Shown: piece after piece, positions 1-64,000 of the stretch
Numbering within the stretch: the first letter of the stretch is position 1
Layout of the letters: the number at the start of each line of letters is the position of its first letter
Virus record (IMG/VR): IMGVR_UViG_3300042988_001550
Direction: 5' to 3' (one strand)
Source of the DNA: a virus
DNA: 64,000 nucleotides
Notes under the pieces: generated by a model
What the model saw: only the letters and a program-made list of their open reading frames with translations
Told to the model about the DNA's origin: nothing
The model's database searches: none
Made by a program: the position numbers and the translations under genes

Positions 1-74
1 AGATAACTGCCTCGTTCAGCAACATTCGTAACCCGTCCGCCCTAGGACTCAGAGCAGACGGTGTCGGTCTGCGG

Positions 75-1865
75 ATGAATAGCGCGACGCCGCGACTACT
101 GACCAGTCAGACCATGAGAGGTATTCGCCAGCTAGATCGTGAGCGCGGCTTCTCTCTTACGGACGAAGACGCCACATCAATTGCCGGCATGGTCAGCGAC
201 ACGCTGGCGATGGACACTGGCATGCAGGCAACGGCCATGTCCGGACCGACCGGGTCCAATAAAGTGGTAAACCAACTGCTTTCGGCCTTCTCCTCGCTTG
301 AGCGGTCTCTACAGGCTAACGCCACTGAGGTGCGCCGACTGAGCCTGGAAGGCCTTAAGATGGGTCTCACCCCAGAACAGATAACCAAGCTGGGAGAGAC
401 TGTCGGGAGAATGACCTTCAACTCCCAGTTCTCTAACGCTCAAGAAGCCACAGTAATGATGGGCTTGCGCCGAGAAGGTATATCAGGATACTACGGAAAC
501 GGTGACCGGTATGCTGTCCTTCAACGTAACCAAGCTGAGGCCATAAAGAATCAGCTACTTAGTCAAGGCAGAGGAACTGAGCTGTTTAGATATGGTGGCG
601 AGAATGCTACAGAAGCTGGGCTGCTCTACCAAGGCAGGATTGCTGCAAGAGGTGAGCAGTGGTTACAGAACAACGCCGGATCATTGGGAGTGCTGGCCGC
701 TCGCGGACAAATGCCTTCCAGCTTCTCGGATCTCGGGAACCAGCTAGGTCAGGTGTACTCTGCCGACCCGTTCGCTATGATCAATATGATGGCGGACCCA
801 GAGGCCAGACTAGATGCCGTCACTAATGCTGAAATCGCCTCATACCAGTTTGGTAAGATGGCTGGCAAGCAGATGCCGCAGCACGCCAGAGCAATAGCTA
901 TCCAATCAATTGCTAGACAAAATGGCGTCTCCATACCGGAGGCTGCTGAGATCTACAGACGATACCAGGCCCGAGAAGGTAGCCTAGCACTCATGTCAAA
1001 CAACATGGGCGTATCCGTAGATTCAATGCTGTTCACTGCTGCTAAGTACGATAGAGCAGGGTTGGCTCTCCCGGCGATCAGTTCTTCTGGATTAGCAAAA
1101 GCTGTTCAGAGCGGTAGCCTAGTCGACATGGTGATGGCGTATGATTCAGCCGATATCGGCGGCATTGGCGCCAAGATGATCAAATCTCGTACATCTTCTC
1201 TGCTCTCAGTCAAAGAACTTCAAGATCTCACGCCAACAGAACTGGTTAAGTACCTAGAGAAAGAGGTCAACGCTGGGAAGATATCCGTCGAGCAAGCTAA
1301 AGAACTAATACCGTCACTTCAAGTAAGCGATGTAGACGGAATGACTAGACTGTCGATTGATACCGTCGGGTTTAACTTATCAGAGCAGGCCCGCATCTCG
1401 TCTGAATACGTCGCTGCTGGCCGAGGCGGTTGGATAGGCGCGGTCATCGACGGCATGAACGAGAAAGCAAGTTCCGCATTTAACGCGCTTCACTGGTCCG
1501 TTGGTGATAGCGGACCTATCGGAAGCAAAATTGCTGGGTGGTCTGCTATAACGGGTGACGGTGCCCTGAGGGATAAGACACTTCTTAGAAAGAGTGTCGA
1601 GGGACTAACCGACGATACAGAGGAGCAGCGCCGAATAATGGATAGCATCGTTTCAATCCTCAATCAGGATGCCGGTGCTCCAGTATCTATAGAAGATCTG
1701 AACGGTGTCGGCGCTCTGGATAGTCGGGCTACCAAGGACGAGTTAATCAAGACAAACGTCTTCATCGACGCGTACAGAGCGATGAACAAGGTTAACAACC
1801 CTCCTCCGACTAGGGTGTACATCGCCGGTATTGATGAGACAGTCGCCACTGAGCTTCGAAGATGA
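75..1865 (+). CDS. hypothetical protein, 596 aa, possibly virion structural
   Basis: Long uninterrupted ORF at the head of a co-directional block with translationally coupled neighbours. No motif I recognise. Confidence 0.6.
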   Translation: MNSATPRLLTSQTMRGIRQLDRERGFSLTDEDATSIAGMVSDTLAMDTGMQATAMSGPTGSNKVVNQLLSAFSSLERSLQANATEVRRLSLEGLKMGLTPEQITKLGETVGRMTFNSQFSNAQEATVMMGLRREGISGYYGNGDRYAVLQRNQAEAIKNQLLSQGRGTELFRYGGENATEAGLLYQGRIAARGEQWLQNNAGSLGVLAARGQMPSSFSDLGNQLGQVYSADPFAMINMMADPEARLDAVTNAEIASYQFGKMAGKQMPQHARAIAIQSIARQNGVSIPEAAEIYRRYQAREGSLALMSNNMGVSVDSMLFTAAKYDRAGLALPAISSSGLAKAVQSGSLVDMVMAYDSADIGGIGAKMIKSRTSSLLSVKELQDLTPTELVKYLEKEVNAGKISVEQAKELIPSLQVSDVDGMTRLSIDTVGFNLSEQARISSEYVAAGRGGWIGAVIDGMNEKASSAFNALHWSVGDSGPIGSKIAGWSAITGDGALRDKTLLRKSVEGLTDDTEEQRRIMDSIVSILNQDAGAPVSIEDLNGVGALDSRATKDELIKTNVFIDAYRAMNKVNNPPPTRVYIAGIDETVATELRR

Positions 1866-2449
1866 GACGCACAATCGCTAGGCTTCAGTTTCCGCCGACA
1901 CCGTTAAAGCCGTCACTACCGGTCGATCCCAACAGAGATACAACCGTGAATCTAGAGGCGGTTCCTACAACGGCGTACTCTGCGTTTGCTACAACAATCG
2001 GCCGAGGCGACGAATATCGAACACTTGCGATCGATCTCGTCAGCGTAGACCGCACGGGTAAGGAGGTAGTAGTTATGAAGACATACACCGACTTTATCCT
2101 CGCAGGAGTAACTGAAGGTCGCGCAGAGCGAGCAGACCCAACCTACACCTTTGGTCATCCTGTTACGCACACATCATCAGGTGAACAACCAAAAATCTAT
2201 GTATTCCAGCTGAACTGCCTGATCAACAAGATTGACGGAGACAGCGCCCTAGCCCTGATGGAAACATTCAAGAGTGATATCCGCGCGTCACTTCTTGCCA
2301 AGAATGGGTCGAGAATGGTGAGAATGCAGTACCGTAACCGCGTCGTATACGGTGCTCCGGTCTCCATCGATATTCAGTACAGCGCAGAGCAGCCCGCAGT
2401 CGTAGCAGCCGTTCTTTCAGTGTTTGTTACAGACGAGTACACTAGATGA
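1862..2449 (+). CDS. hypothetical protein, 195 aa; N-terminus paralogous to the next gene
   Basis: Stop/start overlap with both neighbours. N-terminus MRRTIARLQFP matches MRRTLARLQAP of the following ORF. Confidence 0.6.
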   Translation: MRRTIARLQFPPTPLKPSLPVDPNRDTTVNLEAVPTTAYSAFATTIGRGDEYRTLAIDLVSVDRTGKEVVVMKTYTDFILAGVTEGRAERADPTYTFGHPVTHTSSGEQPKIYVFQLNCLINKIDGDSALALMETFKSDIRASLLAKNGSRMVRMQYRNRVVYGAPVSIDIQYSAEQPAVVAAVLSVFVTDEYTR

Positions 2450-3036
2450 GAAGAACCCTTGCCAGGCTACAGGCCCCCACACGGTTGCCCAGCACGACCG
2501 ACGGTTTCGTACCCGACGACGTTCTGACGGTACTGCAGAACTCTGTTCGGCTTTACGGCAGTCAGGCGCAGACGCTGTACGAGAACAACCGGTCTAGATT
2601 CCGCCTATTGGATCTAGATGCCACCGGAACACCAGCAATCCCGGTAACCTCGTTCGATCAAATGATCGTCTCGTCGGTATCCGAGTCGCTCAAAGACCGT
2701 ATTCAGCTCATGAGCAGCTCAGACGCCCAGAAGATGTACACATTCGGCGAGGAACATAGAATCCTGATGGTGGAGATGGTTTTGATTGACACCAACTCCG
2801 GAACCACAGTTGTTGGTGACTACGATAGATGGACCGGCGCAACCTTCCGCTCGTGGGAGAGCTTCTACGAGAAGGCTAGAATATCTGAGTGTGCTAAGAA
2901 CTCCCAGCTGGTTGAATTCCGATACGGTGGGTCGTTACTGTACGGTGCCATGCTGTCAGAGAACGTCTTGTTTAATGCTCAGAATCCAAACCAACTTCGC
3001 GTCTCTATCTCCATGATAGTGTCAGCATCCTTCTGA
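2446..3036 (+). CDS. hypothetical protein, 196 aa, tandem paralog
   Basis: ATGA overlap with the preceding ORF and a shared N-terminal motif. Confidence 0.6.
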   Translation: MRRTLARLQAPTRLPSTTDGFVPDDVLTVLQNSVRLYGSQAQTLYENNRSRFRLLDLDATGTPAIPVTSFDQMIVSSVSESLKDRIQLMSSSDAQKMYTFGEEHRILMVEMVLIDTNSGTTVVGDYDRWTGATFRSWESFYEKARISECAKNSQLVEFRYGGSLLYGAMLSENVLFNAQNPNQLRVSISMIVSASF

Positions 3037-5180
3037 TGGAATCCTTTGTATACAGTCGATGGCGCGTACTCCTTGACGGGGTTGAGGTTCCCTACCAGGA
3101 GCTGTCAACTTCTTTTAGCACCGGAGCAGGTGCACAAGCGGTCATCAGCCTAGAACCGGACGCGCTGATCGCCGACATCAACGCCCAAACGATAGTCCAC
3201 ATCTTCATCAGAGATCACGCAGCCACTGGCGACAGTCCCGAAGATTACCTCCTGTTCTTTGAGGGAATGGTTATCGGGTATGAGCACTCGAAGAGCCCAA
3301 CGTCTAGATCGCTAACACTACAGTGTGTCGGCCTGATTAACATCCTAGACCAGTTTAAGGCGTACGCTCTAGCTATCGGGCCGCTGCTGTACTCCAGCCT
3401 GCTAACCGGAAGTACGCAGCTACCTATCTTCATACCGAACAACGAGATATCGGTTAATCAGCCGCAGATCAGTGCGTTGGTGGAGATGGCCGGTGTAATG
3501 TCCGCCGAGGGCGCGGTAGTATACGCTGACAAGCTCGTTCAGGTAGTAGAGAAGACCGCGAAGTACAACGTACTCCTAAGACAGCATCTGCTGCGCTTTA
3601 GGCTTCTTGACAGATTTGTCGGAATACCAGATAACGTCATTGGGTCACTACTATCCGCCGAAGTAGTGTCGTCGCTGATCTCTAATATTGACGCCGCTGT
3701 CTCAGCAGAGTTCTCTGTGATGGACATAGTACAGTACTTCGCCAGTATTGGTTTCTATATCACGTCCCCGATACCGCTACCCCACACCCCAAAACAACCG
3801 CCAACATCTGGAACGCTACCACCGGATCAATACACGATCACGCGAACGCACCAAAGAAACGATCACGTTATCCATCCCCAGATGTACACGATACTTCCGC
3901 CGCCGTGTAACATCGTGTTCCCGGAAAGCCTAATCAGCCTCTCAGTTGTTCGTAACAAGCTGGTTGAGCCAACCCGGTACATGATGTTTGATCCGGCAGC
4001 AGCTTATGGCGGGTATCGGATGCTTAGCTACTTTGCGCCAGCGGACATCGTCGATAGAGCGGATGCTACCACGCCACAGCAGCTCGCAGGTATTCCACTA
4101 AGGACACCTAATACCACGAATCCGTACACTGAGCAGGGAGAAGCTGGAGAGATAAACCTCCTTAAGTCCTTCTCTGCCAGGGAGTTAGAGAAAGGGCTCC
4201 TAGCAAGTGTTCAGAATATGCAGACCAGAGAACACAGCTTCTCTCTCATAGCTGCGAAGCTCATAACTGACCGCAATGAAGCAGTTAGTCAGAACATTGA
4301 CCTAGTAAACCACTTCTACGAGTTGAAGCAGTTCTCTGGCACGTCCGCAACCGTAGTCATCACGGGACACCGCTGGATCGTCCCAGGCTTCTCGTGCGTA
4401 ATCCACGACAACGATATCATCTACCACGGGAACGTTGTATCCGTCAACTTCAGCAGGTCTACGAATGGTAGCGAAACCACTACCGTGGTTATGGACTACG
4501 TCAGACCGCTGTCGCAACTGCAGGTACGGTCAGGGGAACTAGCAGCGGATATCCAGCGAGTGGAGCAGGAGTTTTTGAATGTAGCCACTCCTCCCAATGT
4601 GTCGCTGCTGCAGGAGTTGTCGACAAAGTACGCGCTACCAGTACCGCCCTACTTCACGAGTGACGCGCTGATCGATCTCAAGCAACTCGATGATACTTAC
4701 GCGACGGTGCTAGGGTGCAAGCGGTTCTACTCTACAACCAGTGCCCAACCAGCGCTCGACGGGGCGTTAACCGCAGATATACCACAGAGACGGCTGATAC
4801 TCCTGAAAGAGTACCTAGTGGGAGTTCAGCGCATTCTTGACATCTTCAAGAATCGTCCGAAGACGCTAACTGAGCAGGAAGCTAGAATATGCTCCAGAGA
4901 CGCTACGACTCTGTCCACTTTCCTGGTTCAGAATGAGCTAGAGCTTCAATCAATCGGATCAGCTTCGTCGTGGGTACTGTTGCCTAAAAAAAGCGTCAAC
5001 GGGTGGGACGACAGTATCTTTAGCAAGCTAGTGGCGGACGATAAGGACGCTACTGGCGCGATCGCTTCTGCCAGAGAAAAGTTTAGTACAGCAGGTCAGT
5101 TGAAGACCGGCAACAGACAAGCGCCTATAATTCTCTACGCACTGAAACACTTCACAAAACGACTGTTTGATGGTGGTTGA
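3036..5180 (+). CDS. hypothetical protein, 714 aa, likely structural
   Basis: Long ORF coupled to the upstream gene. No motif I recognise. Confidence 0.6.
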   Translation: MESFVYSRWRVLLDGVEVPYQELSTSFSTGAGAQAVISLEPDALIADINAQTIVHIFIRDHAATGDSPEDYLLFFEGMVIGYEHSKSPTSRSLTLQCVGLINILDQFKAYALAIGPLLYSSLLTGSTQLPIFIPNNEISVNQPQISALVEMAGVMSAEGAVVYADKLVQVVEKTAKYNVLLRQHLLRFRLLDRFVGIPDNVIGSLLSAEVVSSLISNIDAAVSAEFSVMDIVQYFASIGFYITSPIPLPHTPKQPPTSGTLPPDQYTITRTHQRNDHVIHPQMYTILPPPCNIVFPESLISLSVVRNKLVEPTRYMMFDPAAAYGGYRMLSYFAPADIVDRADATTPQQLAGIPLRTPNTTNPYTEQGEAGEINLLKSFSARELEKGLLASVQNMQTREHSFSLIAAKLITDRNEAVSQNIDLVNHFYELKQFSGTSATVVITGHRWIVPGFSCVIHDNDIIYHGNVVSVNFSRSTNGSETTTVVMDYVRPLSQLQVRSGELAADIQRVEQEFLNVATPPNVSLLQELSTKYALPVPPYFTSDALIDLKQLDDTYATVLGCKRFYSTTSAQPALDGALTADIPQRRLILLKEYLVGVQRILDIFKNRPKTLTEQEARICSRDATTLSTFLVQNELELQSIGSASSWVLLPKKSVNGWDDSIFSKLVADDKDATGAIASAREKFSTAGQLKTGNRQAPIILYALKHFTKRLFDGG

Positions 5181-5181
5181 T

Positions 5182-5892
5182 ATGAGTTTACTTCAAAAAT
5201 CGATGTTGAATGATGCCGCACTGGTGACCCGAGCAAAGAGTGGTGATAAGATTGCCATCAATGAGCTCATCCGTCAGAACAAGGATCTGATTGACGCTAA
5301 GGTGGCCAACTACCGTAAGGCGCCAGTGCCGTCTGCTGCTGTAGAGGGCGAGGCGCTAAACCTGTTCCTGATCGCATTGGATAAGTACACGCCAGCCAGC
5401 GGCGCGAACTTCCGTACGTACTTTGAGCACATGTTAAGAGGACTTAACCGGTACGTTAACACGAACAAGAACATTGCCCGCATCCCGGAGAACAAGTTCT
5501 TGCGGATGAGACACTACATGAACATCCGGTCCCTGCTAACCGCGCAACTAAACAGACAGCCGAACCTCGATGAGCTTTCTGATGAGACTGGTTGGAACAA
5601 AACCGACGTGCAGGCTATGGAGCAGGCGCTCCAGCAGAAGGACCTGGCCGCGATGGATTTTGAGGAGCAAGGGAAGGCAAAGCAGCTGGAATCGAGGATG
5701 TACGAGACCAGCGAGTTCCTATACGCATCTCTGACCCCGCAAGAAAAGCAGATCTACGATTTTTCGCTTGGCGCTCACGGAAAGGCCACTATAACTAGTG
5801 TAGAAGAGTTAGCTAAGAAAACCGGAATGTCCAGCGACCAGGTTTACAAGATTCGCCGACAGATCTCTCAACGAATCGCCCAACACCTGTGA
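5182..5892 (+). CDS. sigma-70 family RNA polymerase sigma factor-like protein
   Basis: The N-terminal segment INELIRQNKDLIDAKVANYRK resembles sigma region 2. The C-terminal TSVEELAKKTGMSSDQVYKIRRQISQRI resembles the region-4 helix-turn-helix. The ORF frame opens at TTG 5167; I chose ATG 5182, which follows a GGTGG ribosome-binding site. Confidence 0.6.
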   Translation: MSLLQKSMLNDAALVTRAKSGDKIAINELIRQNKDLIDAKVANYRKAPVPSAAVEGEALNLFLIALDKYTPASGANFRTYFEHMLRGLNRYVNTNKNIARIPENKFLRMRHYMNIRSLLTAQLNRQPNLDELSDETGWNKTDVQAMEQALQQKDLAAMDFEEQGKAKQLESRMYETSEFLYASLTPQEKQIYDFSLGAHGKATITSVEELAKKTGMSSDQVYKIRRQISQRIAQHL

Positions 5893-5917
5893 TCTGGTCC
5901 GTTAACAAAGGATCAAA

Positions 5918-6640
5918 ATGTCAGATGTAAAAGACCGGATGTTCATCATCAGCGACATCCACGTTCCCTTCCACAATAGAGCCGCTACCGCCACTGCCCT
6001 CGACTACATCAAAGCAGAGAAGCCGAAGTACTTAACAATCAACGGAGACGCTATTGACTTTTACGCGGTCTCCAAGTACTCCAGAGATCCGAAGCGTCGA
6101 CTGCAAGTACAGCACGAAATTGATGAGTTCCACGACTTTCTAGACCAGGTTCGCGATGCGGTGCCTAATGCTCAGATCTTCTTTGTTGAGGGAAATCACG
6201 AGCAGCGCTGGAACAAGTACCTGAGAGAGTGCGCGTCAGAGCTTGAAGGAGTAACCGGCATGTCGTTGACAGAAGTCCTGTCGCTCGATAAGCGCCGCAT
6301 CAGCTTCACGCCGTCTGGTCTAACGTACGGCAGCTGCTCTATCGTCCACGGAGACGGCCTGTTCGGCGGAAAAGCCGGGTTCACGGCCACAAAGTGGATG
6401 GAGAGATATATGGGTAGCGTGGCTGTTGGGCACATCCACCGACTGGCTATCGTCCACCGCCGAACCGCCAACAAAGAGCGCGTATTCGGTTTGGAATGTG
6501 GTACACTCAGTTCACTAGATCCCGGCTACGAGAAGACATCGTTTGCCGACTGGCAGACTGGTTTCGCTAGCCTGACGCGCTACAAGAACGGGGTAATCGT
6601 CCCCAACATCTACGAAGTGATCGACGGCAACGTATTCTAA
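5918..6640 (+). CDS. calcineurin-like metallophosphoesterase
   Basis: Ordered motifs SDIHVP (DxH), INGDAIDF (GD), EGNHEQR (GNHE), HGD and GHIH (GHxH). Confidence 0.75.
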   Translation: MSDVKDRMFIISDIHVPFHNRAATATALDYIKAEKPKYLTINGDAIDFYAVSKYSRDPKRRLQVQHEIDEFHDFLDQVRDAVPNAQIFFVEGNHEQRWNKYLRECASELEGVTGMSLTEVLSLDKRRISFTPSGLTYGSCSIVHGDGLFGGKAGFTATKWMERYMGSVAVGHIHRLAIVHRRTANKERVFGLECGTLSSLDPGYEKTSFADWQTGFASLTRYKNGVIVPNIYEVIDGNVF

Positions 6641-6945
6641 TGAAGCCGACATGGTCCCCGCCCATTCAGTTCGCGAGAATAACACGGATCTATCCTCCGT
6701 GGCCTAAGAACTGGTTAAGAGATAGTAAGCCGGGGCACATGTTCCTGTTTGACCCGCTGCACGACAAAGACCGTGGCGGAATCCTGCGCCTGACCCGTGA
6801 AGGTTTGTATGTGTCTGTGACCCGTGAACAGGCCTATCGTGGTGAGATCATTCCGTGGCCAGGTAGGGATCCGCAGTATGCCGGTATAAAGGTCTGCGGC
6901 GATGTTTACGAAATAGTCGAGCTAAAAAAAGATGCCAGGGGTTAA
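6640..6945 (+). CDS. hypothetical protein, 101 aa
   Basis: ATGA-coupled to the upstream phosphoesterase gene. Confidence 0.45.
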   Translation: MKPTWSPPIQFARITRIYPPWPKNWLRDSKPGHMFLFDPLHDKDRGGILRLTREGLYVSVTREQAYRGEIIPWPGRDPQYAGIKVCGDVYEIVELKKDARG

Positions 6946-6957
6946 CCTGGCATCCGT

Positions 6958-7680
6958 CTAGGAGGGCGTCTCGTTGCTAGCAGGCTCAACGACGGGGATC
7001 GTCGTCGTAGCCGCATCAGTAGCGAGAACATCAGTGTTGGCAGGCGTGTTCGTCAGAAACACGCGATCGATGCCAAGATTCTTGTTGACCTTGTCCAGGC
7101 TGAACATCTCCGCGATCTTCGCCATCAGCTTGGGGTTCTGGCTCAGTCTACGACCGTTCGCGCTCTTCTTCATGTCCACCACGTAAGCATCGTGGTAGCG
7201 TTTGGCGAAGCGAGCCGGTTCGCTAGCCCAGCGACCGTAGTAGCAGTAGTACCCGCGATTCGTCGCCGGATCAACCGTAACACGGTCAATCTGGTCAACC
7301 ACCACGTGCGTCCAACCCGGAGGCGGAAGGTCCGGGAGGAAAATACGCATACCAATGTACTCGCCAGGCTTGCGAGCATTCTCCAGCCAGTTCGTGCAGA
7401 AGCGATGGGCCTTGTCCCAATTCGCCACATCATACATGAGAGGCAGAACGCCGAGGTTCTCGATATCGCCGGATACGGCGTAAGCGACATAGCCCAACAC
7501 GATCGTGTTGCCCAGGCTCATGGGAGGCTGTTCGCGAACGTCAATATCGTGCGCCATCAGGCCGGCTTCCGCATGCACAGTCGCAGGACGCCAGATAGCG
7601 TCACCGTGGCTCAGTCGGCGGTAGAACTGTTGTTCCTCTGTGAGGAAGTTGCTTCCGCTGTTGTTGTTGTCGTAAGTCAT
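6958..7680 (-). CDS. hypothetical protein, 240 aa
   Basis: Long ORF whose stop overlaps the start of the next minus-strand gene. Confidence 0.55.
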   Translation of the reverse strand: MTYDNNNSGSNFLTEEQQFYRRLSHGDAIWRPATVHAEAGLMAHDIDVREQPPMSLGNTIVLGYVAYAVSGDIENLGVLPLMYDVANWDKAHRFCTNWLENARKPGEYIGMRIFLPDLPPPGWTHVVVDQIDRVTVDPATNRGYYCYYGRWASEPARFAKRYHDAYVVDMKKSANGRRLSQNPKLMAKIAEMFSLDKVNKNLGIDRVFLTNTPANTDVLATDAATTTIPVVEPASNETPS

Positions 7681-8456
7681 AGTTTAACAGTCTTGAGGAC
7701 GTCGAAGTCGGGGTTAAGACCGTCAGGTGTATACCCTCTCGGATTGCTGAGAAGGGTTGTCTGACCGATAGTAATGTGAACATTTTCATGTTGGTGGCCA
7801 AATATCCAGAGGTCGGCCTTCTCAATGAGTGAGTCACAATCAGTGCAGAAATAAGCCCAGGAGACCTCGTCGCGACGGTTACGCCATTTTGGGTGAATCG
7901 CCGTCTCGTGGGGTAGGTGATGCGTTACCACAACAGTCTTGCCGTCGAAAGGTTTGGCTAGCTCGTCGGCCAACCAATCTACGCAGAGCGTGTGAATGTT
8001 GTAGATGTCGACCGGTAACAAACGCCGACCCTCATTTTTGATGAGAGCGTAGTCGTTCATTCTGTTACCCGCAACCATCATCTTGAGAGGGTTGCCGCCG
8101 TCAAAGTCCGTCCACATCGTTGTACCGAGGAAGCGCACTCCGTCGATTACAACAGCTTCCCTCTCCAGAACATGGACGTTTGGGAGGTCGCTTAGCAGCT
8201 CCTTGATATTGTCCAGCAGGTTATTCATGTCGTGGTAGTAGAACTCGTGGTTCCCTAAAACGTAAACAACATGGCGGACGATGGACGCCCATGTCCTGAT
8301 GGTTTCAACTGCTTTAGTGCCGACATGGACATCCCCAGCCAGCACTAGCACGTCCACATTGGATAGATCCGGATTAAAGAGAATCGGGTATCCGTAGGAG
8401 TCAAAGAAACCCTCATCAAACTCCAGATGAAGGTCGCTCATCGCTCGTATCTTCAA
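7677..8456 (-). CDS. calcineurin-like metallophosphoesterase
   Basis: Ordered motifs SDLHLEF, LAGDVH, GNHEFY, THHLP and GHQHEN. Confidence 0.75.
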   Translation of the reverse strand: MKIRAMSDLHLEFDEGFFDSYGYPILFNPDLSNVDVLVLAGDVHVGTKAVETIRTWASIVRHVVYVLGNHEFYYHDMNNLLDNIKELLSDLPNVHVLEREAVVIDGVRFLGTTMWTDFDGGNPLKMMVAGNRMNDYALIKNEGRRLLPVDIYNIHTLCVDWLADELAKPFDGKTVVVTHHLPHETAIHPKWRNRRDEVSWAYFCTDCDSLIEKADLWIFGHQHENVHITIGQTTLLSNPRGYTPDGLNPDFDVLKTVKL

Positions 8457-8496
8457 GTTAGTGATCCTTCAAAAAAAGAGTGTTGATCGGCATACT

Positions 8497-8505
8497 CTTA
8501 TGACA
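8497..8505 (+). promoter_or_regulatory. CTTATGACA motif copy (divergent intergenic region)
   Basis: Exact 9-mer. A TATAGCATAG box lies 46 nt downstream, then a ribosome-binding site and ATG 8573. Confidence 0.4.
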
Positions 8506-8572
8506 AGAATTTCCAGTTTTTTCTATGTTTCTGCTCATGGTGCAATACCATTATAGCATAGGAGACAGTTGA

Positions 8573-8851
8573 ATGAGCACACACCCGCTGGTCGATCAGT
8601 TTTGCCAGGCAGCCGACAAGTTTGCAGCAGTTACCGAAATTGCCGACAACCTTCAGAAGAAACGTATCGGTCTTTTTGAAACAATGATTACGATCTGGAA
8701 AGAGCTGCCACCGGCTGGCCGGGCTGAGGCTAGCGACCACCTTGTCAACCTCAATAAAGAGAGTAAACTTTCATTGCCGGGCGAGCACGCTTTTGTGGCT
8801 AGATTCAAGGACGCCGTGGCGAAATCGACTCAACTAAGGAGACAGGTATGA
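8573..8851 (+). CDS. hypothetical protein, 92 aa
   Basis: AGGAGA ribosome-binding site 8 nt upstream. A CTTATGACA motif and a TATAGCATAG box lie further upstream. Confidence 0.5.
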   Translation: MSTHPLVDQFCQAADKFAAVTEIADNLQKKRIGLFETMITIWKELPPAGRAEASDHLVNLNKESKLSLPGEHAFVARFKDAVAKSTQLRRQV

Positions 8852-9042
8852 AAGAAGGATGGAAGACAACTGAGGCGTGGGTTGTGGCTATTGTCAGCTA
8901 CCTAACGTCCGATGTGGTCATGAGCGAGAACGACGCCCAGGTCAAGATGGTTGCTTTAGCGTGCGGAACGCTCGCGGCCATGATGTACATCTGGAGCAGA
9001 ACGAAGGTCAAGGAAGTGGTCGGAGAAGAGGTGCAAGAATGA
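8848..9042 (+). CDS. small membrane protein, holin-like (two TM segments, charged C-terminus)
   Basis: Hydrophobic stretches AWVVAIVSYL and MVALACGTLAAMMYIW, then a charged tail KVKEVVGEEVQE. Translationally coupled to the upstream ORF and to the downstream lipoprotein. Confidence 0.45.
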   Translation: MKEGWKTTEAWVVAIVSYLTSDVVMSENDAQVKMVALACGTLAAMMYIWSRTKVKEVVGEEVQE

Positions 9043-9380
9043 AGCATCTTCTACTCCTTCCGCTGCTACTTATCCCTCTAGGGTGTGCAGCGATCGCTGA
9101 CCTTCTGAGTACACCGACAGAACCGCCCCCGGCCACGGCTCCCGAAGAACCGGGCACAGGGGAACCGCCCCCGACAGCTGCTCCCGCACCGGCCCCCGAG
9201 GGCACGGTTGGGGGCACGCTAGCCGACATCGTTGGTGGACTTATCGGCGCACTGACGGGTAACCCTGTCGCCACGGTGGCTACTACAGCCGCAGTGTCGA
9301 TCGGTATCGGATCCTTTGTCAAGAAGTACCAGTCCAAGAAGAAAGAACCGGCCGCACCCACCAAGACTGAGGCTAAGTAA
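9039..9380 (+). CDS. lipoprotein with Pro-rich linker and a C-proximal glycine-zipper hydrophobic segment (spanin-like architecture)
   Basis: The internal start MKHLLLLPLLLIPLGCAA is a lipoprotein signal with lipobox LGC. It is followed by TEPPPATAPEEPGTGEPPP and then GGLIGALTGNPVATVATTAAVSIGIGSFV. The track's longer ORF (8877 start) is an N-terminal extension. Confidence 0.55.
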   Translation: MKHLLLLPLLLIPLGCAAIADLLSTPTEPPPATAPEEPGTGEPPPTAAPAPAPEGTVGGTLADIVGGLIGALTGNPVATVATTAAVSIGIGSFVKKYQSKKKEPAAPTKTEAK

Positions 9381-9643
9381 CTCAGTCTGTTTGCCGGCGT
9401 TATTTTGACCCCTAAGTGGCGGATATTTCTATAGCATAGAAGTGTCCGCTTTTGTTTTTATGACACACTACACGCGAGCTCAAGACGTTGTTCCCGGAGA
9501 CTACCTCCTCAACCAGAAGACTACTGTGAAAGTAACCAGAGTCGAGAGACACGACGCAGAGATCATTCTGCACCTTTCAAACGGCAAGGTAGACCGCTTG
9601 AAGCCCAATGACAATGTTGCCCTCCTCCCTACCTACGATGACG

Positions 9644-10210
9644 ATGAAGCGTAAGCCGCTATACGTCCTGTTTTACACTGTAAACACTCCGTATGCTGAC
9701 GAGGCAGCGGAGTGTGTAAAAACACTGCGAGAGTTTCACCTCGACTACCACATCTACCCGGTACACAGCGAGGGATCGTGGGAGAAGAACACTCAGATAA
9801 AGGCTCGTGTTATTCAGCAAGCCCTGAAATCCACAGATCGGCCAATCGTGTATGTTGACGCAGACTCGCGTATCAAAAGTTATCCGATCTTATTGGATCA
9901 AATCGAGTGCGACGTGGCTTTCCACTACTTCCGTGGGGTGGAGCTACTCTCTGGTACGCTGTACTTTGGCAACACTGAGCGAGGCCGCAAGCTCGTAGAC
10001 GAGTGGGTTGCCGAGAACATCAAGTACCCCGGAGAGTGGGATCAAAAGGTGCTTCAACATGTTGTCGAGCGCCAGCACGATATTGAGTGGCTAATGCTTC
10101 CAGAAGAATACGTGTACGTTAGCCACCTATCGTCCACAAACAAAACCCCAGTCATTTTTCACACCCAGGCCAGCAGACGGCTCAAGGATCAAGTCAATGC
10201 AACCGCCTAA
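9644..10210 (+). CDS. nucleotide-diphospho-sugar transferase-like protein
   Basis: VYVDADS (DxD-like) motif with a GT-A-like layout. I moved the start to MKRKPLYVLFY. Confidence 0.4.
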   Translation: MKRKPLYVLFYTVNTPYADEAAECVKTLREFHLDYHIYPVHSEGSWEKNTQIKARVIQQALKSTDRPIVYVDADSRIKSYPILLDQIECDVAFHYFRGVELLSGTLYFGNTERGRKLVDEWVAENIKYPGEWDQKVLQHVVERQHDIEWLMLPEEYVYVSHLSSTNKTPVIFHTQASRRLKDQVNATA

Positions 10211-10961
10211 GAAGTACTTTATCGTGTCCGGCGTCTTCAACGCTGAACGGTATATCCGAAGATGCGTCGAGGCTGTCAATGATCAGGTGATCGACGGCTT
10301 CGAGGTGACACATGTAATCATCGATGACGGCTCAACCGATGCTACCGCGTCGGTTATAGCTAAAGTGCCACAAGTACCCCATATTCGCCGACACGTAATC
10401 ACCCACCCGAGAAATCTAGGGTCGGTAGACGCGCAAATGGCCGGCTTTGCTTATGCTCAGAACAATGGCCACGATCACGACGTTATCATCCAACTGGACG
10501 GAGATGATTGGTTTTGCACAGACGAAGCGATCAAAACTGTTCATGATACGTACGTAGAGACCGGTTGCGGTGCGACGTATGGAGATTGGGTTGGAACTTA
10601 CGGTGGCAAATCTAATTGCCGCCTACCAAACTGGTCTAATCTGCACGAGGACCTGAGGAGTAACGGCTGGTGCTTCTCGCACCTTAGAACATTCAGAACA
10701 GGCTACACCCGTCACCTTGACGTCGAGGATTTTAAGGACCCGACAAGAGGCGGTGCGTTCTTTAACGCGGCGTACGATGCGGTAGTCTGTCTGCCGATCT
10801 TCGAGTTTGCCGGAAAAGACAAGGTGGTCTGGATACGTACCCCATTGATCTACTACAACCAAGAGAATCCTCTGGCGGAAGCTCGGTTGCGCCTGAATGA
10901 TCAGAATCACTGTGCATTCGCTAGCTATGACAAAAAAATGCGCGCCCAGGTTGATATTTGA
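10197..10961 (+). CDS. family 2 glycosyltransferase
   Basis: Classic GT2 signature HVIIDDGSTDAT, plus DGDDWF. Confidence 0.7.
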   Translation: MQPPKKYFIVSGVFNAERYIRRCVEAVNDQVIDGFEVTHVIIDDGSTDATASVIAKVPQVPHIRRHVITHPRNLGSVDAQMAGFAYAQNNGHDHDVIIQLDGDDWFCTDEAIKTVHDTYVETGCGATYGDWVGTYGGKSNCRLPNWSNLHEDLRSNGWCFSHLRTFRTGYTRHLDVEDFKDPTRGGAFFNAAYDAVVCLPIFEFAGKDKVVWIRTPLIYYNQENPLAEARLRLNDQNHCAFASYDKKMRAQVDI

Positions 10962-11881
10962 TGCGTCCCATGAAAAGTACCTTCGACACCGTCGCTAGAA
11001 CCACGTTCGATTACAGGAAGCTCGTCGCATCTAGATCCTTTGGAATAGGTACAAGCGGAGACCTCACTGTTGTAATACCTGCCAGATCTCGCGCGTCTTT
11101 CCTTAAACCCACTATACGGTGCTTCAAGGCTGCGGAGCAACTTCTACTAGAGTCAGCAAACCCGAAACGGATAAACTACGTTTTGGTAGAATACTCGCAT
11201 CAGCGTGAGCATGAGGATAGCTGTAAGGATCTAGGTATTGGGTACATTTGGATAGCGTCTAGACCGGATCAGCAGTTCAATAAGTGTCTGGCAATGAACT
11301 GTGGTGCGGTCGCATTCCCGACGTCAAGTTTTTACCTTTTTCATGACATCGATTGTCTAGTACAACGGTCGTTCTTCGTAGATCTGTTCGACAACATTAA
11401 AGCCAGAGACTGTCGCGCAATCCAGGCCTTCTACGGAAGACGCCTGCTTTACCTAAACAAGTCAGCAACAGAGTGCGCGATTGCCGGAGCACTCAATGTT
11501 GATGACATCGACGCTAGTACGCCCGGCATTGTTGTTGGACCTGCCGGAGCACCCGGTGGATCAATCGCCATCGATAGAGAGCTGTTTATAGAGGTTGGCG
11601 GGTTTGATGACGAACTGTTTGCTGGATATGCTCCAGAAGACCGGTTTTTTTGGAACAAGCTGGAGTTGTTAACCAAGGTAGACACGGCGCACAATCCGGT
11701 AATAGAGATGGTGCATATGCACCACGAGTCTGCTATCGGCACAAATCCGTTAAGGAGCCAGTATATTAAGACTTGTGCAGAATTTGATGCCGCAAAACAT
11801 GCGGACAAGATGCGCCTGCTGACGATGAAGAAAAGTAAGCTGATTCCTCACATAACCGCCGAGACGATCAGGTCGTCGTGA
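10958..11881 (+). CDS. glycosyltransferase-like protein (GT-A type)
   Basis: LTVVIPARSRASFL near the N-terminus, FHDIDC, and a later FDDELFAGYAPEDRFF. Confidence 0.45.
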   Translation: MMRPMKSTFDTVARTTFDYRKLVASRSFGIGTSGDLTVVIPARSRASFLKPTIRCFKAAEQLLLESANPKRINYVLVEYSHQREHEDSCKDLGIGYIWIASRPDQQFNKCLAMNCGAVAFPTSSFYLFHDIDCLVQRSFFVDLFDNIKARDCRAIQAFYGRRLLYLNKSATECAIAGALNVDDIDASTPGIVVGPAGAPGGSIAIDRELFIEVGGFDDELFAGYAPEDRFFWNKLELLTKVDTAHNPVIEMVHMHHESAIGTNPLRSQYIKTCAEFDAAKHADKMRLLTMKKSKLIPHITAETIRSS

Positions 11882-12693
11882 TCTTCGTCAACATAAAGGG
11901 CGGGCTATGTAACTCGATGTTCCAGATAGCCGCCGCACATGCTATGGCTATCGAGACTAATTCTGAGTTCTCGGTGCCGAACTTTGACTATCACCTTGAG
12001 TTCATCAATAGCCGCTGGCACATACAGGCGGCCGACGCAACCCATAACAGTGTCAACAATGCTCAAGAGTATCGACAGTTTCTAAAAGTCAAAACAGCTA
12101 AACCTCCGCCACGTTGCGGTCAATACACTTACCCGTTCCACTTTGTTGACACAATTCCTAGAGACGAGCATTTTACAATTGACGGATACTTCCAATCTGA
12201 GAAGTACTTTCGAGGCAAACACGCGGCGGTTAGAGAGCTGTTTCGCATTCCAGAAACGTTAGAGAACACCATTCAGTCAAAGTACCGACAGCTGCTTGAT
12301 GGAACAACGATCGCACTACATGTGCGCCGAGCAGACTACATGTTGTACCCTAATCACCACCCGACGTTGTCGGCTGACTATTATGAGAAGGCTGTAGACG
12401 CCATCGGCAAGTATGACCGAGTGCTGGTATTCTCTGACGATAAAAACTGGAGCAACAGTTCCCTGAAATTTGACAACATGGTTCCCATAACTCAAGAGAA
12501 GGACTATATCGAGCTATTCCTGATGTCGAAGTGTTCTCACAACATCATCAGTAATTCAAGCTTCTCGTGGTGGGGGGCATGGTTAAATCAATCGATTGAC
12601 AAGAAAGTGGTTGGACCTTCTCGGTGGTTTGGTAAGGCATATGATCACTTCAATACAGCCGACATTCTTCCAACTAACTGGATACGTATCTGA
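11878..12693 (+). CDS. alpha-1,2-fucosyltransferase-like protein (GT11 family)
   Basis: GT11 motifs IALHVRRADYM (HxRRxD) and ISNSSFSWWGAWLN. Confidence 0.65.
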   Translation: MIFVNIKGGLCNSMFQIAAAHAMAIETNSEFSVPNFDYHLEFINSRWHIQAADATHNSVNNAQEYRQFLKVKTAKPPPRCGQYTYPFHFVDTIPRDEHFTIDGYFQSEKYFRGKHAAVRELFRIPETLENTIQSKYRQLLDGTTIALHVRRADYMLYPNHHPTLSADYYEKAVDAIGKYDRVLVFSDDKNWSNSSLKFDNMVPITQEKDYIELFLMSKCSHNIISNSSFSWWGAWLNQSIDKKVVGPSRWFGKAYDHFNTADILPTNWIRI

Positions 12694-13109
12694 TGGATAC
12701 CTTTTACTCTCGCGTCTCTCCGAACGATCTGCTGCACATCGTCTATCGCGCAGACGACTTCAAACAGCCGCGTCAAGAAATCGTCCCTGGCAGCAACTTC
12801 ATTCAATGTGCGGCACTGCGACTACCTAAAGAGAAAACGTTCAGAGCACATAAGCACATCACTAAACAACGCTCGTACGATAATCAGATCGCCCAAGAGT
12901 CGTGGATAGTGGTTAAGGGAAGTGTGCGGTGCTTCTTTTACGACTTAGATGATACCCTACTCTCAACATCGACACTGGGTCCCGGTGACGCGAGTTTCAC
13001 CTTAAAGGGTGGTCATAACTATCTAGTACTTGAAGACGATACTATCGTGTACGAGTACAAGACAGGTCCGTATGAAGGGCAGTCACTAGATAAGGTGTTT
13101 TTGTCTTGA
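12693..13109 (+). CDS. cupin-fold protein (sugar epimerase or WbuC-like)
   Basis: Small beta-rich ORF inside the sugar cluster with a histidine-containing cupin-like core. Assignment is tentative. Confidence 0.35.
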   Translation: MDTFYSRVSPNDLLHIVYRADDFKQPRQEIVPGSNFIQCAALRLPKEKTFRAHKHITKQRSYDNQIAQESWIVVKGSVRCFFYDLDDTLLSTSTLGPGDASFTLKGGHNYLVLEDDTIVYEYKTGPYEGQSLDKVFLS

Positions 13110-14059
13110 AGTTGCACCATGTCACCATCAGTGGAACAGGGTCTTACCTGCCGACTACTGTCGTAACAAACGAGAGTCTAGAAAAGACTGTAGATACTAC
13201 AGCGGATTGGATTTTTTCTAAGCTAGGGATCAAAGAGCGGCGTGTAGCACAAGAGGAACTGCCGTCATATATGGGACTTGAGGCGGCAAAGATGGCGATG
13301 GCCTCCGCAGGGATCAGTAAAGAGGATCTCGGCATGATCATAGTGGCCACGTCTAGCCCAGAGCAGATTTCTCCGGCCACCGCCTGCGTGATCCACAACA
13401 AACTCGGGATTCGCAAGAACGTTCCAGCGTTTGATATAAACGCTGTCTGTTCTGGCTTCTTGTACGCTGTGTCTCTGGCGGCCACCATGGTAAGCCATGG
13501 AACGTATGATCACGTTCTTGTTATCGCAACTGAGGCCTACTCGAAGATTACAGACTGGCACGATAAGCACTGTGTCTTCTTCGGAGACGGTGCCGGTGCT
13601 GTCGTTGTTAGTAGATCAGAAACAGGCTGGATGTCGTTTCTCCTAGAGGCAAACGGCTCCGGTACCGGGATGACCGGGTTCAAGCTACCGTTAAACTCGG
13701 TGTTTACGATGCGTGGTAAAGAAGTTTGGGATCAGGCGGTTAAGGTCATCCCTGACTCCATTAGGCAAGTGATGGCTCAATGTGATATAGGAATTGATGA
13801 CATCAGCCTGATCATCCCACATCAACCAAGTATTCACATCCTCAAGCAGGTAGCCGAACAACTAAACTGCCCGTTCTCGAAGGTCAAGACCGTCATGGAC
13901 AGGTATGCAAACATTGCAGGAGCGTCAATTCCTATCGCACTAGACGAGGCTGTGCGTCAGCAACAGGTTCGTCGCGGAGACCTCATCGTTTTATCAGCTA
14001 TAGGCTCTGGATGGACGTGGGGTTCGATGGTAGTTAGGTACGAGGGAGCAACATGCTAG
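13106..14059 (+). CDS. 3-oxoacyl-ACP synthase III (FabH/KAS III)-like
   Basis: ISGTGSYLP, catalytic-Cys context DINAVCSGF, GDGAGAVVV, HQPS, and GNIAGASIPIALDEA with Asn. Confidence 0.75.
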   Translation: MKLHHVTISGTGSYLPTTVVTNESLEKTVDTTADWIFSKLGIKERRVAQEELPSYMGLEAAKMAMASAGISKEDLGMIIVATSSPEQISPATACVIHNKLGIRKNVPAFDINAVCSGFLYAVSLAATMVSHGTYDHVLVIATEAYSKITDWHDKHCVFFGDGAGAVVVSRSETGWMSFLLEANGSGTGMTGFKLPLNSVFTMRGKEVWDQAVKVIPDSIRQVMAQCDIGIDDISLIIPHQPSIHILKQVAEQLNCPFSKVKTVMDRYANIAGASIPIALDEAVRQQQVRRGDLIVLSAIGSGWTWGSMVVRYEGATC

Positions 14060-14589
14060 ATAAGTTCAAAAAAGTCGGCGTCGATGTGCGAGTCAGCGAT
14101 CTGGCGGTAATTACCAGACCACACTTGATCGAGCTTGGAGACCATATCTCCATCGACCAGTGGGTCTATTTTTCCACGCAGGCCCGTCTAGGCTCGTACA
14201 TCCATATCGCACCGTCGGTGTCAATTATTGGAGGAGCAGACGCGCTGCTGGTGATGGAAGACTTCACTAACATCGGGTCCGGTGGCCGCATCGTGTGCGC
14301 ATCCGACGACTTCACCCAGGGCCTAATCGCCCCAGTCGTCCCAATCGAGTTCAGGACAGTGATAAACAAGCCCGTGACATTCAAGCGGTACTCAACTCTT
14401 GGAGTGAACTGTTCAGTGCTTCCCGGAGTAACCCTTGCTGAGGGGAGCATCGTTGGCGCCAACTCTGTGGTAACGAAAGACACGGAGCCGTGGATGATCT
14501 ATGCCGGTACTCCGGCGAGACCAATCAAGATGCGAGAAAAGACACGAATCATCGAGAGTGGTAAGAAATTGATGAATTACCCGGACTGA
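14053..14589 (+). CDS. hexapeptide-repeat (left-handed beta-helix) acyltransferase
   Basis: Repeated [LIV]-G-x-x-x-x hexads (ISIDQWVYFS..., IGSGGRIV, VGANSVV). Typical of PerB/WbbJ-type N-acetyltransferases. Confidence 0.7.
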   Translation: MLDKFKKVGVDVRVSDLAVITRPHLIELGDHISIDQWVYFSTQARLGSYIHIAPSVSIIGGADALLVMEDFTNIGSGGRIVCASDDFTQGLIAPVVPIEFRTVINKPVTFKRYSTLGVNCSVLPGVTLAEGSIVGANSVVTKDTEPWMIYAGTPARPIKMREKTRIIESGKKLMNYPD

Positions 14590-14613
14590 TCCTATAAGAC
14601 CGAACACGTAGCC

Positions 14614-15216
14614 ATGAACCTTAGAGAGCTTGCGCGGTGGGAGCATGACAACGGCCCTACAACACATTTTGTACAGTATGACCTGACTCCAGAAAGTGTC
14701 TGTTTCGATGTCGGGGCATATATTGGACAATACGCGCAGCTGATGCACGACAGATATTCTTGCCGGGTGTTCTGCTTTGAACCAGTGCGGGCGCATTTTG
14801 AGCAGCTAGTTTCCCGGCTACAAGGTAGATCTGGTATACAGTGCTTCAATGTCGGTCTCGGTCCAGAGGACACTAACCAGATCATAGCCATCAATGCCGA
14901 CTCGTCGAGCCTATTTTGTCTTAGCGACCGTATTGAGCTTGTCACAATTAGGTCCATAGACGCTGTTATGCGCGAAACCGCAGTCGGACAGATTGATCTG
15001 ATCAAGATCAACATAGAAGGCGGAGAGTACGCACTGCTTGATCATTGCCTAGGTACCGGACTCATCACAAGGTTTAGAAACATCCAGGTACAGTTTCATG
15101 ACTTTTTTCCCGACGCTGTTCACAGACGCAATACAATTAGAGACAAACTGTCGCTGACACACGACATAACATATGATTACGAGTTTGTGTGGGAAAATTG
15201 GAAACTAAGAACCTAA
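14614..15216 (+). CDS. FkbM-family methyltransferase
   Basis: FDVGAYIGQY (SAM motif I), then a FEP...F...FNVGLG pattern. Confidence 0.6.
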   Translation: MNLRELARWEHDNGPTTHFVQYDLTPESVCFDVGAYIGQYAQLMHDRYSCRVFCFEPVRAHFEQLVSRLQGRSGIQCFNVGLGPEDTNQIIAINADSSSLFCLSDRIELVTIRSIDAVMRETAVGQIDLIKINIEGGEYALLDHCLGTGLITRFRNIQVQFHDFFPDAVHRRNTIRDKLSLTHDITYDYEFVWENWKLRT

Positions 15217-15234
15217 TCAGAACAGTAGAGGACT

Positions 15235-15831
15235 GTGATGTCTTTTGACAGTGTGAGAGAGTTTGAGGATCAACTAGCTGCCTTTTTTGGGGCACCGCAC
15301 GCCATCGCTGTAGACTCGTGCACGCACGGGATCGAGCTGTGTCTGCGATACACCAACGAACGCAGCATCAGTGTTCCAAAACGAACATACATCTCTATTC
15401 CATTCTTGGCGAAGAAGTTACAGATTGACCTCTTTTGGCGCGACGAGTCCTGGGTAGACCACTATCAGGTTGCTCCGTCTATCGTCGACGCAGCTGTTTT
15501 ATGGAAACCTAACAGCTACAAGCCTGGACACATGATGAGCGTGAGCTTTCAGTTTCAAAAACACCTGTCGCTTGGGCGTGGCGGAGTTATTCTTCTAGAC
15601 GACCCGGTCGCCGCCAAGGCACTGAAAAAGATGTCCTACGACGGACGTCTTCCCGGTATTCCGTGGAGAGAGCAGGACATCGAGACTGTCGGGTATCACT
15701 ACTACATGACGCCAGAAACAGCTCAACTCGGCTTGAGTAAGCTCCCAGCCGCGATAGCCACAACGCCACGACAGTGGGTTGTCACTGATTGGCCCGACCT
15801 CACTAAAATGACTGTGTTCAAGCCCTCATGA
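15235..15831 (+). CDS. DegT/DnrJ/EryC1-like aminotransferase, half-length form
   Basis: N-terminal EFEDQLAAFFGAPHAIAVDSCTHGIELCL and C-terminal SFQFQKHLSLGRGGVILLDD both match the DegT family. The central ~150 aa, including the PLP-lysine region, seem to be missing. Confidence 0.45.
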   Translation: MMSFDSVREFEDQLAAFFGAPHAIAVDSCTHGIELCLRYTNERSISVPKRTYISIPFLAKKLQIDLFWRDESWVDHYQVAPSIVDAAVLWKPNSYKPGHMMSVSFQFQKHLSLGRGGVILLDDPVAAKALKKMSYDGRLPGIPWREQDIETVGYHYYMTPETAQLGLSKLPAAIATTPRQWVVTDWPDLTKMTVFKPS

Positions 15832-16811
15832 AAACCGCACTGATCACCGGAATCTCTGGACAAGATGGTAGCTATCTATCTGAGCACCTATTGTCCCTGG
15901 GATATACCGTTCACGGCATTGTGAGAAGACACTCGGTTGCTGAGAATCAGGATGTGCGCATCCGATCACTCAACGTACACACCCACTATGGCGACCTGCT
16001 TGACATCTTCTCACTTCAGCGTGTGCTAGCAGAAGTCAAACCGGACGAGATTTACAACCTGGCTGCAATGAGTCATGTCAGAATTAGCTTCGACATGCCA
16101 TCGTTTACTATCCAGACCAACGCCCTAGGGGTCCTGAACATTCTGGAGGCGTACAGAACAGCTGTACCAACAGCACGATTCTATCAGGCTAGCTCGTCAG
16201 AGATGTTTGGAAACTCTGTCGATAGCGACGGCGTTCAACGACTAACTACCCCGATGAATCCCGTAAGCCCCTACGGGTGTGCAAAGCTACTAGGTTACAA
16301 TCTCGTGCGGCACTACCGCAATGCGTACAAACTTCACGCGTGTAACGGTATCCTGTTCAACCACGAGTCTCCAAGAAGAGGCACGAACTTCGTCACGAAC
16401 AAGGTTGTTCGTGGAGCAGTAGAGATCTATCTCGGCCAACGGAAGGAGCTCGTACTTGGTAACCTCGACTCCGTTCGAGACTGGGGACACGCAAAAGACT
16501 ACACGCGCGGTATGCACGCAATCGTTAACCACAGCACTCCCGATGACTTCATTATTGCGTCAGGAGAGGGCCGCTCTGTTCGTGACTTGTGTGAAGCGGT
16601 GTTCTCTAACCTAGGACTCGATTACCGAGACCTCGTCCGACAGGAGGGCCGATTCATGCGCCCAGAGGAGCTGAAATATTTGAGAGGCGATTCCAGTAAG
16701 ATCCGAGAGCAGCTCGGCTGGCGCCCAGAATACACTTTCGACAGTATGATCAAGGAAATGATTACGTACTGGATGAACACCTTACAGCTACCAAGTAAGG
16801 CGGTAAAGTGA
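15828..16811 (+). CDS. gmd: GDP-mannose 4,6-dehydratase
   Basis: N-terminal ALITGISGQDGSYLSEHLLSLGYTVHGIVRR, SSSEMFG, YGCAKL (YxxxK), NHESPRRG, and a GMD-like C-terminus. Confidence 0.85.
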   Translation: MKTALITGISGQDGSYLSEHLLSLGYTVHGIVRRHSVAENQDVRIRSLNVHTHYGDLLDIFSLQRVLAEVKPDEIYNLAAMSHVRISFDMPSFTIQTNALGVLNILEAYRTAVPTARFYQASSSEMFGNSVDSDGVQRLTTPMNPVSPYGCAKLLGYNLVRHYRNAYKLHACNGILFNHESPRRGTNFVTNKVVRGAVEIYLGQRKELVLGNLDSVRDWGHAKDYTRGMHAIVNHSTPDDFIIASGEGRSVRDLCEAVFSNLGLDYRDLVRQEGRFMRPEELKYLRGDSSKIREQLGWRPEYTFDSMIKEMITYWMNTLQLPSKAVK

Positions 16812-16823
16812 TTACACTTAGGT

Positions 16824-17138
16824 GTGAAATCTTACCCGAAGCAGTTCAAGTACGGCGGCATAAAGTACCGGATCATTTCTGAAGAAATGCCAGGGTTCTC
16901 TGGTATGGTTACCAAGGAACCGCCCGTAATCCGTATCTCTCCAAAAGACAACCAAACTGCGGAGGAGTATCGTAAGACGCTCCTCCACGAAATTCTTCAC
17001 GTGATTCTCTGGAATTGTGCCCAGAACAAACAGTCCTTCCTTAGACTTAAGGAAGAGACCTTGGTTGCCTTCTTAGAGAAGGAGATGTTCGAGGCCAAGC
17101 GTCTGAACCCTAAACTCTTCAAGTTTCTTTTTGGATGA
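16824..17138 (+). CDS. small HExxH metallopeptidase-like protein
   Basis: LLHEILHVIL contains HExxH. Otherwise unrecognised. Confidence 0.35.
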   Translation: MKSYPKQFKYGGIKYRIISEEMPGFSGMVTKEPPVIRISPKDNQTAEEYRKTLLHEILHVILWNCAQNKQSFLRLKEETLVAFLEKEMFEAKRLNPKLFKFLFG

Positions 17139-17515
17139 CCCTTCCCAAAACAATAACCATCGCCGTTCCTGATCGACCGCTATTTATGATCAAATCAAGA
17201 CGGCTACGTAAAAATTCAGACGGTGTGCAGATGACAGGGCAGCTAGACACCGAAAAGCAGGAGCTGATCATTCACGCTAGCCTAGACGAACGGCAACAGT
17301 CTGCCGCGCTCATAACCCTCTTGTCCATCCTTAACGAGGATCCAGCATACAAGGGACACCTGGCCCCAACACTTAATGAGAGCCTCTATAAGGTAGAGTG
17401 GTATACTTCAGGTAAGCCAGCTGCTGTGGCGACCAAACCGTCAAAGGACGCGACTAGGACCCAGGTTTTAGACATGGGTGACGACATCAAGATGATTAAG
17501 AGAGTAGGACACTAA
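17135..17515 (+). CDS. hypothetical protein, 126 aa
   Basis: Translationally coupled to neighbours. Confidence 0.5.
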   Translation: MTLPKTITIAVPDRPLFMIKSRRLRKNSDGVQMTGQLDTEKQELIIHASLDERQQSAALITLLSILNEDPAYKGHLAPTLNESLYKVEWYTSGKPAAVATKPSKDATRTQVLDMGDDIKMIKRVGH

Positions 17516-18864
17516 TGAGCACCCCGACACCGATCACTGATCCCGTAACTGTGGAAGACGTGGTCGATCCCGTAGAGACTGATCTGAGCCCCGGAGACAA
17601 CGGTTATCCGTGGCAGCTAGCTTTCGATAAGCACATTATCGTCGAGCCCGGCAAGATTACCCTGCCTGATGGCAAGGTTGTTACAACCGCCGCAGACGGC
17701 GGACCAATTAGATACGAGCTGGCAGAAGCTATTAGACTGTCTTGGACACACCGCTGCCTGAGCATTAAGTGCCGTGGCAGTATCCGTGGCGCCGTGCTTG
17801 GCGTATACGACAAGGGTAAGGCAGATCACGTTGCGTGGCCTATCCCGATCGGTGGCGTTGTGATTCGCAGCGATGATCCTAGAAATCCGGCCACAATTGA
17901 GCAGATCGATTTCGGCGGCGATACCCGCAATACTACGGGAAGCACTGGGGTTCGTCAGATCCTGATCAAGGGCGTAAAGCTCAAGAACACGTTCTGGCCC
18001 AGCACTGGTGCGTCCTCAAAGAGCCCTGTCCTCGTCCGAATGGGCTCGTGGCTAGGATTGATCGGTATTCACGACTGCGAGTTCATTTCATCCGACCCGG
18101 CAGCTTTCCAGGGCTGGGGAATGATGTGGGGTGTCCGTGGCCACGGTCGTGCCCGCTGGGACCTGCGTCGCAACAAGACGGTGAAGCTGCAAGAGCACTT
18201 CTTCTACCTAGACAGCCCAGGCGCAGACGGCGGCGGCCCGTCGTACTTCTGTGCTAACGTGCAAGGCGGACCAAGCGGTCGCACCGGCCTACAGATCGTC
18301 AATAGAGCCACGCCAGGAGCCCCCGACTACGGTGGACCTACTGGACTAGGCAGCCTGTACATCCAGCGTAACAGCTTCTGGTGTGCCGGCGGTGGCGGTG
18401 GCGCCAACATTACGATTGCCGGGCACCTTGGGGACGTCTTCATCGAGGACAACGACCTAACATGCTCTGGTCCCCACGGAGGCATCGTTATCTGGGCGGA
18501 CGGCGGTAAGGGACTTCACAAGACAGCCGACGGCTTCATTGTTCCCTACGCTCGACTGATCAATAACAAGATCTCGGCCACAGGCGTGGACCGCTCAGCT
18601 ATTGCCGTGTCCGGAACCGGCGAACTGATCATCGACGACTTCGATATTGAAACGAACCGCACGGCGATCGACCTGTTCAACTCCAACGGCGGTGGCGTAC
18701 CTAACGGTATTGTGACCGTAACGGCTGGGATCGATCGTGAGTCTCAGAAAGTAATCACGCCTCTTCCGCAGTACCCCGGCTTTGCCAAGGCGTGGGTCAA
18801 GATGAAGCTACGTGGGCGCGTCCTAACCAACGCAGAAATTCTGCAGTACCAGCGCTGGGCGTAG
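17515..18864 (+). CDS. right-handed beta-helix protein (possible tailspike or polysaccharide depolymerase)
   Basis: Gly- and Asn-rich repeats with pectate-lyase-like turns (IHDCEFISSD, NITIAGHLGDVFIEDNDL, NNKISATG). Confidence 0.45.
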   Translation: MSTPTPITDPVTVEDVVDPVETDLSPGDNGYPWQLAFDKHIIVEPGKITLPDGKVVTTAADGGPIRYELAEAIRLSWTHRCLSIKCRGSIRGAVLGVYDKGKADHVAWPIPIGGVVIRSDDPRNPATIEQIDFGGDTRNTTGSTGVRQILIKGVKLKNTFWPSTGASSKSPVLVRMGSWLGLIGIHDCEFISSDPAAFQGWGMMWGVRGHGRARWDLRRNKTVKLQEHFFYLDSPGADGGGPSYFCANVQGGPSGRTGLQIVNRATPGAPDYGGPTGLGSLYIQRNSFWCAGGGGGANITIAGHLGDVFIEDNDLTCSGPHGGIVIWADGGKGLHKTADGFIVPYARLINNKISATGVDRSAIAVSGTGELIIDDFDIETNRTAIDLFNSNGGGVPNGIVTVTAGIDRESQKVITPLPQYPGFAKAWVKMKLRGRVLTNAEILQYQRWA

Positions 18865-18899
18865 TGGCTTCCAGACCGAGTAATGACAAGCTGTTGACG

Positions 18900-19295
18900 A
18901 TGGAGGCGAGAATCGCCACCATCGAAGCTAATTACCTCCGTCTGCTTGAGAATACACACGCCACAGCCGACGCTCTTGAAAGACACGCAGAGCGCTCATC
19001 TGAGGCAATTGAAGGACTCATATCAAAGCTCGCTGCCGCCAAGGTTCCTCAATGGGGAGCCCTGGCGTCATGGGCAGCTGTGATTCTCACAATCGTTGGC
19101 CTTCTTCTAGCCAGCATCAACAGGGATCAGGCGAAGATCTCAACCGAACTCGATAAACAGCGAGAGCAGATTGAAGTGCTAAAAGAGAAGCTCTCCTCAA
19201 TGTCTACTGAGGTAGCTGAGCTAAAAACAAGGCAGCAGATCACGACTGATGTCATCTTGCCAGATATGCTAGACAAGATAAAGCAGACTAAGTAA
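18900..19295 (+). CDS. coiled-coil protein with one TM segment
   Basis: Started at internal MEARIATIEANYL. Has WAAVILTIVGLLLA and heptad-like stretches, and ends just before a strong terminator. Confidence 0.45.
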   Translation: MEARIATIEANYLRLLENTHATADALERHAERSSEAIEGLISKLAAAKVPQWGALASWAAVILTIVGLLLASINRDQAKISTELDKQREQIEVLKEKLSSMSTEVAELKTRQQITTDVILPDMLDKIKQTK

Positions 19296-19331
19296 AAAAG
19301 AAGGGGTGGTTTCGGCCACCCCTTCCCGTTT
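19295..19331. terminator. bidirectional rho-independent terminator
   Basis: AAGGGGTGG-tttcg-CCACCCCTT hairpin with an A-run on one side and a T-rich run on the other. Lies between convergent genes. Confidence 0.7.
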
Positions 19332-19635
19332 ATCTGACCGGACGTTCCTTGGAGAAGCGTCTAGGACGCATCGGGTCGAACATCCCGATCTCTTCTTCAA
19401 TGAACTGTTCCAGCTCGTACCAGTGGCACTTCATGTCGTAGTGCCCATCCTGTTCCGCGATAGCGCGCGTGACCTTACGCCCACCGACGTAGCACACAAG
19501 GTCAGTGCTCCATTCCGCGCGGTCCAGTCCGTACGTACGGAGAAAGCGCACAACCGCCTCAACGACACTAGGGCCGTTGGGGTAGTTTGCCTGGTTAGGC
19601 TGAGTGGTATTCACTCTTGTCGTTCTAGTAGCCAT
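19330..19635 (-). CDS. hypothetical protein, 101 aa
   Basis: ORF whose stop overlaps the start of the next minus-strand gene. Confidence 0.5.
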   Translation of the reverse strand: MATRTTRVNTTQPNQANYPNGPSVVEAVVRFLRTYGLDRAEWSTDLVCYVGGRKVTRAIAEQDGHYDMKCHWYELEQFIEEEIGMFDPMRPRRFSKERPVR

Positions 19636-20339
19636 TAGACTTTCGTCTCGTTTTCGGTAGCGTTTTCGGTAGCGTCTTCCTCATCGAAGATCGCCAGCTC
19701 GTCTTCGAGCTCTTTCGGGTATTTGCAGCCTGTGTGAACCATGTAGATGATGGCAATAGCGACAATCTGATTGTTGACGCGCTTGTATAGGCAAACGTAC
19801 CCACCGTCGCCGTATCCCGATGAAGAGACGACGCCGCGACTCAACGTACCAGCGTATTTCCGATCACCGCTATCACCGCAACAGGTGCGCTCGCAGCACC
19901 CACCGTAGAACGCGTCACCTAAACGCTCACTACGGTTCTTCCACATCTCGTCCTTGGGCTTGTCTGACTCTTCAAGAACGCCATCGTTGCGGTAGAACGT
20001 GTCGTCGAAGATACCAGCCTGGCCAGAATCAACCCCGACATGGAAATCCGCGACCTCCCACTGGCTGTAGTCGTTGGCGGCGCCAGCACTAATCAGTTCC
20101 TGGTGATCGGTGTGTGCAGCCATCAACTCGTGTACGCGATTGTATTCCCAGCGCGCAATAATGTCGGTGACATCAGCAGGGCAAGCCGGGCTGTGGACAA
20201 TAGCAGTCTCCCACGTTCCAGGAAGAACATCAGAGAGGCCGCCCATGCACCAGGTGCCGCGCTCATAGCACGGATCGGAAACAACAACCTTACCAGACGT
20301 AAGCTGGATACTGCCCAGCTTTTTGAAAAGAAGATCCAT
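19635..20339 (-). CDS. hypothetical protein, 234 aa, acidic C-terminus
   Basis: Long ORF. No motif I recognise. Confidence 0.55.
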   Translation of the reverse strand: MDLLFKKLGSIQLTSGKVVVSDPCYERGTWCMGGLSDVLPGTWETAIVHSPACPADVTDIIARWEYNRVHELMAAHTDHQELISAGAANDYSQWEVADFHVGVDSGQAGIFDDTFYRNDGVLEESDKPKDEMWKNRSERLGDAFYGGCCERTCCGDSGDRKYAGTLSRGVVSSSGYGDGGYVCLYKRVNNQIVAIAIIYMVHTGCKYPKELEDELAIFDEEDATENATENETKV

Positions 20340-20419
20340 TTTCTCGGTTTCTTACTAACAGAGCAAAAAAACAATGTGACAGTAATAAAAGGGTGGGAGA
20401 TTTCTCCCCCACCCCCTAT

Positions 20420-20807
20420 TGGTGACTTCGCTGGGATTTGAACCCAGGACCAACTGGTTAAACGTACCACTACAGCTTTCGCTGCCATACCAGACGCCAC
20501 AATCGTTAAACGCCCGCTGTTTGGTGGTCTGGACTATGCCTTTATCCAGGAGTCCGAGACGATGCTACGGAGCTGGATAGGTGATTATAGTCTCTACACG
20601 TCCTCACACGGCTTAGCGCCGAATTGTGACTGTACATACGATTACAGCCCTAGCAAGTTTCGCTCGGCGTTAGGGGTAGGTTCGAATGCCCCCTCTTTTA
20701 AGAGAGCCCTACTACCCATTCACCGAATTTACACCGTTTCACTGCACCATTACTGATACAGTGGCCCTTATTGAGCCAGTTGCTCTACCAGACTGAGCTA
20801 CGAAGTC
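20420..20807 (-). tRNA. tRNA-Lys(UUU) interrupted by a 311-nt group I intron (5' exon 20774..20807, 3' exon 20420..20462)
   Basis: The spliced exons give a canonical 77-nt cloverleaf: GACTTCG/CGAAGTC, GCTC/GAGC, ACTGG/CCAGT, CTGGG/CCCAG, loop CTTTTAA, and an encoded CCA. Confidence 0.75.
20463..20773 (-). other. group I intron within the tRNA-Lys anticodon loop (after U33)
   Basis: P1 pairs the exon end TGGCT with the internal guide GGCCA, including the U.G pair at the splice site. The intron ends in G. R-like (TAGAGACTATAA) and S-like (AAGGCATAGTCC) elements supply the P7 pairing GACTA/TAGTC. Confidence 0.7.
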
Positions 20808-20961
20808 GTTGTTTCAAAGAACGATACCGACCTGCTGGAACAGGTAGACCGATGCGTCAATTCTAGAGGCGAATCCGTCCCGCACAAACTCCCAAGAGCC
20901 TGTTTCGGGATTCTTCGCCTCAATTCCCCAGTTGTCCGCGAACAGCTTGATGCGGAACTCT

Positions 20962-21207
20962 CTAGCACCCGCGAATAACATCTTCGCCCCCTCGTCGGAA
21001 ACGTGCGATCGTCTGATCACCGGTTTGGCTGTGCCACTCCAGGATGTCTGTTTGAGGAACAGCTTGATTGGCCGGAGTAGCCTGCTTCTCAGCCTCCTCA
21101 GCAACACGTTCGATGGCGTCCATGATCACGCTACCAAGCAGCGTTCGATAGAACGCGTTGTTCATGGTTTTCAGGACAGCGATGTCCGACATGTTGAAGC
21201 CTGTCAT
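20962..21207 (-). CDS. hypothetical protein, 81 aa
   Basis: Coupled by ATGA overlap to the upstream small coiled-coil ORF. Confidence 0.4.
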   Translation of the reverse strand: MTGFNMSDIAVLKTMNNAFYRTLLGSVIMDAIERVAEEAEKQATPANQAVPQTDILEWHSQTGDQTIARFRRGGEDVIRGC

Positions 21208-21413
21208 ACTGTCCTCCTGAGGACATCTTTAGCATCCTCTAGCGCACGGATAGCTGTTCCCAGATCTTCTTCAGCCTCACAGGCATCGTTAGTTAGCTCT
21301 TCAGCCAACTCGACGAGTTTGTTCAGCTCATGCTGCTTATCTTGCAGCTGCTTTACGAGCTTCTCCAGCTTTTGGATCACCCGATCCTTGGCGTTTTTTT
21401 CTTTCTTGACCAT
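21204..21413 (-). CDS. small coiled-coil protein, 69 aa
   Basis: Lys/Glu-rich heptad sequence KLEKLVKQLQDKQHELNKLVELAEEL. Confidence 0.45.
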   Translation of the reverse strand: MVKKEKNAKDRVIQKLEKLVKQLQDKQHELNKLVELAEELTNDACEAEEDLGTAIRALEDAKDVLRRTV

Positions 21414-21430
21414 GTACTCCCTGTGGTTGG

Positions 21431-21452
21431 TGGTACCCCCGGCAGGATTCGA
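21431..21452 (-). pseudogene. 3' fragment of the same tRNA type (half T-loop, acceptor 3' strand, CCA)
   Basis: TCGAATCCTGCCGGGGGTACCA. The acceptor CGGGGGT is complementary, with a G.U pair, to the GCCCCCG of the 5' fragment. Confidence 0.5.
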
Positions 21453-21460
21453 GGGTAGTG

Positions 21461-21537
21461 TGGTGCGCCAGGTAGGACTCGAACCTACAACTTACCGGGT
21501 AGAAACCGGTGTGTCTATCCAATTGACTTACTGGCGC
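21461..21537 (-). tRNA. tRNA-Arg(UCU)
   Basis: GCGCCAG/CTGGCGC, ACCGG/CCGGT with loop TTTCTAC, GTAGG-TTCGAGT-CCTAC, and an encoded CCA. The D-stem is weak. Confidence 0.7.
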
Positions 21538-21539
21538 GG

Positions 21540-21956
21540 TTATGGAGCGAGTCGGTAATCAGATGCAAAACGCACCCCTACCAACTGCTTATTTCTAGGA
21601 GGCCTAGTTCTGAGTGTGACGGACTTTTCTACATCGTCCTTACCAACATAGTAGACCTCTTTTGTATTTGGACAGTAGATGGCAATCACGTCATACTCCG
21701 CCTTATCCATTGGAGTTATGTGCGTGCCGTGTCTATCATTCCAACATGAACGGAGATTGACGGTGATTGCGCCCTTTCTATCCACCTCGCGGTACTTAAC
21801 CTGAATTCTTGAGAATGCCTGACCGTCCCAAGAAACCAAATCAAATGTCTGAAATTCAGATAGAGGCACGAGCACAATCCGCCCCTGCTCAGCCAGATCT
21901 GCCGCAACCTTCATTACGCCCAGGTCGCCTTTAGTTTTAGTGTGATGATGCTTCAT
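21540..21956 (-). CDS. PD-(D/E)XK nuclease-like protein (Hjc-type resolvase or homing-endonuclease-like)
   Basis: The core GRIVLVPLSEF...FDLVSWDG...SRIQVKY fits a D...(E/Q)VK nuclease pattern. It sits between a tRNA 5' fragment and tRNA-Arg. Confidence 0.45.
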   Translation of the reverse strand: MKHHHTKTKGDLGVMKVAADLAEQGRIVLVPLSEFQTFDLVSWDGQAFSRIQVKYREVDRKGAITVNLRSCWNDRHGTHITPMDKAEYDVIAIYCPNTKEVYYVGKDDVEKSVTLRTRPPRNKQLVGVRFASDYRLAP

Positions 21957-21985
21957 GTGTAAAGCATAGCGACACCAGCAGATTA

Positions 21986-22021
21986 GGCAACCGTTGCTCT
22001 ATCCAGCTGAGCTACGGGGGC
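21986..22021 (-). pseudogene. 5' fragment of an Arg-type tRNA (acceptor, D-arm and half the anticodon arm)
   Basis: GCCCCCG-TA-GCTC-AGCTGGATA-GAGC-A-ACGGT-TGCC is a perfect tRNA 5' half. The matching 3' end sits at 21431..21452, with no anticodon 3' stem, variable loop or T-stem 5' strand between them. Confidence 0.55.
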
Positions 22022-22029
22022 ATTGTTAG

Positions 22030-22812
22030 TTAATGATCCGCAAACTGCGGATCATTATTTTGAAGACCTGCCTTACGCAGTTCTTTGGTGTTCAGTTGCT
22101 TACCAGGAGTGACATCGCGCTCTTCTCTGAAGAAGCGGTGCATTCTGGTATAGTGCCAATTTCCGTCCGCATCCTGCATATAAGACGAGTAATCGACCTC
22201 ATCGTATGCAACCGTTCTGGTCACGATGACAGCTCGGAACCAGCAACCGTTGCGGTACAGGAGATCGAGGCACTTGTTGTCTCTATAGGCCACGTCCGCG
22301 TCATCGAGCCGGATCTGACCTTTGTACTGATCTCCGCGCCACTTCATGTATGTACGGCGACTCTTCTGAAGGATACCACAAGCATCCACATAGAATCGCT
22401 CACCGGACACGTAGTACCACCTTGCCATCTCTTTGACGAGCAGGTGGCGGTAATCAGTTTCCACGCGACCCGTGAGGTAATGGAGCAGCCAACGACCTGA
22501 CGGCGATCTATAGTCGTACAGCCGACGCAGCTCGGAGTAAACCGCATCCCACGGTCTTCCAACATGGGCCTGGAGAAACTTCTCCAAAGGAGATATGCTC
22601 CAGAAAGGGCTCCGGCGGTCCAAGCGACCGTCAACGAAGATCATCGTTCGCTCCGGCAGGCTATCCTCGGGCAGGTGCTGGAGGTTACCGCGATTGATTC
22701 TACCACGGAACTTCGACCGCGACCTTCTACCCCTCGAACGACCGCGTTCGAGGATATCCTTATCAAGTCTCTTTGTGTCTCGCATCTGGCTTTCGTGTTT
22801 AGTGGTAAACAA
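22030..22812 (-). CDS. hypothetical protein, about 251 to 260 aa
   Basis: Long ORF. The track uses a TTG start; an ATG start at 22785 is an alternative. Confidence 0.55.
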   Translation of the reverse strand: MFTTKHESQMRDTKRLDKDILERGRSRGRRSRSKFRGRINRGNLQHLPEDSLPERTMIFVDGRLDRRSPFWSISPLEKFLQAHVGRPWDAVYSELRRLYDYRSPSGRWLLHYLTGRVETDYRHLLVKEMARWYYVSGERFYVDACGILQKSRRTYMKWRGDQYKGQIRLDDADVAYRDNKCLDLLYRNGCWFRAVIVTRTVAYDEVDYSSYMQDADGNWHYTRMHRFFREERDVTPGKQLNTKELRKAGLQNNDPQFADH

Positions 22813-22846
22813 AAGAGGTAGCCAAACAATCTGCAGACTACATAAG

Positions 22847-22855
22847 TCTTATGAC
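22847..22855 (+). promoter_or_regulatory. CTTATGACA motif copy (palindromic form CATAAG-T-CTTATG)
   Basis: Exact 9-mer between two minus-strand genes. Confidence 0.4.
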
Positions 22856-22895
22856 ACATATTGTTGGTGGTTGGCGGGGGAACCCGCCAACCACG

Positions 22896-23387
22896 TCACT
22901 TATTGTGCGGGTTTACTTTTGACTTCCAGCGTTTGCCTTGAGAGACTCTGCCGAAATCGATGCAAACCATCTTGCCGTTTATCGTACCGAGGTTGGCGTG
23001 GTGCAGGTCCCATGTATTCAGTTTAGCTTCCCGGATCTTATCCAGAAACGCCTCTGTGGGCGCACGTCTACCAACATTCTGAGCAACCTGCGTGAAGTAG
23101 CCGTAGACCTTGGTCCGATTAAGACCATCAAATCCACGCTCACCGTACGGTACAAAAAGGTGGAAGCGTTGCCCGACTGCTGGAGCTAGCTTCTTCTTGT
23201 GACCGTAGTATTGCCCATAGAACGAATGATCCCGCTCCTGCTTAGTTGGGAACAGTTTGATACCTGTCGAGTCGCTAATCCGGATGAACCCACTCTCCAC
23301 TCCAGTGGACATCTTGGATCCCCCCAATAGCGAGGACATTATCAGCAATTTGTTGTGCTTCGTCATCCGAAGCGATGCGATTGTCAT
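22896..23387 (-). CDS. small protein-kinase-like protein
   Basis: DLHHANLG (catalytic-loop-like HxDxxxxN) and VCIDFG (DFG). The N-terminus is probably shorter than the track shows, because it overlaps the upstream gene. Confidence 0.4.
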   Translation of the reverse strand: MTIASLRMTKHNKLLIMSSLLGGSKMSTGVESGFIRISDSTGIKLFPTKQERDHSFYGQYYGHKKKLAPAVGQRFHLFVPYGERGFDGLNRTKVYGYFTQVAQNVGRRAPTEAFLDKIREAKLNTWDLHHANLGTINGKMVCIDFGRVSQGKRWKSKVNPHNK

Positions 23388-23823
23388 TGACTTGTGTTGG
23401 CCAGTAGTAAGGAATGTCTGGTCCTTCTGTCCAACCGAATCTTCCGTAATATAGCGGGTCCTTCCTTAACAGGTTAGACCTATGTGATGCGTGAAAACGC
23501 TCGTTCCTGAACCAAGGAGGACACTCCATTAGTATTGGAGCTGGGGTCAGTGGCATCCTATTACGGCGACCACGCCTCTCCCATTCCCGTATGGACTCAT
23601 TGTAGTAGACGGCCAACATACGCTCATAACCTTGCCACATCAGCCTGGCTGGATGGTTTACCCATCCACGGCGAGAACGAGGTACGGTGCCGTCTACTTT
23701 CGGTAAATCTACGCCCAAACTGCGAAGAAGCTGTCCGGCCTCGATTCTCTGCTTACCTAGCCGCCTATTGTCTAGACACTGCAATGACAGGCGAATATCT
23801 GGGTAAGGGAGAAAGGTCTGCAC
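23275..23823 (-). CDS. hypothetical protein, 182 aa (weak resemblance to pyrimidine-dimer glycosylase N-termini)
   Basis: MQTFLPYPD...LDNRRLGKQRIEAGQLL has a T4 EndoV-like pattern. This is low-confidence recall. Confidence 0.5.
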   Translation of the reverse strand: MQTFLPYPDIRLSLQCLDNRRLGKQRIEAGQLLRSLGVDLPKVDGTVPRSRRGWVNHPARLMWQGYERMLAVYYNESIREWERRGRRNRMPLTPAPILMECPPWFRNERFHASHRSNLLRKDPLYYGRFGWTEGPDIPYYWPTQVNDNRIASDDEAQQIADNVLAIGGIQDVHWSGEWVHPD

Positions 23824-24677
23824 TACTTGTTGGGCATCGCCATGTTGAGCATGAGGCCGCTACCGTCGGTCATGAAGGTCGGCAGCCTGCCATCCCATTT
23901 CTGGAGGTACTCGTACGGGATGAGTGCCGGATTGTTTTCCAGAGCTCGCGCACGCTGCTCCAGTTCGAAGGAACGGGCCTCAGCAATCGTTCTGATTGAG
24001 ATAGCTTCCTGCTCCGCAGACTGCCGCTTCGCCGTAGCGATTTCGACCATCTGTTGGGCTTCAAGACGCTGTCTCTCCAGAATCGCGCGCTGCTGCTCGA
24101 CTTCCTGCTCAGCCTTCTTCTTCTGAACGATGGCGATCTGAACAGCCTCGGGAGGCGTCAGGTCTTTCGACAATACGCGCTCGATAGTAGCATGCTTACC
24201 CGCGTACTCTTGAAGCTGGTTCATGATGGCCAGCTGGAAAGCCTCTTGGCCCTCCTGCTTGAAGAAGTCTTCGCTAGCCTTGATTGTCTTGCTAGCCTCT
24301 CTACATGACGAGCGGAATCCCTGGACGATGACCTTGTCCTTCAGCTCCTGCATCCCACCAATCTCCAGGATGATCTCGTGGACATTAGCTAGGTTCGGGC
24401 GCCACTGGACAGAGAAATCACCGACGATTCTCTGCTGATCCTGAGCGAACAGCGACACGTCCTCCAGATCTTCACTTTGGAGGCGCCCGTCGAATTCAAC
24501 CCAGTCATAGAACGGGTTGGTCCACGCCGGTTCCGTCAGCGTTTCCTTCTGGAGTTCACCGAACAGCTTGGCCACCTTGACGTGACCAGGCTCGACGGTC
24601 TCCCACGCGTTGGCAGCAAACGCGATGCTGATGACCGCCACAATGGCTGCCACAACTAGTCCTACGATCTTTCCCAT
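23823..24677 (-). CDS. SPFH/band-7 (stomatin/prohibitin/HflC-like) membrane protein
   Basis: N-terminal TM segment, then an SPFH core (GHVKVAKLFGELQKETLTEPAWTNPFYDWVEFD...RIVGDFSVQWRP) and a long Glu/Gln-rich coiled coil. Confidence 0.7.
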   Translation of the reverse strand: MGKIVGLVVAAIVAVISIAFAANAWETVEPGHVKVAKLFGELQKETLTEPAWTNPFYDWVEFDGRLQSEDLEDVSLFAQDQQRIVGDFSVQWRPNLANVHEIILEIGGMQELKDKVIVQGFRSSCREASKTIKASEDFFKQEGQEAFQLAIMNQLQEYAGKHATIERVLSKDLTPPEAVQIAIVQKKKAEQEVEQQRAILERQRLEAQQMVEIATAKRQSAEQEAISIRTIAEARSFELEQRARALENNPALIPYEYLQKWDGRLPTFMTDGSGLMLNMAMPNK

Positions 24678-24868
24678 TAGAAGAAGTCCCCTTCTTTGAT
24701 CAGGTCAATGACCTGGTCTGGCGTCATCTTACTCTGATAACGCATCTGTTGCGTCAACTTGGAAATCATCGAACGCTTGAGGCTGGACTTTTCCAGCTCT
24801 CTGCCGATCATGATACCGACGAACACGCCGATACCAGCCACGGCAAGAATCATCAAAAACCAGAGCAT
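24677..24868 (-). CDS. small membrane protein, possible NfeD-like partner of the SPFH protein
   Basis: 63 aa with the N-terminal TM segment MLWFLMILAVAGIGVFVGIMIG. Its stop abuts the start of the SPFH gene. Confidence 0.45.
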   Translation of the reverse strand: MLWFLMILAVAGIGVFVGIMIGRELEKSSLKRSMISKLTQQMRYQSKMTPDQVIDLIKEGDFF

Positions 24869-24898
24869 TGCTCTCCTTGTTGGTTACTACTTTGAAGG

Positions 24899-24975
24899 TG
24901 GTCGGGGCGGCCGGATTCCAACCGACGACCTGCTGGACCCAAACCAGCCGCTCTAGCAAACTGAGCTACGCCCCG
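24899..24975 (-). tRNA. tRNA-Pro(UGG)
   Basis: CGGGGCG/CGCCCCG, GCTC/GAGC, GCTGG/CCAGC with loop TTTGGGT, GTCGG-TTGGAAT-CCGGC, and an encoded CCA. Confidence 0.75.
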
Positions 24976-24979
24976 AAGA

Positions 24980-25064
24980 TGGTAGGGATGACGGGAGTCG
25001 AACCCGTACGCCTTTCGACACAGCGGCCTAAACGCTGCGCGTCTGCCAATTCCGCCACATCCCC
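24980..25064 (-). tRNA. tRNA-Leu(UAG), long variable arm
   Basis: GGGGATG/CATCCCT (G.U), CAGCG/CGCTG with loop TTTAGGC, a 13-nt variable arm, ACGGG-TTCGACT-CCCGT, and CCA. Confidence 0.7.
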
Positions 25065-25070
25065 ACCCGA

Positions 25071-25460
25071 TTAATTGACTGTGTTGAAGTTTAGCACGGA
25101 GAACGGTATCTGCTCAGTATCACCGTACCCAGCCATCACCAGATCCGAATACATCACCGACGATCGGTATGTGTTCATTGAGTGGATGATGATATGAGGT
25201 ACACGCTCCTTGCAGATATCGCTAACATTCGCCACCATGTACCGAACCACCTCAGTACCTGAATTGACATCAGGCGGTTCGACACACTCTTGGTTCTCTC
25301 CCAGATCGTGGTCCAGGAATATTAGATCGAAGGTGTGCGCTTTCAGTAAGGACTTGGCCTCCTCAGCCGTCTTGCACATCTTCAGATCAGTCCCAACCAG
25401 ACAGCGGGTGAATTTCGCTATCCGGTTGGGATTGTCCTCTACGATGAGGATACGTGTCAT
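25071..25460 (-). CDS. stand-alone response-regulator receiver (CheY-like) domain protein
   Basis: The internal start MTRILIVEDNPNRIAKF gives a receiver fold, with an acidic pocket DLIFLDHDLG. The track's long N-terminal extension overlaps the upstream gene and is rejected. Confidence 0.6.
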   Translation of the reverse strand: MTRILIVEDNPNRIAKFTRCLVGTDLKMCKTAEEAKSLLKAHTFDLIFLDHDLGENQECVEPPDVNSGTEVVRYMVANVSDICKERVPHIIIHSMNTYRSSVMYSDLVMAGYGDTEQIPFSVLNFNTVN

Positions 25461-26089
25461 ACCTGGTAGGTCGGCTGCCACTTCACCGTGGTCTGGCCAT
25501 TCTCCACAACCGGCTTCGGAGCCCACACGTGTCGGGTCTTTGCCGGGCGAGGCCAGGTGGCCATGATGCCGCGAGGCTGAACAGTCAGATCGCGCAGACG
25601 GTAGAACGCCGCTGTCGGATCGAACTTCTCGTTCACAGCTTCCACGATCACGGTGTAGCCACCAGGAGTCGTCGAGACATTGCCGAAGCCCACGATGCGC
25701 ACGTGGTTGTACAGCTTGGCGTTCTGACCAAGAATGGTCTCCAAGCACCACGGACGATTCAGGAACCGCTCGATGCAGGTCAGGCGACCCTGGCGACGGT
25801 TGTACCCGTCACGCTTGGTCACGGTGACAGTTTCCATCTGCTTCGTCTTGCGGTTCTTGCGCGTCACCCGGACCTCGTACTCCTCTTCGAGGCAACGAGA
25901 GACTTCCATCGCCGGCTGCTTTGACGGGTAGTTGTCCGGCCAGAACGAGCAGATCGTGGCCCCACCGTGGAACGACGGAGTCAGCCGCCCACGGATGTAT
26001 TCCTCCGGACGGAGGTGGATCGTCGACATACCCGCCACAAGGCGCGGGAATTTGTCCTCCGAGCCTTTCACAAACACTGAGATTTCCAT
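25457..26089 (-). CDS. hypothetical protein, 210 aa
   Basis: ATGA-coupled to the downstream receiver gene. A CTTATGACA motif and a GATC hairpin lie upstream. Confidence 0.55.
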   Translation of the reverse strand: MEISVFVKGSEDKFPRLVAGMSTIHLRPEEYIRGRLTPSFHGGATICSFWPDNYPSKQPAMEVSRCLEEEYEVRVTRKNRKTKQMETVTVTKRDGYNRRQGRLTCIERFLNRPWCLETILGQNAKLYNHVRIVGFGNVSTTPGGYTVIVEAVNEKFDPTAAFYRLRDLTVQPRGIMATWPRPAKTRHVWAPKPVVENGQTTVKWQPTYQV

Positions 26090-26134
26090 GTTCGGTTACA
26101 GTACGCTAGTACTGCCCAAAAGAGTTACAAAAAA

Positions 26135-26173
26135 CAAGTGATCCAATACTAGAGGATCATTTCTCTTATGACA
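26135..26173 (+). promoter_or_regulatory. Composite element GATCCAAT-N6-GGATCA-TTTCTCTTATGACA
   Basis: Exact 9-mer with an adjacent 6-bp GATCCA/TGGATC hairpin. A near-identical block lies at 60203..60257. Confidence 0.45.
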
Positions 26174-26203
26174 TAAAAACAAGGACTTGTGGTCCTTGTT
26201 AGG

Positions 26204-26294
26204 TGGTGCTGACGGTAAGAGTCGAACTTACCGGGACCGGTTAGGTATCATCGGATTTACAGTCCGACCTCGCGCCCTACGAGACTACGTCAGC
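26204..26294 (-). tRNA. tRNA-Tyr(GUA), type II
   Basis: GCTGACG/CGTCAGC, TCGGA/TCCGA with loop CTGTAAA, a long variable arm, GTAAG-TTCGACT-CTTAC, and CCA. Confidence 0.7.
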
Positions 26295-26296
26295 TT

Positions 26297-26372
26297 TGGT
26301 GGGGATAGCGGGATTCGAACCCGCACTTAACGGATTTTAAGTCCGCTGCCTCGGCCGTTGGGCTATATCCCC
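26297..26372 (-). tRNA. tRNA with anticodon UAA (Leu by anticodon) but a short 5-nt variable arm
   Basis: A clean 76-nt type I cloverleaf: GGGGATA/TATCCCC, GCGGA/TCCGT with loop CTTAAAA, GCGGG-TTCGAAT-CCCGC, A73 and CCA. Confidence 0.6.
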
Positions 26373-26378
26373 ATTGGC

Positions 26379-26861
26379 CTATTTGAGCTCTGGACGCAAC
26401 TCACCGTTCGGTGTTAGGAAGTTACCGAAGGCGAAATACTTCCTGGCGCGTTCTCTGAACGATTCCGCAAAGGTTCCTTCAGCCGCCTCTTCGTCTGGCA
26501 GGTTGAGCCAATACTGCCATCTCTCTCGAATGTGCTCGTTTGCTTCTTTGAGAGGCCAGTAGCACGATTGCGCCGAGTGCCACGTACCTGCATCATCTAT
26601 GATGCAGACATTCGTTAAGACCCATGTCTTACGTCCGACGATGTTCCAGACGTACTCAATCTCTTTGATTTGACGATTGAAGCCGTCGCATACCATCACA
26701 TAATCACCGACGCGCAACTTGATGTAAGGTTCTAGCGCCGTCAAATCATGTGAATACTTCTTGGCGATGCGTCTACGACCCTTGTAAGTCCTTCCAGGGA
26801 TCTGTACGTCAGGACCGTCGGCAACTTCGAGGATGACCGTGATATCTTCGCGGTACTTCAT
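26379..26861 (-). CDS. hypothetical protein, 160 aa
   Basis: ORF nested between two tRNA pairs. Confidence 0.55.
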   Translation of the reverse strand: MKYREDITVILEVADGPDVQIPGRTYKGRRRIAKKYSHDLTALEPYIKLRVGDYVMVCDGFNRQIKEIEYVWNIVGRKTWVLTNVCIIDDAGTWHSAQSCYWPLKEANEHIRERWQYWLNLPDEEAAEGTFAESFRERARKYFAFGNFLTPNGELRPELK

Positions 26862-26874
26862 GTTTCTTGGTTGT

Positions 26875-26952
26875 TGGTGGGCCTTGAGGGGATCGAACCC
26901 TCGAACCTCCTCGATGTAAACGAGGCGCTCTAACCAGCTGAGCTAAAGGCCC
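26875..26952 (-). tRNA. tRNA-Val(UAC)
   Basis: GGGCCTT/AAGGCCC, GCTC/GAGC, CCTCG/CGAGG with loop TTTACAT, CGAGG-GTTCGAT-CCCTC, and CCA. Confidence 0.8.
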
Positions 26953-26960
26953 GTAAAAGG

Positions 26961-27052
26961 TGGCGGAAGGTGAGGGACTCGAACCCACAAGACCTTGTTG
27001 AAGGGTCCGCTGGTTTTCAAAACCAGTTGCTTGCCAATTCACACAACCTTCC
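26961..27052 (-). tRNA. tRNA-Ser(UGA), type II
   Basis: GGAAGGT/ACCTTCC, CTGGT/ACCAG with loop TTTGAAA, a 21-nt variable hairpin, discriminator G73, and CCA. Confidence 0.7.
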
Positions 27053-27061
27053 GCCTTGAAC

Positions 27062-27376
27062 CTAGAGAAGCTCCAGCGCCTTGTCGGACACCGAGCTGAG
27101 ATACGCCTTCGTGAAGATGCGCTCCGCTTCCTTCCGGTCGGAAAGAAGCAACCGCATTGCCGTCTTCTCGATGGTGCTCACCACCGGAAGCACGCGACGA
27201 GATCGCTTGTAGGCGACCCGGCCGTGGGCGTTCGAGTAGTAGTACGTCGCGACAGTGCTCGGCATGAGACCGAGCTCCTCGCTGACGGCGAAGAACGCCG
27301 CCCGCAGCGATTTCCCGTGGTCGAGAATCGCGGTCTGAACCATGCGCTTGACGCGCGCCTGTGTGGTAAACATGCT
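27062..27376 (-). CDS. HTH DNA-binding protein, paralogous to the next gene
   Basis: Started at internal MSMFTTQARV. The HTH-like segment is GKSLRAAFFAVSEELGLMPSTVATYY. The track's N-terminal extension (MARTG...KCHKS) runs through the CTTATGACA motif and is rejected. Confidence 0.55.
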   Translation of the reverse strand, partial: SMFTTQARVKRMVQTAILDHGKSLRAAFFAVSEELGLMPSTVATYYYSNAHGRVAYKRSRRVLPVVSTIEKTAMRLLLSDRKEAERIFTKAYLSSVSDKALELL

Positions 27377-27417
27377 CATTGATCTAGTCTCCTTGTAGGA
27401 CGAAATGTCCTTCAAAG

Positions 27418-27426
27418 ACTTATGAC
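27418..27426 (+). promoter_or_regulatory. CTTATGACA motif copy
   Basis: Exact 9-mer, 40 nt upstream (minus-strand sense) of the MSMF start of the HTH gene. Confidence 0.4.
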
Positions 27427-27428
27427 AC

Positions 27429-27821
27429 TTATAGATCGACTTTTGAGAAGATGTCCTGGATCCTGTCCTTGCCAATCATTTCTACCGCAGCGTCAAAGTC
27501 AGCCGCCAGAGCCTTAACGATTACCTTGAAGTGCCGTTGAGTTTCTGAGTCTGATTGGAAAGTAGTACGATCGCGGACAGGCTCTGTGGTATTAGCGGCA
27601 GCCGCTTGTTCGCTCTTATAGTGTTCCCACTTGTTGACGATAGTGCGACCAGACAGACCTACCTCGGCGCCAACAATATAGGCGGCACTGCGGATGGATT
27701 TTCCTTCCGCGAGGAGTTCCAGCATTCTCGCCTTGATAATACCGGTCTTATTGCTAACCGGTTTGTGATCAACTTCCGACCCAACAACGTGGAATGATTC
27801 AGGGAGAGGTATCTGCGACAT
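27429..27821 (-). CDS. HTH DNA-binding protein, paralog
   Basis: GKSIRSAAYIVGAEVGLSGRTIVNKW parallels the HTH segment of the previous gene. Confidence 0.55.
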   Translation of the reverse strand: MSQIPLPESFHVVGSEVDHKPVSNKTGIIKARMLELLAEGKSIRSAAYIVGAEVGLSGRTIVNKWEHYKSEQAAAANTTEPVRDRTTFQSDSETQRHFKVIVKALAADFDAAVEMIGKDRIQDIFSKVDL

Positions 27822-27851
27822 TTTCCTAGAAAGGCTTTCTGTTTCTTTAGT

Positions 27852-28640
27852 GTGCGCTTACAATTGGGTATGATACAGATACAGACAATAAGTGCCGCAG
27901 CCAGTTCTCTTCTAGAACCGAGAAACGGATTGGCTAGTTTCGCTATCAAGCCTAACTTCGACTTTAAGGATAAGGCTGTGGTTGTTCTCGGCAACTCACC
28001 AGCCGTCGGTAAAGTTGACGTTGAGCTGCTGAAACGGCTTCACACTATCGGTGTTAACCGTATCTTCAAAGCTATCACGCCGGACGTGTACCTGTTTACT
28101 GACAAGGTAATCGAGGAGGCGGAAGCTGAAAACATCAAGAAATTCGCTGGTCCGATCCTGACGTGGCAGAACTATGACAAGAGCTTTGTCCACGACATGC
28201 CGAATGCCCGGTACTTCTTGTTAGGGAATATGTCCAATCCAAACCTGTGGCACTGGCCGCAGAGCCTGAAGGATCCGCTGATCCGCGAGGGAACTACAAC
28301 CGCCTACTGCATCCAGCTAGCCATTCTTGGGCGGGCGCGGGCGGTCGGTATTCTTGGCGTGGACTTCTCAGTGCCCAACATCCAGTCCCTCGGTAAGACA
28401 GATACTCACTTCTACGGCTCTGGGGCTGCGACAAGATCCACGGGCGGCGGGGACTGGCAGATGCACGCACCGTTCTACTCTGCGATACCTAAATGGGCAG
28501 AGAAGTTCGGCGTCAAGGTGTTCAACCTATCACCGTTCGAATCTACTCCCATCCATAAAGCAGGTTGGCCAAAGCTGTCTCTAGAGGACTTTGCCAGAAA
28601 GTTCGGGGATCCTGATCCGGTAAAAGCGGATCAACTATGA
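27852..28640 (+). CDS. DUF115/MptE-like protein (motility-associated-factor-type putative glycosyltransferase)
   Basis: KAVVVLGNSPA...GVNRIF...DVYLFTD...EGTTTAYCIQLAILGRARAVGILGVDF matches the layout I recall for the DUF115 family. Confidence 0.4.
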   Translation: MRLQLGMIQIQTISAAASSLLEPRNGLASFAIKPNFDFKDKAVVVLGNSPAVGKVDVELLKRLHTIGVNRIFKAITPDVYLFTDKVIEEAEAENIKKFAGPILTWQNYDKSFVHDMPNARYFLLGNMSNPNLWHWPQSLKDPLIREGTTTAYCIQLAILGRARAVGILGVDFSVPNIQSLGKTDTHFYGSGAATRSTGGGDWQMHAPFYSAIPKWAEKFGVKVFNLSPFESTPIHKAGWPKLSLEDFARKFGDPDPVKADQL

Positions 28641-29041
28641 GGTATCTAGTACTACTGTTGCTGGCGTCTTGCCGGACATCAACGATTGAGTTCACCCCCT
28701 ACGAGGAAGTGATCCAATCTAGAAATGATCCGATCATTACAGCCGCGATAACAGAACCGCCTAGCACGCCGACAGAGCCGCCTAGCGTTCCTACAGAGTT
28801 ACCCCTACCAGAAGAAGTACAAGAGGTAGTAATTCCTCAAACAGTGGCAACCCCACCTTCGGTTTTAGTTGAGGACGCGGCTATAACAGCCGAACCTGCT
28901 CCGCACTGCGAACCTGCCCCAGATACGCAAGAGTTCGCGGTATGGAAGATCTGGCTTATAGTTATGGTAGTGGCTGTACTGTCTCTAACATGGGGAATAG
29001 TGTGCAAAAAGAACTCAGGTACCAGGGTTCCGCCAACGTAG
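28637..29041 (+). CDS. lipoprotein with Pro-rich linker and C-terminal TM segment (u-spanin-like architecture)
   Basis: MRYLVLLLLASC (lipobox LASC), PSTPTEPPSVPTELPLPEE, and a C-terminal VWKIWLIVMVVAVLSLTWGIV. Confidence 0.55.
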   Translation: MRYLVLLLLASCRTSTIEFTPYEEVIQSRNDPIITAAITEPPSTPTEPPSVPTELPLPEEVQEVVIPQTVATPPSVLVEDAAITAEPAPHCEPAPDTQEFAVWKIWLIVMVVAVLSLTWGIVCKKNSGTRVPPT

Positions 29042-29397
29042 TATCCCTGATCCTGCACGTCTGTAACAAGACGCTCGGGTTTCCTGTCGATGTAAAGCAC
29101 GGGACAGCCGCCAACGTATACGCGGAATATCAGTTTGAAGGCGGACTGTGTACACTGTTTACGAGATCGACTAAAGACCTGTACCACATCACCATCCACT
29201 TCAAACCGGTGGCTGAGGCAGAAGATGCGGTAACAAGAAAGATGAGTCAGGTCGGCGCGGCAGTTTCCGCTATCGTAGGTGTTCCCGATTTTTTGTCAGT
29301 TTTCTTCTTAGCACCGGAGGACAGTGATGGGACAACACGGCTGGCAGATCCGAATGGCTCTGGCAACGATGCACGACCAAGTAACCCGGATAGCTAA
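28942..29397 (+). CDS. hypothetical protein (start uncertain; overlaps the upstream gene)
   Basis: 151-aa ORF in a different frame. The overlap with 28637..29041 argues for a later start. Confidence 0.3.
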   Translation: MEDLAYSYGSGCTVSNMGNSVQKELRYQGSANVVSLILHVCNKTLGFPVDVKHGTAANVYAEYQFEGGLCTLFTRSTKDLYHITIHFKPVAEAEDAVTRKMSQVGAAVSAIVGVPDFLSVFFLAPEDSDGTTRLADPNGSGNDARPSNPDS

Positions 29398-29608
29398 TAA
29401 CTACTACCGAATCAATTCGAAGCTACCCGATTTTGACAAACTAGATGCCATGTGGCTGGCTGTGTCTGACGACATCAAAGACGCTAAGGTCAGAACCCAG
29501 CTTCGTCGGGTCAACTGTAACGGGTACCTACGTGGGCACAATAACGAGATAACGGTCATTTTGAGTATACCTGACAGTGTTAGCAACTACCTTCGGAGCG
29601 AGGAATGA
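29324..29608 (+). CDS. hypothetical protein, 94 aa
   Basis: Coupled to the next ORF. Confidence 0.45.
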   Translation: MMGQHGWQIRMALATMHDQVTRIANNYYRINSKLPDFDKLDAMWLAVSDDIKDAKVRTQLRRVNCNGYLRGHNNEITVILSIPDSVSNYLRSEE

Positions 29609-30084
29609 GCGCTAAGGACACCAACTACCTAAGCCACATTCGATTTGTTCATAGACCGTATAAGCGCCCAGACAAGCATTCCAGAGCCACCCCAAAACAA
29701 GCATTTGATCACACACGAGCATACCGGGTTCTGACCACCAACGTCTCCAATACCTTCGTCGATATCTCCACTAACCTCCACCAGGTTGTTGGGAAGATGG
29801 GCACGATTGATACCACCATCATCCCGATGTTCTACGTTGGAGCAGAAGAGGACATGGACAGGTTCCTGCGCTGGCTAAACAACGTCGGCATGCTCGATGA
29901 AGACGGTAAGCCGAGACCGCTATTCGTCATTGAACAGTACGTCGAAGACGTTCACGCAGAGAATAAAAACAACGTCCGGGAGGGTAGAGCCACTATTCAG
30001 CTCCTTTTCCCTAATCAGCTCGACTCTTTGATGGTTTTGACGGACTACTCGCCCAACAAATCAAAAAAGTACTCCATCTACTAA
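29605..30084 (+). CDS. hypothetical protein, 159 aa
   Basis: Followed by a GCCCG-cgtc-CGGGC plus T-run terminator. Confidence 0.55.
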   Translation: MSAKDTNYLSHIRFVHRPYKRPDKHSRATPKQAFDHTRAYRVLTTNVSNTFVDISTNLHQVVGKMGTIDTTIIPMFYVGAEEDMDRFLRWLNNVGMLDEDGKPRPLFVIEQYVEDVHAENKNNVREGRATIQLLFPNQLDSLMVLTDYSPNKSKKYSIY

Positions 30085-30096
30085 AAAATTGAGTTT

Positions 30097-30118
30097 GCCC
30101 GCGTCCGGGCCTTCTTTT
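30097..30118 (+). terminator. rho-independent terminator
   Basis: GCCCGCGTCCGGGC hairpin followed by CTTCTTTT. Confidence 0.6.
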
Positions 30119-30284
30119 AACCATCATAATTTACTCAACTGTCTCAGTTCTACTGATACAAACGATGGACTCTTTTTGTGACATATCCGGCGAGTTCGGG
30201 CCGGCTGGGAAGCAGAGAGGTAATCACCCGAATCTCCTTTCGGGGTGTGGGACAGTGGGGGCTAAAGCAAACAGAATTTCTTCT

Positions 30285-30302
30285 GTCATTAGTCTTATGA
30301 CA
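30285..30302 (+). promoter_or_regulatory. Palindromic TGTCATTAG-T-CTTATGACA site
   Basis: Two inverted half-sites with one mismatch; exact 9-mer core at 30294..30302; TAGAAT 12 nt downstream. Confidence 0.45.
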
Positions 30303-30320
30303 CGAAATGATTAGAATTTA

Positions 30321-30527
30321 GTGATGAGAACTCTCTATAAAGTCGCCATGGCTGTATACACAGGAATGGCGTATAATTCAAAACCAGAGCCGGACGCCAA
30401 GCATATACCCAGGTCACACCGGGGTACCGACATATCCGGAAACAACTCGTCGGTAAACCCAGGAATTTGGACAGAACATACCCCTAAAACTAAACCGAGA
30501 AAAGTGACCGATGTCTCACAGTATTAG
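30321..30527 (+). CDS. hypothetical small protein, 68 aa
   Basis: First ORF after the palindromic TGTCATTAG-T-CTTATGACA site. No ribosome-binding site seen; weak call. Confidence 0.35.
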   Translation: MMRTLYKVAMAVYTGMAYNSKPEPDAKHIPRSHRGTDISGNNSSVNPGIWTEHTPKTKPRKVTDVSQY

Positions 30528-30685
30528 GGTGAAGAAGATTCGACTGGTTGCGGGTAGACTTAAGGCTGGCCCTAATCCGGCTGGCTTCAATAAGCCGCAT
30601 CCTAAAACAACCCCAGGTAGCCCAGGCACGAACCACCCGACGGTTGTAGCTAAGAAACGTGCTTCCGCTTTTTTACGAGGACCAA

Positions 30686-30811
30686 ATGGACGAAGAATTT
30701 GACGATCTAGACGAGCTCGTTACTGACGAAGAGGACTCGAATGACGAGGACTACGACAGCGACGATGACGAAGATGATGACGAACTAGAACTCGATTATC
30801 CGACAGAGTAG
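30686..30811 (+). CDS. very acidic 41-aa peptide (MDEEFDDLDELVTDEEDSNDEDYDSDDDEDDDELELDYPTE)
   Basis: ATG at 30686 and TAG at 30809..30811, 27 of 41 residues Asp or Glu. Below the ORF-track length cutoff. Confidence 0.4.
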   Translation: MDEEFDDLDELVTDEEDSNDEDYDSDDDEDDDELELDYPTE

Positions 30812-30813
30812 CA

Positions 30814-30993
30814 ATGCCCGATCCCATCTCGATACCTGAGGTTCCCAGTGGACCTCTAGAGCCGAAGGCGAAGCTCAAGATCCCTGCTCACCCTCAGTTG
30901 AGGGAGAAACTGGACCAGGCGCTCGAAGCGGCGTTCGAGGCTAAGTACGAGAAGGAACAGGCTGAGGCAAAACGCGCCGGAGGGCGTAGATGA
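30814..30993 (+). CDS. hypothetical small protein, 59 aa
   Basis: Starts 3 nt after the acidic ORF, and its stop overlaps the next ATG. Confidence 0.4.
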   Translation: MPDPISIPEVPSGPLEPKAKLKIPAHPQLREKLDQALEAAFEAKYEKEQAEAKRAGGRR

Positions 30994-31196
30994 ACCTAGG
31001 CAAAGCCAGACACCTTTCGCGCAGATCCGGAGTTAGGTCCGGAATACCAGAGCATGTGGCTCTACCGAAATTCATGACACCTAACGAGATTAGAGTCGTA
31101 GTCGAATTGAAGCAGCGCCACCCGGATCGACCTTGGGAAGATCTTGTTGACGCGGTAATTAACACCACAGAGTTAAATGACGTCCGACACCTTTAG
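30990..31196 (+). CDS. hypothetical small protein, 68 aa
   Basis: ATGA coupling. Confidence 0.4.
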   Translation: MNLGKARHLSRRSGVRSGIPEHVALPKFMTPNEIRVVVELKQRHPDRPWEDLVDAVINTTELNDVRHL

Positions 31197-33138
31197 TCAA
31201 CAGATAAAACAGAAATCACTAGGCCGGAACTGTGTTACCGGCCTTATTGATTTTAGCGATATCTACAGTCGGTATAAAGACAGTTTGCAGGAGTCTAAGG
31301 CTACCGAACTGGAACTAGCCGATAACGCTAAGAACAACGAGTCGGCTTTCGGGAAGATGATGTCAAGCATCTTCAGCTCTACCGGAGCGAACACTTCTAG
31401 CAGCGTGAATGCCTTTGTGGGGCAAGATATTGATTCACTAGAGGATCTGTTATCAGCTGTCGGCTCTACAGTTGATACGATAATGGATCCGCTAGCGATA
31501 ACTGATGCGATCGCTACAACTGCCACAGCGACACTCGGAACAACTCTCGGGGCTGTAGGAGCATTTGATCCTAGTGTTCGCGACCTGCTTGTAAGCAATA
31601 CAAAAGAGCGCAGCAAGGGCGTCTGCGGTAAACGCAACATCCATCTCGCATCAAATACCTTTAGAGGGGTTGTCGCCTCCTATGGTCAGCTAAAGAGCGG
31701 TGCCCGCGAGATACAGCGCATAACTAAGGCGTTTGCAGCAGCTTCTGGCTCTGGTAACGGTTTTGGAGACGGCCTGAAATGGGTCGTCGGAAACACCTTA
31801 CTGGTCGGCTTGAATAACGAGCTGAGCATCCTGAAGCAGATCTGCGATACCGTTCAGGATCTGAACAAAGCGGTCGAGCGGCTGCGCCCATCAGACTACG
31901 TTACGAATCACCGCGAGATTGCGGCTGTTGTTAAGTTCCTGCTTGATAGAGCAGACACGTCTCTAGAGACTGTTAACAACATCATGCTGGCTGGTGGCGC
32001 TTTAGATGAGGCCGGCTACGAAGCTTCCAGGATTGACGTTGAGACTGCCAAAGACATCTTGAAAGGTGATTACTTTGGTGATCTGCTCAAGATCCTACCA
32101 ACGACCAGAATGCTTAAGGTTGTCGGCCTCTATGTAAAACTGTCCTTGCTGACAGAGACGTTCAACAAGACCTCAGATAGAAACAGAGAGGACGCGACCA
32201 ACTTCTTCGAGTTCGATCTGAACTTTACCAGAGCCACGCCCGGCATAGACGTCCTATACGGCCCGATAGTCAACGCTATCCGCTGCCGACTACAGCGTAC
32301 CGTCAGCGACATAACTGATACGATGTCAAAGGATCAATTACTGCTCTATCTCCTAAAAGAGAAGCAGTGGTATGCTGAGGCTTTGCTGACACTAGAGCTC
32401 TATAAAGGGCTGGAAGTGTTCGGTAAGGTGAAAAAAGCGCTCTCCTCAGGAGACCTAATGAAGGCACTGAACTTCCAGGTCGAGCTAGATACTGGGAGGA
32501 TGACAACAAGCTACTCAGGCTTGCGCGACAAAGACACCATCGTCGCCTACCTCACACTCTACATGGACTTCGTGAGGAAGAAGATCAACATGAACGTGCC
32601 AAGCTCGCTCGTCACATCTTACGGCGACCTTGCTACGTTTGAGATTGCGGAGTACATTAAGGAACGACCGGCGTTCCACGGAGCGTCGTTCGTCAAAGTG
32701 TTTGGTAGCAGTCTACCTCCAAATCTTCAAAACTTCGCCGCCAGTGCGCTTAGCAATCCGATAGAAGAGGCGCTTAGCCACCTAAGTCAGGACGCCCAGA
32801 ACGGTATCCTGTTAGCCCAAATGTACCTGGCCTTCCTTTCAGACGAGGATGCTGACTTAGCTACCGAGGCGCTTTCAAGAGGCGATCTGGTCACCTTCTT
32901 CAGTTTTGACTCAGTGGTCAATAAGCTCGGTCAGCACCTAGCGGAGCAATCCCTGTCCTTAGTTGCGTGCATCAGAAATGATCCGCGCCCTAACGTGGCC
33001 GCAATGACAGCTGCCAAGAGTGCCTACGAGGAGGCCCAGGATCAGGTAAGGGCTTCATCAATTTGGAAAGACGTCTACTACAATTCCCACGAGAAGCACA
33101 TCCAGACGACAATCCTCACAGATTTGGATGTTCAGTAG
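31177..33138 (+). CDS. hypothetical protein, 653 aa
   Basis: Long ORF followed by a terminator. Confidence 0.6.
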   Translation: MTSDTFSQQIKQKSLGRNCVTGLIDFSDIYSRYKDSLQESKATELELADNAKNNESAFGKMMSSIFSSTGANTSSSVNAFVGQDIDSLEDLLSAVGSTVDTIMDPLAITDAIATTATATLGTTLGAVGAFDPSVRDLLVSNTKERSKGVCGKRNIHLASNTFRGVVASYGQLKSGAREIQRITKAFAAASGSGNGFGDGLKWVVGNTLLVGLNNELSILKQICDTVQDLNKAVERLRPSDYVTNHREIAAVVKFLLDRADTSLETVNNIMLAGGALDEAGYEASRIDVETAKDILKGDYFGDLLKILPTTRMLKVVGLYVKLSLLTETFNKTSDRNREDATNFFEFDLNFTRATPGIDVLYGPIVNAIRCRLQRTVSDITDTMSKDQLLLYLLKEKQWYAEALLTLELYKGLEVFGKVKKALSSGDLMKALNFQVELDTGRMTTSYSGLRDKDTIVAYLTLYMDFVRKKINMNVPSSLVTSYGDLATFEIAEYIKERPAFHGASFVKVFGSSLPPNLQNFAASALSNPIEEALSHLSQDAQNGILLAQMYLAFLSDEDADLATEALSRGDLVTFFSFDSVVNKLGQHLAEQSLSLVACIRNDPRPNVAAMTAAKSAYEEAQDQVRASSIWKDVYYNSHEKHIQTTILTDLDVQ

Positions 33139-33174
33139 TTGCGCTACCCAATTAGCACACTAGAATCAATAGTA

Positions 33175-33211
33175 GAGGGTTAAAGCTTTCCCTCCTAATC
33201 ACTTTTTTTTT
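33175..33211 (+). terminator. rho-independent terminator
   Basis: GAGGG-ttaaagcttt-CCCTC hairpin, then CTAATCACTTTTTTTTT. Confidence 0.6.
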
Positions 33212-33220
33212 GGAGTAACC

Positions 33221-33490
33221 ATGGTTAACGATCTCGATCAAGTTTTTGCACAGGGCGTTGTTGACGGCATTGAAAAGACGGCTGCGAAGCGTAAGCCGAA
33301 ATCGATGCTCAAGGGCCTCGGTAAGAAGATCTCCGGCGCAGCCGGTTCGGCGAAGAAGTCGGCCGGTAAAGTGGGCAAGTGGGTGATGAAGAATAAGGGC
33401 AAGTCAGCTCTTATCGGTGCTGGTGCGGCAGCCGCCGGATACGGTGGTTACAAGCTGTATAAGCACATGAAGAACAAGAACAAAGAGTAG
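33221..33490 (+). CDS. Lys-rich small protein with a Gly/Ala-rich C-terminal hydrophobic patch
   Basis: GGAG ribosome-binding site; 89 aa, KK-rich; C-terminal SALIGAGAAAAGYGGY. Confidence 0.5.
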   Translation: MVNDLDQVFAQGVVDGIEKTAAKRKPKSMLKGLGKKISGAAGSAKKSAGKVGKWVMKNKGKSALIGAGAAAAGYGGYKLYKHMKNKNKE

Positions 33491-33532
33491 TCCAGTTCTA
33501 GTCGCTACCTAGGACCGCGCCCACGCAGAAAT

Positions 33533-33961
33533 GTGTGGGCGCTATACTTTCATAACATGGACTACAAGATACTGTCGGTTGACAGCGCAGGATCGGTGTC
33601 GCTGTCGTCTGGTAGCAATCCAGAGAGAGTGTCCGGGATCCAGGCTCTCGTACAGGTTGTACTGATTGAGCTACTGTCGTCGTTCGATCCCAGAACATCT
33701 AGAGGTTCTGATTTGATCAAGAATGCTAATGACGTGGCAATACAAGACCCGAGTCAATTCAAGAGTATTGCCGCAAAAGCACTAAACACTGCTCAAGCGC
33801 ACATTATAGCTAACCAGTCGCAATCTCAGTGGCTTTCCACATCTGAGAGACTGATAAAGCTGGAGATGCTGGACGCAAAAATGAACAGTGGTACGTTCTC
33901 TCTGGCGTTTAAACTCACTAACGCGGATAATCAGGACATCACTGTACAGCTTCCGCTATGA
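33533..33961 (+). CDS. hypothetical protein, 142 aa (faint gp25/GPW-like baseplate motif)
   Basis: LVQVVLIELLSSFDPRTSRGSDL resembles the gp25 family core, weakly. Confidence 0.5.
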   Translation: MWALYFHNMDYKILSVDSAGSVSLSSGSNPERVSGIQALVQVVLIELLSSFDPRTSRGSDLIKNANDVAIQDPSQFKSIAAKALNTAQAHIIANQSQSQWLSTSERLIKLEMLDAKMNSGTFSLAFKLTNADNQDITVQLPL

Positions 33962-35424
33962 ATCAGATCACTAACAGCATCCTTAGCGGGCTGATCAAGT
34001 TCGCGGAACTGAAGGATGGCGTGCAGCTGCAAGAGCAGCAAGAGCGCATAAAGAAGAAGCTCAAGAAAGCTCCCGGCCTCTTAGTGTATCACGGATTAGG
34101 ATCTGGTAAGACCTTGGCGAGTATTGCGGCGGGTGACGACCTGGGTGGGAAGGTCAACGTAGTTGTTCCGGCCGCGCTCCGCGAGAACTACCGCAAAGAA
34201 ATCAATCAGTACGTCGGGAAACCCAAAGCTGACTTCGATGTTTCCTCATACGAGAAGGCATCCAAAGACGGCTTCAAGCATGATCGTGCTTCTCTGACGG
34301 TGTTTGACGAAGCCCACAGAATGGGTGATCCGTCGTCAGCCAGAGGAGATCTGCCTAGAAAGGCTCCCGGCAAGGTTCTACTACTCACCGGCACCCCGGT
34401 TAAGAACAAGCCGTCAGAAGCGTTACCTCTCCTTCGAGGTATTGCGAGAGACCGTAAGCTGCCTAAGAATGTCCAAGACTTCGATCAGCGATTTGTTGGC
34501 GAGAAGGTGGTAAAGCCGGGACTGTTCGCACGATTGCGCGGAGTTAAGCCTGGTGTTGAGAAGTACCTCAAGAACAAGGGACAGTTGGCCGAGCTCATTC
34601 GCGGCAGAGTGGACTACCACCCGTCTCGTGGAGAGTTCCCCGAGGTTAGCCACGAGTTTGTTGAAACTGAGATGACACAGACCCAGTCCGATATCTACAA
34701 AGGACTGATGAGCAAGAACCCTCTGCTAGCGTACAAGATCAAGAATAACCTTCCTCCCGATAAGAAGGAATCAGAGCAGCTGAATGCCTTCCTGTCCGGC
34801 ATACGCCAGATATCGAATGACCCGGCTACCTATGACGTTCGGCAGACAGCCCGCCCTAATGAGCGTAGCCCGAAGATTCGCAAGATGTTCACAAACATCA
34901 TGGGCAACCTCTCTAAGGATCCCGGACATAAGCATCTCGTCTACTCTAACTACCTGCGGGCCGGTGTCATGCCGTTAGCGGAGGAACTATCCGCAGCCGG
35001 CGTTTCCTATGGCATCTTCCACGGTGGGCTGAGCGATAAGCAGCGTAAGCAGGTAGTCGATGACTACAACAACAACAAGCTGCAAGTGATTCTTATCAGC
35101 GGTGCTGGCGCTGAAGGCCTGGACCTAAAAGGTACGCGCACAGTACAGGTTATGGAGCCTCACTGGAACGCGGCCAGAATACGCCAGGTCGTCGGACGCG
35201 CCGTCCGAAACAAGAGTCACTCCCATCTTCCGCCCGACCAGCGCAACGTCAAGGTAGAGTACCACATGGTACGTCCTCCTCCGCAACAGAGAATGATGGG
35301 ACTTATCCCGTCTAAGTACGAACAGGGAGCAGACCGCTATCTGCTCTCACTGGCCCAGAAGAAACAGCGACTGGTTGACGAGATGTTGAACATCTTCCAA
35401 GAAGAAGGCATGCGCCATGAATAG
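33958..35424 (+). CDS. SNF2/RAD54-family superfamily-2 helicase
   Basis: Walker A GLGSGKT, DEAH-like FDEAHR, LLTGTPVKN, and C-terminal motifs V/VI (LISGAGAEGLDL, QVVGRAVR). Confidence 0.7.
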   Translation: MNQITNSILSGLIKFAELKDGVQLQEQQERIKKKLKKAPGLLVYHGLGSGKTLASIAAGDDLGGKVNVVVPAALRENYRKEINQYVGKPKADFDVSSYEKASKDGFKHDRASLTVFDEAHRMGDPSSARGDLPRKAPGKVLLLTGTPVKNKPSEALPLLRGIARDRKLPKNVQDFDQRFVGEKVVKPGLFARLRGVKPGVEKYLKNKGQLAELIRGRVDYHPSRGEFPEVSHEFVETEMTQTQSDIYKGLMSKNPLLAYKIKNNLPPDKKESEQLNAFLSGIRQISNDPATYDVRQTARPNERSPKIRKMFTNIMGNLSKDPGHKHLVYSNYLRAGVMPLAEELSAAGVSYGIFHGGLSDKQRKQVVDDYNNNKLQVILISGAGAEGLDLKGTRTVQVMEPHWNAARIRQVVGRAVRNKSHSHLPPDQRNVKVEYHMVRPPPQQRMMGLIPSKYEQGADRYLLSLAQKKQRLVDEMLNIFQEEGMRHE

Positions 35425-35734
35425 TTCTGCCATTGCAGCAAAGCTCGCCATCCACACGATCGCGGGTCTGACAAAGTCCGCTGGGATACCGGCACCCGCT
35501 ATTATCCGAAGAGGCCTGGAGCGGTTAGCTAGAAATCGCCGAGTCCCGAAGTTCGTTAGTGGTTCAGCAACAGGGGTCAAGAAACACCTCGTGCCTATCA
35601 ACTCAGCGAACGTCTCGGATACTGCAACAGACCTCGCTATTGGCGCCGGCATGGCGGTAGCTTCCGACCGTGTTGCTAAGCACGTGATCGATAAGCTGGA
35701 CGACAATAAGAAGAAAAAGTCACAGCAAACGTGA
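35417..35734 (+). CDS. hypothetical protein, 105 aa
   Basis: Short overlap with the helicase gene. Confidence 0.45.
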   Translation: MNSSAIAAKLAIHTIAGLTKSAGIPAPAIIRRGLERLARNRRVPKFVSGSATGVKKHLVPINSANVSDTATDLAIGAGMAVASDRVAKHVIDKLDDNKKKKSQQT

Positions 35735-35762
35735 TGTGATTTAATCACGTTTGAATCTACGA

Positions 35763-35795
35763 AGACTTACAGTGAAACGGCTGTAAGTCTTTTTG
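35763..35795 (+). terminator. rho-independent terminator
   Basis: AGACTTACAG-tgaaacgg-CTGTAAGTCT followed by TTTTG. A 9-bp inverted repeat AAACGTGAT/ATCACGTTT precedes it. Confidence 0.6.
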
Positions 35796-35842
35796 TAGTA
35801 GGATTCTATTGACTGTATACTTAACTGATTCGAGACGCACCT

Positions 35843-37816
35843 ATGGCCGTAGTAGAAAATCCCAATAGATTCAGCCTTCCGGTAGAGACGACTATTCGTC
35901 AGCTGCTGCTGGAGAAGCACCCCAAGCTAAACACAGCGCCGGGCTCGGCCATTTATGATCTAATCATAACACCTGCCGCTATCATCCAGCAGCAGATGCG
36001 CGACCGCATGCGTGTAATCCAGCGCAACCAGTCAATCGCTAACTTCGCTACGATGCTCCCAGAGGAAATGGATCGTCTGGCATCTAACTTCTTCGTCACC
36101 AGAAGAAGCGGAAGTAAGGCTACTGGACAGCAGCGAGTCTATTTCTCTACGCTACAGAACGTGACGATTTCCACCAGCGCGCAGTTCACGGACGAGACCG
36201 GCCTAACGTTCAATCCGTCACAGAACGTCTTCGTTTCCGCAGCAACCCTGGCGCTGAACAACGTGCCAGAGACCGGCGAGTACTACGTAGATGTCCCGAT
36301 AGTGTCCGAAGAGGTAGGAGAGAACTACAGACTCAAGGCAGGACAGATTGTTAGAGTCTCGGGAATTTCTGGAGCCTCTAGAACGATCAACCTATACGAC
36401 ATGAGCGGTGGCTCGTATCCGGAATCTAATAGCGAGCTCTACGTCAGAATCAAGAAGTCGTTGGCATCCAGGGACACTGTCAAAGCAGACAGCATTCGCT
36501 CACTGATCCTGGACAACTTCCCGTCGATCAAAGACGTGATTGTGCAAGGGTACGGCGACACACTGATGACAAGAGATGTCGCCAGCGTCGTGATGTCTGT
36601 TGATCGGATGTTTGAAGGATCTTTCGCTCAAAAGACTAACCTACCGCTCAATGCTAACGGGGACGTTGTGTGGACAGACGATTCTGGTGAAGTGATCGTA
36701 GCACCTATCGGCGGATACGTCGGAGCGATCTACGACCTCACCGGTAAGGACTTTAACAACCTTCGTATATCACTCGACGGTCGAGCATACGAGAACATCT
36801 CAATCCAGCCAGGGTTCAAGGTTCGTTTCCTAGATGACGCAGACTCGGACAGTGGTAAGTACTTCTTGGTCACCAAAGTAGAGGAGGTGCCTGTAGAACC
36901 AGGCGGAGATCCTATCAAGGTGATTAGACTAGACAGACCACTAACGTCTCTGACATCCGCCAGCACCGCCGCTGACGGTGCGGAATACACCATCTACGGC
37001 CACGTCAATACAAACACTTTCCACATCGGCGGGAAGGTGGACGTGTACATTAAGTCGGTTGAGGACCAGACGAAGTCAGTTGTTATCGGATCACTCCCGG
37101 CTACGCACGGCGACGCTATCTGCGAAGTACCGCTAGACTCGTCGTTCATTAGTGAGACCGGTCAGAACTACTTTGAACAAGGTATCGGCTTTGATAAGCC
37201 GGTGATCACGATTGTCAAGGTTGAGGAGATCGATCCGGTCGAGAACGATAGCGTGGTGAGAACGCTGATTCCAGATGTACACTACCGCGTCATCCGCAAA
37301 GAAATGCGCGGACGGTTTACTACCGCAGTATCAGATGTTCTGCGAATTGAAGGGACAGACACGTTCGCAGAGTCGGGGATCACTATCCCGACCTTCACTG
37401 GGGCACGGATCAAGGTCACTTACGTGACTAACCCGGACATCAACCTTATTCAGGAGTACATCAATCTTCCCACCAACAGGGACATTACTGGTGACACACT
37501 CGTGCTGCCGCCAGAAGTGGTTCAGTTGAACGTGACAATGTCATACAAAGGATCTAGATCCGTTAATGAGCTGTCAGAGCTAGTATCCCGATTCATTCAA
37601 AGTAAGGGATTCGCTCCGACTATCAGCGTGAACGAGTTGCTAACTGTTCTCTCATATTTCGGCGTAACGGACGTTACATTGCCGGTACTGTTCACCGCTA
37701 TCAAAGACAACGGCGACGGTACGTATACAGTCACCAATAGTGAAGACCGTATTCAGCTAGAAAGCACGCAAGTGTTTAAACCGGTTGCACAGTTAGCAAT
37801 CACTAAGACAGCCTGA
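35843..37816 (+). CDS. putative baseplate/tail structural protein, 657 aa
   Basis: Its position immediately upstream of the giant fiber-like ORF, with ATGA coupling, suggests a baseplate wedge protein. Confidence 0.55.
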   Translation: MAVVENPNRFSLPVETTIRQLLLEKHPKLNTAPGSAIYDLIITPAAIIQQQMRDRMRVIQRNQSIANFATMLPEEMDRLASNFFVTRRSGSKATGQQRVYFSTLQNVTISTSAQFTDETGLTFNPSQNVFVSAATLALNNVPETGEYYVDVPIVSEEVGENYRLKAGQIVRVSGISGASRTINLYDMSGGSYPESNSELYVRIKKSLASRDTVKADSIRSLILDNFPSIKDVIVQGYGDTLMTRDVASVVMSVDRMFEGSFAQKTNLPLNANGDVVWTDDSGEVIVAPIGGYVGAIYDLTGKDFNNLRISLDGRAYENISIQPGFKVRFLDDADSDSGKYFLVTKVEEVPVEPGGDPIKVIRLDRPLTSLTSASTAADGAEYTIYGHVNTNTFHIGGKVDVYIKSVEDQTKSVVIGSLPATHGDAICEVPLDSSFISETGQNYFEQGIGFDKPVITIVKVEEIDPVENDSVVRTLIPDVHYRVIRKEMRGRFTTAVSDVLRIEGTDTFAESGITIPTFTGARIKVTYVTNPDINLIQEYINLPTNRDITGDTLVLPPEVVQLNVTMSYKGSRSVNELSELVSRFIQSKGFAPTISVNELLTVLSYFGVTDVTLPVLFTAIKDNGDGTYTVTNSEDRIQLESTQVFKPVAQLAITKTA

Positions 37817-40800
37817 TGAGCACGAACAAGTTCGATCCGACGCCGTTATTCGACGCGCTCCCGTCCTTTTGGAAGGATTACTACAAGGACAAGGATGTTC
37901 TATCGACTGTGTATGAGGCATTGCTTCGTATTCAGGAGATCGACTACAATCGACTGTTCACAGTAGATGATTCAAAAACGCTGTCGTCTGTCCCAGTACT
38001 GACTCGATACCCCGTTGTCTACGATCAACTGAATGATTGGGAAACAACTGGTCAGAAGCACGCACACACAAAGATCAGCGTAGCCTTCGATCCGACACTG
38101 GTTACGCCCTTTGACGCGACCACACAGTACTATAGAATCCGCTTCCCAGACACGATCTTCAAGTACGATTCCCAGCTCTACTTAGATGGCCGAGCAATCC
38201 CGGCATCCTTCTACACGAAGGTTTTCGAGCCGTACTATTCTGGAGAGTTCACAGACGGGGAAACAGTGGGAACAACTGTTTACCTGCACGCGCAGCGCCT
38301 AGCACAATTGTTCGCAAAGCCGCTGTCAACTGAAGACTATGAGCTGATCACAGAAGATCCCGACCAGTTCGATAACTACGGAAATGTGTCCGAAGACCCG
38401 GAAGCGTTCGCAGACTACGGCAATCTCGGGTGGAGCGCTATAGAAGCTGTAACAACAGCGACAATGTATGCGTTCAAGTCTGTTCTCCCACTGAAAGCCG
38501 TTACAGACGGCAGCACTTCTAGCTTTGAGCTTGATCTGTCCCCTCAGACGTTATCCACGGATGAGTCTACGGTAGTTGTAGAGAGCGTGGACGTGACTGG
38601 CCGTGTGGCCGTCTCGTATGATTCGGCGTATACCACGGTAACTCCGGTAGGCAGCTTCTCGTGGCAGACTGGCCAGACGTTCAAAGTGACTTGGCAGGAC
38701 GGAACCATCCAGCAGGTTAGCGCCGCCACTGGCCTTCCGATCTATCTAACCAAACTTGATCCGATAGCATCGGTCCAACTTCTAACAAACTTCCAGATCT
38801 ACCCGTCAGTAACGACGGTAGATATCAACGGGGTTTCGGTCGGAAACAACCAGCTGTACCCTGGAACGATCGTTCGAGTTGTGGACAGCGTCGGTACCCA
38901 AAGCGCCGTAATCACTGACGCAACTAACCGGGTCACGTTCGAAAGACCGATCGACACAAACACCGCCAAGGTGTTTTTCCACGGAATCGACCTGCTCTCT
39001 GTAGATCTGACCGAGACGGCTCTCGACTTCAACACGCCACCGAACAAGTCAGTAACACTGCGGATCGATGGTGTGATCTCGAACGATCACCAGCACGTAA
39101 CTGAAACATTTGATATCGAGGTTATCACCCGGAATATCGTCCTAGCGAACACTCCAGCGACCGGTGCGATGACCGGTAACGAGTCTGAATTCCTTCCGTG
39201 CAGGGTGTTTAAGGACGGTCAGCTGCTACTGGCCGGAACCGACTATTCGCTGGTCGGATCGATCCTTATTTTTGAAGAGGATTTGCTGCCTCCGTGCAAA
39301 GTCTCCGTGTACTACGAGATCAGCGGTGAGGTTGCGCATACGCACTACCACCAGGTTTTCCAGAACCTGGCGTCCAATAACCGACTAACCATTGATAGAG
39401 AGGTATCTGCCGATGATACGTTCGAACTATACTACGACTCCCTGCTTAATACACACCAGAGTCAGCTTGATCTGGTCGGCGGCAGAAGCATCACTCTTGA
39501 CAATGTCTTCCCCGAAAACATCACCATTGTTTTCCACGGTATTCAGCGCGGTTGGGCATATCGGCATGTTATTGCCGACCGCATGGATGCGCGATACGGG
39601 TATAGAGGACACGTCAAATCAATTGGCTTTATCCAAGACGGCCTTATTACGGCTTCCGCAACGCTCTCGTCGCAAGACGGGGACATTGCTGTAGTTGAGG
39701 AAAACGGCGATACAGTCCTCTACTCGAACACCAAAGTAATAGATGCGTGGATGTTCGATGTCGATGTAGACGAGCAGCTTATCAGCAATGTGTGGGGGGC
39801 TCTAGTAGATAACGTAGAAGCCTCCACAGATGACCAAGCTGTTCGTATTACGAGCCTCCTTGCCGCCGCTAGATCTCCAGCGTTTGTCGCTAACATGGAG
39901 AACTTCGGATCAATTGTACTAGGGTCCAGGTTTCTCGAAGAAGACGGCGTCTCTCTAGGAATCCGTACAGACGATAACGGAGACCGGGTTGTATCTATCC
40001 GTCCTACCGATACCCAGAGTGACAACTTCGACGTCCAGCTGATCGATGGCGCCGAGGTCCGCATAACGGACGGAAGCGTTCTCCCGCGCCTGTTCGCTGT
40101 CAATAAACTGCTCTCGGTTATTGACAAAGACCTGTCATCTGTTCCTTGGCTCGCCTTCATGGCTGAGTCATTGTCTAGCGACTTCAGGTTTGCTAAGAGA
40201 CTCGACGCAAAGACGTCTAAGAAGCTGACTAGTGACAACGGCCAGTTCGATCAGGTTACCGGAGTCCTAACGGACTATTCGATCAACTTCTATGAAGAAG
40301 AAGTTCGCGTAGGTGACCAGATCCGCCTCGAATTCGCTATCTTCGACTTCACTCTACCCGATAACCCTCTTGAAGAGAGAGATCCGGTTGTAGCGAACGT
40401 TCTGGAAGTAATCAATCCTAACCAGATACGTATCAAGTCCCCAGAGATTGTCGACATCGCCGGATTCGGAGAAAACTCTTACGGCTCCGGACCGTTCGGT
40501 GGCGGGATCTATACGCCGTCTCTCAGATCCTATACCGTCTGGACACGTGTAACTAGGAAGCTAGACAGCTTCTATAAGCTCGACACCGCCCTAGCATCCG
40601 CCCAAGCGTTTGTGTCTGGTGAGGACGTTCAGCTGACGAACGAGGAGCTAGCTAAGCTCTTAAGACACCACGTCTTCGTTCTGAAGCTCAATTGGGATCG
40701 TATGGTATCAGCTGAGCAGCTGGCGACGTTGCAGCAGCTGATCAGAACCCTAAAGCCCGCTAAGACGACGGCTCTGGTGTATACCGAACTGGAAGATGGT

Positions 40801-43800
40801 AATGGTATTGCAGAGACGCTGGGATCTGAGCTAACAGAAGGTTCGCCTGAGCTAAGTGTTGCAGGTGATCGAGTAGCAGATGAGTTCTACACTGGAACCA
40901 GTTATCTTGGTGCGGATTACAGAACGCAGTCTTCCACAAACACGCTGCTCTACGATCCCGCCTCGTTCACTGTGGGACCGGCAGCATTCGCCCTTACTAA
41001 CGAACCCGACCTAGTTCCTAAGGACTCGCAGTACTACCTGACAGCTTCCAGAAACAGCATGATTGATGCTGGATCTGCCTGGGCAACTCTATACTCAGGT
41101 CAGCACGGTCTGGAAGGATTACTCCTCAAATCGACTCTAGTCACTGGGGTAGCCTCTTATGAGGTGTACCCCGTGTTCGGGTACCGCCCCAACGGGTTTG
41201 CTATCGAGTTCAACGGACAGCGCCGCCTGAACGTACCGTGGGTCTATCTAGCTGACGACTTCACGTTCCGCACATGGATGACGGTTCCCAGCGGCTCAAT
41301 TGGCGCTGGAGAAAGCCCGCAACTTCTAGCTCTTGGAAGCACAGGATTCCGTATCGGTCTTGGGTATGTGTCTGCATCGACATATGAAGTGGCGATCTAC
41401 CCGAGCCCGTCGCAGAGAATTGTTGTTGCTGAGTTCTCACCAGACACTGAGACATTCCTTTCAGTGACCTATCGCGAAGATGACAGTCAGTTTGAGACGA
41501 TCATCGCTGGTGGTAGGAACGGAAGCGGCACTACTTCTACGGATGCCGGCGTCACCGCGTCGTTCACTGGAACGCTGTTCCTTGGTGCTGGAAATACTGA
41601 TCCGATTCAAGACTCTGGTATCACCGCCACACTCGACGAGACAGTTCTGCTAGGCAGAGCAGCGTCTCCTGAGGAAGTTGCGTCGTGGTACTCTACCCGA
41701 TATTGGAGCGGTCCGCTGGGCGTCAGCGCTAACGGCTCTCCGCTATCCGAGCTGGGCGCGCAAATCGTCCTTCACTTCGATAAGGAAGACGCCCTTAGCA
41801 CCACGGTGTTCGATTACTCTGGAGAAGGTAATAACCTCTCGAAAGAGTCTGACGATGTTGATGACCTGGACAGCGACTGGTTCGTTTCTGGAATCATCGA
41901 CACGCCGCTGCCGTCTGAGAAAGACTACTTCCAGCTCGATCGTCGCGGCTACTACATCACGGATGGTAGAAGAGTAACCATTCCTGTCCTCGACGAGGAT
42001 GGTGTTCCGACTACGGTGGAATACACCGCCCGTTCTGGTGAAATCGCATACACCGCTCCCAATGTCGCTTACTACTTCACAGGGAGTAGCTGGCTCAAGG
42101 TAGATGCTTTCCCGTCCACCAGCTCGTCAGCCGTCAGCGTTAACCGCTGGACCGGACCTTATCAAGGGTTCTTTGAGAACGGGTACATTGACCCCAACAA
42201 CCAGGTTCGTTCTAGCGTCATACGGTTTGATGCAACACTCGGAACTGATCCCGCGTTCAAGTTCTCAGCTAAAAACAATGCCGCTATCAGCTCGATCAAG
42301 ATCGGCGGTACCGAGATCCTCGAAGTAGACACGAAAGCCGACATCGTCCAGCAACGTTGGGAAGTCGGTAACTCTTTCGTTCTTGCGGAAGCTGGTGCAG
42401 ATAACCAATCACCGAGAGAACAGTCGCTCTCCAGATACGTGTCGTCTACCTTCACCACAACTGGTGGAGTGGTTAGATCTTATCCAGCGTTCTCGCAGCT
42501 ATACACAGAGGTAAGCCCACCGCTAGAAGCGTCAGGCGACCTCTTCACGAAGCGGGTGAAGCTCGGCGTTGTAAACAACAATCACATTCTAGAGATAGAA
42601 TCATCGCTACAGCCGTATGCCTCGCTAAACAACGCTTACGTCGGCTGGGTCTATCAGCTGAGCCTATCTGATGCGCTGACCGAGGCGTTCTCTTTCCAGG
42701 TAGGGACTCAAGGTGCTGGTTACGGCCAGCCGATCTATCTTGGTAAGGCTGAGGAATCGGATAATCAGATCGAGACCACCTTTAAGGGCGGGGTCATTCT
42801 GACGAGTGTAGACAGAACGCTGGCAATCGGTATCTACCACCACGGACCGAGCAGACCGAACTACCGTATCGCCACTGATATCGAGTATCTGAGTACCCCG
42901 AACAGGGTTCTGCTGTCGTCTACGGAATACATCAGAAACTCTGGCGGCGTGGCCGGAGAGATGAGCAAGAAGCGCTATATCTGCGCCGGTAACTTTGTCG
43001 AAGTGGTATCGGCATTCGCGGAGCTGTATGCGCACCTGGAAGGACTTCCGGCTCCGACCTTCTCCTTCCCGGCGATAGCAATGCAGGCGGCTATTACCTC
43101 GCCGCTTAACCAGAACATCCTACTGAACCAGACAGTTGATTTTAACGTTCGCGCCATCAGTGCCTACGGAACGATCGACGCGCTGTACGCGGAGGATGTG
43201 ACAGCGACGGTTACCGACATTACAACCGGAACAGCTACGGACTACGTGGAGACGTTCGTTAACGGCGTGGCCGACTTCTCGGCTATACCGATGACGCAGA
43301 ACGGCTCTAAGTCAGTGTTCCTCACCAGCGGTTCGCTGCAGCCGGCTACTCTTTCACTAGATGTGTGGTGGCCTAAGCCTATCATCACTAGTATCACGCC
43401 CACTACAAGTGTTACCGGTACAGCGGACACTACCGTTCGGATCTTTGGCTCGCAGTTCTACTCTCCTCACGTAGCACAATGGCGGGCACCTGGATCAAAT
43501 ACATGGGTTGACCAAACAACCACATACGTCAGTCCTGGAGAGGTGCAGTTCTCTCTGCTGACCAGCATGAAGACGGTCGGTCGTCACGTGATTCGTGTAT
43601 CGACGCCGAGACTGCTGGGCGCTATATCTAACTCGGTGTTCCTACAGGTAACTGCGTCCGCGCCGGTATGGTCTCCGCACTACCTGTCGATCGACACCTA
43701 TCCGTCGACAACACTAATCAATTCCAGTAATCAGTACGCTGTGTCTCTAAGACACAGCCCGTCTGGTAACCTGGCCACAATCAACAGCGGTCGCGTAACA

Positions 43801-46800
43801 CTGACTGCTCAGCCGACTGGCTCGTTTACTGGAACCATGAGTGCGTGGGCATCGCCGGTTAACGGTGTCGCTCTGATTAACGGCTCAGTCAACAAGGCAG
43901 GTATCTACGACCTCCGCGCGGTCCACTCGCCACTGTCCGGTGGAGCAGCTAGAACGGACGTAGAGTATGCTGTACTTACTGTACAGAACCCGGACCCGGT
44001 TCTTAGCCGAGTGTCTCCGCCGTGGTTCTCACCTGAAGCGGCGTCTTTTGACGAGTTCCGGCTATTCGGCGCGAACTTTATCCAGAACGACAGTGTTGTA
44101 GAGTTCTGCCTTACTTCGCCGAACCACCCGAGCTTCTCTGGTTGGACAACCAGAACGACGGTATTTGATACCAGCTCTCAGATAATCGGTTATCTCACGA
44201 CCGGTGACATTGCATACGACTCGACAGAGAGATACAGATATGCGAGAGTGTCTACACGATACTCTGTGTCTGGCCTACCTTCAGCGTCAGTAAGCATTCT
44301 CGTGTCCCCCACCGCCGGAGTTCCGCCGGTCCCGACAGTATACAGCCCGTTCTTCCTAGGTGAAGTCGTCGAAGTCGGGTCGCTCACGTACAACGATCAG
44401 TTCGTTAACGAGACGGTCGACGTTCTAGTTCCTGTACTACACTCACTCATTCCGCTAGTATCGGCGTCAACAGCAACCGGATTGGTTAGAGTGGTGGCTT
44501 CCCCAGAGCTTCCTGAGTACACTGGCTCAGGCTCGGATAGCGCTGTTCCGCAAGTCGGCAACCAGATCGCCTTCCTATCTCCTCAGATATCGTCGTACGG
44601 TAGATATCGTCTATCCGCGACATACTCCCCCGGCGTCGGTGAGACAGCGGTTGTCGGTTCAGCCAGTGATTACTTCAACGTCTATCTAAGACCCGCCACG
44701 ATTAGCCGCGTGTCCCCGGTCATAACGAGCCCGCTCGGAACGCAGACGATCACGATCACTGGCGCAGGCTTCAACGTATCGAACAAGGTTTACCTGACGA
44801 ACGCCACCGCTAGCACGACTGTAACAGCTAGCCCGTCCTTCACGTCGGCTCAGAGCATTTCGTTCCAGCTATCCCCAGGAAACTACACAGGACAGCAGGA
44901 TCTTCTGCAGATCCAGGTAGGTACGCCGACTTGGAGCTACGCACTATCAAACAGTAGTTACCTAACACTGTATCCGACACCTAGCACCTACACGGTGTCT
45001 CTAAACCCAGACGTAAACAATCCGCCGCCTATCCTGACACAGACGATCGTTGTCGGAAACACGCTACCGACGATCGACGCACATGTCTTCGATAACGCCG
45101 GACAGCCTGCAACGTCTGTAACTGGCTTAGTGTCCCTCGCCATCACCAAGACCACAGGCGGTGTGGCTTACAGCGGAGCAGATTCGCCGGTCAACGGCTA
45201 CGCCTCCTTCTCTGGTATCACCGCTCCGGCGGCAGGTATCTACAACATCTCGGCTGAGTTCTCTCCGACCGGCGGAACTCCTGTAACAGCAGACGAGATC
45301 CAGTTCTACTCGCTAAACCCCGTCGGATACGCTACAAGCGTAAGCCCATCCACATTCGCGGCCAACGGTGTTCCGAGAACGATTAAGGTGTACGGCCAGA
45401 ACTTCCTTTCTGGAAGCACCGCTGTCCTGGTTAACGGAAGCGAGTCGGCTGCGTTTGTGCAGACAGTACACAGCCCGAAGGCGCTCACAGCAACACTAAG
45501 TACGTTCGCTTCTAACAGCGTCGGTACTCATCAGATCTCTATCAAGACGCAGTTTGCTGCTCCTGGCGGGCAGCCAGCTTATAGTGGTGTTTCTGTTCCT
45601 CTAACCATCACAGCTAACCCGTCGGCTCCAGCCGCTGGATCTGAGGAGAACCTGCCTGCTACCATCATCGTCTCTCCTCTAGGATATGCGAGAGTACGTT
45701 CACCTTCCGGACCAATCACGCCGATCTGGACACCTGTAGCTGTTCCAGGACAGGATCGCGGTAGCGATAGCCTGTGGCAGGCGTGCATCAATCGCGTTGG
45801 CCAGTACAACACGGCCAATCCTCCCGGTACTATCCAACCTACAGCGACCAGCCCCGGCGCTGCGGACGTGGTTGAAGTCACAGCCGGTATGTACTCTCAC
45901 GTCAAGTTCTACACCGGGAATGCAAGCGGTCCCCACGAGACAACAAACGCACAGGCTAGAGGACTCAGCCTAAGACAGCCCCTTATCATTCGTGCACGCA
46001 AGACTAACGGTGTTGCCGAGCCTGTAGTTATTCGCCCCTTCTCGTTCATCGACCCAGCAGACACGACATACGCGTGCATAACCTTCCAGGCAACACCAAC
46101 GTACAAGCCTGGCTTCATGCACTTCTACGATATTGGTTTCATGGGACGTCACTACGGTGTCGAGCATGTTCGATCAACGAACATGACCGGCTCGGTGGAC
46201 TACTACTATGAAGATCATCAGTTCCATCGTTGCCGTATCCTCGGCACGTATGACCATCGAACAATAGCGTTGGCGCCGTATAGGGTGACTCAATCAACCC
46301 AAAGTAATGTCCTCACTAATCAGAAGCACTGGAATTACCTAGGTCAGGAACTAATTGCTCCATCAACTAGCCCGTCCAATAGCTTCTTATGGAGAATGGA
46401 TATTCCAGCAGACCAGGTACATCGGGCGCTACATAGAAACCGTTATTGCGTCAGTGTGCCGGTCACCAGTCCGGCAGATCTGAATCCATTGCCCACCTGC
46501 CTAGGGGTTGTAATCGGCGCGGCACCGTCTAGTGAGTTTGTTTACACATCTAGCCAGAGCGTCTCGACTAGCAAGCTAATTCACCTCGGCCTTGATAAGG
46601 GAACCGGCGGCTCACCGCACTATGTTGAGCTGACATTGATGGCAGACGGTGAAAACGGCGGCGCAGGTGTAGCGAATTCCCGGTCAAATGTCTCTGTATG
46701 GAGCGGTTCTTGGCAGCTTCTCACTGTTACAAACGGAGTGGTTCCTGTCGGCACCGTTTACGACAATACTAAGTACCCCTTGACTGGTAGAGTTATTGGC

Positions 46801-49110
46801 GGCACGGCACTCTACCCGAACATCATCTTCCGCAATCCAGGGTACTACCACTTTACCGCTAGATTGCTGAACGGAGCTGGCGTAGAGATTCCGCTACCTA
46901 GTCCTGCCAAGAACATCTATGTTCAGGCAACCACACCGGGTATCTCTCAAAAAGAGACGTACATTGATAACAACTTCGTTGCAGTAAACCCCAACAACGC
47001 GGCTATTACATACGCTAAGACGTCTCTACCAAAACTAAAGGTAGTGAATAATCTCACAAGCATCTTCACCTTGCCTGTGAACGCTCTCTGTAACTACAAT
47101 CTGCTTCTAGCAGAGCAGCAGCCGGTTCAGGCTCCGATGATCACCGGTACGCTCGACTATACGATGGATTTGACCAGCTATAACGCTGGTTGGAGATGGG
47201 CGGACTCCTTCGGAACGCTCCTGTCCGGTAATCCAAGAGTATTGACCGGACAGATGATCAATGGTTTCGGTAACGTCTACTCGTCGCCGTCGCCGTCTGT
47301 AGCTGTCTATGGTAGACAAGGTCTGCGCTTAAAGTACACCGGTACGTCGACCACTTTCCTAAGTAACGCTGTAGCCGTCGTTGTCACTAAGCGGTCGGTA
47401 ACTCCTGCAGAAACAACACTAACAGTACCCACAAGCAACACACCGCCGCTAAAATACACGTTGGAATTTGTTGCTGGCGGATCAAGCACGACATACCAGA
47501 ACACTTCCGCGTCTGGTGCGTGGTGGCACTCAGTCAACGGTGGATACTCTGGATCGACTAACCTCGGCAGAGGTCGTGTCTTCTGTGCCAGCTGGCCAGG
47601 TAGCCCGAACCACCCGAACTACGATCCTGACACAACCGGCGTATTCTATCCCCATCCAGACGACTGCCCTTATCTGACGTACCCAGAAGGGCGCTCGATG
47701 AAACAGGGTAACCAGGTTTACACTGGCCAGGATTACCTGTGGGATGGTGGTTTCGTTGGCCACATCGCCGAAGAGCACGGGTTCTACTTCCACAACAACC
47801 GTAACGTGACAGTTAGAAATACACTGATCAAGTACACCGGTCGTACTGGAATCCAGAGTCTCAACTGGTGGCAAGATAACAAGCCAAGTGATACTGTCGG
47901 GGACCTTAACCACCCGAATAACCGAGAGAACGTGTCGCAGTTCGGCTACTCTCTGGTGTTCGAGAAGAACACGTTGAAGGATTGTGGGATTACCACACCG
48001 ACACGTCAGCTCACGGTAGCTGACTACGCGGGCAGTGTATACATCCGTAACAACAAGATGTTGTTAGGATTCAACGGCAAGCTGCGCCACTGGGAATCGA
48101 TCAATGCTGGCGCAATCGTCGTGTACGATGGTAGAGCCTTCGTACAGGCATTAGGCCTGCCTAATGATCACTGGAACATCTATCCAGATCACTTCATGGT
48201 CGATCAGTTCGATAACCCTGCGGTTGACTGGCAACACATTAAATTGGCCAATCTAGAGTACACACCAATAGGGTCGAGAGACTACTATCCTGGTGGAGCT
48301 GTGAACCCTTACATAGGATTGAGCCCGTCGCACCCGTACTACTACCTACGCAGACTGTTTGAAAACTATCCCAGACTCGGGTTTGCTTCAGGACAGCAGT
48401 ATCAGGTCGTGCAGAACGGTCTGGTAAACTGGACACCCAACCACCCGTATTACAACCGGGCGTACGGTCACCCTAGATTCTCTGCCGCGCCGTTCACTAA
48501 GTCGATCACCTTAACAAAGCCCCCGCCCAGTGGAACCGGTCCAAGCGTCAGCGTGACGTTAGGATCTCCGACAGTAGGGTTCTATGGTGGTACTCAAAAG
48601 GTTGGTGCCGTCTACGTAAGTGACAACATCATCTGGGGAAACAGCTGGATCTCCGGCGCTAGACCCCTAGCAACCGCACTATCAGGAGACCCGTACTTCA
48701 GCGAGTTTGTTCATGCTGACTGGGTTTCTCCTGGTATACGCCCACAAGGCATGATCGCCCTGGATACGACGGGTGGATATACTGGAACAGTGTTGCAGGA
48801 AGGAACAGGATTCCAGCACCCGCTGGTGGCCTTCGGAGGAATGCGTAACCTCATCCTTAACCACAACTCGATCAAGCCTGGCAACACAGTAGTCGGTAAG
48901 ATTGACCTGAATCCGAAACAGGCCACTGGCAACGACCTGTACTATCCTCCCATCCTATCAGTAACCGGCTCGCACAACATCTTTGCGACTGCTCCTGGTA
49001 AGTCCGCCGGATTCCGTTACTACTTCACGGACACGACAAATCCGATTGTAGCTGCCCTACGCAGCCAGCTTTTGAGCAGCGTCTCTCCCAGCCCTAACCT
49101 GTATTTCTGA
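37816..49110 (+). CDS. giant tail-fiber/adhesin-like protein, 3764 aa, with LamG-like, repeated IPT/TIG-like and beta-helix-like segments
   Basis: One 11.3 kb ORF. A LamG-like segment near nt 41260..41600 (TGTLFLGAGNT). At least four IPT/TIG-like units between nt 43380 and 45470 (PIITSITPTTSVTGTADTTVRIFGSQF, LSRVSPPWFSPEAASFDEFRLFGANF, ATISRVSPVITSPLGTQTITITGAGF, VSPSTFAANGVPRTIKVYGQNF). A beta-helix-like NNRNVTVRNTLIKYTG segment near nt 47560..48900. Confidence 0.8.
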   Translation: MSTNKFDPTPLFDALPSFWKDYYKDKDVLSTVYEALLRIQEIDYNRLFTVDDSKTLSSVPVLTRYPVVYDQLNDWETTGQKHAHTKISVAFDPTLVTPFDATTQYYRIRFPDTIFKYDSQLYLDGRAIPASFYTKVFEPYYSGEFTDGETVGTTVYLHAQRLAQLFAKPLSTEDYELITEDPDQFDNYGNVSEDPEAFADYGNLGWSAIEAVTTATMYAFKSVLPLKAVTDGSTSSFELDLSPQTLSTDESTVVVESVDVTGRVAVSYDSAYTTVTPVGSFSWQTGQTFKVTWQDGTIQQVSAATGLPIYLTKLDPIASVQLLTNFQIYPSVTTVDINGVSVGNNQLYPGTIVRVVDSVGTQSAVITDATNRVTFERPIDTNTAKVFFHGIDLLSVDLTETALDFNTPPNKSVTLRIDGVISNDHQHVTETFDIEVITRNIVLANTPATGAMTGNESEFLPCRVFKDGQLLLAGTDYSLVGSILIFEEDLLPPCKVSVYYEISGEVAHTHYHQVFQNLASNNRLTIDREVSADDTFELYYDSLLNTHQSQLDLVGGRSITLDNVFPENITIVFHGIQRGWAYRHVIADRMDARYGYRGHVKSIGFIQDGLITASATLSSQDGDIAVVEENGDTVLYSNTKVIDAWMFDVDVDEQLISNVWGALVDNVEASTDDQAVRITSLLAAARSPAFVANMENFGSIVLGSRFLEEDGVSLGIRTDDNGDRVVSIRPTDTQSDNFDVQLIDGAEVRITDGSVLPRLFAVNKLLSVIDKDLSSVPWLAFMAESLSSDFRFAKRLDAKTSKKLTSDNGQFDQVTGVLTDYSINFYEEEVRVGDQIRLEFAIFDFTLPDNPLEERDPVVANVLEVINPNQIRIKSPEIVDIAGFGENSYGSGPFGGGIYTPSLRSYTVWTRVTRKLDSFYKLDTALASAQAFVSGEDVQLTNEELAKLLRHHVFVLKLNWDRMVSAEQLATLQQLIRTLKPAKTTALVYTELEDGNGIAETLGSELTEGSPELSVAGDRVADEFYTGTSYLGADYRTQSSTNTLLYDPASFTVGPAAFALTNEPDLVPKDSQYYLTASRNSMIDAGSAWATLYSGQHGLEGLLLKSTLVTGVASYEVYPVFGYRPNGFAIEFNGQRRLNVPWVYLADDFTFRTWMTVPSGSIGAGESPQLLALGSTGFRIGLGYVSASTYEVAIYPSPSQRIVVAEFSPDTETFLSVTYREDDSQFETIIAGGRNGSGTTSTDAGVTASFTGTLFLGAGNTDPIQDSGITATLDETVLLGRAASPEEVASWYSTRYWSGPLGVSANGSPLSELGAQIVLHFDKEDALSTTVFDYSGEGNNLSKESDDVDDLDSDWFVSGIIDTPLPSEKDYFQLDRRGYYITDGRRVTIPVLDEDGVPTTVEYTARSGEIAYTAPNVAYYFTGSSWLKVDAFPSTSSSAVSVNRWTGPYQGFFENGYIDPNNQVRSSVIRFDATLGTDPAFKFSAKNNAAISSIKIGGTEILEVDTKADIVQQRWEVGNSFVLAEAGADNQSPREQSLSRYVSSTFTTTGGVVRSYPAFSQLYTEVSPPLEASGDLFTKRVKLGVVNNNHILEIESSLQPYASLNNAYVGWVYQLSLSDALTEAFSFQVGTQGAGYGQPIYLGKAEESDNQIETTFKGGVILTSVDRTLAIGIYHHGPSRPNYRIATDIEYLSTPNRVLLSSTEYIRNSGGVAGEMSKKRYICAGNFVEVVSAFAELYAHLEGLPAPTFSFPAIAMQAAITSPLNQNILLNQTVDFNVRAISAYGTIDALYAEDVTATVTDITTGTATDYVETFVNGVADFSAIPMTQNGSKSVFLTSGSLQPATLSLDVWWPKPIITSITPTTSVTGTADTTVRIFGSQFYSPHVAQWRAPGSNTWVDQTTTYVSPGEVQFSLLTSMKTVGRHVIRVSTPRLLGAISNSVFLQVTASAPVWSPHYLSIDTYPSTTLINSSNQYAVSLRHSPSGNLATINSGRVTLTAQPTGSFTGTMSAWASPVNGVALINGSVNKAGIYDLRAVHSPLSGGAARTDVEYAVLTVQNPDPVLSRVSPPWFSPEAASFDEFRLFGANFIQNDSVVEFCLTSPNHPSFSGWTTRTTVFDTSSQIIGYLTTGDIAYDSTERYRYARVSTRYSVSGLPSASVSILVSPTAGVPPVPTVYSPFFLGEVVEVGSLTYNDQFVNETVDVLVPVLHSLIPLVSASTATGLVRVVASPELPEYTGSGSDSAVPQVGNQIAFLSPQISSYGRYRLSATYSPGVGETAVVGSASDYFNVYLRPATISRVSPVITSPLGTQTITITGAGFNVSNKVYLTNATASTTVTASPSFTSAQSISFQLSPGNYTGQQDLLQIQVGTPTWSYALSNSSYLTLYPTPSTYTVSLNPDVNNPPPILTQTIVVGNTLPTIDAHVFDNAGQPATSVTGLVSLAITKTTGGVAYSGADSPVNGYASFSGITAPAAGIYNISAEFSPTGGTPVTADEIQFYSLNPVGYATSVSPSTFAANGVPRTIKVYGQNFLSGSTAVLVNGSESAAFVQTVHSPKALTATLSTFASNSVGTHQISIKTQFAAPGGQPAYSGVSVPLTITANPSAPAAGSEENLPATIIVSPLGYARVRSPSGPITPIWTPVAVPGQDRGSDSLWQACINRVGQYNTANPPGTIQPTATSPGAADVVEVTAGMYSHVKFYTGNASGPHETTNAQARGLSLRQPLIIRARKTNGVAEPVVIRPFSFIDPADTTYACITFQATPTYKPGFMHFYDIGFMGRHYGVEHVRSTNMTGSVDYYYEDHQFHRCRILGTYDHRTIALAPYRVTQSTQSNVLTNQKHWNYLGQELIAPSTSPSNSFLWRMDIPADQVHRALHRNRYCVSVPVTSPADLNPLPTCLGVVIGAAPSSEFVYTSSQSVSTSKLIHLGLDKGTGGSPHYVELTLMADGENGGAGVANSRSNVSVWSGSWQLLTVTNGVVPVGTVYDNTKYPLTGRVIGGTALYPNIIFRNPGYYHFTARLLNGAGVEIPLPSPAKNIYVQATTPGISQKETYIDNNFVAVNPNNAAITYAKTSLPKLKVVNNLTSIFTLPVNALCNYNLLLAEQQPVQAPMITGTLDYTMDLTSYNAGWRWADSFGTLLSGNPRVLTGQMINGFGNVYSSPSPSVAVYGRQGLRLKYTGTSTTFLSNAVAVVVTKRSVTPAETTLTVPTSNTPPLKYTLEFVAGGSSTTYQNTSASGAWWHSVNGGYSGSTNLGRGRVFCASWPGSPNHPNYDPDTTGVFYPHPDDCPYLTYPEGRSMKQGNQVYTGQDYLWDGGFVGHIAEEHGFYFHNNRNVTVRNTLIKYTGRTGIQSLNWWQDNKPSDTVGDLNHPNNRENVSQFGYSLVFEKNTLKDCGITTPTRQLTVADYAGSVYIRNNKMLLGFNGKLRHWESINAGAIVVYDGRAFVQALGLPNDHWNIYPDHFMVDQFDNPAVDWQHIKLANLEYTPIGSRDYYPGGAVNPYIGLSPSHPYYYLRRLFENYPRLGFASGQQYQVVQNGLVNWTPNHPYYNRAYGHPRFSAAPFTKSITLTKPPPSGTGPSVSVTLGSPTVGFYGGTQKVGAVYVSDNIIWGNSWISGARPLATALSGDPYFSEFVHADWVSPGIRPQGMIALDTTGGYTGTVLQEGTGFQHPLVAFGGMRNLILNHNSIKPGNTVVGKIDLNPKQATGNDLYYPPILSVTGSHNIFATAPGKSAGFRYYFTDTTNPIVAALRSQLLSSVSPSPNLYF

Positions 49111-49133
49111 GATATACTTGATCAGAGCCTAGC

Positions 49134-50558
49134 ATGAAAATCCTCAATTTTACCGATGGGATGAAGCCGCTGACAGCGGACATGAACAACATTCACCTTT
49201 ACACGGAGGATGCTGTCTACACGCTGTTGCAGGCTATGGGAAGTTCTGCCGGTAAGGTGCTTTTTGAAGCAATCGAACCGACCGCCGCTGTAGATGGTGA
49301 CGGCATCCTTTCAGTCGCTGTTGACGAACAACACTTCGCTATCGAAGGCGCCGTAACTACTGTTCCAGTAACGACTAATCTCTTCACTGGCCTAGATGTT
49401 TCAGATGCAAAGGTAGCCGTTTACTTCATTCTGAAGAAACAAGCTGTAGAGGAAGAGCGTAACTTCATTTCTCTAGAGAACGCCAACAACTACCTGATCC
49501 AACAGGATTTGACAACTGTTGTAGCGTATGAAGACGTCGGTCGTGTAGAAATGAACATTACGAAGGACGGCAGCACCCCGGCTGTTCCTATGCTAGGTGT
49601 TCAAGACACAGGATACGTTCTGCTAGGTACGTACGACTGGGACTATCTCACAGAAGAATTGACCTTCACGCTAAACACAGCGGAAGTGTTTACCCTGCCA
49701 GCAAACTTCCAGCAGCCGGTAACCGATCACGCCTCAAGCCACTTACCCGGCGGCGGAGACGCGATTCAACTAGCTGCTCTAGGTAACGTGTCTGGGGGTA
49801 GTCAGCCAGGCCTGATGCCTGCTGGAGCCTTAACCGCTGTCATGGGCAGCGTACAGGACATCGTCGCAACAGACGACTTCATTCAGATCGTAGCGACCGG
49901 TGACAACGAAGTATCGGGAAACGCGATCGATCCTAAGACGGTCGAGATCCACTTAGCCCTAGACGGATCTTTGGAGCAGAAAGAGGACGGCACCTTAGGT
50001 ATCGTCTTTAAGTCGGCCTCAGCGCTTAACGGTACCGATGACATCCCGGCCAGAGCGAACCATATTCACTCGCTGGTTGAGACGGGGATCATCTCCTACT
50101 CCCTGACAGCGGCAGTACCGCAAGACGGTTCTCTGCTTGGCAAGATGCTGGGACCATACACTGTATCGTCTTCGTATTCTGGCGGGACAGGAACCAGTGA
50201 CGTTGGCCGAATCATATCCGTCAGCGTGTCTTGGATCCCTCCGGGAATCCCCGGAAACTACTACGGGATTGATTGTGGATGGTCCGTCGTATCTGAGGCG
50301 GGAAGAGAAACAGTTGGTTGCCGACCGGTTGTTATGGGACGTTCAGCCTTCTACCTAGAAACAGGAAGCAAGGGACTAGCGTACCTGACACAGACGATGG
50401 TCGACCACATAAACGGGATAACCAACGGTATCGCAGGTACGCAGCCGAGAAGTCAGCCGAACTGGCTGTCCGGAACATACGCTGACGGTGGCAGACTACG
50501 CGTTGACGTGATTGCTGTTAGAGTCGGCGCCCACTCCGATCAGGTCGAGGTGCTATGA
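49134..50558 (+). CDS. hypothetical tail-associated protein, 474 aa
   Basis: Same operon as the giant ORF. Confidence 0.6.
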   Translation: MKILNFTDGMKPLTADMNNIHLYTEDAVYTLLQAMGSSAGKVLFEAIEPTAAVDGDGILSVAVDEQHFAIEGAVTTVPVTTNLFTGLDVSDAKVAVYFILKKQAVEEERNFISLENANNYLIQQDLTTVVAYEDVGRVEMNITKDGSTPAVPMLGVQDTGYVLLGTYDWDYLTEELTFTLNTAEVFTLPANFQQPVTDHASSHLPGGGDAIQLAALGNVSGGSQPGLMPAGALTAVMGSVQDIVATDDFIQIVATGDNEVSGNAIDPKTVEIHLALDGSLEQKEDGTLGIVFKSASALNGTDDIPARANHIHSLVETGIISYSLTAAVPQDGSLLGKMLGPYTVSSSYSGGTGTSDVGRIISVSVSWIPPGIPGNYYGIDCGWSVVSEAGRETVGCRPVVMGRSAFYLETGSKGLAYLTQTMVDHINGITNGIAGTQPRSQPNWLSGTYADGGRLRVDVIAVRVGAHSDQVEVL

Positions 50559-51094
50559 AACTAGCCGAGACCGCCACAGCCGTTATCAGCGGACACATCC
50601 GCGTATTCACAGCACCAGCAGAAAGTGATCCGCTGTCTCTGGATCAGTTGACAGCAATCATCGATCACAAGAACTTGATTGTCGATTCTGCCGAGACCGT
50701 GATGCTAGGTCTGCTCTCAAGAGACTTCTCTAACTACGCTCCCTACTACATCTGTATTGGTAGTGGTGGTGATACCGACAGAGATACCGGCTTCGACGCA
50801 GGAGAGCGCGTACCCCCCGACGTTAGCGATACGGCTATTAGATCACTTGTACTGCGCATCCCTATCATCCAGACGGACGTTGTGGATAACACGGTGACAT
50901 ACACCGCGATAGCCAGACCACACCAAGGACTTACTTCTGCGCTAAACGAGCTCACCCTCGAAACCATGAATAACACGCTCATTTCGCACTACGTTGAGCA
51001 GTCTGCGCCGGGTGAGGTTAGAGCGAAGAAGCACGTCAAGTCGTCTCTGGAATATCTCGTCATCCGCTGGTCGCTGACCTTTACGCTGAACTAA
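50555..51094 (+). CDS. hypothetical protein, 179 aa
   Basis: ATGA coupling. Confidence 0.55.
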   Translation: MKLAETATAVISGHIRVFTAPAESDPLSLDQLTAIIDHKNLIVDSAETVMLGLLSRDFSNYAPYYICIGSGGDTDRDTGFDAGERVPPDVSDTAIRSLVLRIPIIQTDVVDNTVTYTAIARPHQGLTSALNELTLETMNNTLISHYVEQSAPGEVRAKKHVKSSLEYLVIRWSLTFTLN

Positions 51095-51095
51095 A

Positions 51096-53420
51096 ATGCA
51101 AGAGATCTCAATCCAATACGGTGCTCTCGACACCTCTGCCCTACATAATGATCGATTCACCTCGATCATTGCGCCTGGAATCTACGCCGGTTACCAGGTT
51201 CGGCCAAGCACCGCTCCTGGGTATGTAGACATTATGCCCGGCTCCGATGACGTCTCGGTGCTGGTGACAGAAGAAGGCATCATCGTTCGGGAGACTAGCG
51301 GTGTTTACAGCGCCGTCCAGATCGCCGCTGCCGACCCTAACCTGCTAAGATACGATCTGATCGTTGCAGAGTTCCGCAGATCCTCTGTAGGTACATCGGA
51401 GCAAGATTACAAGGTAATTCGAGGACGTAACCAGGCTGACCTGGACACTGAACCAGTCAAGCCCTCAGCCGGAGCGTATCAGATACCTCTAGCCTATGTG
51501 CGGGTTCGGCCAAGATCTCAGTTCCCTGGATCATCCGCTGTACAGATAACGCTAGCCGATATTTACCAGATGCCCGCAGTTAGCTGGACGGCTGTATCTA
51601 GGCACGCAGACCTTAAACCTGTAATCTCGTCAGCCGACTCTCGAAGACTATATGTGTATCCAGGAGTCATGACTAACTCCGAGGGCACACGGTTTATCGA
51701 ATTCGCTGGCGGATTCTCAAGCGTCATTGACGACAATACTGTGGCCGAGAACAGCTACCAGTATTACCTGTTTGGTGTGTCTGATAGTGGCGAGGTTGCT
51801 GTCATCAGCCAATCTGATGACAAGGCTACGCTACCGGATCTGACAAACGACCTTCTTCCTGTGGCTATTGTGAAGGCACAGAAAATCGGCGGTAGCATTC
51901 GCCTACTAGAAGTCACAGACGTCCGTATTGGTATCGCTCGAAACATTAGTCCTATCGACAAGAGTCTGAGCTATCACGCGCTGTTCGCGAACTCGATCTT
52001 CAAGTACATGCGGATCGAGGCCTTTGACGACGACAGCGGGATTGACCTCTCGACTATCGAACTTCAAACGTCTGGTGAAAGTGATCTGCTGACCGCCGAG
52101 ATCAGCGGAGTTGACAGCTCGCTAACGATCACCTGGACTGGCACATCAAACCTGCCCACAGAACCTGTTGTCATCACAACAGAGGATCTAATGGCTGGTG
52201 GCAATCTAGGAACCATCAAGCACTTTATGATGGTGGCCGATAGCGCCATCAGCGGGCTACAGTTCTACTACTCAGGCTCGTCCAAAACTGGCGGGTTCAG
52301 TACCACAGCAATCAGCCCCGGATCAATTGTCAGAACTCCGGGACAAGGCGTTCGTAAACTGTTCTTGCAGATGGTTATACAGCCCTCTGCTTTTACAACG
52401 AACAAGCAGATCAAGATCAATAGTTTCGGAGTGTTCTTCCAGATCTCTGACGCCAGCCTGAGCGTACTATCTCTCAACGAGATTGGCCTCCTGTCGTTCT
52501 CCAAGACAATCCCGAACCTGATTGCTAACGGCGACTTCTACCACTGGTCGAAGAACCAAACAGACGGTTCCCGCCTACAGCTAAACTCCCAGGAGCCGGC
52601 CACATTCACACTCAACGAGTCGTCGAGGGTGCTGGCCGATGGTTGGTACGCCTCCCACTTAGGGTTCGGTATGAGTGGGGAGACCGTTCAGCGAGTGGTT
52701 AGAGACACCAGCGATTTCGCGGTAACAACAGCTATCGAGCTTGTTGCTGACGCAGTCCTAGACACAACCAATAGCGTGACAGTGCTAGAGTACCGTGTCG
52801 CGGCAGCTCAGGAACTAGTCGGTAAAGAAGTCACATTCGCTATCGGATACGAGAGCAGCCAACCAGCAACAGTGTCGATTGGCGTGGCACAATTCCGTCG
52901 CGGTGACAACGGACTTGAGGTGTTCGCAACAACCTCGGCAACCGGATCGCTACCTGTTGGAGAGATCATCGTAAACTCGGTACCTGTGTCTTCGTCGTGT
53001 GAGCAGATCAGCTTCTACGTCATGCTGACGCACTCAGTTGGTGCCGTGTACCGGCTGTACAACGCTAGAGCAGCTGCTGGCATGTTCAACAGCCTGGAAT
53101 ACAACCAAGCTCCGGACGCTAGATCTATCTTGCGGCAATACTACGAACGCGGTAGAGTTCTGAGTGCTACAAGATCCACGACTGGCGGACTGGTCGGAGC
53201 TTCTGCTCAGTTTGGAACACCCAAGGCAACAGAACTTGGTAGCGTCACTATTCGTCTTGCGGACGAAAGCACGTCTAACCGATCTGTAGGCGTCGGGGAG
53301 ATAACATTCGACGCGGACGCTGACGGCTTTGTAGTAACGACAACATCGACCGCTAACGGTGACGCAACGGTTGACCTAGACTGGGAAGCGTTCGTAGCTT
53401 ATGAGGGATCTGTGATATGA
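51096..53420 (+). CDS. hypothetical tail-fiber-like protein, 774 aa
   Basis: Long Ser/Thr/Gly-rich ORF in the tail block. Confidence 0.6.
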   Translation: MQEISIQYGALDTSALHNDRFTSIIAPGIYAGYQVRPSTAPGYVDIMPGSDDVSVLVTEEGIIVRETSGVYSAVQIAAADPNLLRYDLIVAEFRRSSVGTSEQDYKVIRGRNQADLDTEPVKPSAGAYQIPLAYVRVRPRSQFPGSSAVQITLADIYQMPAVSWTAVSRHADLKPVISSADSRRLYVYPGVMTNSEGTRFIEFAGGFSSVIDDNTVAENSYQYYLFGVSDSGEVAVISQSDDKATLPDLTNDLLPVAIVKAQKIGGSIRLLEVTDVRIGIARNISPIDKSLSYHALFANSIFKYMRIEAFDDDSGIDLSTIELQTSGESDLLTAEISGVDSSLTITWTGTSNLPTEPVVITTEDLMAGGNLGTIKHFMMVADSAISGLQFYYSGSSKTGGFSTTAISPGSIVRTPGQGVRKLFLQMVIQPSAFTTNKQIKINSFGVFFQISDASLSVLSLNEIGLLSFSKTIPNLIANGDFYHWSKNQTDGSRLQLNSQEPATFTLNESSRVLADGWYASHLGFGMSGETVQRVVRDTSDFAVTTAIELVADAVLDTTNSVTVLEYRVAAAQELVGKEVTFAIGYESSQPATVSIGVAQFRRGDNGLEVFATTSATGSLPVGEIIVNSVPVSSSCEQISFYVMLTHSVGAVYRLYNARAAAGMFNSLEYNQAPDARSILRQYYERGRVLSATRSTTGGLVGASAQFGTPKATELGSVTIRLADESTSNRSVGVGEITFDADADGFVVTTTSTANGDATVDLDWEAFVAYEGSVI

Positions 53421-53962
53421 GCTTTATTGTAAGCCAAACCATCGGTACTAGAAAGCTGTCTGGATTCTACCGAAAGGTAGATACAGAGGGAGCTGCTTCC
53501 AGATTCCAAAGTCAAGAGGCCGGTTATCAAGAGGTATTCGAGGTAGCTGATCTTACAGTGGAGAGTGCTACCAGTTACCTGATAACACTAAGCTCGTCGT
53601 ACATCGTCGGCGCACACCAGCTTATAGTGGCGCTGCGCTTTACCGACCAGCTTGGGTACCTTGTTCTTCCCCCTAGAGACCAAGACACAACCGGCCTGTC
53701 CTATGAGGAAGTCGACTCTCTAACGGTCCGCATCTACGGTGTCCTCGGTGGAGCAAATGACTTTACGCACGCGATGGTAGTTATCCCGCACACCGCGACG
53801 CCAGCCGTAAACCGTGAGAAGGTTGTCGTGCGTGACCAAGGCGATAACACAGCGATTGAGTTAGAAGGCCACGGAGACGGTGTCATGGTCCGCTCACCTA
53901 ACGGCAGCAAGTGGCTTATCCGCGTCGATGATAGCGGAAACCTCGTAACAGAGTCGAGGTAA
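53417..53962 (+). CDS. hypothetical protein, 181 aa
   Basis: ATGA coupling; last gene of the + block. Confidence 0.55.
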   Translation: MSFIVSQTIGTRKLSGFYRKVDTEGAASRFQSQEAGYQEVFEVADLTVESATSYLITLSSSYIVGAHQLIVALRFTDQLGYLVLPPRDQDTTGLSYEEVDSLTVRIYGVLGGANDFTHAMVVIPHTATPAVNREKVVVRDQGDNTAIELEGHGDGVMVRSPNGSKWLIRVDDSGNLVTESR

Positions 53963-53982
53963 AAAAGGGGGACAAGCCCCCG
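53961..53982 (-). terminator. rho-independent terminator for the minus-strand operon
   Basis: GGGGG-acaag-CCCCC hairpin followed, on the minus strand, by TTTTTT. Confidence 0.6.
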
Positions 53983-53986
53983 ACGA

Positions 53987-54349
53987 TCACCCGAAGCCGT
54001 TTCCTCTGGTGAGGGTCTGCGGCTCCGGATCTGGCACGCTGTTGTCAAACAGCTGGACGATATTACCGATCACGCCAATAGCGTGGTGTACGGTAATGTT
54101 GTTCTGGATGAGATCCAGTTGAACACCGCAGAGTGCCGTGAGAAGAGAAGCAATCTCTGCAATGATGCTGGCGCTGTCCTTGCTGAGGATAGACATACGA
54201 CCGTTGTTGCTTGTCAGCATACGACCGATATCTGACAGCGGGCTGTGTATCACGATCGACGCATCCTTGACGAGAGTTGAACAGTTCAACTGCACGGAGA
54301 AATGCTGTCCGGTGATATTGTAGGTGAGGTTTTTGGGGGGAGCTTCCAC
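53987..54349 (-). CDS. hypothetical protein, 120 aa
   Basis: Last gene of the minus-strand pilin-like operon. Confidence 0.5.
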   Translation of the reverse strand: MEAPPKNLTYNITGQHFSVQLNCSTLVKDASIVIHSPLSDIGRMLTSNNGRMSILSKDSASIIAEIASLLTALCGVQLDLIQNNITVHHAIGVIGNIVQLFDNSVPDPEPQTLTRGNGFG

Positions 54350-54624
54350 TAGCTCTTTACCTTGCTAAGGATGATCTGCTTTGTGGTGTGAAGGATGGTA
54401 GCGGCTAGCAGGTGAGCCGCTACGGTCACAAATACGGTTCTCATCTCAGCTTTGGCCTTCGCATCCAGCTCCCTAGTTAGCTGCTTAGCAGCCTCTATCG
54501 CTGTTAGCGCGTTTCGCTGTAGATGATTTTGCTTGGACAACTCAAAAAGAGCGTTGTAGTCGGTCACCGTAAAGGTTTCTGTTAGGTGGAATGCGGGGGA
54601 TCCAAGCAGCTTCGCGAGCCGCAA
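54349..54624 (-). CDS. hypothetical protein with C-terminal hydrophobic segment, 91 aa
   Basis: Ends in TVFVTVAAHLLAATILHT. Its stop overlaps the next start. Confidence 0.45.
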   Translation of the reverse strand: MRLAKLLGSPAFHLTETFTVTDYNALFELSKQNHLQRNALTAIEAAKQLTRELDAKAKAEMRTVFVTVAAHLLAATILHTTKQIILSKVKS

Positions 54625-54945
54625 GGATCCCCCTCTGGTGCCACGCGGACACCTCTCTGCTTACCAGATGTCACCCTGGTAAGTGTTCAATCAAGCGGCT
54701 TTCACCGCTTGTGTGGGAATCTCCCACAAGGCGTAACCACTTGCGTGGCTGGAGAGTAGCCTGTTATCTCTCTCCACTATTCTTATGCCACATCCACCAT
54801 CACTTCTTGCCGAAGATGACAGTGAAGCACCAGAGGTAGATGCAGAGATGCCATCGTTTTACCGACAGCACTGCACCTAACTCTTTGTGTGTCCAGTCGA
54901 CACTGGCGAAGAACGCTAGGCGCCAGAAGCGCCAGTAGACGTAGT

Positions 54946-55188
54946 TCACTGGTGAAGCGGGCACCGCCACGTCCGCTGCGCGTTCTCGATGAAGGACGCG
55001 AAGGCCGGATCGTTTGCGTCCCCACGGTACACAGACGTTTCTTCGCAGAACGTCCGGCCACATTTCAGCGTGACCGCCAGCTGCTGGCCCGACCTCTTCG
55101 GTACCGGTGCCAGCAGGATGGCCGCAGTGGCAACGACAAACAGGCCGATGACGAAGATCGACCCGTACACGAGGATCTTTTGGATCAC
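54946..55188 (-). CDS. small membrane protein, 80 aa
   Basis: TM segment ILVYGSIFVIGLFVVATAAILLA. Overlaps the stop of the pilin-like gene. Confidence 0.45.
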   Translation of the reverse strand: MIQKILVYGSIFVIGLFVVATAAILLAPVPKRSGQQLAVTLKCGRTFCEETSVYRGDANDPAFASFIENAQRTWRCPLHQ

Positions 55189-55703
55189 GGAAATTCCTCC
55201 AGTTGGCGGCGGAACCTGTGTCCCACCGCTTCGGTTGCGGTTTCGAACGTTCCCCAGTCGTCGAGCCGGATTCGCTCAGCCAACCACTCGACATCCCCAG
55301 GAAGGACGTCGAGCTTGTGCTTCACGACCCATTCGACAACCTGACGACGAACAATCTCGTCGTTGATTACCTGATACTCCACGTTGCTGTAGAGCTGGTC
55401 ACGGCGGAAATTGGCTTCGAGATCAGTGATGGCCTGTTTCTGTAGGGCCACCAGCTGTTCAAGACGCTCGACTTCTGTACTGAGGTCTTTGGCCTCTGGT
55501 GCAGGGTCACTCGGCCGGCTCCGAACGGAGAAGCCGATTGATGCTCCAACGCTGGAGCGTTCTGGTGCTTCCACCACAGGGATCACCGCCGCTTCTCCAG
55601 GATGAGGAGAGGCAATCCAGTAGATGAAGCCGAAGATCCCTCCGACCACGGCCATGAAGGCGACCATGATCACGAGTTCAATCAGAGTGAATCCCTTCTT
55701 CAT
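55185..55703 (-). CDS. type IV pilin/pseudopilin-like protein (class III signal peptide)
   Basis: The internal start MKKG-FTLIELVIMVAFMAVVGG matches the prepilin cleavage and N-methylation motif (G|FTLIEL with Glu at +5). The track's 5' extension overlaps the upstream gene and is rejected. Confidence 0.6.
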   Translation of the reverse strand: MKKGFTLIELVIMVAFMAVVGGIFGFIYWIASPHPGEAAVIPVVEAPERSSVGASIGFSVRSRPSDPAPEAKDLSTEVERLEQLVALQKQAITDLEANFRRDQLYSNVEYQVINDEIVRRQVVEWVVKHKLDVLPGDVEWLAERIRLDDWGTFETATEAVGHRFRRQLEEFP

Positions 55704-56173
55704 GAGTTCACCGTGACATTGCTGCCGGGAGGAATCGTGGTGGTATAGCCACCAGCCGTGTACGAGACGTTGTCTCCACCCGGCGGAGCGTCGTTGTAGA
55801 TCGTCACCGAGGTGCCGCTGCCGTTGAATTCGACAGTACCGCCGGTTGCGTGGATCTCGCCCTTGCAGCCAGTGGAGACCTTGACGGTATCGCCGGCCTC
55901 GACGCCCTTCACCTCGAATTTCGCGTTGTTGCCGAACGAGACCTCCGAGTTGGTGGTGCAGAAGCAGTCGACGTGGTCGACCTTGCCGCAAGGAGCGGCG
56001 GTCTTCGGCGTGACCTTGGCCTTGCCACGGGAGTCCTTGCGGTTCTCCACCTGGACATCCTTGTTGTCATGCTTCTCGCCGGGCTTGACTTCCTGGTACC
56101 CCGCTCCCGTGCTCTGCGCAAAAGCAAAGATCGAGAGCACGAACAGCGCCACAATTGCTGCGATGTGTTTCAT
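55700..56173 (-). CDS. secreted Cys-containing Gly/Thr-rich protein with signal peptide
   Basis: MKHIAAIVALFVLSIFAFA|QS signal peptide and six Cys. Stop and start overlap the pilin-like gene (ATGA). AAAGGA ribosome-binding site; motif plus terminator upstream. Confidence 0.55.
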   Translation of the reverse strand: MKHIAAIVALFVLSIFAFAQSTGAGYQEVKPGEKHDNKDVQVENRKDSRGKAKVTPKTAAPCGKVDHVDCFCTTNSEVSFGNNAKFEVKGVEAGDTVKVSTGCKGEIHATGGTVEFNGSGTSVTIYNDAPPGGDNVSYTAGGYTTTIPPGSNVTVNS

Positions 56174-56202
56174 GTGTAGAGGGTCCTTTATCCCTCATAG
56201 TA

Positions 56203-56211
56203 CTTATGACT
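56203..56211 (+). promoter_or_regulatory. CTTATGACT variant motif
   Basis: Minus strand reads terminator, TCTTTTT, AGTCATAAGTAC, 22 nt, AAAGGA, ATG 56173. Confidence 0.4.
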
Positions 56212-56243
56212 AAAAAGAGGGTACTAGTTGTTACTAGTACCCC
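56211..56243 (-). terminator. rho-independent terminator
   Basis: Minus strand reads GGGTACTAGT-aacaa-CTAGTACCC then TCTTTTT. Confidence 0.6.
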
Positions 56244-56247
56244 CAGA

Positions 56248-57081
56248 TCACGAAACAGTCTTGAACGTCTTCTGGAGAAGCGCGAACTTCTTGCGAAGCT
56301 CCTTGTTCTCTTGACGAATGGACTCGATCTCCTTCACGAAGTTGGTGACCGTCATGAGGGCACGCACCAGGTCAGATGTCTGGTCGCCCTTCACCTTTGC
56401 CGCCTTCTTCGTGACCGGCTGAACCGGCGCGGGCTGCGTAGTCGTTGCCGGAGCAGCACTGACTTCCAGCACTTGCTCCTTGACGACCTTGTTGTCAGGC
56501 TTGTCGGCCTTGTGGACGTTGTTGACCTGCAGCCACTTCATGACTGCGAAGCCAATCGACGACGGCGATGAGCTGAGACCGAATTCGCGGGCAATCGGAC
56601 CCAACTTCTCTGCGATCTTCGAGATGGTGTCTCCCGCTTCTCGGGAAGACCGGACCATGTCGGAATGGAGCTCGACGAATGCCTTGAGCTCCCCACGCTC
56701 TGCTTTTGCTGTCATCATCATCGGTTCCGGCTGTGTTGCAACCGGCTTGGAGATTACCTGTTCACGCGTCTCGACGATCTCCTTAGCGTCGAGCCACGCA
56801 GCCAACGAGCGACTCAATGCCCTTGGCTTGAAAACACCATTGAACGTTCTGTCAGAATACACCTTCCGACAGTGGGTAAACACGTTGTGATTGCAAAAAG
56901 TCGTAAACACAACCAACGCAATCTCGGCATCCACACCGGGAGGATAGTGTTTCCTGTCACGAAAAATAACGCGCGAGGACCTGCGCACCTCGGGAGAAAA
57001 CTTGTTCTCTCCTCCTCCCACCACAAGAACCCGTGATCCTGAAGGCAATGCCGCTAACCGCTGATCAAGTGTTTGATTCAT
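56248..57081 (-). CDS. DUF2325-like N-terminal domain protein with C-terminal coiled coil
   Basis: Started at MNQTLDQ, which follows an AGGAGGG ribosome-binding site. RVLVVGGG...AEIALVVFTTFCNHNVF resembles DUF2325. The MCHK extension is rejected. Confidence 0.5.
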   Translation of the reverse strand: MNQTLDQRLAALPSGSRVLVVGGGENKFSPEVRRSSRVIFRDRKHYPPGVDAEIALVVFTTFCNHNVFTHCRKVYSDRTFNGVFKPRALSRSLAAWLDAKEIVETREQVISKPVATQPEPMMMTAKAERGELKAFVELHSDMVRSSREAGDTISKIAEKLGPIAREFGLSSSPSSIGFAVMKWLQVNNVHKADKPDNKVVKEQVLEVSAAPATTTQPAPVQPVTKKAAKVKGDQTSDLVRALMTVTNFVKEIESIRQENKELRKKFALLQKTFKTVS

Positions 57082-57105
57082 TAAGCCCTCCTGTGGCTCA
57101 ACGAT

Positions 57106-57114
57106 CTTATGACA
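57106..57114 (+). promoter_or_regulatory. CTTATGACA motif copy
   Basis: Minus strand reads terminator, TTTCTTTTTT, AGCTAGAATGTGTCATAAGAT, 16 nt, AGGAGGG, ATG 57081. Confidence 0.5.
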
Positions 57115-57123
57115 CATTCTAGC

Positions 57124-57152
57124 TAAAAAAGAAAGCCACTTTCGTGACTTTC
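57124..57152 (-). terminator. rho-independent terminator
   Basis: Minus strand reads AAGTCAC-gaaa-GTGGCTT then TCTTTTTT, immediately before the GTCATAAG motif. Confidence 0.55.
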
Positions 57153-57159
57153 CTTGTAG

Positions 57160-57468
57160 CTAGAAGCGGATATCCGGACAGACGACCTTGACCAGCTGTA
57201 GATTGAGGTCATCCACTTGCTTCGACGAGATCCTCGTGACTGGGTATCTTCCCGATTTGACCAAGTCGATGCGACTCATGCAGACCACCCCTCGGGCATT
57301 CGCGTACACCGTCTCGTCGCCGAGTCGGAACTCGAAGTCGTCGGGGCTAAACCGGTCCCGACTGATTGGGAGGATAACGCACTTCATCTTCCCCGCTGGC
57401 GTCATTTGTGCGATGACAACGTGGCGCAAGAGCGCTACCTGATTCAGAACAGAACCAACATTGATCAT
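57160..57468 (-). CDS. CcdB/MazF-fold toxin-like protein
   Basis: 102 aa with the pattern HVVIAQMTPAGKMKCVILPISRD...ETVYANARGVVCMSRIDLVKSG...RISSKQVDDLNLQL. An AAGGAG ribosome-binding site and its own motif plus terminator flank it. Confidence 0.4.
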   Translation of the reverse strand: MINVGSVLNQVALLRHVVIAQMTPAGKMKCVILPISRDRFSPDDFEFRLGDETVYANARGVVCMSRIDLVKSGRYPVTRISSKQVDDLNLQLVKVVCPDIRF

Positions 57469-57488
57469 GTGTATTCTCCTTCTTGTAT

Positions 57489-57497
57489 CTTATGACA
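57489..57497 (+). promoter_or_regulatory. CTTATGACA motif copy
   Basis: Minus strand reads terminator, TTTCTTTTT, AGCTGGAATGTGTCATAAGAT, ACAAG, AAGGAG, ATG 57468. Confidence 0.5.
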
Positions 57498-57507
57498 CAT
57501 TCCAGCT

Positions 57508-57536
57508 AAAAAGAAAGCCACCGGTTAAGGTGGCCT
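57508..57536 (-). terminator. rho-independent terminator
   Basis: Minus strand reads GCCACC-ttaacc-GGTGGC then TTTCTTTTT. Confidence 0.65.
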
Positions 57537-57541
57537 TCTAA

Positions 57542-57570
57542 GATGGAGCCGACGATGGGATTTGAACCCA
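57542..57570 (-). pseudogene. tRNA 3'-end fragment (T-arm, acceptor 3' strand, CCA) with no matching 5' half
   Basis: ATGGG-TTCAAAT-CCCAT-CGTCGGC-T-CCA. I could not find the complementary acceptor strand within 120 nt. Confidence 0.4.
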
Positions 57571-58375
57571 TAACCCCTTCATTACCTGCCCACTTTGAAC
57601 TTTCGTTCGACTACATTACACTAGTCTAGTGGGATGGACTTTCTCTTCACCCTCGTCTTTACGTTAGGGTGCGCCGTGTAAAGTCTCTACACTTGCCCGG
57701 TTCTTTTAGGAACCTGCTAGCTCGGGATTGCCATTTTAAAGGTTTCCCCGACTTAGCGGCGTCCACTTTATAGGTTTCCCTAGAAAGGTCCGTAATCATG
57801 ACTTACTGCTGCGCTGAGTGTCAAACAACGTTCTCTCGAAAGGACAAAGCACGTTCTGTAAACGCATTCTGTTCTCGATCTTGTGCCGCCAGCTATAACA
57901 ACAGGAAGAAACCTAAGAGGGCGCGAAGCCGTCGGGATTCTAGTTGTGTTAGTTGCGGAAAAAGTACCCATAACCGTAGATTCTGCGATTTGGTGTGCTT
58001 CCACAGACTTAGGGCCGATACAAAGATCGCCAACTGGTTGTCAGGCCACGAGACGCGCGTCACCTCTCATCGAAGAGACGCTATCCGCTCCTGGCTGTTG
58101 AAGGACCAGCTAGAGAAGTGTGCCTTGTGCGCCCAATCAGGAAATTGGAACGGCAAGCCACTGCTTTTTGTTTTGGACCATATCAATGGAGACCACACCG
58201 ATAACAGCAGAACCAATCTACGCCTTATCTGTCATAACTGTGACTCACAGTTACCTACGTACAAAGGCAGAAATCGCGGTTTCGGGCGATACATCAGAAG
58301 ACAACGATACGCAGACGGTAAATCGTTCTAACAAATGAAGAGCTCTGCCAATTGAGCTACATCGGCAATTGAAAG

Positions 58376-58452
58376 TGGTGGCGGGGGTGAGATTCGAACT
58401 CACGACCTTCAGCTTATGAGGCTGACGAGCTACCGGACTGCTCTACCCCGAC
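58376..58452 (-). tRNA. tRNA-Met(CAU) (elongator-type, or Ile2 if lysidine-modified)
   Basis: GTCGGGG/CCCCGCC (one mismatch), GAGC/GCTC, TCAGC/GCTGA with loop CTCATAA, GTGAG-TTCGAAT-CTCAC, and CCA. Confidence 0.65.
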
Positions 58453-58455
58453 ACC

Positions 58456-58531
58456 TGGTCCACCCACTAGGATTTGAACCTAGGACCTTCCGCGTATCAG
58501 ACGGATGCTCTACCAACTGAGCTATGGGTGG
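58456..58531 (-). tRNA. tRNA-Ile(GAU)
   Basis: CCACCCA/TGGGTGG, GCTC/GAGC, loop CTGATAC, CTAGG-TTCAAAT-CCTAG, and CCA. Confidence 0.75.
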
Positions 58532-58533
58532 AT

Positions 58534-58609
58534 TGGTGGAGGCTAAGGGACTTGAACCCTTGGCCTATAGCTTGCAAAGCTATTGCTCTACCAGCTGAGC
58601 TAAGCCCCC
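58534..58609 (-). tRNA. tRNA-Ala(UGC)
   Basis: Acceptor GGGGGCT/AGCCTCC with the G3.U70 Ala identity pair; ATAGC/GCTAT with loop TTTGCAA; CCA. Confidence 0.8.
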
Positions 58610-58610
58610 A

Positions 58611-58688
58611 CTATTCTTTTGTTCTGTTGATTCGGAGGTCGATGGATGCGAGCGCCAGTACGACTAGAAAGACGATGACGTATTTCAT
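58611..58688 (-). CDS. 25-aa hydrophobic micro-ORF inside the tRNA array (MKYVIVFLVVLALASIDLRINRTKE)
   Basis: ATG preceded by AAAGGAA. The ORF exactly fills the tRNA-Asn/tRNA-Ala spacer. Confidence 0.3.
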   Translation of the reverse strand: MKYVIVFLVVLALASIDLRINRTKE

Positions 58689-58707
58689 GCATTCCTTTCT
58701 TGTTGGA

Positions 58708-58782
58708 TGGCTGTGGGGGCAGGACTTGAACCTACAACTGGCGCATTAACAGTGCGCTGCTCTACCATTGAGCTACCCCACA
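58708..58782 (-). tRNA. tRNA-Asn(GUU)
   Basis: TGTGGGG/CCCCACA, GCGCA/TGCGC with loop CTGTTAA, G73, and CCA. Confidence 0.75.
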
Positions 58783-58790
58783 GTGAGAGA

Positions 58791-58867
58791 TGGCGGAACT
58801 GACGGGACTTGAACCCGCGATCTTCGCCGTGACAGGGCGACGCTTTAGCCAACTAAGCTACAGTTCC
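58791..58867 (-). tRNA. tRNA-Asp(GUC)
   Basis: GGAACTG/CAGTTCC, TCGCC/GGCGA with loop CTGTCAC, G73, and CCA. Confidence 0.75.
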
Positions 58868-58990
58868 GAAAAAGAACTACCGTACTAACAGACATGTCTG
58901 CCAATTCCATCACTGCGTCCAGGTGAGACTCGAACTCACACGCAGCCGTCGCCGGTACTGCATCTGTGCTCCGGTAGTTCCTGAAAGGTG
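58868..58990 (-). other. degenerate tRNA-like element (intact T-arm, Leu/Ser-like D-loop remnant, partial copy of the tRNA-Asp 5' end)
   Basis: GTGAG-TTCGAGT-CTCAC flanked by CTGCGT/ACGCAG. Downstream lies TG-GAATTGGCAGAC. The pieces do not fold into a canonical cloverleaf in this order. Confidence 0.3.
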
Positions 58991-59064
58991 GGTGACCGGT
59001 GGGACTCGAACCCACAACCCCCAGGACCACAACCTAGTGTTCTAACCAATTGAACTACGGCCAC
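58991..59064 (-). tRNA. tRNA-His(GUG)
   Basis: GTGGCCG/CGGTCAC (G.U), CTAGG/CCTGG with loop TTGTGGT, C73, CCA not encoded. Confidence 0.65.
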
Positions 59065-59249
59065 ATCACAAGAAAAGGCGAGCAAGGTGTCCTGTAAGGG
59101 TTGTTTTACAAAGGTAACCCTCACAGAGCGGCTCGCCAGGACCCAAGTCTGCTAAACGTGGGTGTAACGATGTAAGCAAATTCGCCTAGGAACGATGGAT
59201 ATCTGCGAGATCGCGGAAGGTAACGTTCATAGTTCGGCTTACATCTATA

Positions 59250-59325
59250 TGGTGATCCCAGAGAGATTCGAACTCTCGTTGTCGGGTTGAAAACCCGGTG
59301 TCCTGACCGACTAGACGATGGGACC
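59250..59325 (-). tRNA. tRNA-Glu(UUC)
   Basis: GGTCCCA/TGGGATC, CCGGG/CCCGA with loop TTTTCAA, GAGAG-TTCGAAT-CTCTC, and CCA. Confidence 0.65.
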
Positions 59326-59446
59326 GTTGGTACGAAGGTGTCTAAGCTTCCCGTCACCCTATGAATTCCGATGCCCTCATCGGCGCTTTGCGGGCGCTCA
59401 CGGCTGTTGCTTAGACGATTACAGTAGGGTCTGTCTCCCTTATGGA

Positions 59447-59792
59447 TGGTGGACCTGGTCGGAGTCGAACCGACGTGTTTGAACTGTCGTTAGTATTCTT
59501 CTACACGCTTGTCCGATTTTTGTTCCACTGTCCAGGCATTAACCGGCAACTATCCCGGCAGTGGTTCCGCAGTATACGCCCTAGGTCGAAGCGGGTCTCT
59601 CCAGGGTGTCCTAATAGTTGCAGCCACTCCCTTATTAGGAATCAAGGGTGGCTGGGATTAGCGGAGTCTAGGCCGCCATCGCGAGCTGAGGTTCAGCATT
59701 TTAGTTTTCCCAAGAAGGATTAACGAGCTTACTTGAGATGCTCGGCGTGCTTCACTACATTTGACTGAACAAATCGAAACCAGTTCAGGCCC
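59447..59792 (-). ncRNA. ssrA: tmRNA (ssrA-like), 346 nt, tag ORF 59668..59697
   Basis: 5' GGGCCTG pairs with 3' CAGGTCC-A-CCA and includes the G3.U70 Ala identity pair. The T-arm is GTCGG-TTCGACT-CCGAC. GUGAAGCACGCCGAGCA parallels E. coli GGUGCAUGCCGAGG. The tag frame is aaaactaaaat-GCT GAA CCT CAG CTC GCG ATG GCG GCC TAG, giving (A)AEPQLAMAA. Confidence 0.7.
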
Positions 59793-60060
59793 GTGTTTTA
59801 CTATGTTCTACAGCTTTTTTGACAAAGAACAGGATCAACGCTTCGCGCTGCTCCTTATTAACAAGCACTTCATCAAAGTGCCCGTAAGGGCAAGTATAGC
59901 CGAAGATGTATTTAATGCCAGCGACAAGACGTCTCCAAAACGTAAACTTGGTGAGGTTTACGGAGAGCATAAGCTCGTCAGTTTTTGGAAAGTAGTGCCA
60001 GTGTAGCGTGTGTTCCGGTGTGGAACACGAACAGATTGTGTGGAAAGTTTCCATGTGTTT

Positions 60061-60173
60061 TGGTCGGCCCGGAGGGACTCGAACCCCCAACCCTCCGCAT
60101 ATCAGACGGCGCCCAGTTGTTACACCAGGGGCGGATCATAAATCCACTGCTCTACCATTGAGACTACGGGCCG
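60061..60173 (-). tRNA. tRNA-like gene with anticodon UAU (Ile-type) and a ~41-nt insertion between the anticodon stem and T-arm
   Basis: CGGCCCG/CGGGCCG, GTGGA/TCCGC with loop TTTATGA, GGGGG-TTCGAGT-CCCTC, A73, and CCA. It is 113 nt long. Confidence 0.4.
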
Positions 60174-60202
60174 GATTGTAGAGAAGTGAGGACAAAAGAA
60201 GT

Positions 60203-60257
60203 CCTTAAAGGAGAGATGTTTTTGATCCAATGAGAGTGGATCAATTTCTTATGACAC
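60203..60257 (+). promoter_or_regulatory. Composite element GATCCAAT-N6-GGATCA-ATTTCTTATGACA upstream (minus-strand sense) of the tRNA-like gene
   Basis: Same composite architecture as the block at 26135..26173. Confidence 0.45.
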
Positions 60258-60259
60258 AA

Positions 60260-60646
60260 TTATAGCTTAGTCTTGGTCTTCGTGGTCTGAAAAGTTGTGG
60301 TTTTTTCGACCAGCGTTTCAATTGGATAGCCTTTGCGCATCCAGTCAGCGGAGTTAATCGCCTGCAACCAGTCCGCTACCGTCGGGATGAATCCGCAATC
60401 TTCTTTGACGTGCTGCTCCCCAATCAACCGGGTAGGGATGACCTTACCATCACTGTTGGTGATCGTAGGACCAAAAGCAGCCTCAAGCATGAAGATGCCA
60501 GCCGAATGGTGCAGCATCGCTCGGTGACGGAAATCGGCGATATGTGCTTTTGACTGATCGAACCACAGATGTAGATCGTAATAGTCTTCCCACTTACCGC
60601 CAAAAAGAACCGCAGAGGATCTTGCGTGATCGTAGCAGGTACCCAT
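60260..60646 (-). CDS. hypothetical protein, 128 aa
   Basis: ATGA-coupled to the upstream ORF. Confidence 0.5.
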   Translation of the reverse strand: MGTCYDHARSSAVLFGGKWEDYYDLHLWFDQSKAHIADFRHRAMLHHSAGIFMLEAAFGPTITNSDGKVIPTRLIGEQHVKEDCGFIPTVADWLQAINSADWMRKGYPIETLVEKTTTFQTTKTKTKL

Positions 60647-61038
60647 TACTCACCTATCTTCAGGTGGCTAGACGACGTATCATATGTGATGGTGGCTTGG
60701 TTAACTGTAAGGACGGCGTCCCCGTTCCTAAGGTTGATGACAACCGAACCGTTCCCTCCCTCATTATTCCACCAATCTGGACCACCGTGGGCGACTTCCA
60801 TGGCGGCGTCCTTCAAGCTTCTATAAGCGTCACGTGCTGATTGAGCTGATACCTGTTTTTCAACAAGGATAGCTGTTAACCAGTCTGGGACGATCCTTTC
60901 AAAGTTCTGAGCCGGATGATGCGGGTGCGTTACATATGAGTCGTCAATATCACCGCTATCTCCACTCCCACTGAAAATGACCTCCATCGACTCAAAGCCT
61001 AGTTTCCTCAGAAGTCTTCTTGCTCTTTTTGTTTCCAC
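60646..61038 (-). CDS. hypothetical protein, 130 aa, acidic
   Basis: First ORF downstream (on the minus strand) of the long non-coding stretch. Confidence 0.5.
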   Translation of the reverse strand: METKRARRLLRKLGFESMEVIFSGSGDSGDIDDSYVTHPHHPAQNFERIVPDWLTAILVEKQVSAQSARDAYRSLKDAAMEVAHGGPDWWNNEGGNGSVVINLRNGDAVLTVNQATITYDTSSSHLKIGE

Positions 61039-61376
61039 GTTTTCCTTAGTAAAAGAATGGGGTAGCTACTCCCCATCCAGTGTTGACTTGTATTCCCAGT
61101 CGGTCACGTTTCACCGAACGGTCAACAGCAGAGCTGGTCGTCTTTGTTTTGTGTCGTCAGCCCTAGGTGTGAGACCGCTACAGTCACCTAGAACTTATCG
61201 TGCCGTGAGCTCACAGCACGAGACCATGGATTTCTCCCGCGCTAGTACTTAAGGTCGGTTTAGCGTCCACTAGCAGGACGTGTTAGTGCCCCCTACAGAT
61301 TGCTCTGTAGGGGGCGACCGTTAACCCTTTAAGCAGTTCAGCTGCTCATAGATCTTATGCCACAAATCCGCTGGAT

Positions 61377-62963
61377 TTAGTCCTTGGCGAAATTGCTGAT
61401 GAGAGCCGGAGTCTCGGTATCGTACCCGACGATGTCCAGCTGGTGCGGGTCTTGAGGATCCGCGATGGTGAAGCCGGTAGCCGTCATGCCGACGACGATG
61501 GCCTTGGCGTTGGGGCGGTTGCGTTCCTTGCGGAATCGATTCAGCGCCTGGTACGGCTGCACGCCGCCGTTCGTCTCATTGTCAGTCATGATGACGAAGC
61601 AATCCACGTCACGCTTCTGGGAGGTCGCGTACGAGTAGGCCGCCGAGCAGTCGGTTGATCCGAAGTTGTTCATGACAACCTTGTGCATAGCAGTCGCCAG
61701 GGTATCGTTTGCATGGATACCCAGGTCCTTGATCGTGCTGGCGAAGCCAACGATCTCGTGGTAGGGCTCACGTCGAGCCAAAACCATTGCCAGGCACGCG
61801 GTACCCATCGCCGGGGTGAACCCAGGGAAGACGGAGCCCGCCGAGCCGTACCCACCACCAGCCATCGACCCCGAAACGTCAAGCGCCAGCAAGAAGTTCT
61901 TGTTGGACGGTTCGACGTTGTTGAAGGCGTGGTAGAACAGCGCTTCCGTGACATCGGTGATGGTGCTCACCGGGGTCCAAGACAGGCTGCCCTTGATGCC
62001 ATGACCCTGACGGTACGTGTAGTAGGCGGCCAGCGCCTGCATCGGATGGATACGCGACTTTTTGATCGCTTCCTTATCCGACAGCTTCTGCTGGACCAAC
62101 TTCGTAGCCGAGCTGAGAGGCTTCAGCAAGCCGTTCGCCGTCATGCGCGCCAGGTTGCGGGTTAGCGCATTCAGCGGCATGTTCGGCAGCAAGGCTTCCC
62201 AGATCTCCGGATTCCCCAGCTGCTCCGTCGGAATCATTTCCCAGGTGATCGACTTGTTGCGTCGAATCACAGCGAGGATACCATTCTTGTCCGCCTTGCT
62301 GATTTCCTCCAGATCCGCGACGATCTGAGGAATACCTTCAGCAATCACATTCTTGCACGCCCACTGGAACAGTGCCTGCTGTTCCTTGAGAAGCGGCTTC
62401 GGGTGAGCCATGCGCAGCACGTCACGATGCGTCCACCCGTTGCGGTTGCGGTACTTGGCCATCTGATAGGCGAGGTCGTCGCCCTTCTTGTTGATGTACC
62501 AATCACCAACCGTCGTGCAGAGCATACGCCCCCAGCCGCGCATGTTCTGGACCTCTTCCGTGAACTGGAACAGGTGGGTACCCGTCCGGATCACCTGATA
62601 GAAGACGGCCTTGGCAGCCACCTTCGTCGCGAGGTCCTTGCTGCTCATCGCCATTGCCAAAGCAAAAATTGCGGGGTCTTGCTTCGGCGCACGCCCACCG
62701 ACGCTGATGTCGCGGATGACACCAACCGTCTTGGGACCGTCAGCATTGAGGCAGCGGGTCACCACCTCAGCATTGTCCACAGTCAGCTTGCGCTCGGACA
62801 CGTAGTACGTGCCGCCGCTCGACCCGAGAATCAGAAATCGTTCCAACCGCTTCCAGTCGTCAGTCTGGAACACATACCCACCGGTGTTGTTCAGTACCTG
62901 GTCTGAACGTGTCTTCTCGTGCACCGGTGCAGGAGTGTTCAGGATCTTGCCGTAGTTCTTCAC
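61377..62963 (-). CDS. rsr: Ro60/Rsr ortholog (TROVE domain plus C-terminal vWA/MIDAS)
   Basis: N-terminus NNTGGYVFQTDDWKRLERFLILGSSGGTYYVSERKLTVDNAEVV matches Ro60. The C-terminus has LALDVSGSM...TDNETNG (MIDAS). GTG start follows an AGGAGGG ribosome-binding site. Confidence 0.8.
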   Translation of the reverse strand: MKNYGKILNTPAPVHEKTRSDQVLNNTGGYVFQTDDWKRLERFLILGSSGGTYYVSERKLTVDNAEVVTRCLNADGPKTVGVIRDISVGGRAPKQDPAIFALAMAMSSKDLATKVAAKAVFYQVIRTGTHLFQFTEEVQNMRGWGRMLCTTVGDWYINKKGDDLAYQMAKYRNRNGWTHRDVLRMAHPKPLLKEQQALFQWACKNVIAEGIPQIVADLEEISKADKNGILAVIRRNKSITWEMIPTEQLGNPEIWEALLPNMPLNALTRNLARMTANGLLKPLSSATKLVQQKLSDKEAIKKSRIHPMQALAAYYTYRQGHGIKGSLSWTPVSTITDVTEALFYHAFNNVEPSNKNFLLALDVSGSMAGGGYGSAGSVFPGFTPAMGTACLAMVLARREPYHEIVGFASTIKDLGIHANDTLATAMHKVVMNNFGSTDCSAAYSYATSQKRDVDCFVIMTDNETNGGVQPYQALNRFRKERNRPNAKAIVVGMTATGFTIADPQDPHQLDIVGYDTETPALISNFAKD

Positions 62964-63007
62964 ATGCCCTCCTGTTGTTGGAAAAAAAAGAGCTAGAGCT
63001 CGAAAGT

Positions 63008-63016
63008 CTTATGACG
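63008..63016 (+). promoter_or_regulatory. CTTATGACG variant motif upstream of rsr
   Basis: Minus strand reads GTGGGGTGA-ttaagt-TCACCCCAC, TTTTTTT, AGCTCAAATATATCAGCAAACACGTCATAAGAC, 38 nt, AGGAGGG, GTG 62963. Confidence 0.45.
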
Positions 63017-63293
63017 TGTTTGCTGATATATTTGAGCTAAAAAAAGTGGGGTGAACTTAATCACCCCACAATCCGCCGCATAGACACTACCTAAAGTGCT
63101 CTCCGGGCCTAGTTGTCTTTTAGACGGTGGCCACTTACGAGACGGGACCGTAGTCCAGCAGGTCGTTGTCGTATTGAAGCGATATAGGGGTGAGCAAATT
63201 TGTGTGCGAGGGTGTTTTCTTGACCAGATAACCCTCACACTTCGGCTCACTTTTTCTATTTGTACAAGGCACTGGCGAAGCAAACCAGCTCAG

Positions 63294-63466
63294 CTAATAT
63301 ATCTGCAGAGCTCTTAAAGTTAGTTACCTCCAGTTCGTGACCAAAGGTCACGTGGTAATTTACACCTCCGAAGGAGGTGCACTTTTACCGTCGGTAAAGA
63401 GTGTTACGAGTGACCGAAGGTCAGAACTGGGGTAACTAACTTTAAGAGCTCTGCAGATATATTAGC
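63294..63466. repeat. 173-nt inverted-repeat element: 36-bp perfect stem plus a 6-bp extension, enclosing four short hairpins
   Basis: 63294..63329 (GCTAATATATCTGCAGAGCTCTTAAAGTTAGTTACC) is exactly complementary to 63431..63466. CAGTTC pairs with GAACTG after a 2/1-nt bulge. The inner loop contains GTGACCaaaGGTCAC, CACCTCCgaaGGAGGTG, TACCGtcGGTA and TGACCgaaGGTCA. Confidence 0.85.
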
Positions 63467-64000
63467 AGGGTGGTCCTTTGCGCATACATGTAGCTGTTCG
63501 GAAACGGGGGCGTATCGTCCGCGTTATGCCTCTGACTCATGCGCAGTAAATCAGAACATCTGCCGTTGTTTCGAATGATGCCCCAGCTAGGGCAGTGAAT
63601 GGGATCGGCACTTAGTGGAACGATGCAAGCGATTACCAGAGGTAGGTGTAGAGCCGGTCGCGTGCTGAAGCGTAGTTTACGGAGCTTCAGTAGCGCCGGC
63701 TCGTAACCTACCGGGGGTAATCGCAGAGCACCATTGTAGTACTGGTAGTTAGGTGAGCCTCAGCAACGTATCGTTGCCGTATGTCTATTCAGGCAGTACT
63801 GGTCCTAAATAAAGATCTGCCGATTTGTTCGATGGAAAAAGATGTGGCGGTGTTTCTGCGATCTTGCGTGAATCTGCCGCAGGATCTCCCTGCGTACCAT
63901 GCCGCACACACTGGGGCGCCAATGTCGTGGAAGACTTACCGGGGCCACCGAGAGGACAGCAACTGGCGCTAGCTGGCTGATGTCCTGTAGGTCCTGATCA

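Follow-up and report, generated by a model that had tools for sequence, protein, structure and literature searches.

An insert of 533 bp in the tRNA array of this phage is probably an intron-less homing cassette. To judge from its sequence, it pairs a nuclease of the I-Ssp6803I family with a complete tRNA-Arg(UCU) gene, so that it would break its target gene and at the same time supply a replacement. It appears to lie in the anticodon-loop region of a former tRNA-Arg(UCU) gene. The phage is represented here by a stretch of 64,000 nucleotides, the whole of which we call the window. We observed the family and the fold of the nuclease, the anatomy of the locus, the recurrence of its layout in other contigs and the discreteness of a corresponding cassette in cyanophages.

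The broken tRNA gene and its insert

The locus consists of four pieces, a tRNA 5' half, an open reading frame, an intact inner tRNA and a tRNA 3' fragment, all of which are read directly on the minus strand. The outer 5' half (21990..22021) comprises the 5' strand of the acceptor, the D arm and the 5' strand of the anticodon stem; from 22021 to 21990 it reads GCCCCCG TA GCTC AGCTGGATA GAGC A ACGGT, and a tRNA profile recovers it in nhmmer with an E value of 9e-4. The outer 3' fragment is 22 nt long (21431..21452), reads TCGAATCC TGC CGGGGGT A CCA from 21452 to 21431 and contains the T loop from position 55, the 3' strands of the T stem and the acceptor, A73 and CCA. Its CGGGGGT pairs with the GCCCCCG of the 5' half (22021..22015) at 7/7 positions, with one G-U at 1-72, and because the acceptor strands pair the two fragments are assigned to one tRNA gene. 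A degenerate pattern for the 3' piece and the 26-mer of the 5' half (3 mismatches allowed) each had a single match in the 64-kb window and none in 100 shuffles, so a chance origin of both fragments is excluded. The anticodon-stem 3' strand, the variable loop, the T-stem 5' strand and T54 are absent, amounting to about 16 nt (positions 39-54); as these are gone, the outer tRNA of the window is a predicted pseudogene, a decaying relic.

The left junction of the insert lies somewhere within seven nucleotides, TGCCTAA (21983..21989, minus strand), which could be what mutation has left of the outer anticodon loop or could already belong to the insert, whose extent (21985..21453) is uncertain at this end by a few bases. 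Read from 21989 to 21983, TGCCTAA agrees with a UUUCUAA loop at 5/7 positions, with a calculated chance of about 0.04. On account of this agreement the outer anticodon loop may persist in mutated form, although the match is only suggestive. At the right junction, direct reading gives a spacer of 8 nt, CACTACCC (21453..21460, minus strand), between the inner tRNA and the outer 3' fragment. Clear microhomology was not seen at the junctions of the insert.

Taken by itself, the outer 5' half is equally compatible with a tRNA-Thr(UGU), and its 26-mer, GTAGCTCAGCTGGATAGAGCAACGGT, recurs in IMG/VR contigs within intact genes for both tRNA-Arg(UCU) and tRNA-Thr(UGU). The closest intact matches to the outer tRNA are the tRNA-Arg(UCU) genes of L037/L073 and L101, which have in common with it the 26-mer, the G1-U72 pair, A73 and a CCTG(C/T)C T stem. 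The G1-U72, A73 and CCTGC T stem of the 3' fragment match the Arg(UCU) group alone (L037/L073, L101 and L018). On the basis of these features of the 3' fragment and of the tie between the nuclease subfamily and tRNA-Arg(UCU) described below, the outer gene was very probably once a tRNA-Arg(UCU). We reconstruct its uninterrupted form as GCCCCCGTAGCTCAGCTGGATAGAGCAACGGT-TTTCTAA-ACCGTAGGTCGCAGGT-TCGAATCCTGCCGGGGGTACCA.

The open reading frame (21540..21956, minus strand) encodes 138 amino acids and matches the Pfam family PF11645 (PDDEXK_5) with 114.1 bits (E 6.3e-33; curated cut-off 26.1). The match spans residues 4-136 and profile positions 1-137 of 138, which is the full length. An AlphaFold model made with an alignment of 17 relatives has a pLDDT of 89.4 and a nuclease fold whose best PDB matches in Foldseek are the chains of 2OST (E 1e-10, TM 0.71-0.78), followed by archaeal Hjc resolvases. 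2OST is I-Ssp6803I, a homing endonuclease which, as the Pfam description also has it, belongs to a group I intron that interrupts the anticodon loop of Synechocystis tRNA-fMet. The family-invariant residues E34, D39 and Q52-V53-K54 are kept in the frame; the catalytic D39 and Q52-V53-K54 do not vary among 19 relatives, and they line up with YDLV...QVK, the active-site motif of 2OST. By profile, modelled fold and residues, the frame is a homing endonuclease gene of the I-Ssp6803I/PDDEXK_5 family, encoding a predicted PD-(D/E)XK enzyme that is a candidate for cleavage activity.

The insert contains little else: DNA that is neither reading frame nor tRNA comes to 26-33 nt, 2 nt and 8 nt. Direct reading of the 26-nt leader that separates the broken tRNA from the start codon of the nuclease (21957..21982, minus strand) revealed neither a Shine-Dalgarno sequence nor an intron core, and a scan of the minus strand for promoters and terminators found none. 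The inner tRNA-Arg(UCU) (21461..21537, minus strand) starts 2 nt past the nuclease stop codon. It is intact, with CCA encoded, is called by ARAGORN, scores 56.4 bits (E 2.4e-11) against the Rfam tRNA model, whose gathering threshold is 29 bits, and is the sole tRNA-Arg in the window. It has two oddities, an A-A mismatch in the D stem and a C at position 38. Its anticodon arm, ACCGG-UUUCUAC-CCGGU, differs from the ACGGU stem of the outer tRNA, and the D arms of the two differ too. We presume that it is a replacement copy travelling with the nuclease.

A search of 21300..22200 with Rfam gave no match to Intron_gpI at E values up to 10; the same search detects introns in the window at 20773..20463 and 57809..57617. 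Two further tRNA genes of this phage, a tRNA-Lys and another, carry group I introns, so that its tRNA genes are a frequent target of homing elements. Within 21985..21453 none of the conserved intron segments, CCGAGGAAAC, GTAGAGACTA, ATAGTCCAGACC and GTAGTGGTAxG, has left a trace. A group I intron at this locus was rejected: the ribozyme core (P3-P9) is lacking and the exons are incomplete, about 16 nt short. The nuclease gene of the window is free-standing, embedded in neither an intron nor an intein.

These features bear on whether the outer halves could be joined, in cis or in trans, to make a tRNA that is still used. A flawless 5' half, paired acceptors and an encoded CCA are in keeping with a split tRNA of this kind, as are two parallel loci (L135 and L137) in which both halves are near-complete. 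In the window, however, the anticodon-stem 3' strand, the variable loop and the T-stem 5' strand are missing and there is no group I core. A bulge-helix-bulge motif is impossible because the anticodon-stem 3' strand is absent, and the outer tRNAs of other loci carry disabling changes. With 16 nt missing and no ribozyme, a functional split or trans-spliced tRNA is so improbable that we regard it as ruled out.

On anatomy the first-pass annotation fared well. It had described a flawless tRNA 5' half on the strand of the reading frame, and this can be confirmed for 22021..21990 and possibly as far as 21983; its identification of the 22-nt piece as a tRNA 3' end complementary to the acceptor of that half agrees with the seven pairs found, and direct reading bears out its list of missing segments. 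The PD-(D/E)XK-like core that it saw in the 138-aa frame is a full family match, among the structures that it proposed for comparison the closest is I-Ssp6803I, with Hjc next, and both its complete tRNA-Arg(UCU) (21537..21461) and its opinion that this was no simple intron were sound, the non-coding DNA around the frame being confined to 26-33 nt and 2 nt. Its suggestion of an integrase-type duplication of an att core did not survive. A duplicated tRNA 3' end beside an intact tRNA is common after the integration of an element, and the 22-nt piece could on those grounds be an attR-like copy; yet it is just 17/22 identical to the 3' end of the inner tRNA and it pairs with an upstream 5' half that such an event would not be expected to leave. 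The insert is, moreover, 533 bp long, and Pfam found no integrase family in the flanking reading frames. Lacking both an exact direct repeat and an integrase, this explanation retains hardly any credibility and was rejected.

Relatives of the nuclease and recurrence of the nested layout

Protein relatives of the window nuclease reach about 55% identity, and those borne by introns (46-56%) are as close to it as any others. The contexts of the relatives form three classes: intron-borne, inner tRNA first and nuclease first. In the intron-borne class (L005-L009, L011, L146, L159, L283 and L286-L289) the nuclease gene, surrounded by conserved ribozyme segments, separates one half of a tRNA-Arg(UCU) from the other; ...CUU closes the 5' exon, and the last base of the intron, a G, directly precedes CUAA. 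At least 70 of the 80 best among more than 548 metagenomic relatives are borne by group I introns within tRNA-Arg(UCU), and these sit in a bacterial tRNA-Pro/tRNA-Arg/tRNA-His operon. Group I introns bearing a PD-(D/E)XK gene are known in tRNA-Arg(UCU) of Bacteroidota and Campylobacterota, as described in PMC13011429.

An alignment-based scan of IMG/VR found 34 loci, a scan with the single protein having given none, and in most of the 34 a tRNA-Arg(UCU) abuts the nuclease gene. About 22 of them belong to the tRNA-first class, where 20-140 nt separate the end of a complete tRNA-Arg(UCU) from the nuclease downstream of it; the same order is seen in two isolates, Acinetobacter phage Herod and Synechococcus phage Sf-FR1. 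The nuclease of Sf-FR1 has been grouped with defence-associated domains in PMC12284385. In the nuclease-first class, made up of the window, L010, L137, L152, L158 and L161, the tRNA-Arg(UCU) starts 2-35 nt past the stop codon. Most phage arrangements are free-standing and without outer halves. In two bacterial loci (L346 and L337), which share the nuclease-first order, the nuclease has a tRNA-Pro on one side and, about 50 nt downstream, an intact tRNA-Arg on the other. Almost everywhere, this nuclease subfamily is linked to tRNA-Arg(UCU) genes. A rough tree of the nucleases intermingles the intron-borne forms with the cassette forms.

When the loci of the tRNA-first and nuclease-first classes were searched with a tRNA profile for surrounding outer halves, the nested layout was found in some of them, on contigs unrelated to the window, in each case with the outer tRNA-Arg(UCU) split at the anticodon loop, as in the window. 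L137 has the pieces in the same order as the window: GCACTCATAGCTCAATTGGATAGAGCATCAGATT, nuclease, tRNA-Arg(UCU) and ...GCTGAGGGTTCAAGGTTCGAGTCCTTGTGGGTGTACCA, its outer tRNA retaining, unlike that of the window, the variable loop and the entire T arm. It is the sole other locus that combines the nuclease-then-tRNA order with outer halves, and as its nuclease is only about 48% identical the border of the cassette cannot be drawn at nucleotide level for the window lineage. In L129-L136 the order is outer 5' half (...CTTCT), 13 nt, inner tRNA-Arg(UCU), 67 nt, nuclease and outer 3' half, and the nuclease continues directly into the TAA and the anticodon-stem 3' strand of that half.

A cassette of 565 nt is 92-99.6% identical among the cyanophage sequences L129, L132, L135, L136 and Sf-FR1. 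The 300 nt on each side of it align at background level (56-61%), except in the near-duplicate pair L135/L136, and the outer halves around it come from different tRNA-Arg(UCU) genes that are 51-92% identical. Near-identical sequence in unrelated contexts indicates that the cyanophage cassette moves as a unit. The cyanophage isolates S-RIM44 and S-H9-2 share neighbouring genes with these loci and have an uninterrupted tRNA-Arg(UCU) and no nuclease. Their anticodon arm, AACTGC-CTTCTAA-GCAGT, is the same as that of the outer tRNA of the cassette loci, and this match places the cyanophage insertion between U36 and A37. When L129 and S-RIM44 were aligned globally, the stretch enclosed by their common flanks proved variable, and for this reason the two are a syntenic pair and not a clean comparison of filled and empty sites. 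Exact-pattern searches for uninterrupted versions of the L135 and L132 outer tRNAs yielded nothing beyond prophage tRNA-Arg genes of the enterobacterial type or the same three contigs.

The outer tRNAs of the cyanophage loci are damaged in different ways. In L129 the acceptor strands are unpaired, in L136 the D arm is disrupted and in L135 the T loop is TGCAAAT. Sf-FR1 has just 13 nt of the outer 5' half left, ACAACTGCCTTCT, and its nuclease frame runs into a tRNA-Val. Such outer tRNAs appear to be defective relics, as would be expected if the inner tRNA had taken over their function.

The intron-borne relatives raise the possibility that the window locus is itself a degenerate intron, which lost its ribozyme core in place and either acquired or retained a second tRNA-Arg(UCU) beside the nuclease. 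This would account for the equal closeness of intron-borne relatives to the window protein (49-56% identity), for the intermixing of intron-borne and cassette forms in the rough tree and for the position of the insert, at the anticodon loop as for introns; the phage, moreover, has related group I introns in its tRNA-Lys and another tRNA. We nevertheless consider it unlikely, given that 21985..21453 is without trace of the conserved intron segments, that two independent replacements would be needed, and that the near-identical cassette of the cyanophages occurs in unrelated contexts and so has moved as a unit.

Free-standing layouts without outer halves, which are the majority in phages and occur also in bacteria (L346 and L337), could instead suggest that a nuclease lay between tandem tRNA-Arg genes and that deletions or inversions unrelated to homing left the two fragments, phage tRNA arrays being prone to recombination. 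Here, however, the fragments belong to one tRNA, with paired acceptors, and bracket the nuclease-tRNA unit exactly; no deletion can carry a 3' end past another gene, and the bracket recurs in L137 and, with the other gene order, in L129-L136. A rearrangement of this kind is thus rather improbable. In-place decay of an intron and an unrelated rearrangement, both improbable, explain the recurring bracket less well than does a homing cassette.

The argument for mobility of the cassette rests on these parallel loci and not on the lineage of the window, because the window phage has no relatives among the sequences searched. The only other copies of its nuclease are on the contigs L003 and L004, whose sequence agrees with that of the window at 100%. 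No match was obtained when 3 kb were compared by megablast with 50,697 phage records, or when a 653-aa reading frame was used in tblastn, and the upstream gene of 260 aa has no homologue in IMG/VR and finds only itself among 5.8 billion proteins. As no relative of the phage was found, there is no empty-site allele or second copy for this locus.

A proposed homing cassette with a spare tRNA

The first-pass annotation had proposed a mobile nuclease cassette or a free-standing homing endonuclease that carried a tRNA-Arg along. The family of the nuclease, the recurrent nesting, the mobile cyanophage cassette and the syntenic isolates without a nuclease lend support to that proposal, from which we infer a cycle of cleavage, homing and resistance of the inner tRNA. 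The nuclease would be produced from the transcript of the tRNA cluster. In a mixed infection it would cut an uninterrupted tRNA-Arg(UCU) in or near the anticodon loop, the region at which its intron-borne relatives are inserted. Repair of the break off the cassette-bearing genome would copy the cassette into the target, with the tRNA halves beside it acting as short and widely conserved homology arms. Entry of the cassette would destroy the target tRNA and with it the cleavage site. Decoding of AGA would be maintained by the tRNA-Arg(UCU) that accompanies the nuclease, and this tRNA presumably escapes cutting because its anticodon arm and D arm differ from those of the target. The outer halves would afterwards be free to decay, as they may have done in the window, which is already 16 nt short.

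The manner in which the cassette was first inserted must be treated separately. Simple repair of a double-strand break between tRNA-Arg genes cannot alone nest one within another, and a first illegitimate event must therefore be assumed. The nested form could have originated by illegitimate capture of a free-standing nuclease-tRNA unit like that of L346, or from an intron that lost its ribozyme.

We propose tentatively that cassettes of a nuclease plus tRNA-Arg(UCU) may constitute a distinct, self-complementing class of mobile element, one in which a ribozyme is not needed provided that a nuclease-resistant copy is at hand. The broken halves would serve as portable homology arms and would enable jumps between phages with no other sequence in common, and between bacteria and phages. 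If this is true, such cassettes are one reason for the common and mosaic occurrence of tRNA-Arg(UCU) in phage genomes.

Comparison with known homing systems

The window nuclease resembles I-Ssp6803I in its Pfam family (PF11645), its fold (TM 0.78), its D...QxK motif, its size (138 against 151 aa) and the lodging of its gene in the anticodon-loop region of a tRNA. Bonocora and Shub in 2001 and Zhao et al. in 2007 are said to have identified anticodon stem-loop DNA as the target of I-Ssp6803I. The two proteins are only about 21-24% identical, and the host gene here is a tRNA-Arg(UCU) and not a tRNA-fMet. The window nuclease, unlike I-Ssp6803I, has no surrounding intron and has a complete second tRNA alongside; as there is no intron around the nuclease, the interrupted tRNA cannot be restored by splicing.

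The introns of tRNA-Arg(UCU) provide the closest protein relatives and share with the window the same target gene and the same anticodon-loop region. Those introns (PMC13011429) have an IC-type core and intact exons and are inserted after U34, whereas the window lacks the core, has incomplete exons and carries a replacement tRNA instead. Both the nuclease family and its occurrence in introns of tRNA-Arg(UCU) are already known. The form without an intron and with a replacement tRNA was not described in the literature that we searched, a limited collection in full text.

Free-standing homing endonucleases of phage tRNA clusters include SegB and SegF of T4 and F-Tfl of T5, whose spread is called intronless homing. 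These T4 and T5 enzymes are of the GIY-YIG or HNH type, lie between genes and convert homologous flanks. SegB is treated as a phage homing endonuclease in PMC13096335. Like them, the window nuclease gene lies outside introns in a phage tRNA region and would spread with adjacent DNA that replaces the version of the recipient; unlike them, it encodes a PD-(D/E)XK enzyme and sits, together with a whole tRNA, within the gene that it targets, and this gene remains broken. Integrative elements that enter tRNA genes and bring a replacement 3' end likewise compensate for the damage with tRNA sequence of their own. They work with an integrase and an exact att repeat and reconstitute the very gene that they enter, whereas the window has a nuclease and a separate complete tRNA, and the target stays broken.

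The cassettes offer a concrete route by which tRNA genes may move between unrelated phages, and they would account for the solitary tRNA halves that annotation tools pass over in the tRNA arrays of phages. They also supply candidate nucleases specific for tRNA genes, the predicted target of which can be read from the broken halves, and they caution against taking PF11645 genes in phages as defence genes by default. To our knowledge, homing endonucleases persist inside essential or useful genes only if an intron or an intein hides them, and are otherwise intergenic. The window and about ten parallel loci would represent a third solution, in which the target is broken and a spare copy is brought along.

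Interrupted tRNA genes elsewhere in the window

The tRNA genes of this phage include a tRNA-Lys(UUU) gene on the minus strand (20807..20420) that was missed by ARAGORN and that is interrupted after U33 by a group I intron of 311 nt (20773..20463). The intron contains no ORF, its last base is G, and its match to the Rfam Intron_gpI model scores just 20 bits (E 0.009). The UGGCU at the end of the 5' exon can pair with an intronic GGCCA if a U-G wobble is included, and we found core motifs that this intron has in common with the group I introns of tRNA-Arg(UCU) genes that carry bacterial relatives of the window nuclease. A hairpin followed by a run of T lies 3' of the tRNA-Lys(UUU) gene, at approximately 20415..20385.

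The third interrupted tRNA gene of the window, probably a tRNA-Thr(UGU), is also on the minus strand (58366..57547). Its group I intron is about 745 nt long, and the Rfam Intron_gpI match there (57809..57617) reaches 57.6 bits and exceeds the gathering score. Inside the intron and on the opposite, plus strand is an ORF of 177 amino acids (57798..58331) that is HNH-like, its match to Pfam HNH_3 being under the cut-off (E 9e-4).

A tRNA-like gene of 110 nt (60173..60064, minus strand), likewise missed by ARAGORN, matches the Rfam tRNA model with 44 bits. Its anticodon loop, UUUAUGA, suggests that it might be a tRNA-Ile(UAU), and its extra arm is about 36 nt long; ARAGORN identified tRNA-Ile(UAU) genes of 91-93 nt in three of the compared contigs and genomes (L007, L148 and L161). 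The gene is flanked on one side by the tmRNA gene and on the other by a minus-strand gene for a phage-encoded Ro60/TROVE protein (61377..62963; Pfam TROVE E 7e-41, vWA_Ro60 E 3e-47), near which a Y-RNA-like partner may be encoded.

Surroundings of the cassette and relation to sequenced phages

A perfect 10-bp inverted repeat, ATGATCCGCA GTT TGCGGATCAT (22055..22030, minus strand), overlaps the stop codon of an upstream ORF of 260 amino acids, and the broken tRNA that brackets the nuclease begins 9 nt later; on direct reading of the sequence, no run of T follows the repeat. Further upstream of the nuclease-tRNA-Arg cassette, the minus strand of 23275..24677 encodes a pyrimidine dimer glycosylase that is DenV-like (Pfam Pyr_excise, E 7e-18), together with a Band_7 protein. 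An ORF of 3764 amino acids on the plus strand (37816..49110) adjoins a baseplate-J-like gene. None of the window ORFs that we tested had a match among 50,697 phage records, and the phage is therefore unrelated to sequenced isolates.

Unusual tRNA arrangements in other genomes

Several tRNA genes in each of two IMG/VR contigs (L046 and L052) have anticodon-loop inserts of about 50-80 nt, too short to be group I introns; the Rfam tRNA matches to these genes span 123-151 nt, and one of the genes is tRNA-Arg(UCU)-like with a 77-nt insert 3' of CTTC. In another contig (L284), an odd tRNA-Arg(UCU)-like sequence (745..835) lies upstream of a nuclease with 52% identity to that of the window: the acceptor stem, the anticodon arm (CCGAT-CTTCTAA-ATCGG) and the T arm are present, the D arm is not recognisable and the extra region is long.

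In two metagenome contigs, L346 (1400..2060) and L337 (1..830), a bacterial tRNA-Pro/tRNA-Arg/tRNA-His operon contains a free-standing nuclease gene, with tRNA-Pro on one side and an intact tRNA-Arg(UCU) on the other. L337 also has an insert of about 185 nt that is flanked by directly repeated copies of the tRNA-Pro 3' end (CCCCCTGCCCCGACCACTATTT).

In Synechococcus phage Sf-FR1 (PV340855.1, 2834..3486), only 13 nt of the 5' half of the outer tRNA are left, 5' of the inner tRNA-Arg, and in cassettes of this type the inner tRNA is flanked by a 12-bp inverted repeat (CTTAGAACAACC / GGTTGTTCTAAG). The Sf-FR1 nuclease ORF lacks a stop codon of its own and runs on into tRNA-Val; the paper describing that phage classed the gene with defence-associated domains (PMC12284385).

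Follow-up and report, generated by a model that had tools for sequence, protein, structure and literature searches.

A single uninterrupted gene of 3764 codons lies directly behind the Baseplate_J gene in the 64,000-nucleotide stretch of viral DNA studied here (the window), and both its reality and its position are confirmed. It probably encodes a virion protein of an uncultured large contractile-tailed phage, with two modules that we propose to provide a wedge anchor and a fibre with its tip. Judged from sequence comparison, the protein is a fusion of module A (aa 1–1475) and module B (aa 1477–3764) and belongs to a small, previously undescribed family, a few members of which split the same protein into two genes. 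Its most likely function would be that of a baseplate-wedge-attached adhesin or depolymerase arm. The relevant features are:

33533–33961, plus strand: gp25/W-like baseplate protein gene (phrog_2669 'baseplate protein', E 7.8e-5)
35843–37816, plus strand: Baseplate_J/gp6-like wedge subunit gene (PF04865, E 1.7e-9; phrog_6, E 2.9e-25)
37816–49110 (stop codon included), plus strand: giant open reading frame, ATG start, 3764 aa, no interruption
37816–40965, plus strand: N-terminal module, aa 1–1050; presumed baseplate attachment (gp7 position)
41251–41682, plus strand: Laminin_G_3 (concanavalin-like lectin) domain, aa 1146–1289 (PF13385, E 2.7e-6)
41683–42147, plus strand: conserved region C-terminal to LamG, aa 1290–1444, closing module A
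42148–42255, plus strand: A|B linker, aa 1445–1480, with junction codon Gly1476 (42241–42243); site of gene fission in relatives
42256–43089, plus strand: conserved B N-terminal domain, aa 1481–1758; 34–54% identity to relatives
43090–45630, plus strand: stalk of four (Ig-like + TIG) pairs, aa 1759–2605, namely Ig1 1759–1852, TIG1 1853–1949, Ig2 1950–2058, TIG2 2059–2168, Ig3 2169–2291, TIG3 2292–2387, Ig4 2388–2500 and TIG4 2501–2605
45631–47559, plus strand: family-conserved region with no assigned fold, aa 2606–3248; 34–53% identity
47560–49107, plus strand: predicted right-handed parallel β-helix (pectin-lyase-like), aa 3249–3764, with conserved polar motifs
49134–53962, plus strand: four genes of 474, 179, 774 and 181 aa that always accompany the giant gene

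The giant gene, its neighbours and its family

From the regional base composition, a stop-free run of this length would arise by chance with a probability of about 1e-68, and each of the other five frames over the same interval contains 127–233 stops. The GC content at codon position 3 stays at 0.54–0.61 throughout, including the junction region of aa 1426–1525. The ATG overlaps the TGA stop of the Baseplate_J gene by one base (TGATG), and the assignment of this start codon is supported by the conservation of the N-terminus MSTNKF... in homologues. An identical protein, P0002, is already on record in JGI/IMG as a 'hypothetical protein' on a 65,123-bp contig. The initial annotation had proposed a single 3764-aa frame of unusual size in a baseplate block. 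Our ORF listing returns the same coordinates, the Baseplate_J and gp25-like genes lie upstream, and the protein exceeds the 3398-aa virion RNA polymerase of the N4-like phage DEV, itself highlighted for its size (PMC11445570), with relatives reaching a family maximum of 4231 aa.

The surroundings of the gene are shared with its relatives. The Baseplate_J protein is 71% identical to its orthologue in L001, and the order of Baseplate_J followed by the giant gene is common to the window, L001 and L002, the latter two also carrying a gene of similar length (134 aa) in the position of the gp25/W-like gene. L002 has the same synteny and L072 a similar one, in which a 666-aa gene is followed by a 123-nt gap and then the giant gene. 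The downstream series of four genes is likewise found 3' of the giant gene in L001, L002, L003, L071 and L072. These genes yield only weak family hints (phrog_13571 'virion structural protein', E 3.7e-4; phrog_5417), and probably encode further baseplate or fibre components. A sugar island, described in the initial annotation as adjacent and fitting, is situated at 10.2–16.8 kb, about 21 kb upstream and past a minus-strand tRNA block, and shows no link to the giant gene. In all, the window encodes 14 tRNAs and a tmRNA.

An exhaustive phmmer search of 1.84 billion (1.84e9) representative proteins returned 14 proteins, query included. Six others are full-length single chains of 3636–4231 aa (P0003, P0006, P0008, P0010, P0011 and P0013), and the relatives reside on contigs of about 120–190 kb. 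In a neighbour-joining tree, the L001 B protein falls into a clade with the window protein, P0003, P0005, P0006 and P0008, which is separated from P0010, P0011, P0013 and P0014 with 100% support. Along the conservation profile, variation is greatest in the linker and the stalk, and conservation extends over the anchor, the N-terminal domain of B and the tip.

No PHROG matches the giant protein, and searching 50,697 GenBank phage records by megablast and tblastn with the ORF, either of its termini or P0014 gave no match; the protein also lacks a precedent in proteomic or structural work. Scans of IMG/VR that used single sequences, alignments or a degenerate motif as queries gave no hits, and neither did the scan of genome contigs or a first metagenome scan. 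A profile of the N-terminal module retrieved only P0001 and a 573-aa fragment. A junction-spanning query (aa 1101–1800) gave no match and missed a known relative too, probably because low-complexity candidates crowded the list.

The junction between modules A and B

In L001, whose reads are in SRR13612670, A (1427 aa) and B (2239 aa) are two genes with an ATGA overlap, split exactly at aa 1476. The stop/start at this junction reads CTATGACG, and the window there reads CTCGGAACT; the residue count is kept and the two are a 1-nt indel apart. In the distant relative L003, A (1774 aa, with a faint precomputed Laminin_G_3 match) and B (2503 aa) have 7.3 kb between them and the linker is absent. Fused frames are found in P0003, P0005, P0006, P0008, P0010, P0011 and P0013, each of which gives one BLASTP alignment across aa 1476, and L057 provides a further open frame over the junction, making eight other lineages in frame at this residue. 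A same-length member from a second source is present in the 90%-identity cluster of P0003 and likewise in that of P0013, and the fused state persists among lineages down to about 25% identity. Since eight other lineages are fused and two are split, the fused frame is inherited rather than mis-joined, and aa 1476 is a true module boundary. This answers the concern raised in the initial annotation that the frame had been mis-joined, given that the eight are open across the only split site. The fusion of modules that also occur as separate genes had been overlooked there, and is the most informative feature of the protein.

The length difference at the junction from L001, the nearest of the split relatives, is exactly 1 nt, as would be expected if the single frame were an assembly or sequencing artefact and a 1-nt error concealed a true locus of two genes. 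However, more than one change would be needed for a split in the window, where GGA stands in place of the ATG that starts B in L001, and aa 1401–1542 contain no in-frame ATG, GTG or TTG. The indel site is no homopolymer (the nearest run of at least 5 bases is at 42271), the coding signature is even over the junction, and the eight other lineages open at the same point come from different samples and assemblers. We regard an artefact as very improbable and this explanation as largely refuted. Proteolysis after translation is somewhat more probable: one chain could be made and then cut in the linker (aa 1445–1480), yielding virion proteins A and B as in the split relatives. Two lineages function with A and B as separate polypeptides, so covalent continuity between them is not essential, and the linker is both the least conserved segment (17–36% identity) and dispensable in L003. 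On the other hand, neither a protease site nor an autoproteolytic motif was recognised, and retention of the fusion down to about 25% identity suggests that it is tolerated or favoured, which is still compatible with cleavage. On balance we consider such processing unlikely and favour a fusion protein that stays in one piece.

Other candidate arrangements were discarded. A programmed -1 frameshift producing an A–B fusion in L001 was rejected because the final 300 nt of gene A contain no slippery heptamer, and internal initiation of B in the window fails for want of an in-frame start within aa 1401–1542; SD motifs were absent 5' of the gene starts examined in this phage. P0005 had seemed to mark a second fission point after LamG; its gene starts at contig base 16 and is truncated by the contig edge.

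Domain composition from the presumed anchor to the tip

The N-terminal module (aa 1–1050) is conserved in all eight full or A-type members at 29–51% identity, with many invariant residues. It matched nothing in Pfam, PHROG, NCBIfam or the PDB, showed no detectable similarity to gp7, TssG, P2 gpI or solved structures, and a PDB profile search with 8 N-terminal module sequences gave nothing real. Proteins of the gp7/TssG/P2 gpI type are recognised by a gene directly after gp6/Baseplate_J, as is the case here with its stop/start overlap, by sequence or profile similarity, which aa 1–1050 lack, and by helices at the N-terminus that build a core bundle together with two gp6-like subunits. Because similarity of sequence and structure is absent, it is gene order that would assign the N-terminus to the wedge, and from its place directly behind Baseplate_J we infer a gp7-like role. 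The nearest cultured phage is Salmonella phage Arash, in which gp14 is the post-J protein; homology of the N-terminus to gp14 was rejected as non-significant (4.6% hhalign probability).

Near the end of module A, the Laminin_G_3 domain, which includes the motif TGTLFLGAGNT, scores 28.1 bits against a PF13385 gathering threshold of 27.6 bits and thus passes marginally. The same family matches in 4 of 8 members (best 6e-7), and a PDB profile search with the LamG region gave weak matches, all of them concanavalin-fold proteins. An AF2 model of the region from a 2-sequence alignment (pLDDT 32.5) is too poor to support the fold. Beyond it, a family HMM of aa 1345–1476 finds its region in 8 members (E 1e-21 to 2e-55), and aa 1290–1444 are predicted to be all-β by a low-confidence AF2 model only.

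Module B opens with the conserved domain of aa 1481–1758, which matches no known family; the stand-alone B proteins P0004 and P0014 likewise start with it. This domain probably serves for docking where B is a separate protein. In the stalk, PF01833 (TIG) matches three stretches of the full protein at 40.5 bits (E 2.7e-10), exceeding its gathering threshold of 20.9 bits, and single TIG-type modules from the window and L001 match TIG in 6 of 8 cases (best 2.8e-8). NCBIfam NF058597 (CoaZ_rpt_PGGG) scores 38.0 bits with the TIG1 segment and 33.2 with TIG4, both above its cutoff of 30 bits, and 16 with TIG3, below it. For the alternating Ig-like modules, the only hints are weak ones to Big_15/Big_1 (E 0.068 and 0.23). 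Neither protein self-BLAST nor Tandem Repeats Finder detected near-identical protein or DNA-level repeats in the stalk, which indicates that the modules are old and divergent. The following region (aa 2606–3248) is found by its family HMM in 12 members, with no match in Pfam, NCBIfam or the PDB. By analogy with the 441-aa relative P0015, aa 2606–2800 were considered as a β-helix N-terminal cap; the HMM comparison score was negative and gives this idea no support.

For the C-terminal tip, a single AF2 model (mean pLDDT 66.7) of aa 3249–3764 superposes in three dimensions on solved β-helix proteins, with non-significant Foldseek E-values. Its closest structural neighbours are mostly glycoside hydrolases, polysaccharide lyases, epimerases and phage depolymerases. 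The model is poor over an insertion of about 90 residues. At the sequence level, PF13229 (Beta_helix) reaches 13.6–13.8 bits (E ~0.05), below its gathering threshold of 25.9 bits, and weak, sub-threshold matches (best 2.7e-4) come from 8 of the 14 family members. Searching the PDB by sequence and by profile with A, B, the N-module and the β-helix gave no meaningful match. The tip carries the motifs WPGxPxHPNY, EHGFYxH, GRTGxQ and NRAYGHP, and HPNY, EH..Y.H, D.G..DG and NRAYGHP change little or not at all among members that share only 20–30% identity.

The reading of the protein as a multi-domain fibre or adhesin, offered in the initial annotation, agrees with the presence of LamG, TIG and β-helix domains in a baseplate block. 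The annotated LamG-like module near nt 41500 corresponds to the PF13385 match just over its cutoff, and the 'at least four' IPT/TIG repeats to four TIG modules alternating with four Ig-like ones. Their description as eukaryote-type does not hold, since the TIG modules match a bacterial surface-protein repeat (NF058597) and tail fibres of jumbo phages are already reported to carry Laminin-G3 lectins (PMC7824862). A parallel β-helix of the tailspike or polysaccharide-enzyme type was correctly anticipated at the level of the modelled fold. Assigned to the C-terminal third, it is predicted here for the last ~515 aa (14%), the preceding 643 aa having no assignable fold.

A proposed wedge-attached arm and its relation to known systems

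We propose that module A, translationally coupled to the Baseplate_J gene, most likely takes the peripheral wedge position of gp7-like proteins and would anchor the chain in the baseplate. It ends in the Laminin_G_3 lectin and a small conserved C-terminal region, and is joined to B through some 30 linker residues of low conservation. Module B then runs from a domain of about 280 aa through the four Ig-like/TIG pairs and a 640-aa region to the distal pectin-lyase-type β-helix. The eight-domain stalk would keep the tip some tens of nanometres out, where the β-helix, and possibly the LamG lectin too, may bind host surface polysaccharide. Cleavage of this polysaccharide by the β-helix is also possible, because its polar motifs are conserved. 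Engagement of the tip may be relayed to the wedge as a trigger of contraction. As A and B are one polypeptide in most relatives, a peptide bond would there hold the fibre to the wedge protein; in the two lineages with separate genes, B must dock non-covalently. We infer that the fibre points outward, that the protein binds or cleaves glycans and that each wedge has a single copy; enzymatic activity and oligomeric state should be read in the same conditional way. Classical tailspikes are trimeric, as against the single copy per wedge expected of a protein in this position, which would speak against a trimer here.

The distal β-helix might instead be a non-catalytic ligand-binding module, making the protein a pure adhesin with no depolymerase. 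We give this a real though clearly smaller chance, as most of the top structural neighbours are glycan-acting enzymes or phage depolymerases, the tip is among the best conserved parts of the protein, and polar motifs that stay invariant at 20–30% identity look more like an active site than a variable receptor-binding surface. It is far less credible that the protein is internal or ejected, tape-measure-like or cell-wall-penetrating, with no external fibre. Phage proteins of very large size commonly turn out to be tape measures or enzymes that are ejected, the 3398-aa N4-like vRNAP (PMC11445570) being one example. However, the domains recognised here (TIG, LamG, β-helix) are extracellular adhesion or carbohydrate folds, and the gene lies behind Baseplate_J, not between the tail tube/chaperone genes and the hub. 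Moreover, both AF2 models are mainly β-strand, whereas tape measures are helical. We therefore retain the external, wedge-attached arm as the preferred reading.

T4 gp7 has 1032 aa, and the giant protein is 3.6 times as long. Like T4 gp7 and Pam3 gp23, it is encoded immediately 3' of a gp6/J-like gene, with translational coupling, and is a large multi-domain protein expected to bear the host-recognition apparatus. Unlike these proteins, it has no detectable similarity to any solved baseplate protein, and fibre and tip would reside within the same polypeptide rather than in separate trimeric proteins. Each wedge of Pam3 is built from gp22, as two gp6-like subunits, and gp23, the single peripheral subunit, on which the fibres are docked covalently, via disulfides (PMC9942802).

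When comparing the tip with phage tailspike depolymerases that contain a pectin-lyase-like helix (CBA120 TSP2, KP32gp38, Depo32, Det7, HK620, the cyanophage Pam1 tailspike and Geobacillus virus E2 ORF18), sequence identity is just 8–13%. Those are trimer-forming proteins of about 500–800 aa that attach through a short N-terminal adaptor, whereas here the helix would be the last 14% of a 3764-aa chain. Concanavalin-fold Laminin-G3 lectin domains are known from jumbo-phage tail fibres (Iyer et al. 2021, PMC7824862), and the giant protein is similar in that it is tail-associated, comes from a large phage and contains a PF13385 domain. However, its LamG lies near the baseplate-proximal end (aa 1146–1289), not at the tip, and always in module A. 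Bacterial giant adhesins with tandem Ig-like/TIG repeats (NF058597 'choice-of-anchor Z') and β-helix adhesins such as PfbA are further comparators. In contrast to bacterial giant adhesins, the giant gene sits in a phage baseplate block without signal peptide or cell-wall anchor context, and the N-terminus of its product is a phage-specific module conserved only in its own family.

Phage receptor-binding organs are normally made of several modest-sized, usually trimeric proteins docked on the baseplate. Here, anchor, lectin, stalk and β-helix tip would be combined in one chain of 3.6–4.2 thousand residues, an architecture conserved across a deep, very sparsely sampled lineage of uncultured phages of 120–190 kb. 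Because tail adhesins and depolymerases are an ordinary functional class, we see an interesting variant and not a new kind of system. A more far-reaching view, in which a single ~400 kDa chain per wedge unites peripheral subunit, monomeric Ig/TIG stalk and enzymatic tip as a new design for host recognition, is tentative and, in our estimate, rather doubtful. If it were true, the fused, ATGA-coupled and unlinked variants would form a series from covalent to non-covalent fibre attachment. For annotation and review, giant ORFs of this kind can be accepted as real. About 1700 residues (aa 1–1050 and 2606–3248) are conserved and have no known fold. To express the fibre part by itself, the A|B junction at aa 1476 provides a natural cut site that evolution has validated. 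Finally, the coexistence of fused and split relatives would allow a direct test of whether covalent attachment of fibre to wedge matters for triggering.

The giant reading frame and its genomic setting

ORF listing and translation gave one open reading frame on the plus strand at 37816..49110, with an ATG start and a product of 3764 aa, exactly the single frame described in the initial annotation. At the regional base composition, the chance of 3764 uninterrupted sense codons is approximately 1e-68, and the remaining five frames of this stretch carry 127–233 stops each. Third-position GC is 0.54–0.61 in all 1.5-kb blocks and over aa 1426–1525. The ATG overlaps by one base (TGATG) the TGA that ends ORF 35843..37816 upstream, and the chosen start is supported by the N-terminal sequence MSTNKF..., which is kept in homologues. 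The frame had been placed in a tail/baseplate operon, rightly so given two genes upstream.

Baseplate genes upstream of the giant gene
33533..33961, plus strand: gp25/W-like baseplate gene (phrog_2669)
35843..37816, plus strand: Baseplate_J / baseplate wedge protein gene (PF04865, E 1.7e-9; phrog_6, E 2.9e-25)

Between these two genes of the baseplate block lies an SNF2-family helicase gene (33958..35424, plus strand; PF00176, PF00271), which occupies the same odd position in the related contigs L001 and L002 and sits downstream of the baseplate block in the relative L003. Many gene pairs of the window are joined through ATGA or TGATG overlaps, and no recognisable Shine-Dalgarno motif precedes the starts at 31177, 33533, 33958, 35843, 37816, 49134, 50555, 51096 and 53417. 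Together, these features suggest a host with Shine-Dalgarno-independent initiation, with Bacteroidota or cyanobacteria as speculative candidates.

Other features of the window
10197..16811, plus strand: sugar-modification island with a GtrB-like glycosyltransferase, a second glycosyltransferase (phrog_2644, E 8.6e-57), a methyltransferase, an aminotransferase-like ORF and a nucleotide-sugar epimerase (phrog_540, E 5e-76)
21461..27052, minus strand: tRNA cluster 1, seven genes (Arg-tct, Pro-tgg, Leu-tag, Tyr-gta, Leu-taa, Val-tac, Ser-tga)
58376..59325, minus strand: tRNA cluster 2, seven genes (Met, Ile-gat, Ala-tgc, Asn, Asp, His, Glu)

The sugar island had been described as adjacent to the giant ORF and as fitting its product. 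It actually lies about 21 kb upstream, past seven tRNA genes in a block on the minus strand, and nothing connects the two. All 14 tRNA genes of both clusters are on the minus strand. A tmRNA (59447..59792, minus strand; Rfam RF00023, 101 bits; ARAGORN tag peptide AEPQLAMAA) adjoins a seven-tRNA cluster, and a group I catalytic intron (57617..57809, minus strand; Rfam RF00028, 57.6 bits versus a cutoff of 50) lies between the ORF 56248..57117 (minus strand) and the tRNA cluster. A stretch of 110 nt at 60064..60173 (minus strand) matches the Rfam tRNA model (44.2 bits) and was not called by ARAGORN; it may be a tRNA that has an intron or is atypical in some other way. The gene at 5167..5892 (plus strand) resembles RNA polymerase sigma factors (phrog_351, E 3e-13); a distant relative, Salmonella phage Arash (L005), also has a sigma factor gene, gp10, near its baseplate J-like gene.

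Fused and split forms of the protein

For the N-terminal 1100 aa, a word-indexed protein search returned a single homologue, P0001 (1427 aa), encoded on a 123-kb contig (L001) that is syntenic with the window. In L001 the slot of the giant gene is occupied by a gene pair, A (1427 aa) and B (2239 aa), whose members meet in an ATGA overlap, the usual gene boundary in both genomes. Window aa 1–1475 are collinear with the A product (48% identity) and aa 1477–3764 with the B product (37% identity). The residue count at the junction is equal, reading ...DATL-G-TDPAFKF in the window versus ...DETL-stop / M-TRPVFTF in L001, and the junction DNA, CTCGGAACT versus CTATGACG, differs by 1 nt in length plus substitutions. 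No in-frame start codon was found within window aa 1401–1542, and no slippery heptamer within the final 300 nt of L001 gene A. The Baseplate_J proteins of window and L001 are 71% identical; the giant protein thus evolves faster than its neighbour. The nearest relative of the window phage found anywhere is a 2570-bp contig (L058, ERZ650308), of which positions 52–738 encode a partial counterpart of window aa 3544–3764 at 79% identity; the contig is too short to include the junction.

An exhaustive phmmer search with aa 2600–3764 against 1.84 billion representative proteins yielded 14 proteins in total, including the window protein itself (P0002; JGI/IMG, 65-kb contig). Six others are full-length single chains (P0003, 3756 aa; P0006, 3728; P0008, 3984; P0010, 4168; P0011, 4231; P0013, 3636), P0005 is cut off by its contig edge, two are B-only forms (P0004 of L001, and P0014), and four short proteins match C-terminal regions only. 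These six chains and P0005 all align across aa 1476 in a single BLASTP alignment (7/7). Moreover, a degenerate-motif scan of metagenome contigs revealed a 2608-aa frame on a 132-kb contig (L057) that stays open through the junction to the stored locus edge, and clustering at 90% identity groups P0003 and P0013 each with a protein of equal length from a second source. The P0003 locus (L002) is syntenic with the window gene for gene, its fused 3756-aa gene following a J-position gene of 663 aa, and the 183-kb contig of P0013 (L072), from a distant clade, has a similar arrangement.

The second split form looks different. On the 189-kb contig L003, 16 opposite-strand genes (7.3 kb) separate the B-type gene (P0014) from an A-type gene of 1774 aa. 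The latter has a faint Laminin_G_3 match, matches window aa 884–1105 (E 2e-25) and ends near the equivalent of window aa 1445; the A|B linker is absent. A quick neighbour-joining estimate from the B N-terminal region placed the L001 B protein in a clade with the window, P0003, P0005, P0006 and P0008, versus a clade of P0010, P0011, P0013 and P0014 (100% support), in which split P0014 pairs with fused P0013 (99%). Branching within the window/L001 clade is poorly supported in the quick bootstrap; by pairwise identity, L001 is nearest to the window (45%) and P0003 (44%), versus 36–32% for others. Under every rooting considered, these sequence comparisons indicate that the fused state of the window is inherited and the fission in L001 secondary. 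The concern that the long frame might be mis-joined is thereby answered by comparative evidence.

Domain content and comparison with known systems

Regions of the 3764-aa protein
aa 1–1050, plus strand: conserved N-terminal module without a match to any known family
aa 1146–1289 (nt 41251–41682), plus strand: Laminin_G_3 lectin domain (PF13385)
aa 1759–2605, plus strand: four Ig-like + TIG pairs (PF01833, NF058597, inspection and alignment)
aa 2606–3248, plus strand: conserved region, fold not assignable, without a family or fold match
aa 3249–3764, plus strand: right-handed parallel beta-helix (predicted model and conserved motifs)

In a scan of the full protein, TIG (PF01833) was the sole Pfam family, matching three stretches at 40.5 bits versus a cutoff of 20.9, and a PHROGs search gave zero matches. 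Scanned singly, six of eight TIG-type modules from the window and L001 matched PF01833 (best 2.8e-8), and segments with TIG modules 1 and 4 passed the curated cutoff of NCBIfam NF058597, which models a repeat found in bacterial surface proteins. By inspection and alignment, each of the four pairs has an Ig-like module first and a TIG module second. The modules between the TIGs gave just weak Big_15/Big_1 hints, and their length and alternation suggest that they are Ig-like. At least four TIG-like repeats had been anticipated, and four TIG modules stand in the stalk; likewise, the LamG-like segment noted near nt 41500 falls, with its motif, inside the PF13385 match (E 2.7e-6, 28.1 bits versus a cutoff of 27.6), a domain matched by four of eight family members.

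No family or fold could be assigned to aa 1–1050 or aa 2606–3248, and the idea of the latter as a helix cap found no support when tested. The tip, aa 3249–3764, is a predicted beta-helix, the fold call resting on one predicted model; the initial annotation had extended this fold to the C-terminal third, of which the last 515 residues hold up and the whole does not. Large insertions are lineage-specific: P0014 (L003:10001-17512) carries about 900 extra residues between the TIG region and the C-terminal part, and P0010 and P0011 about 700 following the N-terminal module (about aa 1000–1700).

Beta-helix tips are a standard tailspike design, and Ig-like repeats are well known on phage surface proteins. 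LamG3 lectin domains have previously been described on jumbo-phage fibres (PMC7824862). The earlier label 'eukaryote-type' does not meaningfully apply to any of the folds. What is unusual is the size (3764 aa in the window, up to 4231 aa in the family; for comparison, the virion RNA polymerase of the N4-like phage DEV, itself a giant phage protein, has 3398 aa, PMC11445570), the architecture, with post-J protein, stalk and tip as one chain, and some 1700 conserved residues without a known fold. The family is also unusually rare and isolated: about 15 lineages turned up in two very large collections, and none of 50,697 GenBank phage genomes contains a relative. The closest cultured phages have only a distant Baseplate_J in common, led by Salmonella phage Arash (29% identity over 36% of the protein) and followed by Vibrio phages, Bacillus phage G and actinophages.

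A proposed anchor, stalk and tip

With the gp25-like gene, J and the giant gene in this order, and the giant gene's start codon overlapping the J stop, the N-terminal module takes the place of a peripheral wedge subunit, which, on synteny, is its most likely role. The wedge of the minimal myophage Pam3 comprises two gp6-like gp22 and one peripheral gp23, and its fibres dock on gp23 with disulfides that tie them covalently to the wedge (PMC9942802). From synteny and this precedent, we read module A (aa 1–1475) as a putative baseplate anchor bearing the LamG lectin. Module B (aa 1477–3764) would be the fibre, made up of a docking domain, a stalk of eight Ig/TIG domains, the conserved mid region and a tip formed by the beta-helix; a peptide bond would usually attach fibre to anchor in this family. 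The identity profile fits this anchor/fibre reading.

Identity to relatives by module
N-terminal anchor: 39–52%
Linker: 17–36%
B N-terminal domain: 34–54%
Ig/TIG stalk: 25–43%
Mid region: 34–53%
Beta-helix tip: 33–62%

The polar motifs WPGxPxHPNY, EHGFYxH, GRTGxQ and NRAYGHP of the tip are kept among members just 20–30% identical. Together with enzyme-rich structural neighbours, they make a putative polysaccharide-degrading activity plausible; a tip that only binds, as an adhesin, is a serious alternative. The tandem Ig-like chain would be compatible with a monomeric stalk. If the protein is truly present once per wedge, stalk and tip would both be monomers, in contrast to the trimers of classical fibres and tailspikes.

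What the first reader, a model, noticed from the sequence alone, without database searches (positions are those of the whole stretch)
53987..56173. Phage operon encoding a type IV pilin/pseudopilin-like protein, a secreted Cys-rich protein and small membrane proteins
ORF 55185..55703 begins MKKG|FTLIELVIMVAF..., a textbook class III (prepilin) signal with the +5 Glu. No prepilin peptidase is encoded nearby, so it would rely on the host PilD or GspO. It overlaps by ATGA with an upstream secreted, Gly/Thr/Cys-rich 157-aa protein (signal peptide AFA|QS). Two single-pass membrane ORFs and two small ORFs follow before the terminator at 53961..53982. The first gene has its own motif-plus-terminator promoter module. 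Pilin-like genes are not standard phage cargo. Plausible roles are blocking host type IV pili or type II secretion to exclude superinfection by pilus-dependent phages, or incorporation as a minor pilin that modifies host adhesion.
Basis: partly seen in the sequence, partly recalled or inferred. Interest (0 to 1): 0.7.

Follow-up and report, generated by a model that had tools for sequence, protein, structure and literature searches.

The report
Phage envelope protein with pilin-type anchor
An uncultured large phage encodes a fast-evolving membrane-anchored protein whose anchor copies the signal bacteria put on pilus subunits, but the rest of it is not a pilin, so it more likely exploits the host's pilin-processing machinery than builds a pilus.

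Summary
A structured RNA, 72-aa and 120-aa ORFs and a terminator follow.

The K-G-F-T-L-[IV]-E motif is not chance: 0 of 200 shuffles contain it. It is kept in all four close orthologues through synonymous codon changes, while the adjacent membrane segment diverges to 35% identity.

The protein is nevertheless not a pilin:
- The helix stops after about 25 residues at a proline-rich disordered linker.
- Three distant homologues in syntenic phage loci have ordinary membrane anchors without the motif.
- Curated HMM cut-offs for the prepilin motif are not reached.

The conserved core is a secreted beta-helix protein plus a bitopic protein facing outward from the cytoplasmic membrane. I read it as a new phage envelope module whose anchor, in one sub-lineage, became a prepilin-peptidase substrate mimic. 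Its function, whether exclusion or interference with type IV filament machines, is inferred only. The host is unknown.

The parts
56217..56244 (-). Intrinsic terminator hairpin (12 bp stem plus T-run) that ends the upstream 289-aa gene and precedes the module
   Evidence: About 95% conserved in L001.
56201..56211 (-). Promoter-like motif AGTCATAAGTA (core GTCATAAG at 56203-56210) immediately after the terminator T-run
   Evidence: GTCATAAG occurs 10 times, all on the minus strand, against 1.7 expected. The longer form TGTCATAAGA(T) occurs 9 times against 0.86 expected. Conserved in L001.
55700..56173 (-). 157-aa secreted protein. It has a Sec signal peptide (AFA|Q), a Lys-rich low-confidence N-terminal half, and a small beta-helix/solenoid C-terminal domain (residues ~85-157).
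55185..55703 (-). 172-aa bitopic protein. It has a prepilin-type signal-anchor, a Pro-rich disordered linker (36-64), a coiled-coil helix (71-105), and a novel all-helical head (108-163).
   Evidence: Family of 7 sequences.
55677..55697 (-). Codons for K3-G4-F5-T6-L7-I8-E9, the class III signal core (Gly-1, Phe+1, Glu+5)
   Evidence: Invariant K-G-F-T-L-[IV]-E in window, L002, L003 and L001. All four Thr codons and three Leu codons are used. The motif occurs in 0 of 200 shuffles. Pfam N_methyl scores are 14.2, 17.7, 16.7 and 21.3 bits in the four orthologues.
54946..55188 (-). 80-aa protein with an N-terminal TM segment and a C-terminal CX4C...CX2H cluster. Its GTG start overlaps the 172-aa stop (GTGA).
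   Evidence: Orthologues in L004 (58%), L001 and L006.
54800..54949 (-). 49-aa aromatic/hydrophobic ORF (MNYVYWRFWRLAFF...), GTGA-coupled to the 80-aa gene, very strongly conserved
   Evidence: 95-96% nucleotide identity to L001 and L004, against 50-69% for neighbouring genes. Substitutions are mostly synonymous or conservative. A distant homologue lies in L006.
54775..54792 (-). Second promoter-like motif (TGTGGCATAAGAATAGTG) just after the 49-aa stop codon
   Evidence: Conserved in L001 and L004. Resembles the minus-strand motif family.
54593..54683 (-). Conserved structured RNA (three hairpins) about 25 nt upstream of the 72-aa ORF
   Evidence: 5 of 31 pairs show compensatory double changes and none are broken in 3 sequences. 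The whole 54590-54960 stretch folds with z = -8.2. The reading frame is not conserved across loci.
54349..54567 (-). 72-aa protein (GTG start by comparison; the longest ORF would be 91 aa from TTG 54624) with a C-terminal TM tail-anchor
53987..54349 (-). 120-aa protein without a confident TM segment. Last gene of the unit; its start overlaps the previous stop (TAGTG).
   Evidence: orthologues in L001 and L004.
53967..53981 (-). Terminator hairpin GGGGGCTTGTCCCCC plus T-run, convergent with the tail-fibre operon that ends at 53962

Best explanation
The 172-aa protein is not a pilus subunit. It belongs to a very small, fast-evolving phage family of bitopic envelope proteins. These have the N-terminus in the cytoplasm, one TM anchor, a flexible Pro-rich linker, an oligomerising coiled coil and a novel helical head outside the cytoplasmic membrane. 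Each is always co-encoded, and usually translationally coupled, with a secreted small beta-helix protein.

In the sub-lineage that includes this window, the anchor has taken the exact form of a prepilin (class III) signal: basic leader, Gly-1, Phe+1, Thr-Leu-[Ile/Val], Glu+5.

The most likely mechanism has four steps.
1. The protein inserts like any signal-anchor protein.
2. The host prepilin peptidase cleaves after Gly4 and probably N-methylates Phe5.
3. The processed protein stays tethered by a pilin-like, Glu5-bearing helix.
4. Its head, together with the secreted partner, acts on the host envelope. The action is most plausibly interference with, or docking onto, the host type IV filament (T4P or T2SS) assembly platform, as a host-takeover or superinfection-exclusion function.

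Shown: gene structure, motif conservation under purifying selection, the non-pilin predicted architecture, the conserved two-gene core, and the absence of a phage peptidase in the window.

Inferred: cleavage by PilD, topology, partner binding, and the envelope or T4F-directed function.
For: The motif is real and selected.
- It occurs once in six frames and in 0 of 200 shuffles.
- K-G-F-T-L-[IV]-E is invariant in four orthologues, with synonymous variation at Phe, Thr, Leu and Glu codons.
- The following 23 TM residues are only 35% identical between P0001 and P0002, whose C-terminal 100 residues are 94% identical.
- In P0003 the motif is retained even though it lies 70 residues in, behind an extra TM segment.
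- A buried Glu at +5 is costly unless needed. Established pilin biology assigns it to docking and charge neutralisation in filaments (PMC10191384).

The protein is not a pilin.
- The AF2 model has helix 7-31, disorder at 36-64, then helices only, with pLDDT above 90 for residues ~90-160.
- Prolines fall at mature positions 29, 31, 38 and 43.

The core module is conserved.
- A secreted protein plus a TM protein are adjacent in six loci from related phages (window and L001, L003, L004, L005, L006); L002 keeps only the end of the upstream gene. The tail-fibre, HNH and Ro60 neighbours are shared by some of these loci and not by L005.
- Coiled-coil-only sequence hits fall on residues ~60-130.

Other support.
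- No ORF with 4 or more TM segments exists in the window.
- The pair is far more diverged between the window and L004 (36% and 55% aa identity) than the flanking genes (87-98%, and 94% for the tail-fibre protein). This fits a host-interaction arms race.
Against: - The curated HMM cut-offs for the prepilin motif are not reached by the window protein.
- The TM segment after Glu5 does not resemble the conserved pilin alpha1N consensus.
- Three of seven family members (P0007, P0008, P0009) lack the motif altogether, so the family's core function cannot depend on prepilin peptidase or on T4F machines.
- The host is unknown, so the presence of a prepilin peptidase is assumed.
- No experimental or homology-based functional annotation exists for any gene of the module.
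Confidence: 0.5

Rival explanations
1. It is a genuine, divergent minor pilin or pseudopilin that is polymerised into host type IV pili or the T2SS pseudopilus. It would change adhesion or act as a tip or cap subunit.
For: A complete residue-level class III signal with Glu+5 is conserved in four orthologues. Purely helical pilin heads exist (ComGC, PMC7212644). Viruses can encode real pilins (archaeal provirus SNJ2, PMC12426801). A cultured lytic phage carries an annotated PilE-like ORF.
Against: There is no ~50-residue alpha1: the helix ends at residue 31 and is followed by a Pro-rich, variable, disordered 35-40-residue linker. No head packs on an alpha1C, and no pilin appears in the fold searches. 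The distant homologues have non-pilin anchors. HMM scores are below threshold.
Confidence: 0.1
2. The module is part of the lysis machinery. Either the 172-aa protein is an i-spanin-like or T4 T-type holin-like bitopic protein and the secreted protein is its periplasmic partner (antiholin or outer partner), or the small membrane ORFs act as holins.
For: The architecture (N-terminal TM, periplasmic coiled coil, C-terminal head) resembles i-spanins and class III holins. Several small membrane ORFs are clustered here (80, 49 and 72 aa). As I recall, gene t follows the tail-fibre genes in T4, and this module also lies next to tail-fibre genes.
Confidence: 0.15
3. The GFTLIE motif has no link to prepilin peptidase. 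It is just one of several interchangeable TM anchors of an envelope protein, and its resemblance to a class III signal is convergent or a relic of recombination with a pilin gene.
For: The anchors in the family are clearly exchangeable: 1 TM, 2 TM, or the motif form. HMM scores are below threshold. The hydrophobic core does not match the pilin alpha1N consensus.
Against: Seven consecutive residues stay invariant through synonymous change while the adjacent TM segment is 35% identical. A charged Glu in the membrane is retained in all four orthologues. The motif is kept in P0003 although it is no longer N-terminal.
Confidence: 0.2

Closest known systems
Type IV pilins and T2SS pseudopilins (class III signal peptide; Pfam PF07963 N_methyl, TIGR02532)
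   Same: Short basic leader ending in Gly, then Phe+1, Thr-Leu-Ile, Glu+5 and about 22 hydrophobic residues. The predicted topology is N-in/C-out. Processing would depend on a host A24 prepilin peptidase.
   Different: There is no ~50-residue alpha1 and no head packed on alpha1C. A disordered Pro-rich linker, a coiled coil and a novel helical domain follow the anchor instead. HMM scores are below the curated cut-offs. Distant homologues lack the motif. No T4F genes lie nearby.
Modular pilins (Streptococcus sanguinis PilB/PilC; PMC8179133, PMC10191384)
   Same: A pilin-type N-terminus carries a grafted, non-pilin functional module.
   Different: Modular pilins keep a complete pilin module between the signal and the grafted domain. 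Here the pilin module is missing entirely.
Virus-encoded type IV pilins of the archaeal provirus SNJ2 (PMC12426801)
   Same: A viral gene product carries a class III signal and relies on the host prepilin peptidase and secretion machinery.
   Different: The SNJ2 proteins are true pilins that assemble into filaments in a haloarchaeon. The present protein is bacterial-type in motif, non-pilin in fold, and encoded by a large tailed phage.
Acinetobacter phage vB_AbaM_Acibel004 gp97, annotated 'PilE-like protein' (KJ473422.1)
   Same: A small ORF in a lytic myovirus starts MKNKGFTLIELMIVVAIIGILA. This shows that prepilin-type N-termini do occur in tailed-phage genomes. Weak PHROG hits to the N-terminus point the same way.
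   Different: gp97 has the full canonical alpha1N consensus and a short Cys-containing tail. It shares nothing beyond the motif, and its function is also uncharacterised.
Two-component spanins (Rz/Rz1) and T4 holin T / antiholin RI
   Same: A bitopic inner-membrane protein with a periplasmic coiled coil or large periplasmic domain is paired with a small exported partner encoded next to it.
   Different: The partner is not a lipoprotein and the gene order is reversed. There is no structural or sequence similarity, and no endolysin or holin context was found.

Membership tests
Type IV pilin / pseudopilin | Class III signal at residue level: short basic leader ending in Gly, hydrophobic +1, Glu at +5, about 20 hydrophobic residues | tested here: met
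   MKKG|FTLIE followed by 22 hydrophobic residues. It is the only such site in six frames and occurs in 0 of 200 shuffles. It is conserved in 4 orthologues.
Type IV pilin / pseudopilin | Match to the curated N-terminal methylation/cleavage models above their cut-offs (PF07963 GA 21.2; TIGR02532 cut-off 16.3) | tested here: not met
   The window protein scores 14.2 and 12.6 bits. Orthologues score 17.7, 16.7 and 21.3 bits; only the L003 fragment reaches the cut-off. A real pilin, P0011, scores 36.2.
Type IV pilin / pseudopilin | Extended N-terminal alpha1 helix of ~50 residues, the universal structural feature of pilins (PMC7212644) | tested here: not met
   The predicted helix covers residues 7-31 only. 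Residues 36-64 are disordered (pLDDT below 50), and Pro falls at mature positions 29, 31, 38 and 43. This rests on prediction.
Type IV pilin / pseudopilin | Globular head packed on alpha1C (beta-sheet, or helix-turn-helix in ComGC), with structural similarity to known pilins | tested here: not met
Type IV pilin / pseudopilin | Cleavage and N-methylation by a prepilin peptidase, and incorporation into a filament | not testable with these tools
   Needs expression with and without pilD, N-terminal mass spectrometry and pilus preparations.
Type IV pilin / pseudopilin | The signal is a family-wide character of the homologues | tested here: not met
   Four of seven members have it. P0007, P0008 and P0009 share the C-terminal domain (E 1e-20 to 3e-6) but have plain TM anchors.
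Two-component spanin (i-spanin + o-spanin) | i-spanin: N-terminal TM domain plus a periplasmic coiled-coil domain | tested here: met
   TM at 7-31 and a long helix at 71-105 that hits only leucine-zipper/coiled-coil chains. This is resemblance in architecture only.
Two-component spanin (i-spanin + o-spanin) | o-spanin: small outer-membrane lipoprotein with a lipobox Cys, encoded within, overlapping or after the i-spanin gene | tested here: not met
   The partner has an AFA|Q signal-peptidase-I site with no Cys at +1, and it lies upstream. The downstream 80-aa ORF has no lipobox.
Two-component spanin (i-spanin + o-spanin) | Lysis-cassette context (endolysin and holin adjacent) | tested here: not met
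   No muramidase, amidase or peptidase domain was found in the scanned window ORFs. The rest of the genome is not in the window.
T4-type holin T / antiholin RI | Structural similarity of the periplasmic domains to the solved T/RI structures | tested here: not met
Known anti-phage defence / exclusion protein families (PADLOC) | Significant match to a defence-system model | tested here: not met
   Only chance-level hits (E >= 0.01) for the module proteins.

The most novel reading that the evidence does not exclude
A tailed phage makes a 'Trojan pilin'. This would be a non-pilin effector carrying only the prepilin signal and a Glu5-bearing anchor. The host PilD would process it and the host type IV filament platform would then engage it. 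Its coiled-coil head and secreted beta-helix partner would jam, cap or re-purpose the pilus or the T2SS, for superinfection exclusion or host takeover. The hypervariable anchor would reflect an arms race with host machinery.
Probability: 0.2. Interest if true: 0.8.

Novelty: new variant of a known kind. Interest (0 to 1): 0.45.

Why it matters
Class III signals are treated as a near-diagnostic mark of type IV filament subunits. A phage protein family appears to have acquired only that signal, keeps it under purifying selection, and attaches it to a completely different, fast-evolving extracytoplasmic domain. That would show the prepilin peptidase and T4F pathway can be hijacked as a delivery or processing route by viruses. 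If the protein does engage the pilus or T2SS platform, it would be a new type of phage-encoded inhibitor or modifier of machines that serve as major phage receptors and virulence factors. It also cautions against annotating ORFs as pilins from the N-terminus alone.

Tried and rejected
Searches for relatives and function.
- blastn of the region against INPHARED phages gave no match.
- Pfam, PHROGs, NCBIfam and PADLOC on all module proteins gave nothing significant beyond the sub-threshold N_methyl hit.
- Profile searches of 5.8 billion and 1.84 billion proteins found only 7 family members in total and 3 direct hits for the 157-aa protein.
- Scans of IMG/VR, GTDB genomes and JGI metagenomes with the family profile found no relatives.
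- PDB sequence searches gave only coiled-coil noise.

Host identification failed.
- A Ro60 query against GTDB genomes found nothing.
- The nearest cultured phages are only distant relatives: Salmonella phage Arash and Pseudanabaena phage PA-SR01 (helicase 35-37% identity), and Vibrio phages.
- Synteny in Arash was uninformative.
- A related 193-kb IMG/VR contig (L007) lacks the module at the syntenic place.

- The afdb50 fold library was unavailable.

Hypotheses set aside.
- The lysis-cassette idea: no endolysin and no lipoprotein partner.
- Tight coupling to the receptor-binding protein: the tail-fibre protein is 94% identical in L004 while the 172-aa protein is only 36% identical.
- Reading the 54800-54949 conservation as purely RNA was rejected. 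Substitutions follow codon positions and a distant protein homologue exists.
Full report
**Context.** The window is part of a large, uncultured tailed phage.
- It carries a baseplate-J protein, a 3764-aa TIG-domain fibre protein, a sigma-factor-like gene, a surface-glycan gene cluster, an SNF2 helicase and a Ro60/TROVE gene.
- It also has 14 tRNAs, a tmRNA and a group I intron.
- It has no nucleotide match in INPHARED.
- Its closest cultured relatives are remote: Salmonella phage Arash, Pseudanabaena phage PA-SR01 and some Vibrio phages, at 25-37% protein identity.
- The same sequence is recorded on a 65-kb JGI contig. Related contigs reach 123 kb and 193 kb.
- The host could not be identified.

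**Check of the observation.**
- A 12-bp terminator (56217-56244) ends the upstream 289-aa gene.
- AGTCATAAGTA follows it directly. The core GTCATAAG occurs 10 times in the window, always on the minus strand, against 1.7 expected.
- The longer form of the motif precedes other minus-strand units, including tRNA, Ro60-region and repair genes.
- The genes then run as follows:
  - 157 aa (55700-56173), with signal peptide ...FAFA|QS;
  - 172 aa (55185-55703), with an ATGA overlap;
  - 80 aa (54946-55188), with a GTGA overlap.
- The terminator at 53967-53981 closes the unit, convergent with the tail-fibre operon.
- I add three parts:
  - a 49-aa ORF (54800-54949) that is GTGA-coupled to the 80-aa gene;
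  - a second promoter-like motif (54775-54792);
  - a structured RNA at 54593-54683.
- The following ORF most likely starts at GTG 54567 (72 aa), judged by its orthologues.

**Is the prepilin-like N-terminus more than chance?** Yes.
- The pattern [KR]..G-F-[ST]-L-[IV]-E followed by at least 10 hydrophobic residues occurs once in all six frames and in none of 200 shuffles.
- The family is tiny. Two database-wide searches found only the protein itself, P0002 (83% identity), P0003 (46%), a fragment on L003, and three distant members P0007, P0008 and P0009.
- In the four close members K-G-F-T-L-[IV]-E is invariant, although all four Thr codons, three Leu codons and both Phe and Glu codons are used.
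- The 23 TM residues after the motif are only 35% identical between P0001 and P0002, whose last 100 residues are 94% identical. The motif is therefore held by selection inside an otherwise hypervariable anchor.
- In P0003 (L001) there is no in-frame start next to the motif. The protein begins 70 residues earlier with an extra TM segment, and its GTG overlaps the upstream stop. The motif is kept there anyway. This fits an endoproteolytic site better than a mere N-terminal feature.

**Is it a pilin?** No, as far as prediction can tell.
- Pfam N_methyl and TIGR02532 match only residues 2-12 and score below their cut-offs (14.2 against 21.2; 12.6 against 16.3). Only the L003 fragment touches the Pfam cut-off. 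A true pilin picked up by the profile search scores 36.2.
- The AlphaFold2 model, built from six sequences, has mean pLDDT 76 and pLDDT above 90 over residues ~90-160.
- That model has a TM helix at 7-31, a disordered Pro-rich segment at 36-64, a 35-residue helix at 71-105 and a compact four-helix head at 108-163, with no beta-strand.
- That same paper states that a ~50-residue alpha1 is the universal feature of pilins. Here alpha1C is absent, and the sequence carries prolines at mature positions 29, 31, 38 and 43.
- PDB sequence searches hit only leucine zippers over the long helix.
- The three distant homologues share the C-terminal head (...LPGDVxWLAER..DW...). They carry one or two ordinary TM segments and no Gly/Phe/Glu motif.

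**The module.**
- In L001, L003, L004, L005 and L006 the TM protein is always preceded by an orthologue of the 157-aa protein. The overlap is 4 nt, except in L005 where there is a 7-nt gap.
- That partner protein has four features:
  - a conserved signal peptide;
  - a Lys-rich N-terminal half of low confidence;
  - a C-terminal domain (residues 85-157, pLDDT 76-91) of short regular strands;
- Its Cys cluster (PCGKxDHVDCxC) exists only in the close clade.
- The 80-aa TM/Cys protein and the 49-, 72- and 120-aa ORFs are shared with L001 and L004, and partly with L006, but not with L005. The two-gene pair is therefore the core.
- Between the window and L004 the pair is much more diverged (36% and 55% aa identity) than its neighbours. 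The 72-aa protein is 87% identical, the 49-aa protein 98% and the tail-fibre protein 94%. This is the pattern expected of proteins in a host-interaction arms race, and it argues against tight co-variation with the receptor-binding protein.
- No ORF in the window has 4 or more TM segments, so no A24 peptidase is encoded here.
- No endolysin domain was found among the scanned ORFs.

**Mechanism.**
- What is shown is the architecture: a bitopic protein with a prepilin-type anchor, linker, coiled coil and novel head, coupled to a secreted beta-helix protein.
- I infer that in this sub-lineage the host prepilin peptidase cleaves the protein after Gly4. In the L001 variant this would remove a 72-residue TM-containing leader.
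- I infer that the processed protein remains anchored by a Glu5-bearing helix, and that head and partner act in the envelope.
- Strict retention of Glu+5 points beyond simple cleavage towards interaction with the type IV filament platform. In pilins this residue serves docking and charge neutralisation rather than membrane insertion (PMC10191384). From my own knowledge of the P. aeruginosa PilA mutagenesis literature, it is also not needed for cleavage.
- Against this, the post-Glu5 segment does not resemble the pilin alpha1N consensus.
- Three family members also work without the motif. The family's basic activity must therefore be independent of that platform.
- I therefore give 0.5 to the layered explanation (a non-pilin envelope effector with a functional prepilin-peptidase-type anchor). 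I give about 0.2 to the stronger "Trojan pilin" reading, in which it jams or decorates T4P or T2SS.
- The rivals are a true minor pilin (0.1), a lysis function of spanin or holin type (0.15), and a functionally irrelevant motif (0.2).

**Comparison with what is known.**
- Viral genes with class III signals are documented for the archaeal provirus SNJ2, whose two pilins use the host PibD and form filaments (PMC12426801).
- Among tailed phages, Acinetobacter phage Acibel004 carries an uncharacterised ORF annotated PilE-like, with a canonical MKNKGFTLIELMIVVAIIGILA start. The describing paper does not discuss it.
- Weak PHROG hits to the N-terminus suggest further such ORFs.
- Modular pilins graft extra domains onto a complete pilin module (PMC8179133). 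The present protein lacks the pilin module altogether.
- My literature searches found no report of a tailed-phage protein that combines a prepilin signal with a non-pilin domain.

**Verdict.** The protein is a new, very rare family that I file as a new variant of a known kind: a class III signal on a non-pilin phage envelope protein. It is not a pilin. Interest is moderate (0.45). The selected motif in a hypervariable anchor is intriguing and directly testable, but function and host are unknown.

Noticed in passing
window 54800-54949 (-); L001 3724-3873; L004 3559-3708; L006 9248-9493: A 49-aa aromatic/hydrophobic ORF (MNYVYWRFWRLAFFASVDWTHKELGAVLSVKRWHLCIYLWCFTVIFGKK) is 95-96% identical at the nucleotide level between phages whose neighbouring genes are 50-69% identical. 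Substitutions are mostly synonymous or conservative. A 35%-identical homologue lies in L006. The reason for this extreme constraint, or a recent transfer, is unexplained.
   Followed up: partly
window 54593-54792 (-): A conserved non-coding stretch lies between the 49-aa and 72-aa ORFs. It holds a promoter-like motif (54775-54792) and hairpins. The 3' three-hairpin element (54593-54683) shows 5 compensatory pair changes and no broken pair among 3 sequences. The whole 54590-54960 stretch folds with z = -8.2. There is no Rfam match. In L001 about 70 nt of hairpins are deleted.
   Followed up: partly
window, minus strand: 8497, 22848, 26165, 27419, 30294, 56203, 57106, 57489, 60248, 63008: GTCATAAG, often as aTGTGTCATAAGAnn(A/T)TG, occurs 10 times and only on the minus strand (1.7 expected). 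Several copies lie directly after terminator hairpins and upstream of tRNA, Ro60-region and accessory genes. This is a phage promoter family of unknown timing and sigma dependence. The window also encodes a sigma-factor-like protein at 5167-5892.
   Followed up: partly
window 57540-57809 (-) and 57798-58331 (+): A group I intron (Rfam 57.6 bits, 57617-57809) is followed by a tRNA 3'-half-like sequence (GGGTTCAAATCCC...CCA, about 57540-57575). I could not find a convincing 5' exon. An HNH endonuclease ORF lies on the opposite strand overlapping the intron's 5' end, and it is conserved (77-78% aa identity to L001 and L004) in L001, L003 and L004; L006 has an HNH-domain ORF at the same place.
   Followed up: no
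window 61377-62963 (-) and 60064-60173 (-); L006 388-1962: The phage encodes a Ro60/TROVE plus vWA protein (Pfam E 1e-41 to 1e-47), as does the related 123-kb contig. Downstream, behind a GTCATAAG motif, lies a 110-nt tRNA-like RNA (Rfam tRNA 44 bits, anticodon loop UUUAUGA, about 40-nt extra arm) that ARAGORN does not call. It is a candidate Y-RNA/YrlA-like partner or an unusual tRNA-Ile(UAU).
   Followed up: partly
window 59447-59792 (-); tRNA clusters at 21461-27052 and 58376-59325: A phage-encoded one-piece tmRNA (101 bits) with the unusual tag AEPQLAMAA, plus 14 tRNA genes, all on the minus strand.
   Followed up: no
window 10197-16811 (+): A surface-glycan gene cluster: a GtrB-like glycosyltransferase, a second glycosyltransferase, an FkbM methyltransferase, a DegT-family aminotransferase fragment and GDP-mannose 4,6-dehydratase (E 5e-112). 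This suggests the phage remodels host surface polysaccharide.
   Followed up: no
L001 2739-3473 (P0003) and L004 2730-3317 (P0007): Two family members have an additional N-terminal TM segment. In P0003 it precedes the KKGFTLIE motif by a 40-residue basic loop. Prepilin-peptidase cleavage would then release a 72-residue membrane fragment, a leader far longer than any I know of.
   Followed up: partly
L009 2492-2815 (Acinetobacter phage vB_AbaM_Acibel004 gp97): A cultured lytic myovirus encodes a 107-aa ORF with a fully canonical prepilin N-terminus (MKNKGFTLIELMIVVAIIGILA) and a Cys-containing tail, annotated PilE-like. It is not discussed in the describing paper.
   Followed up: partly
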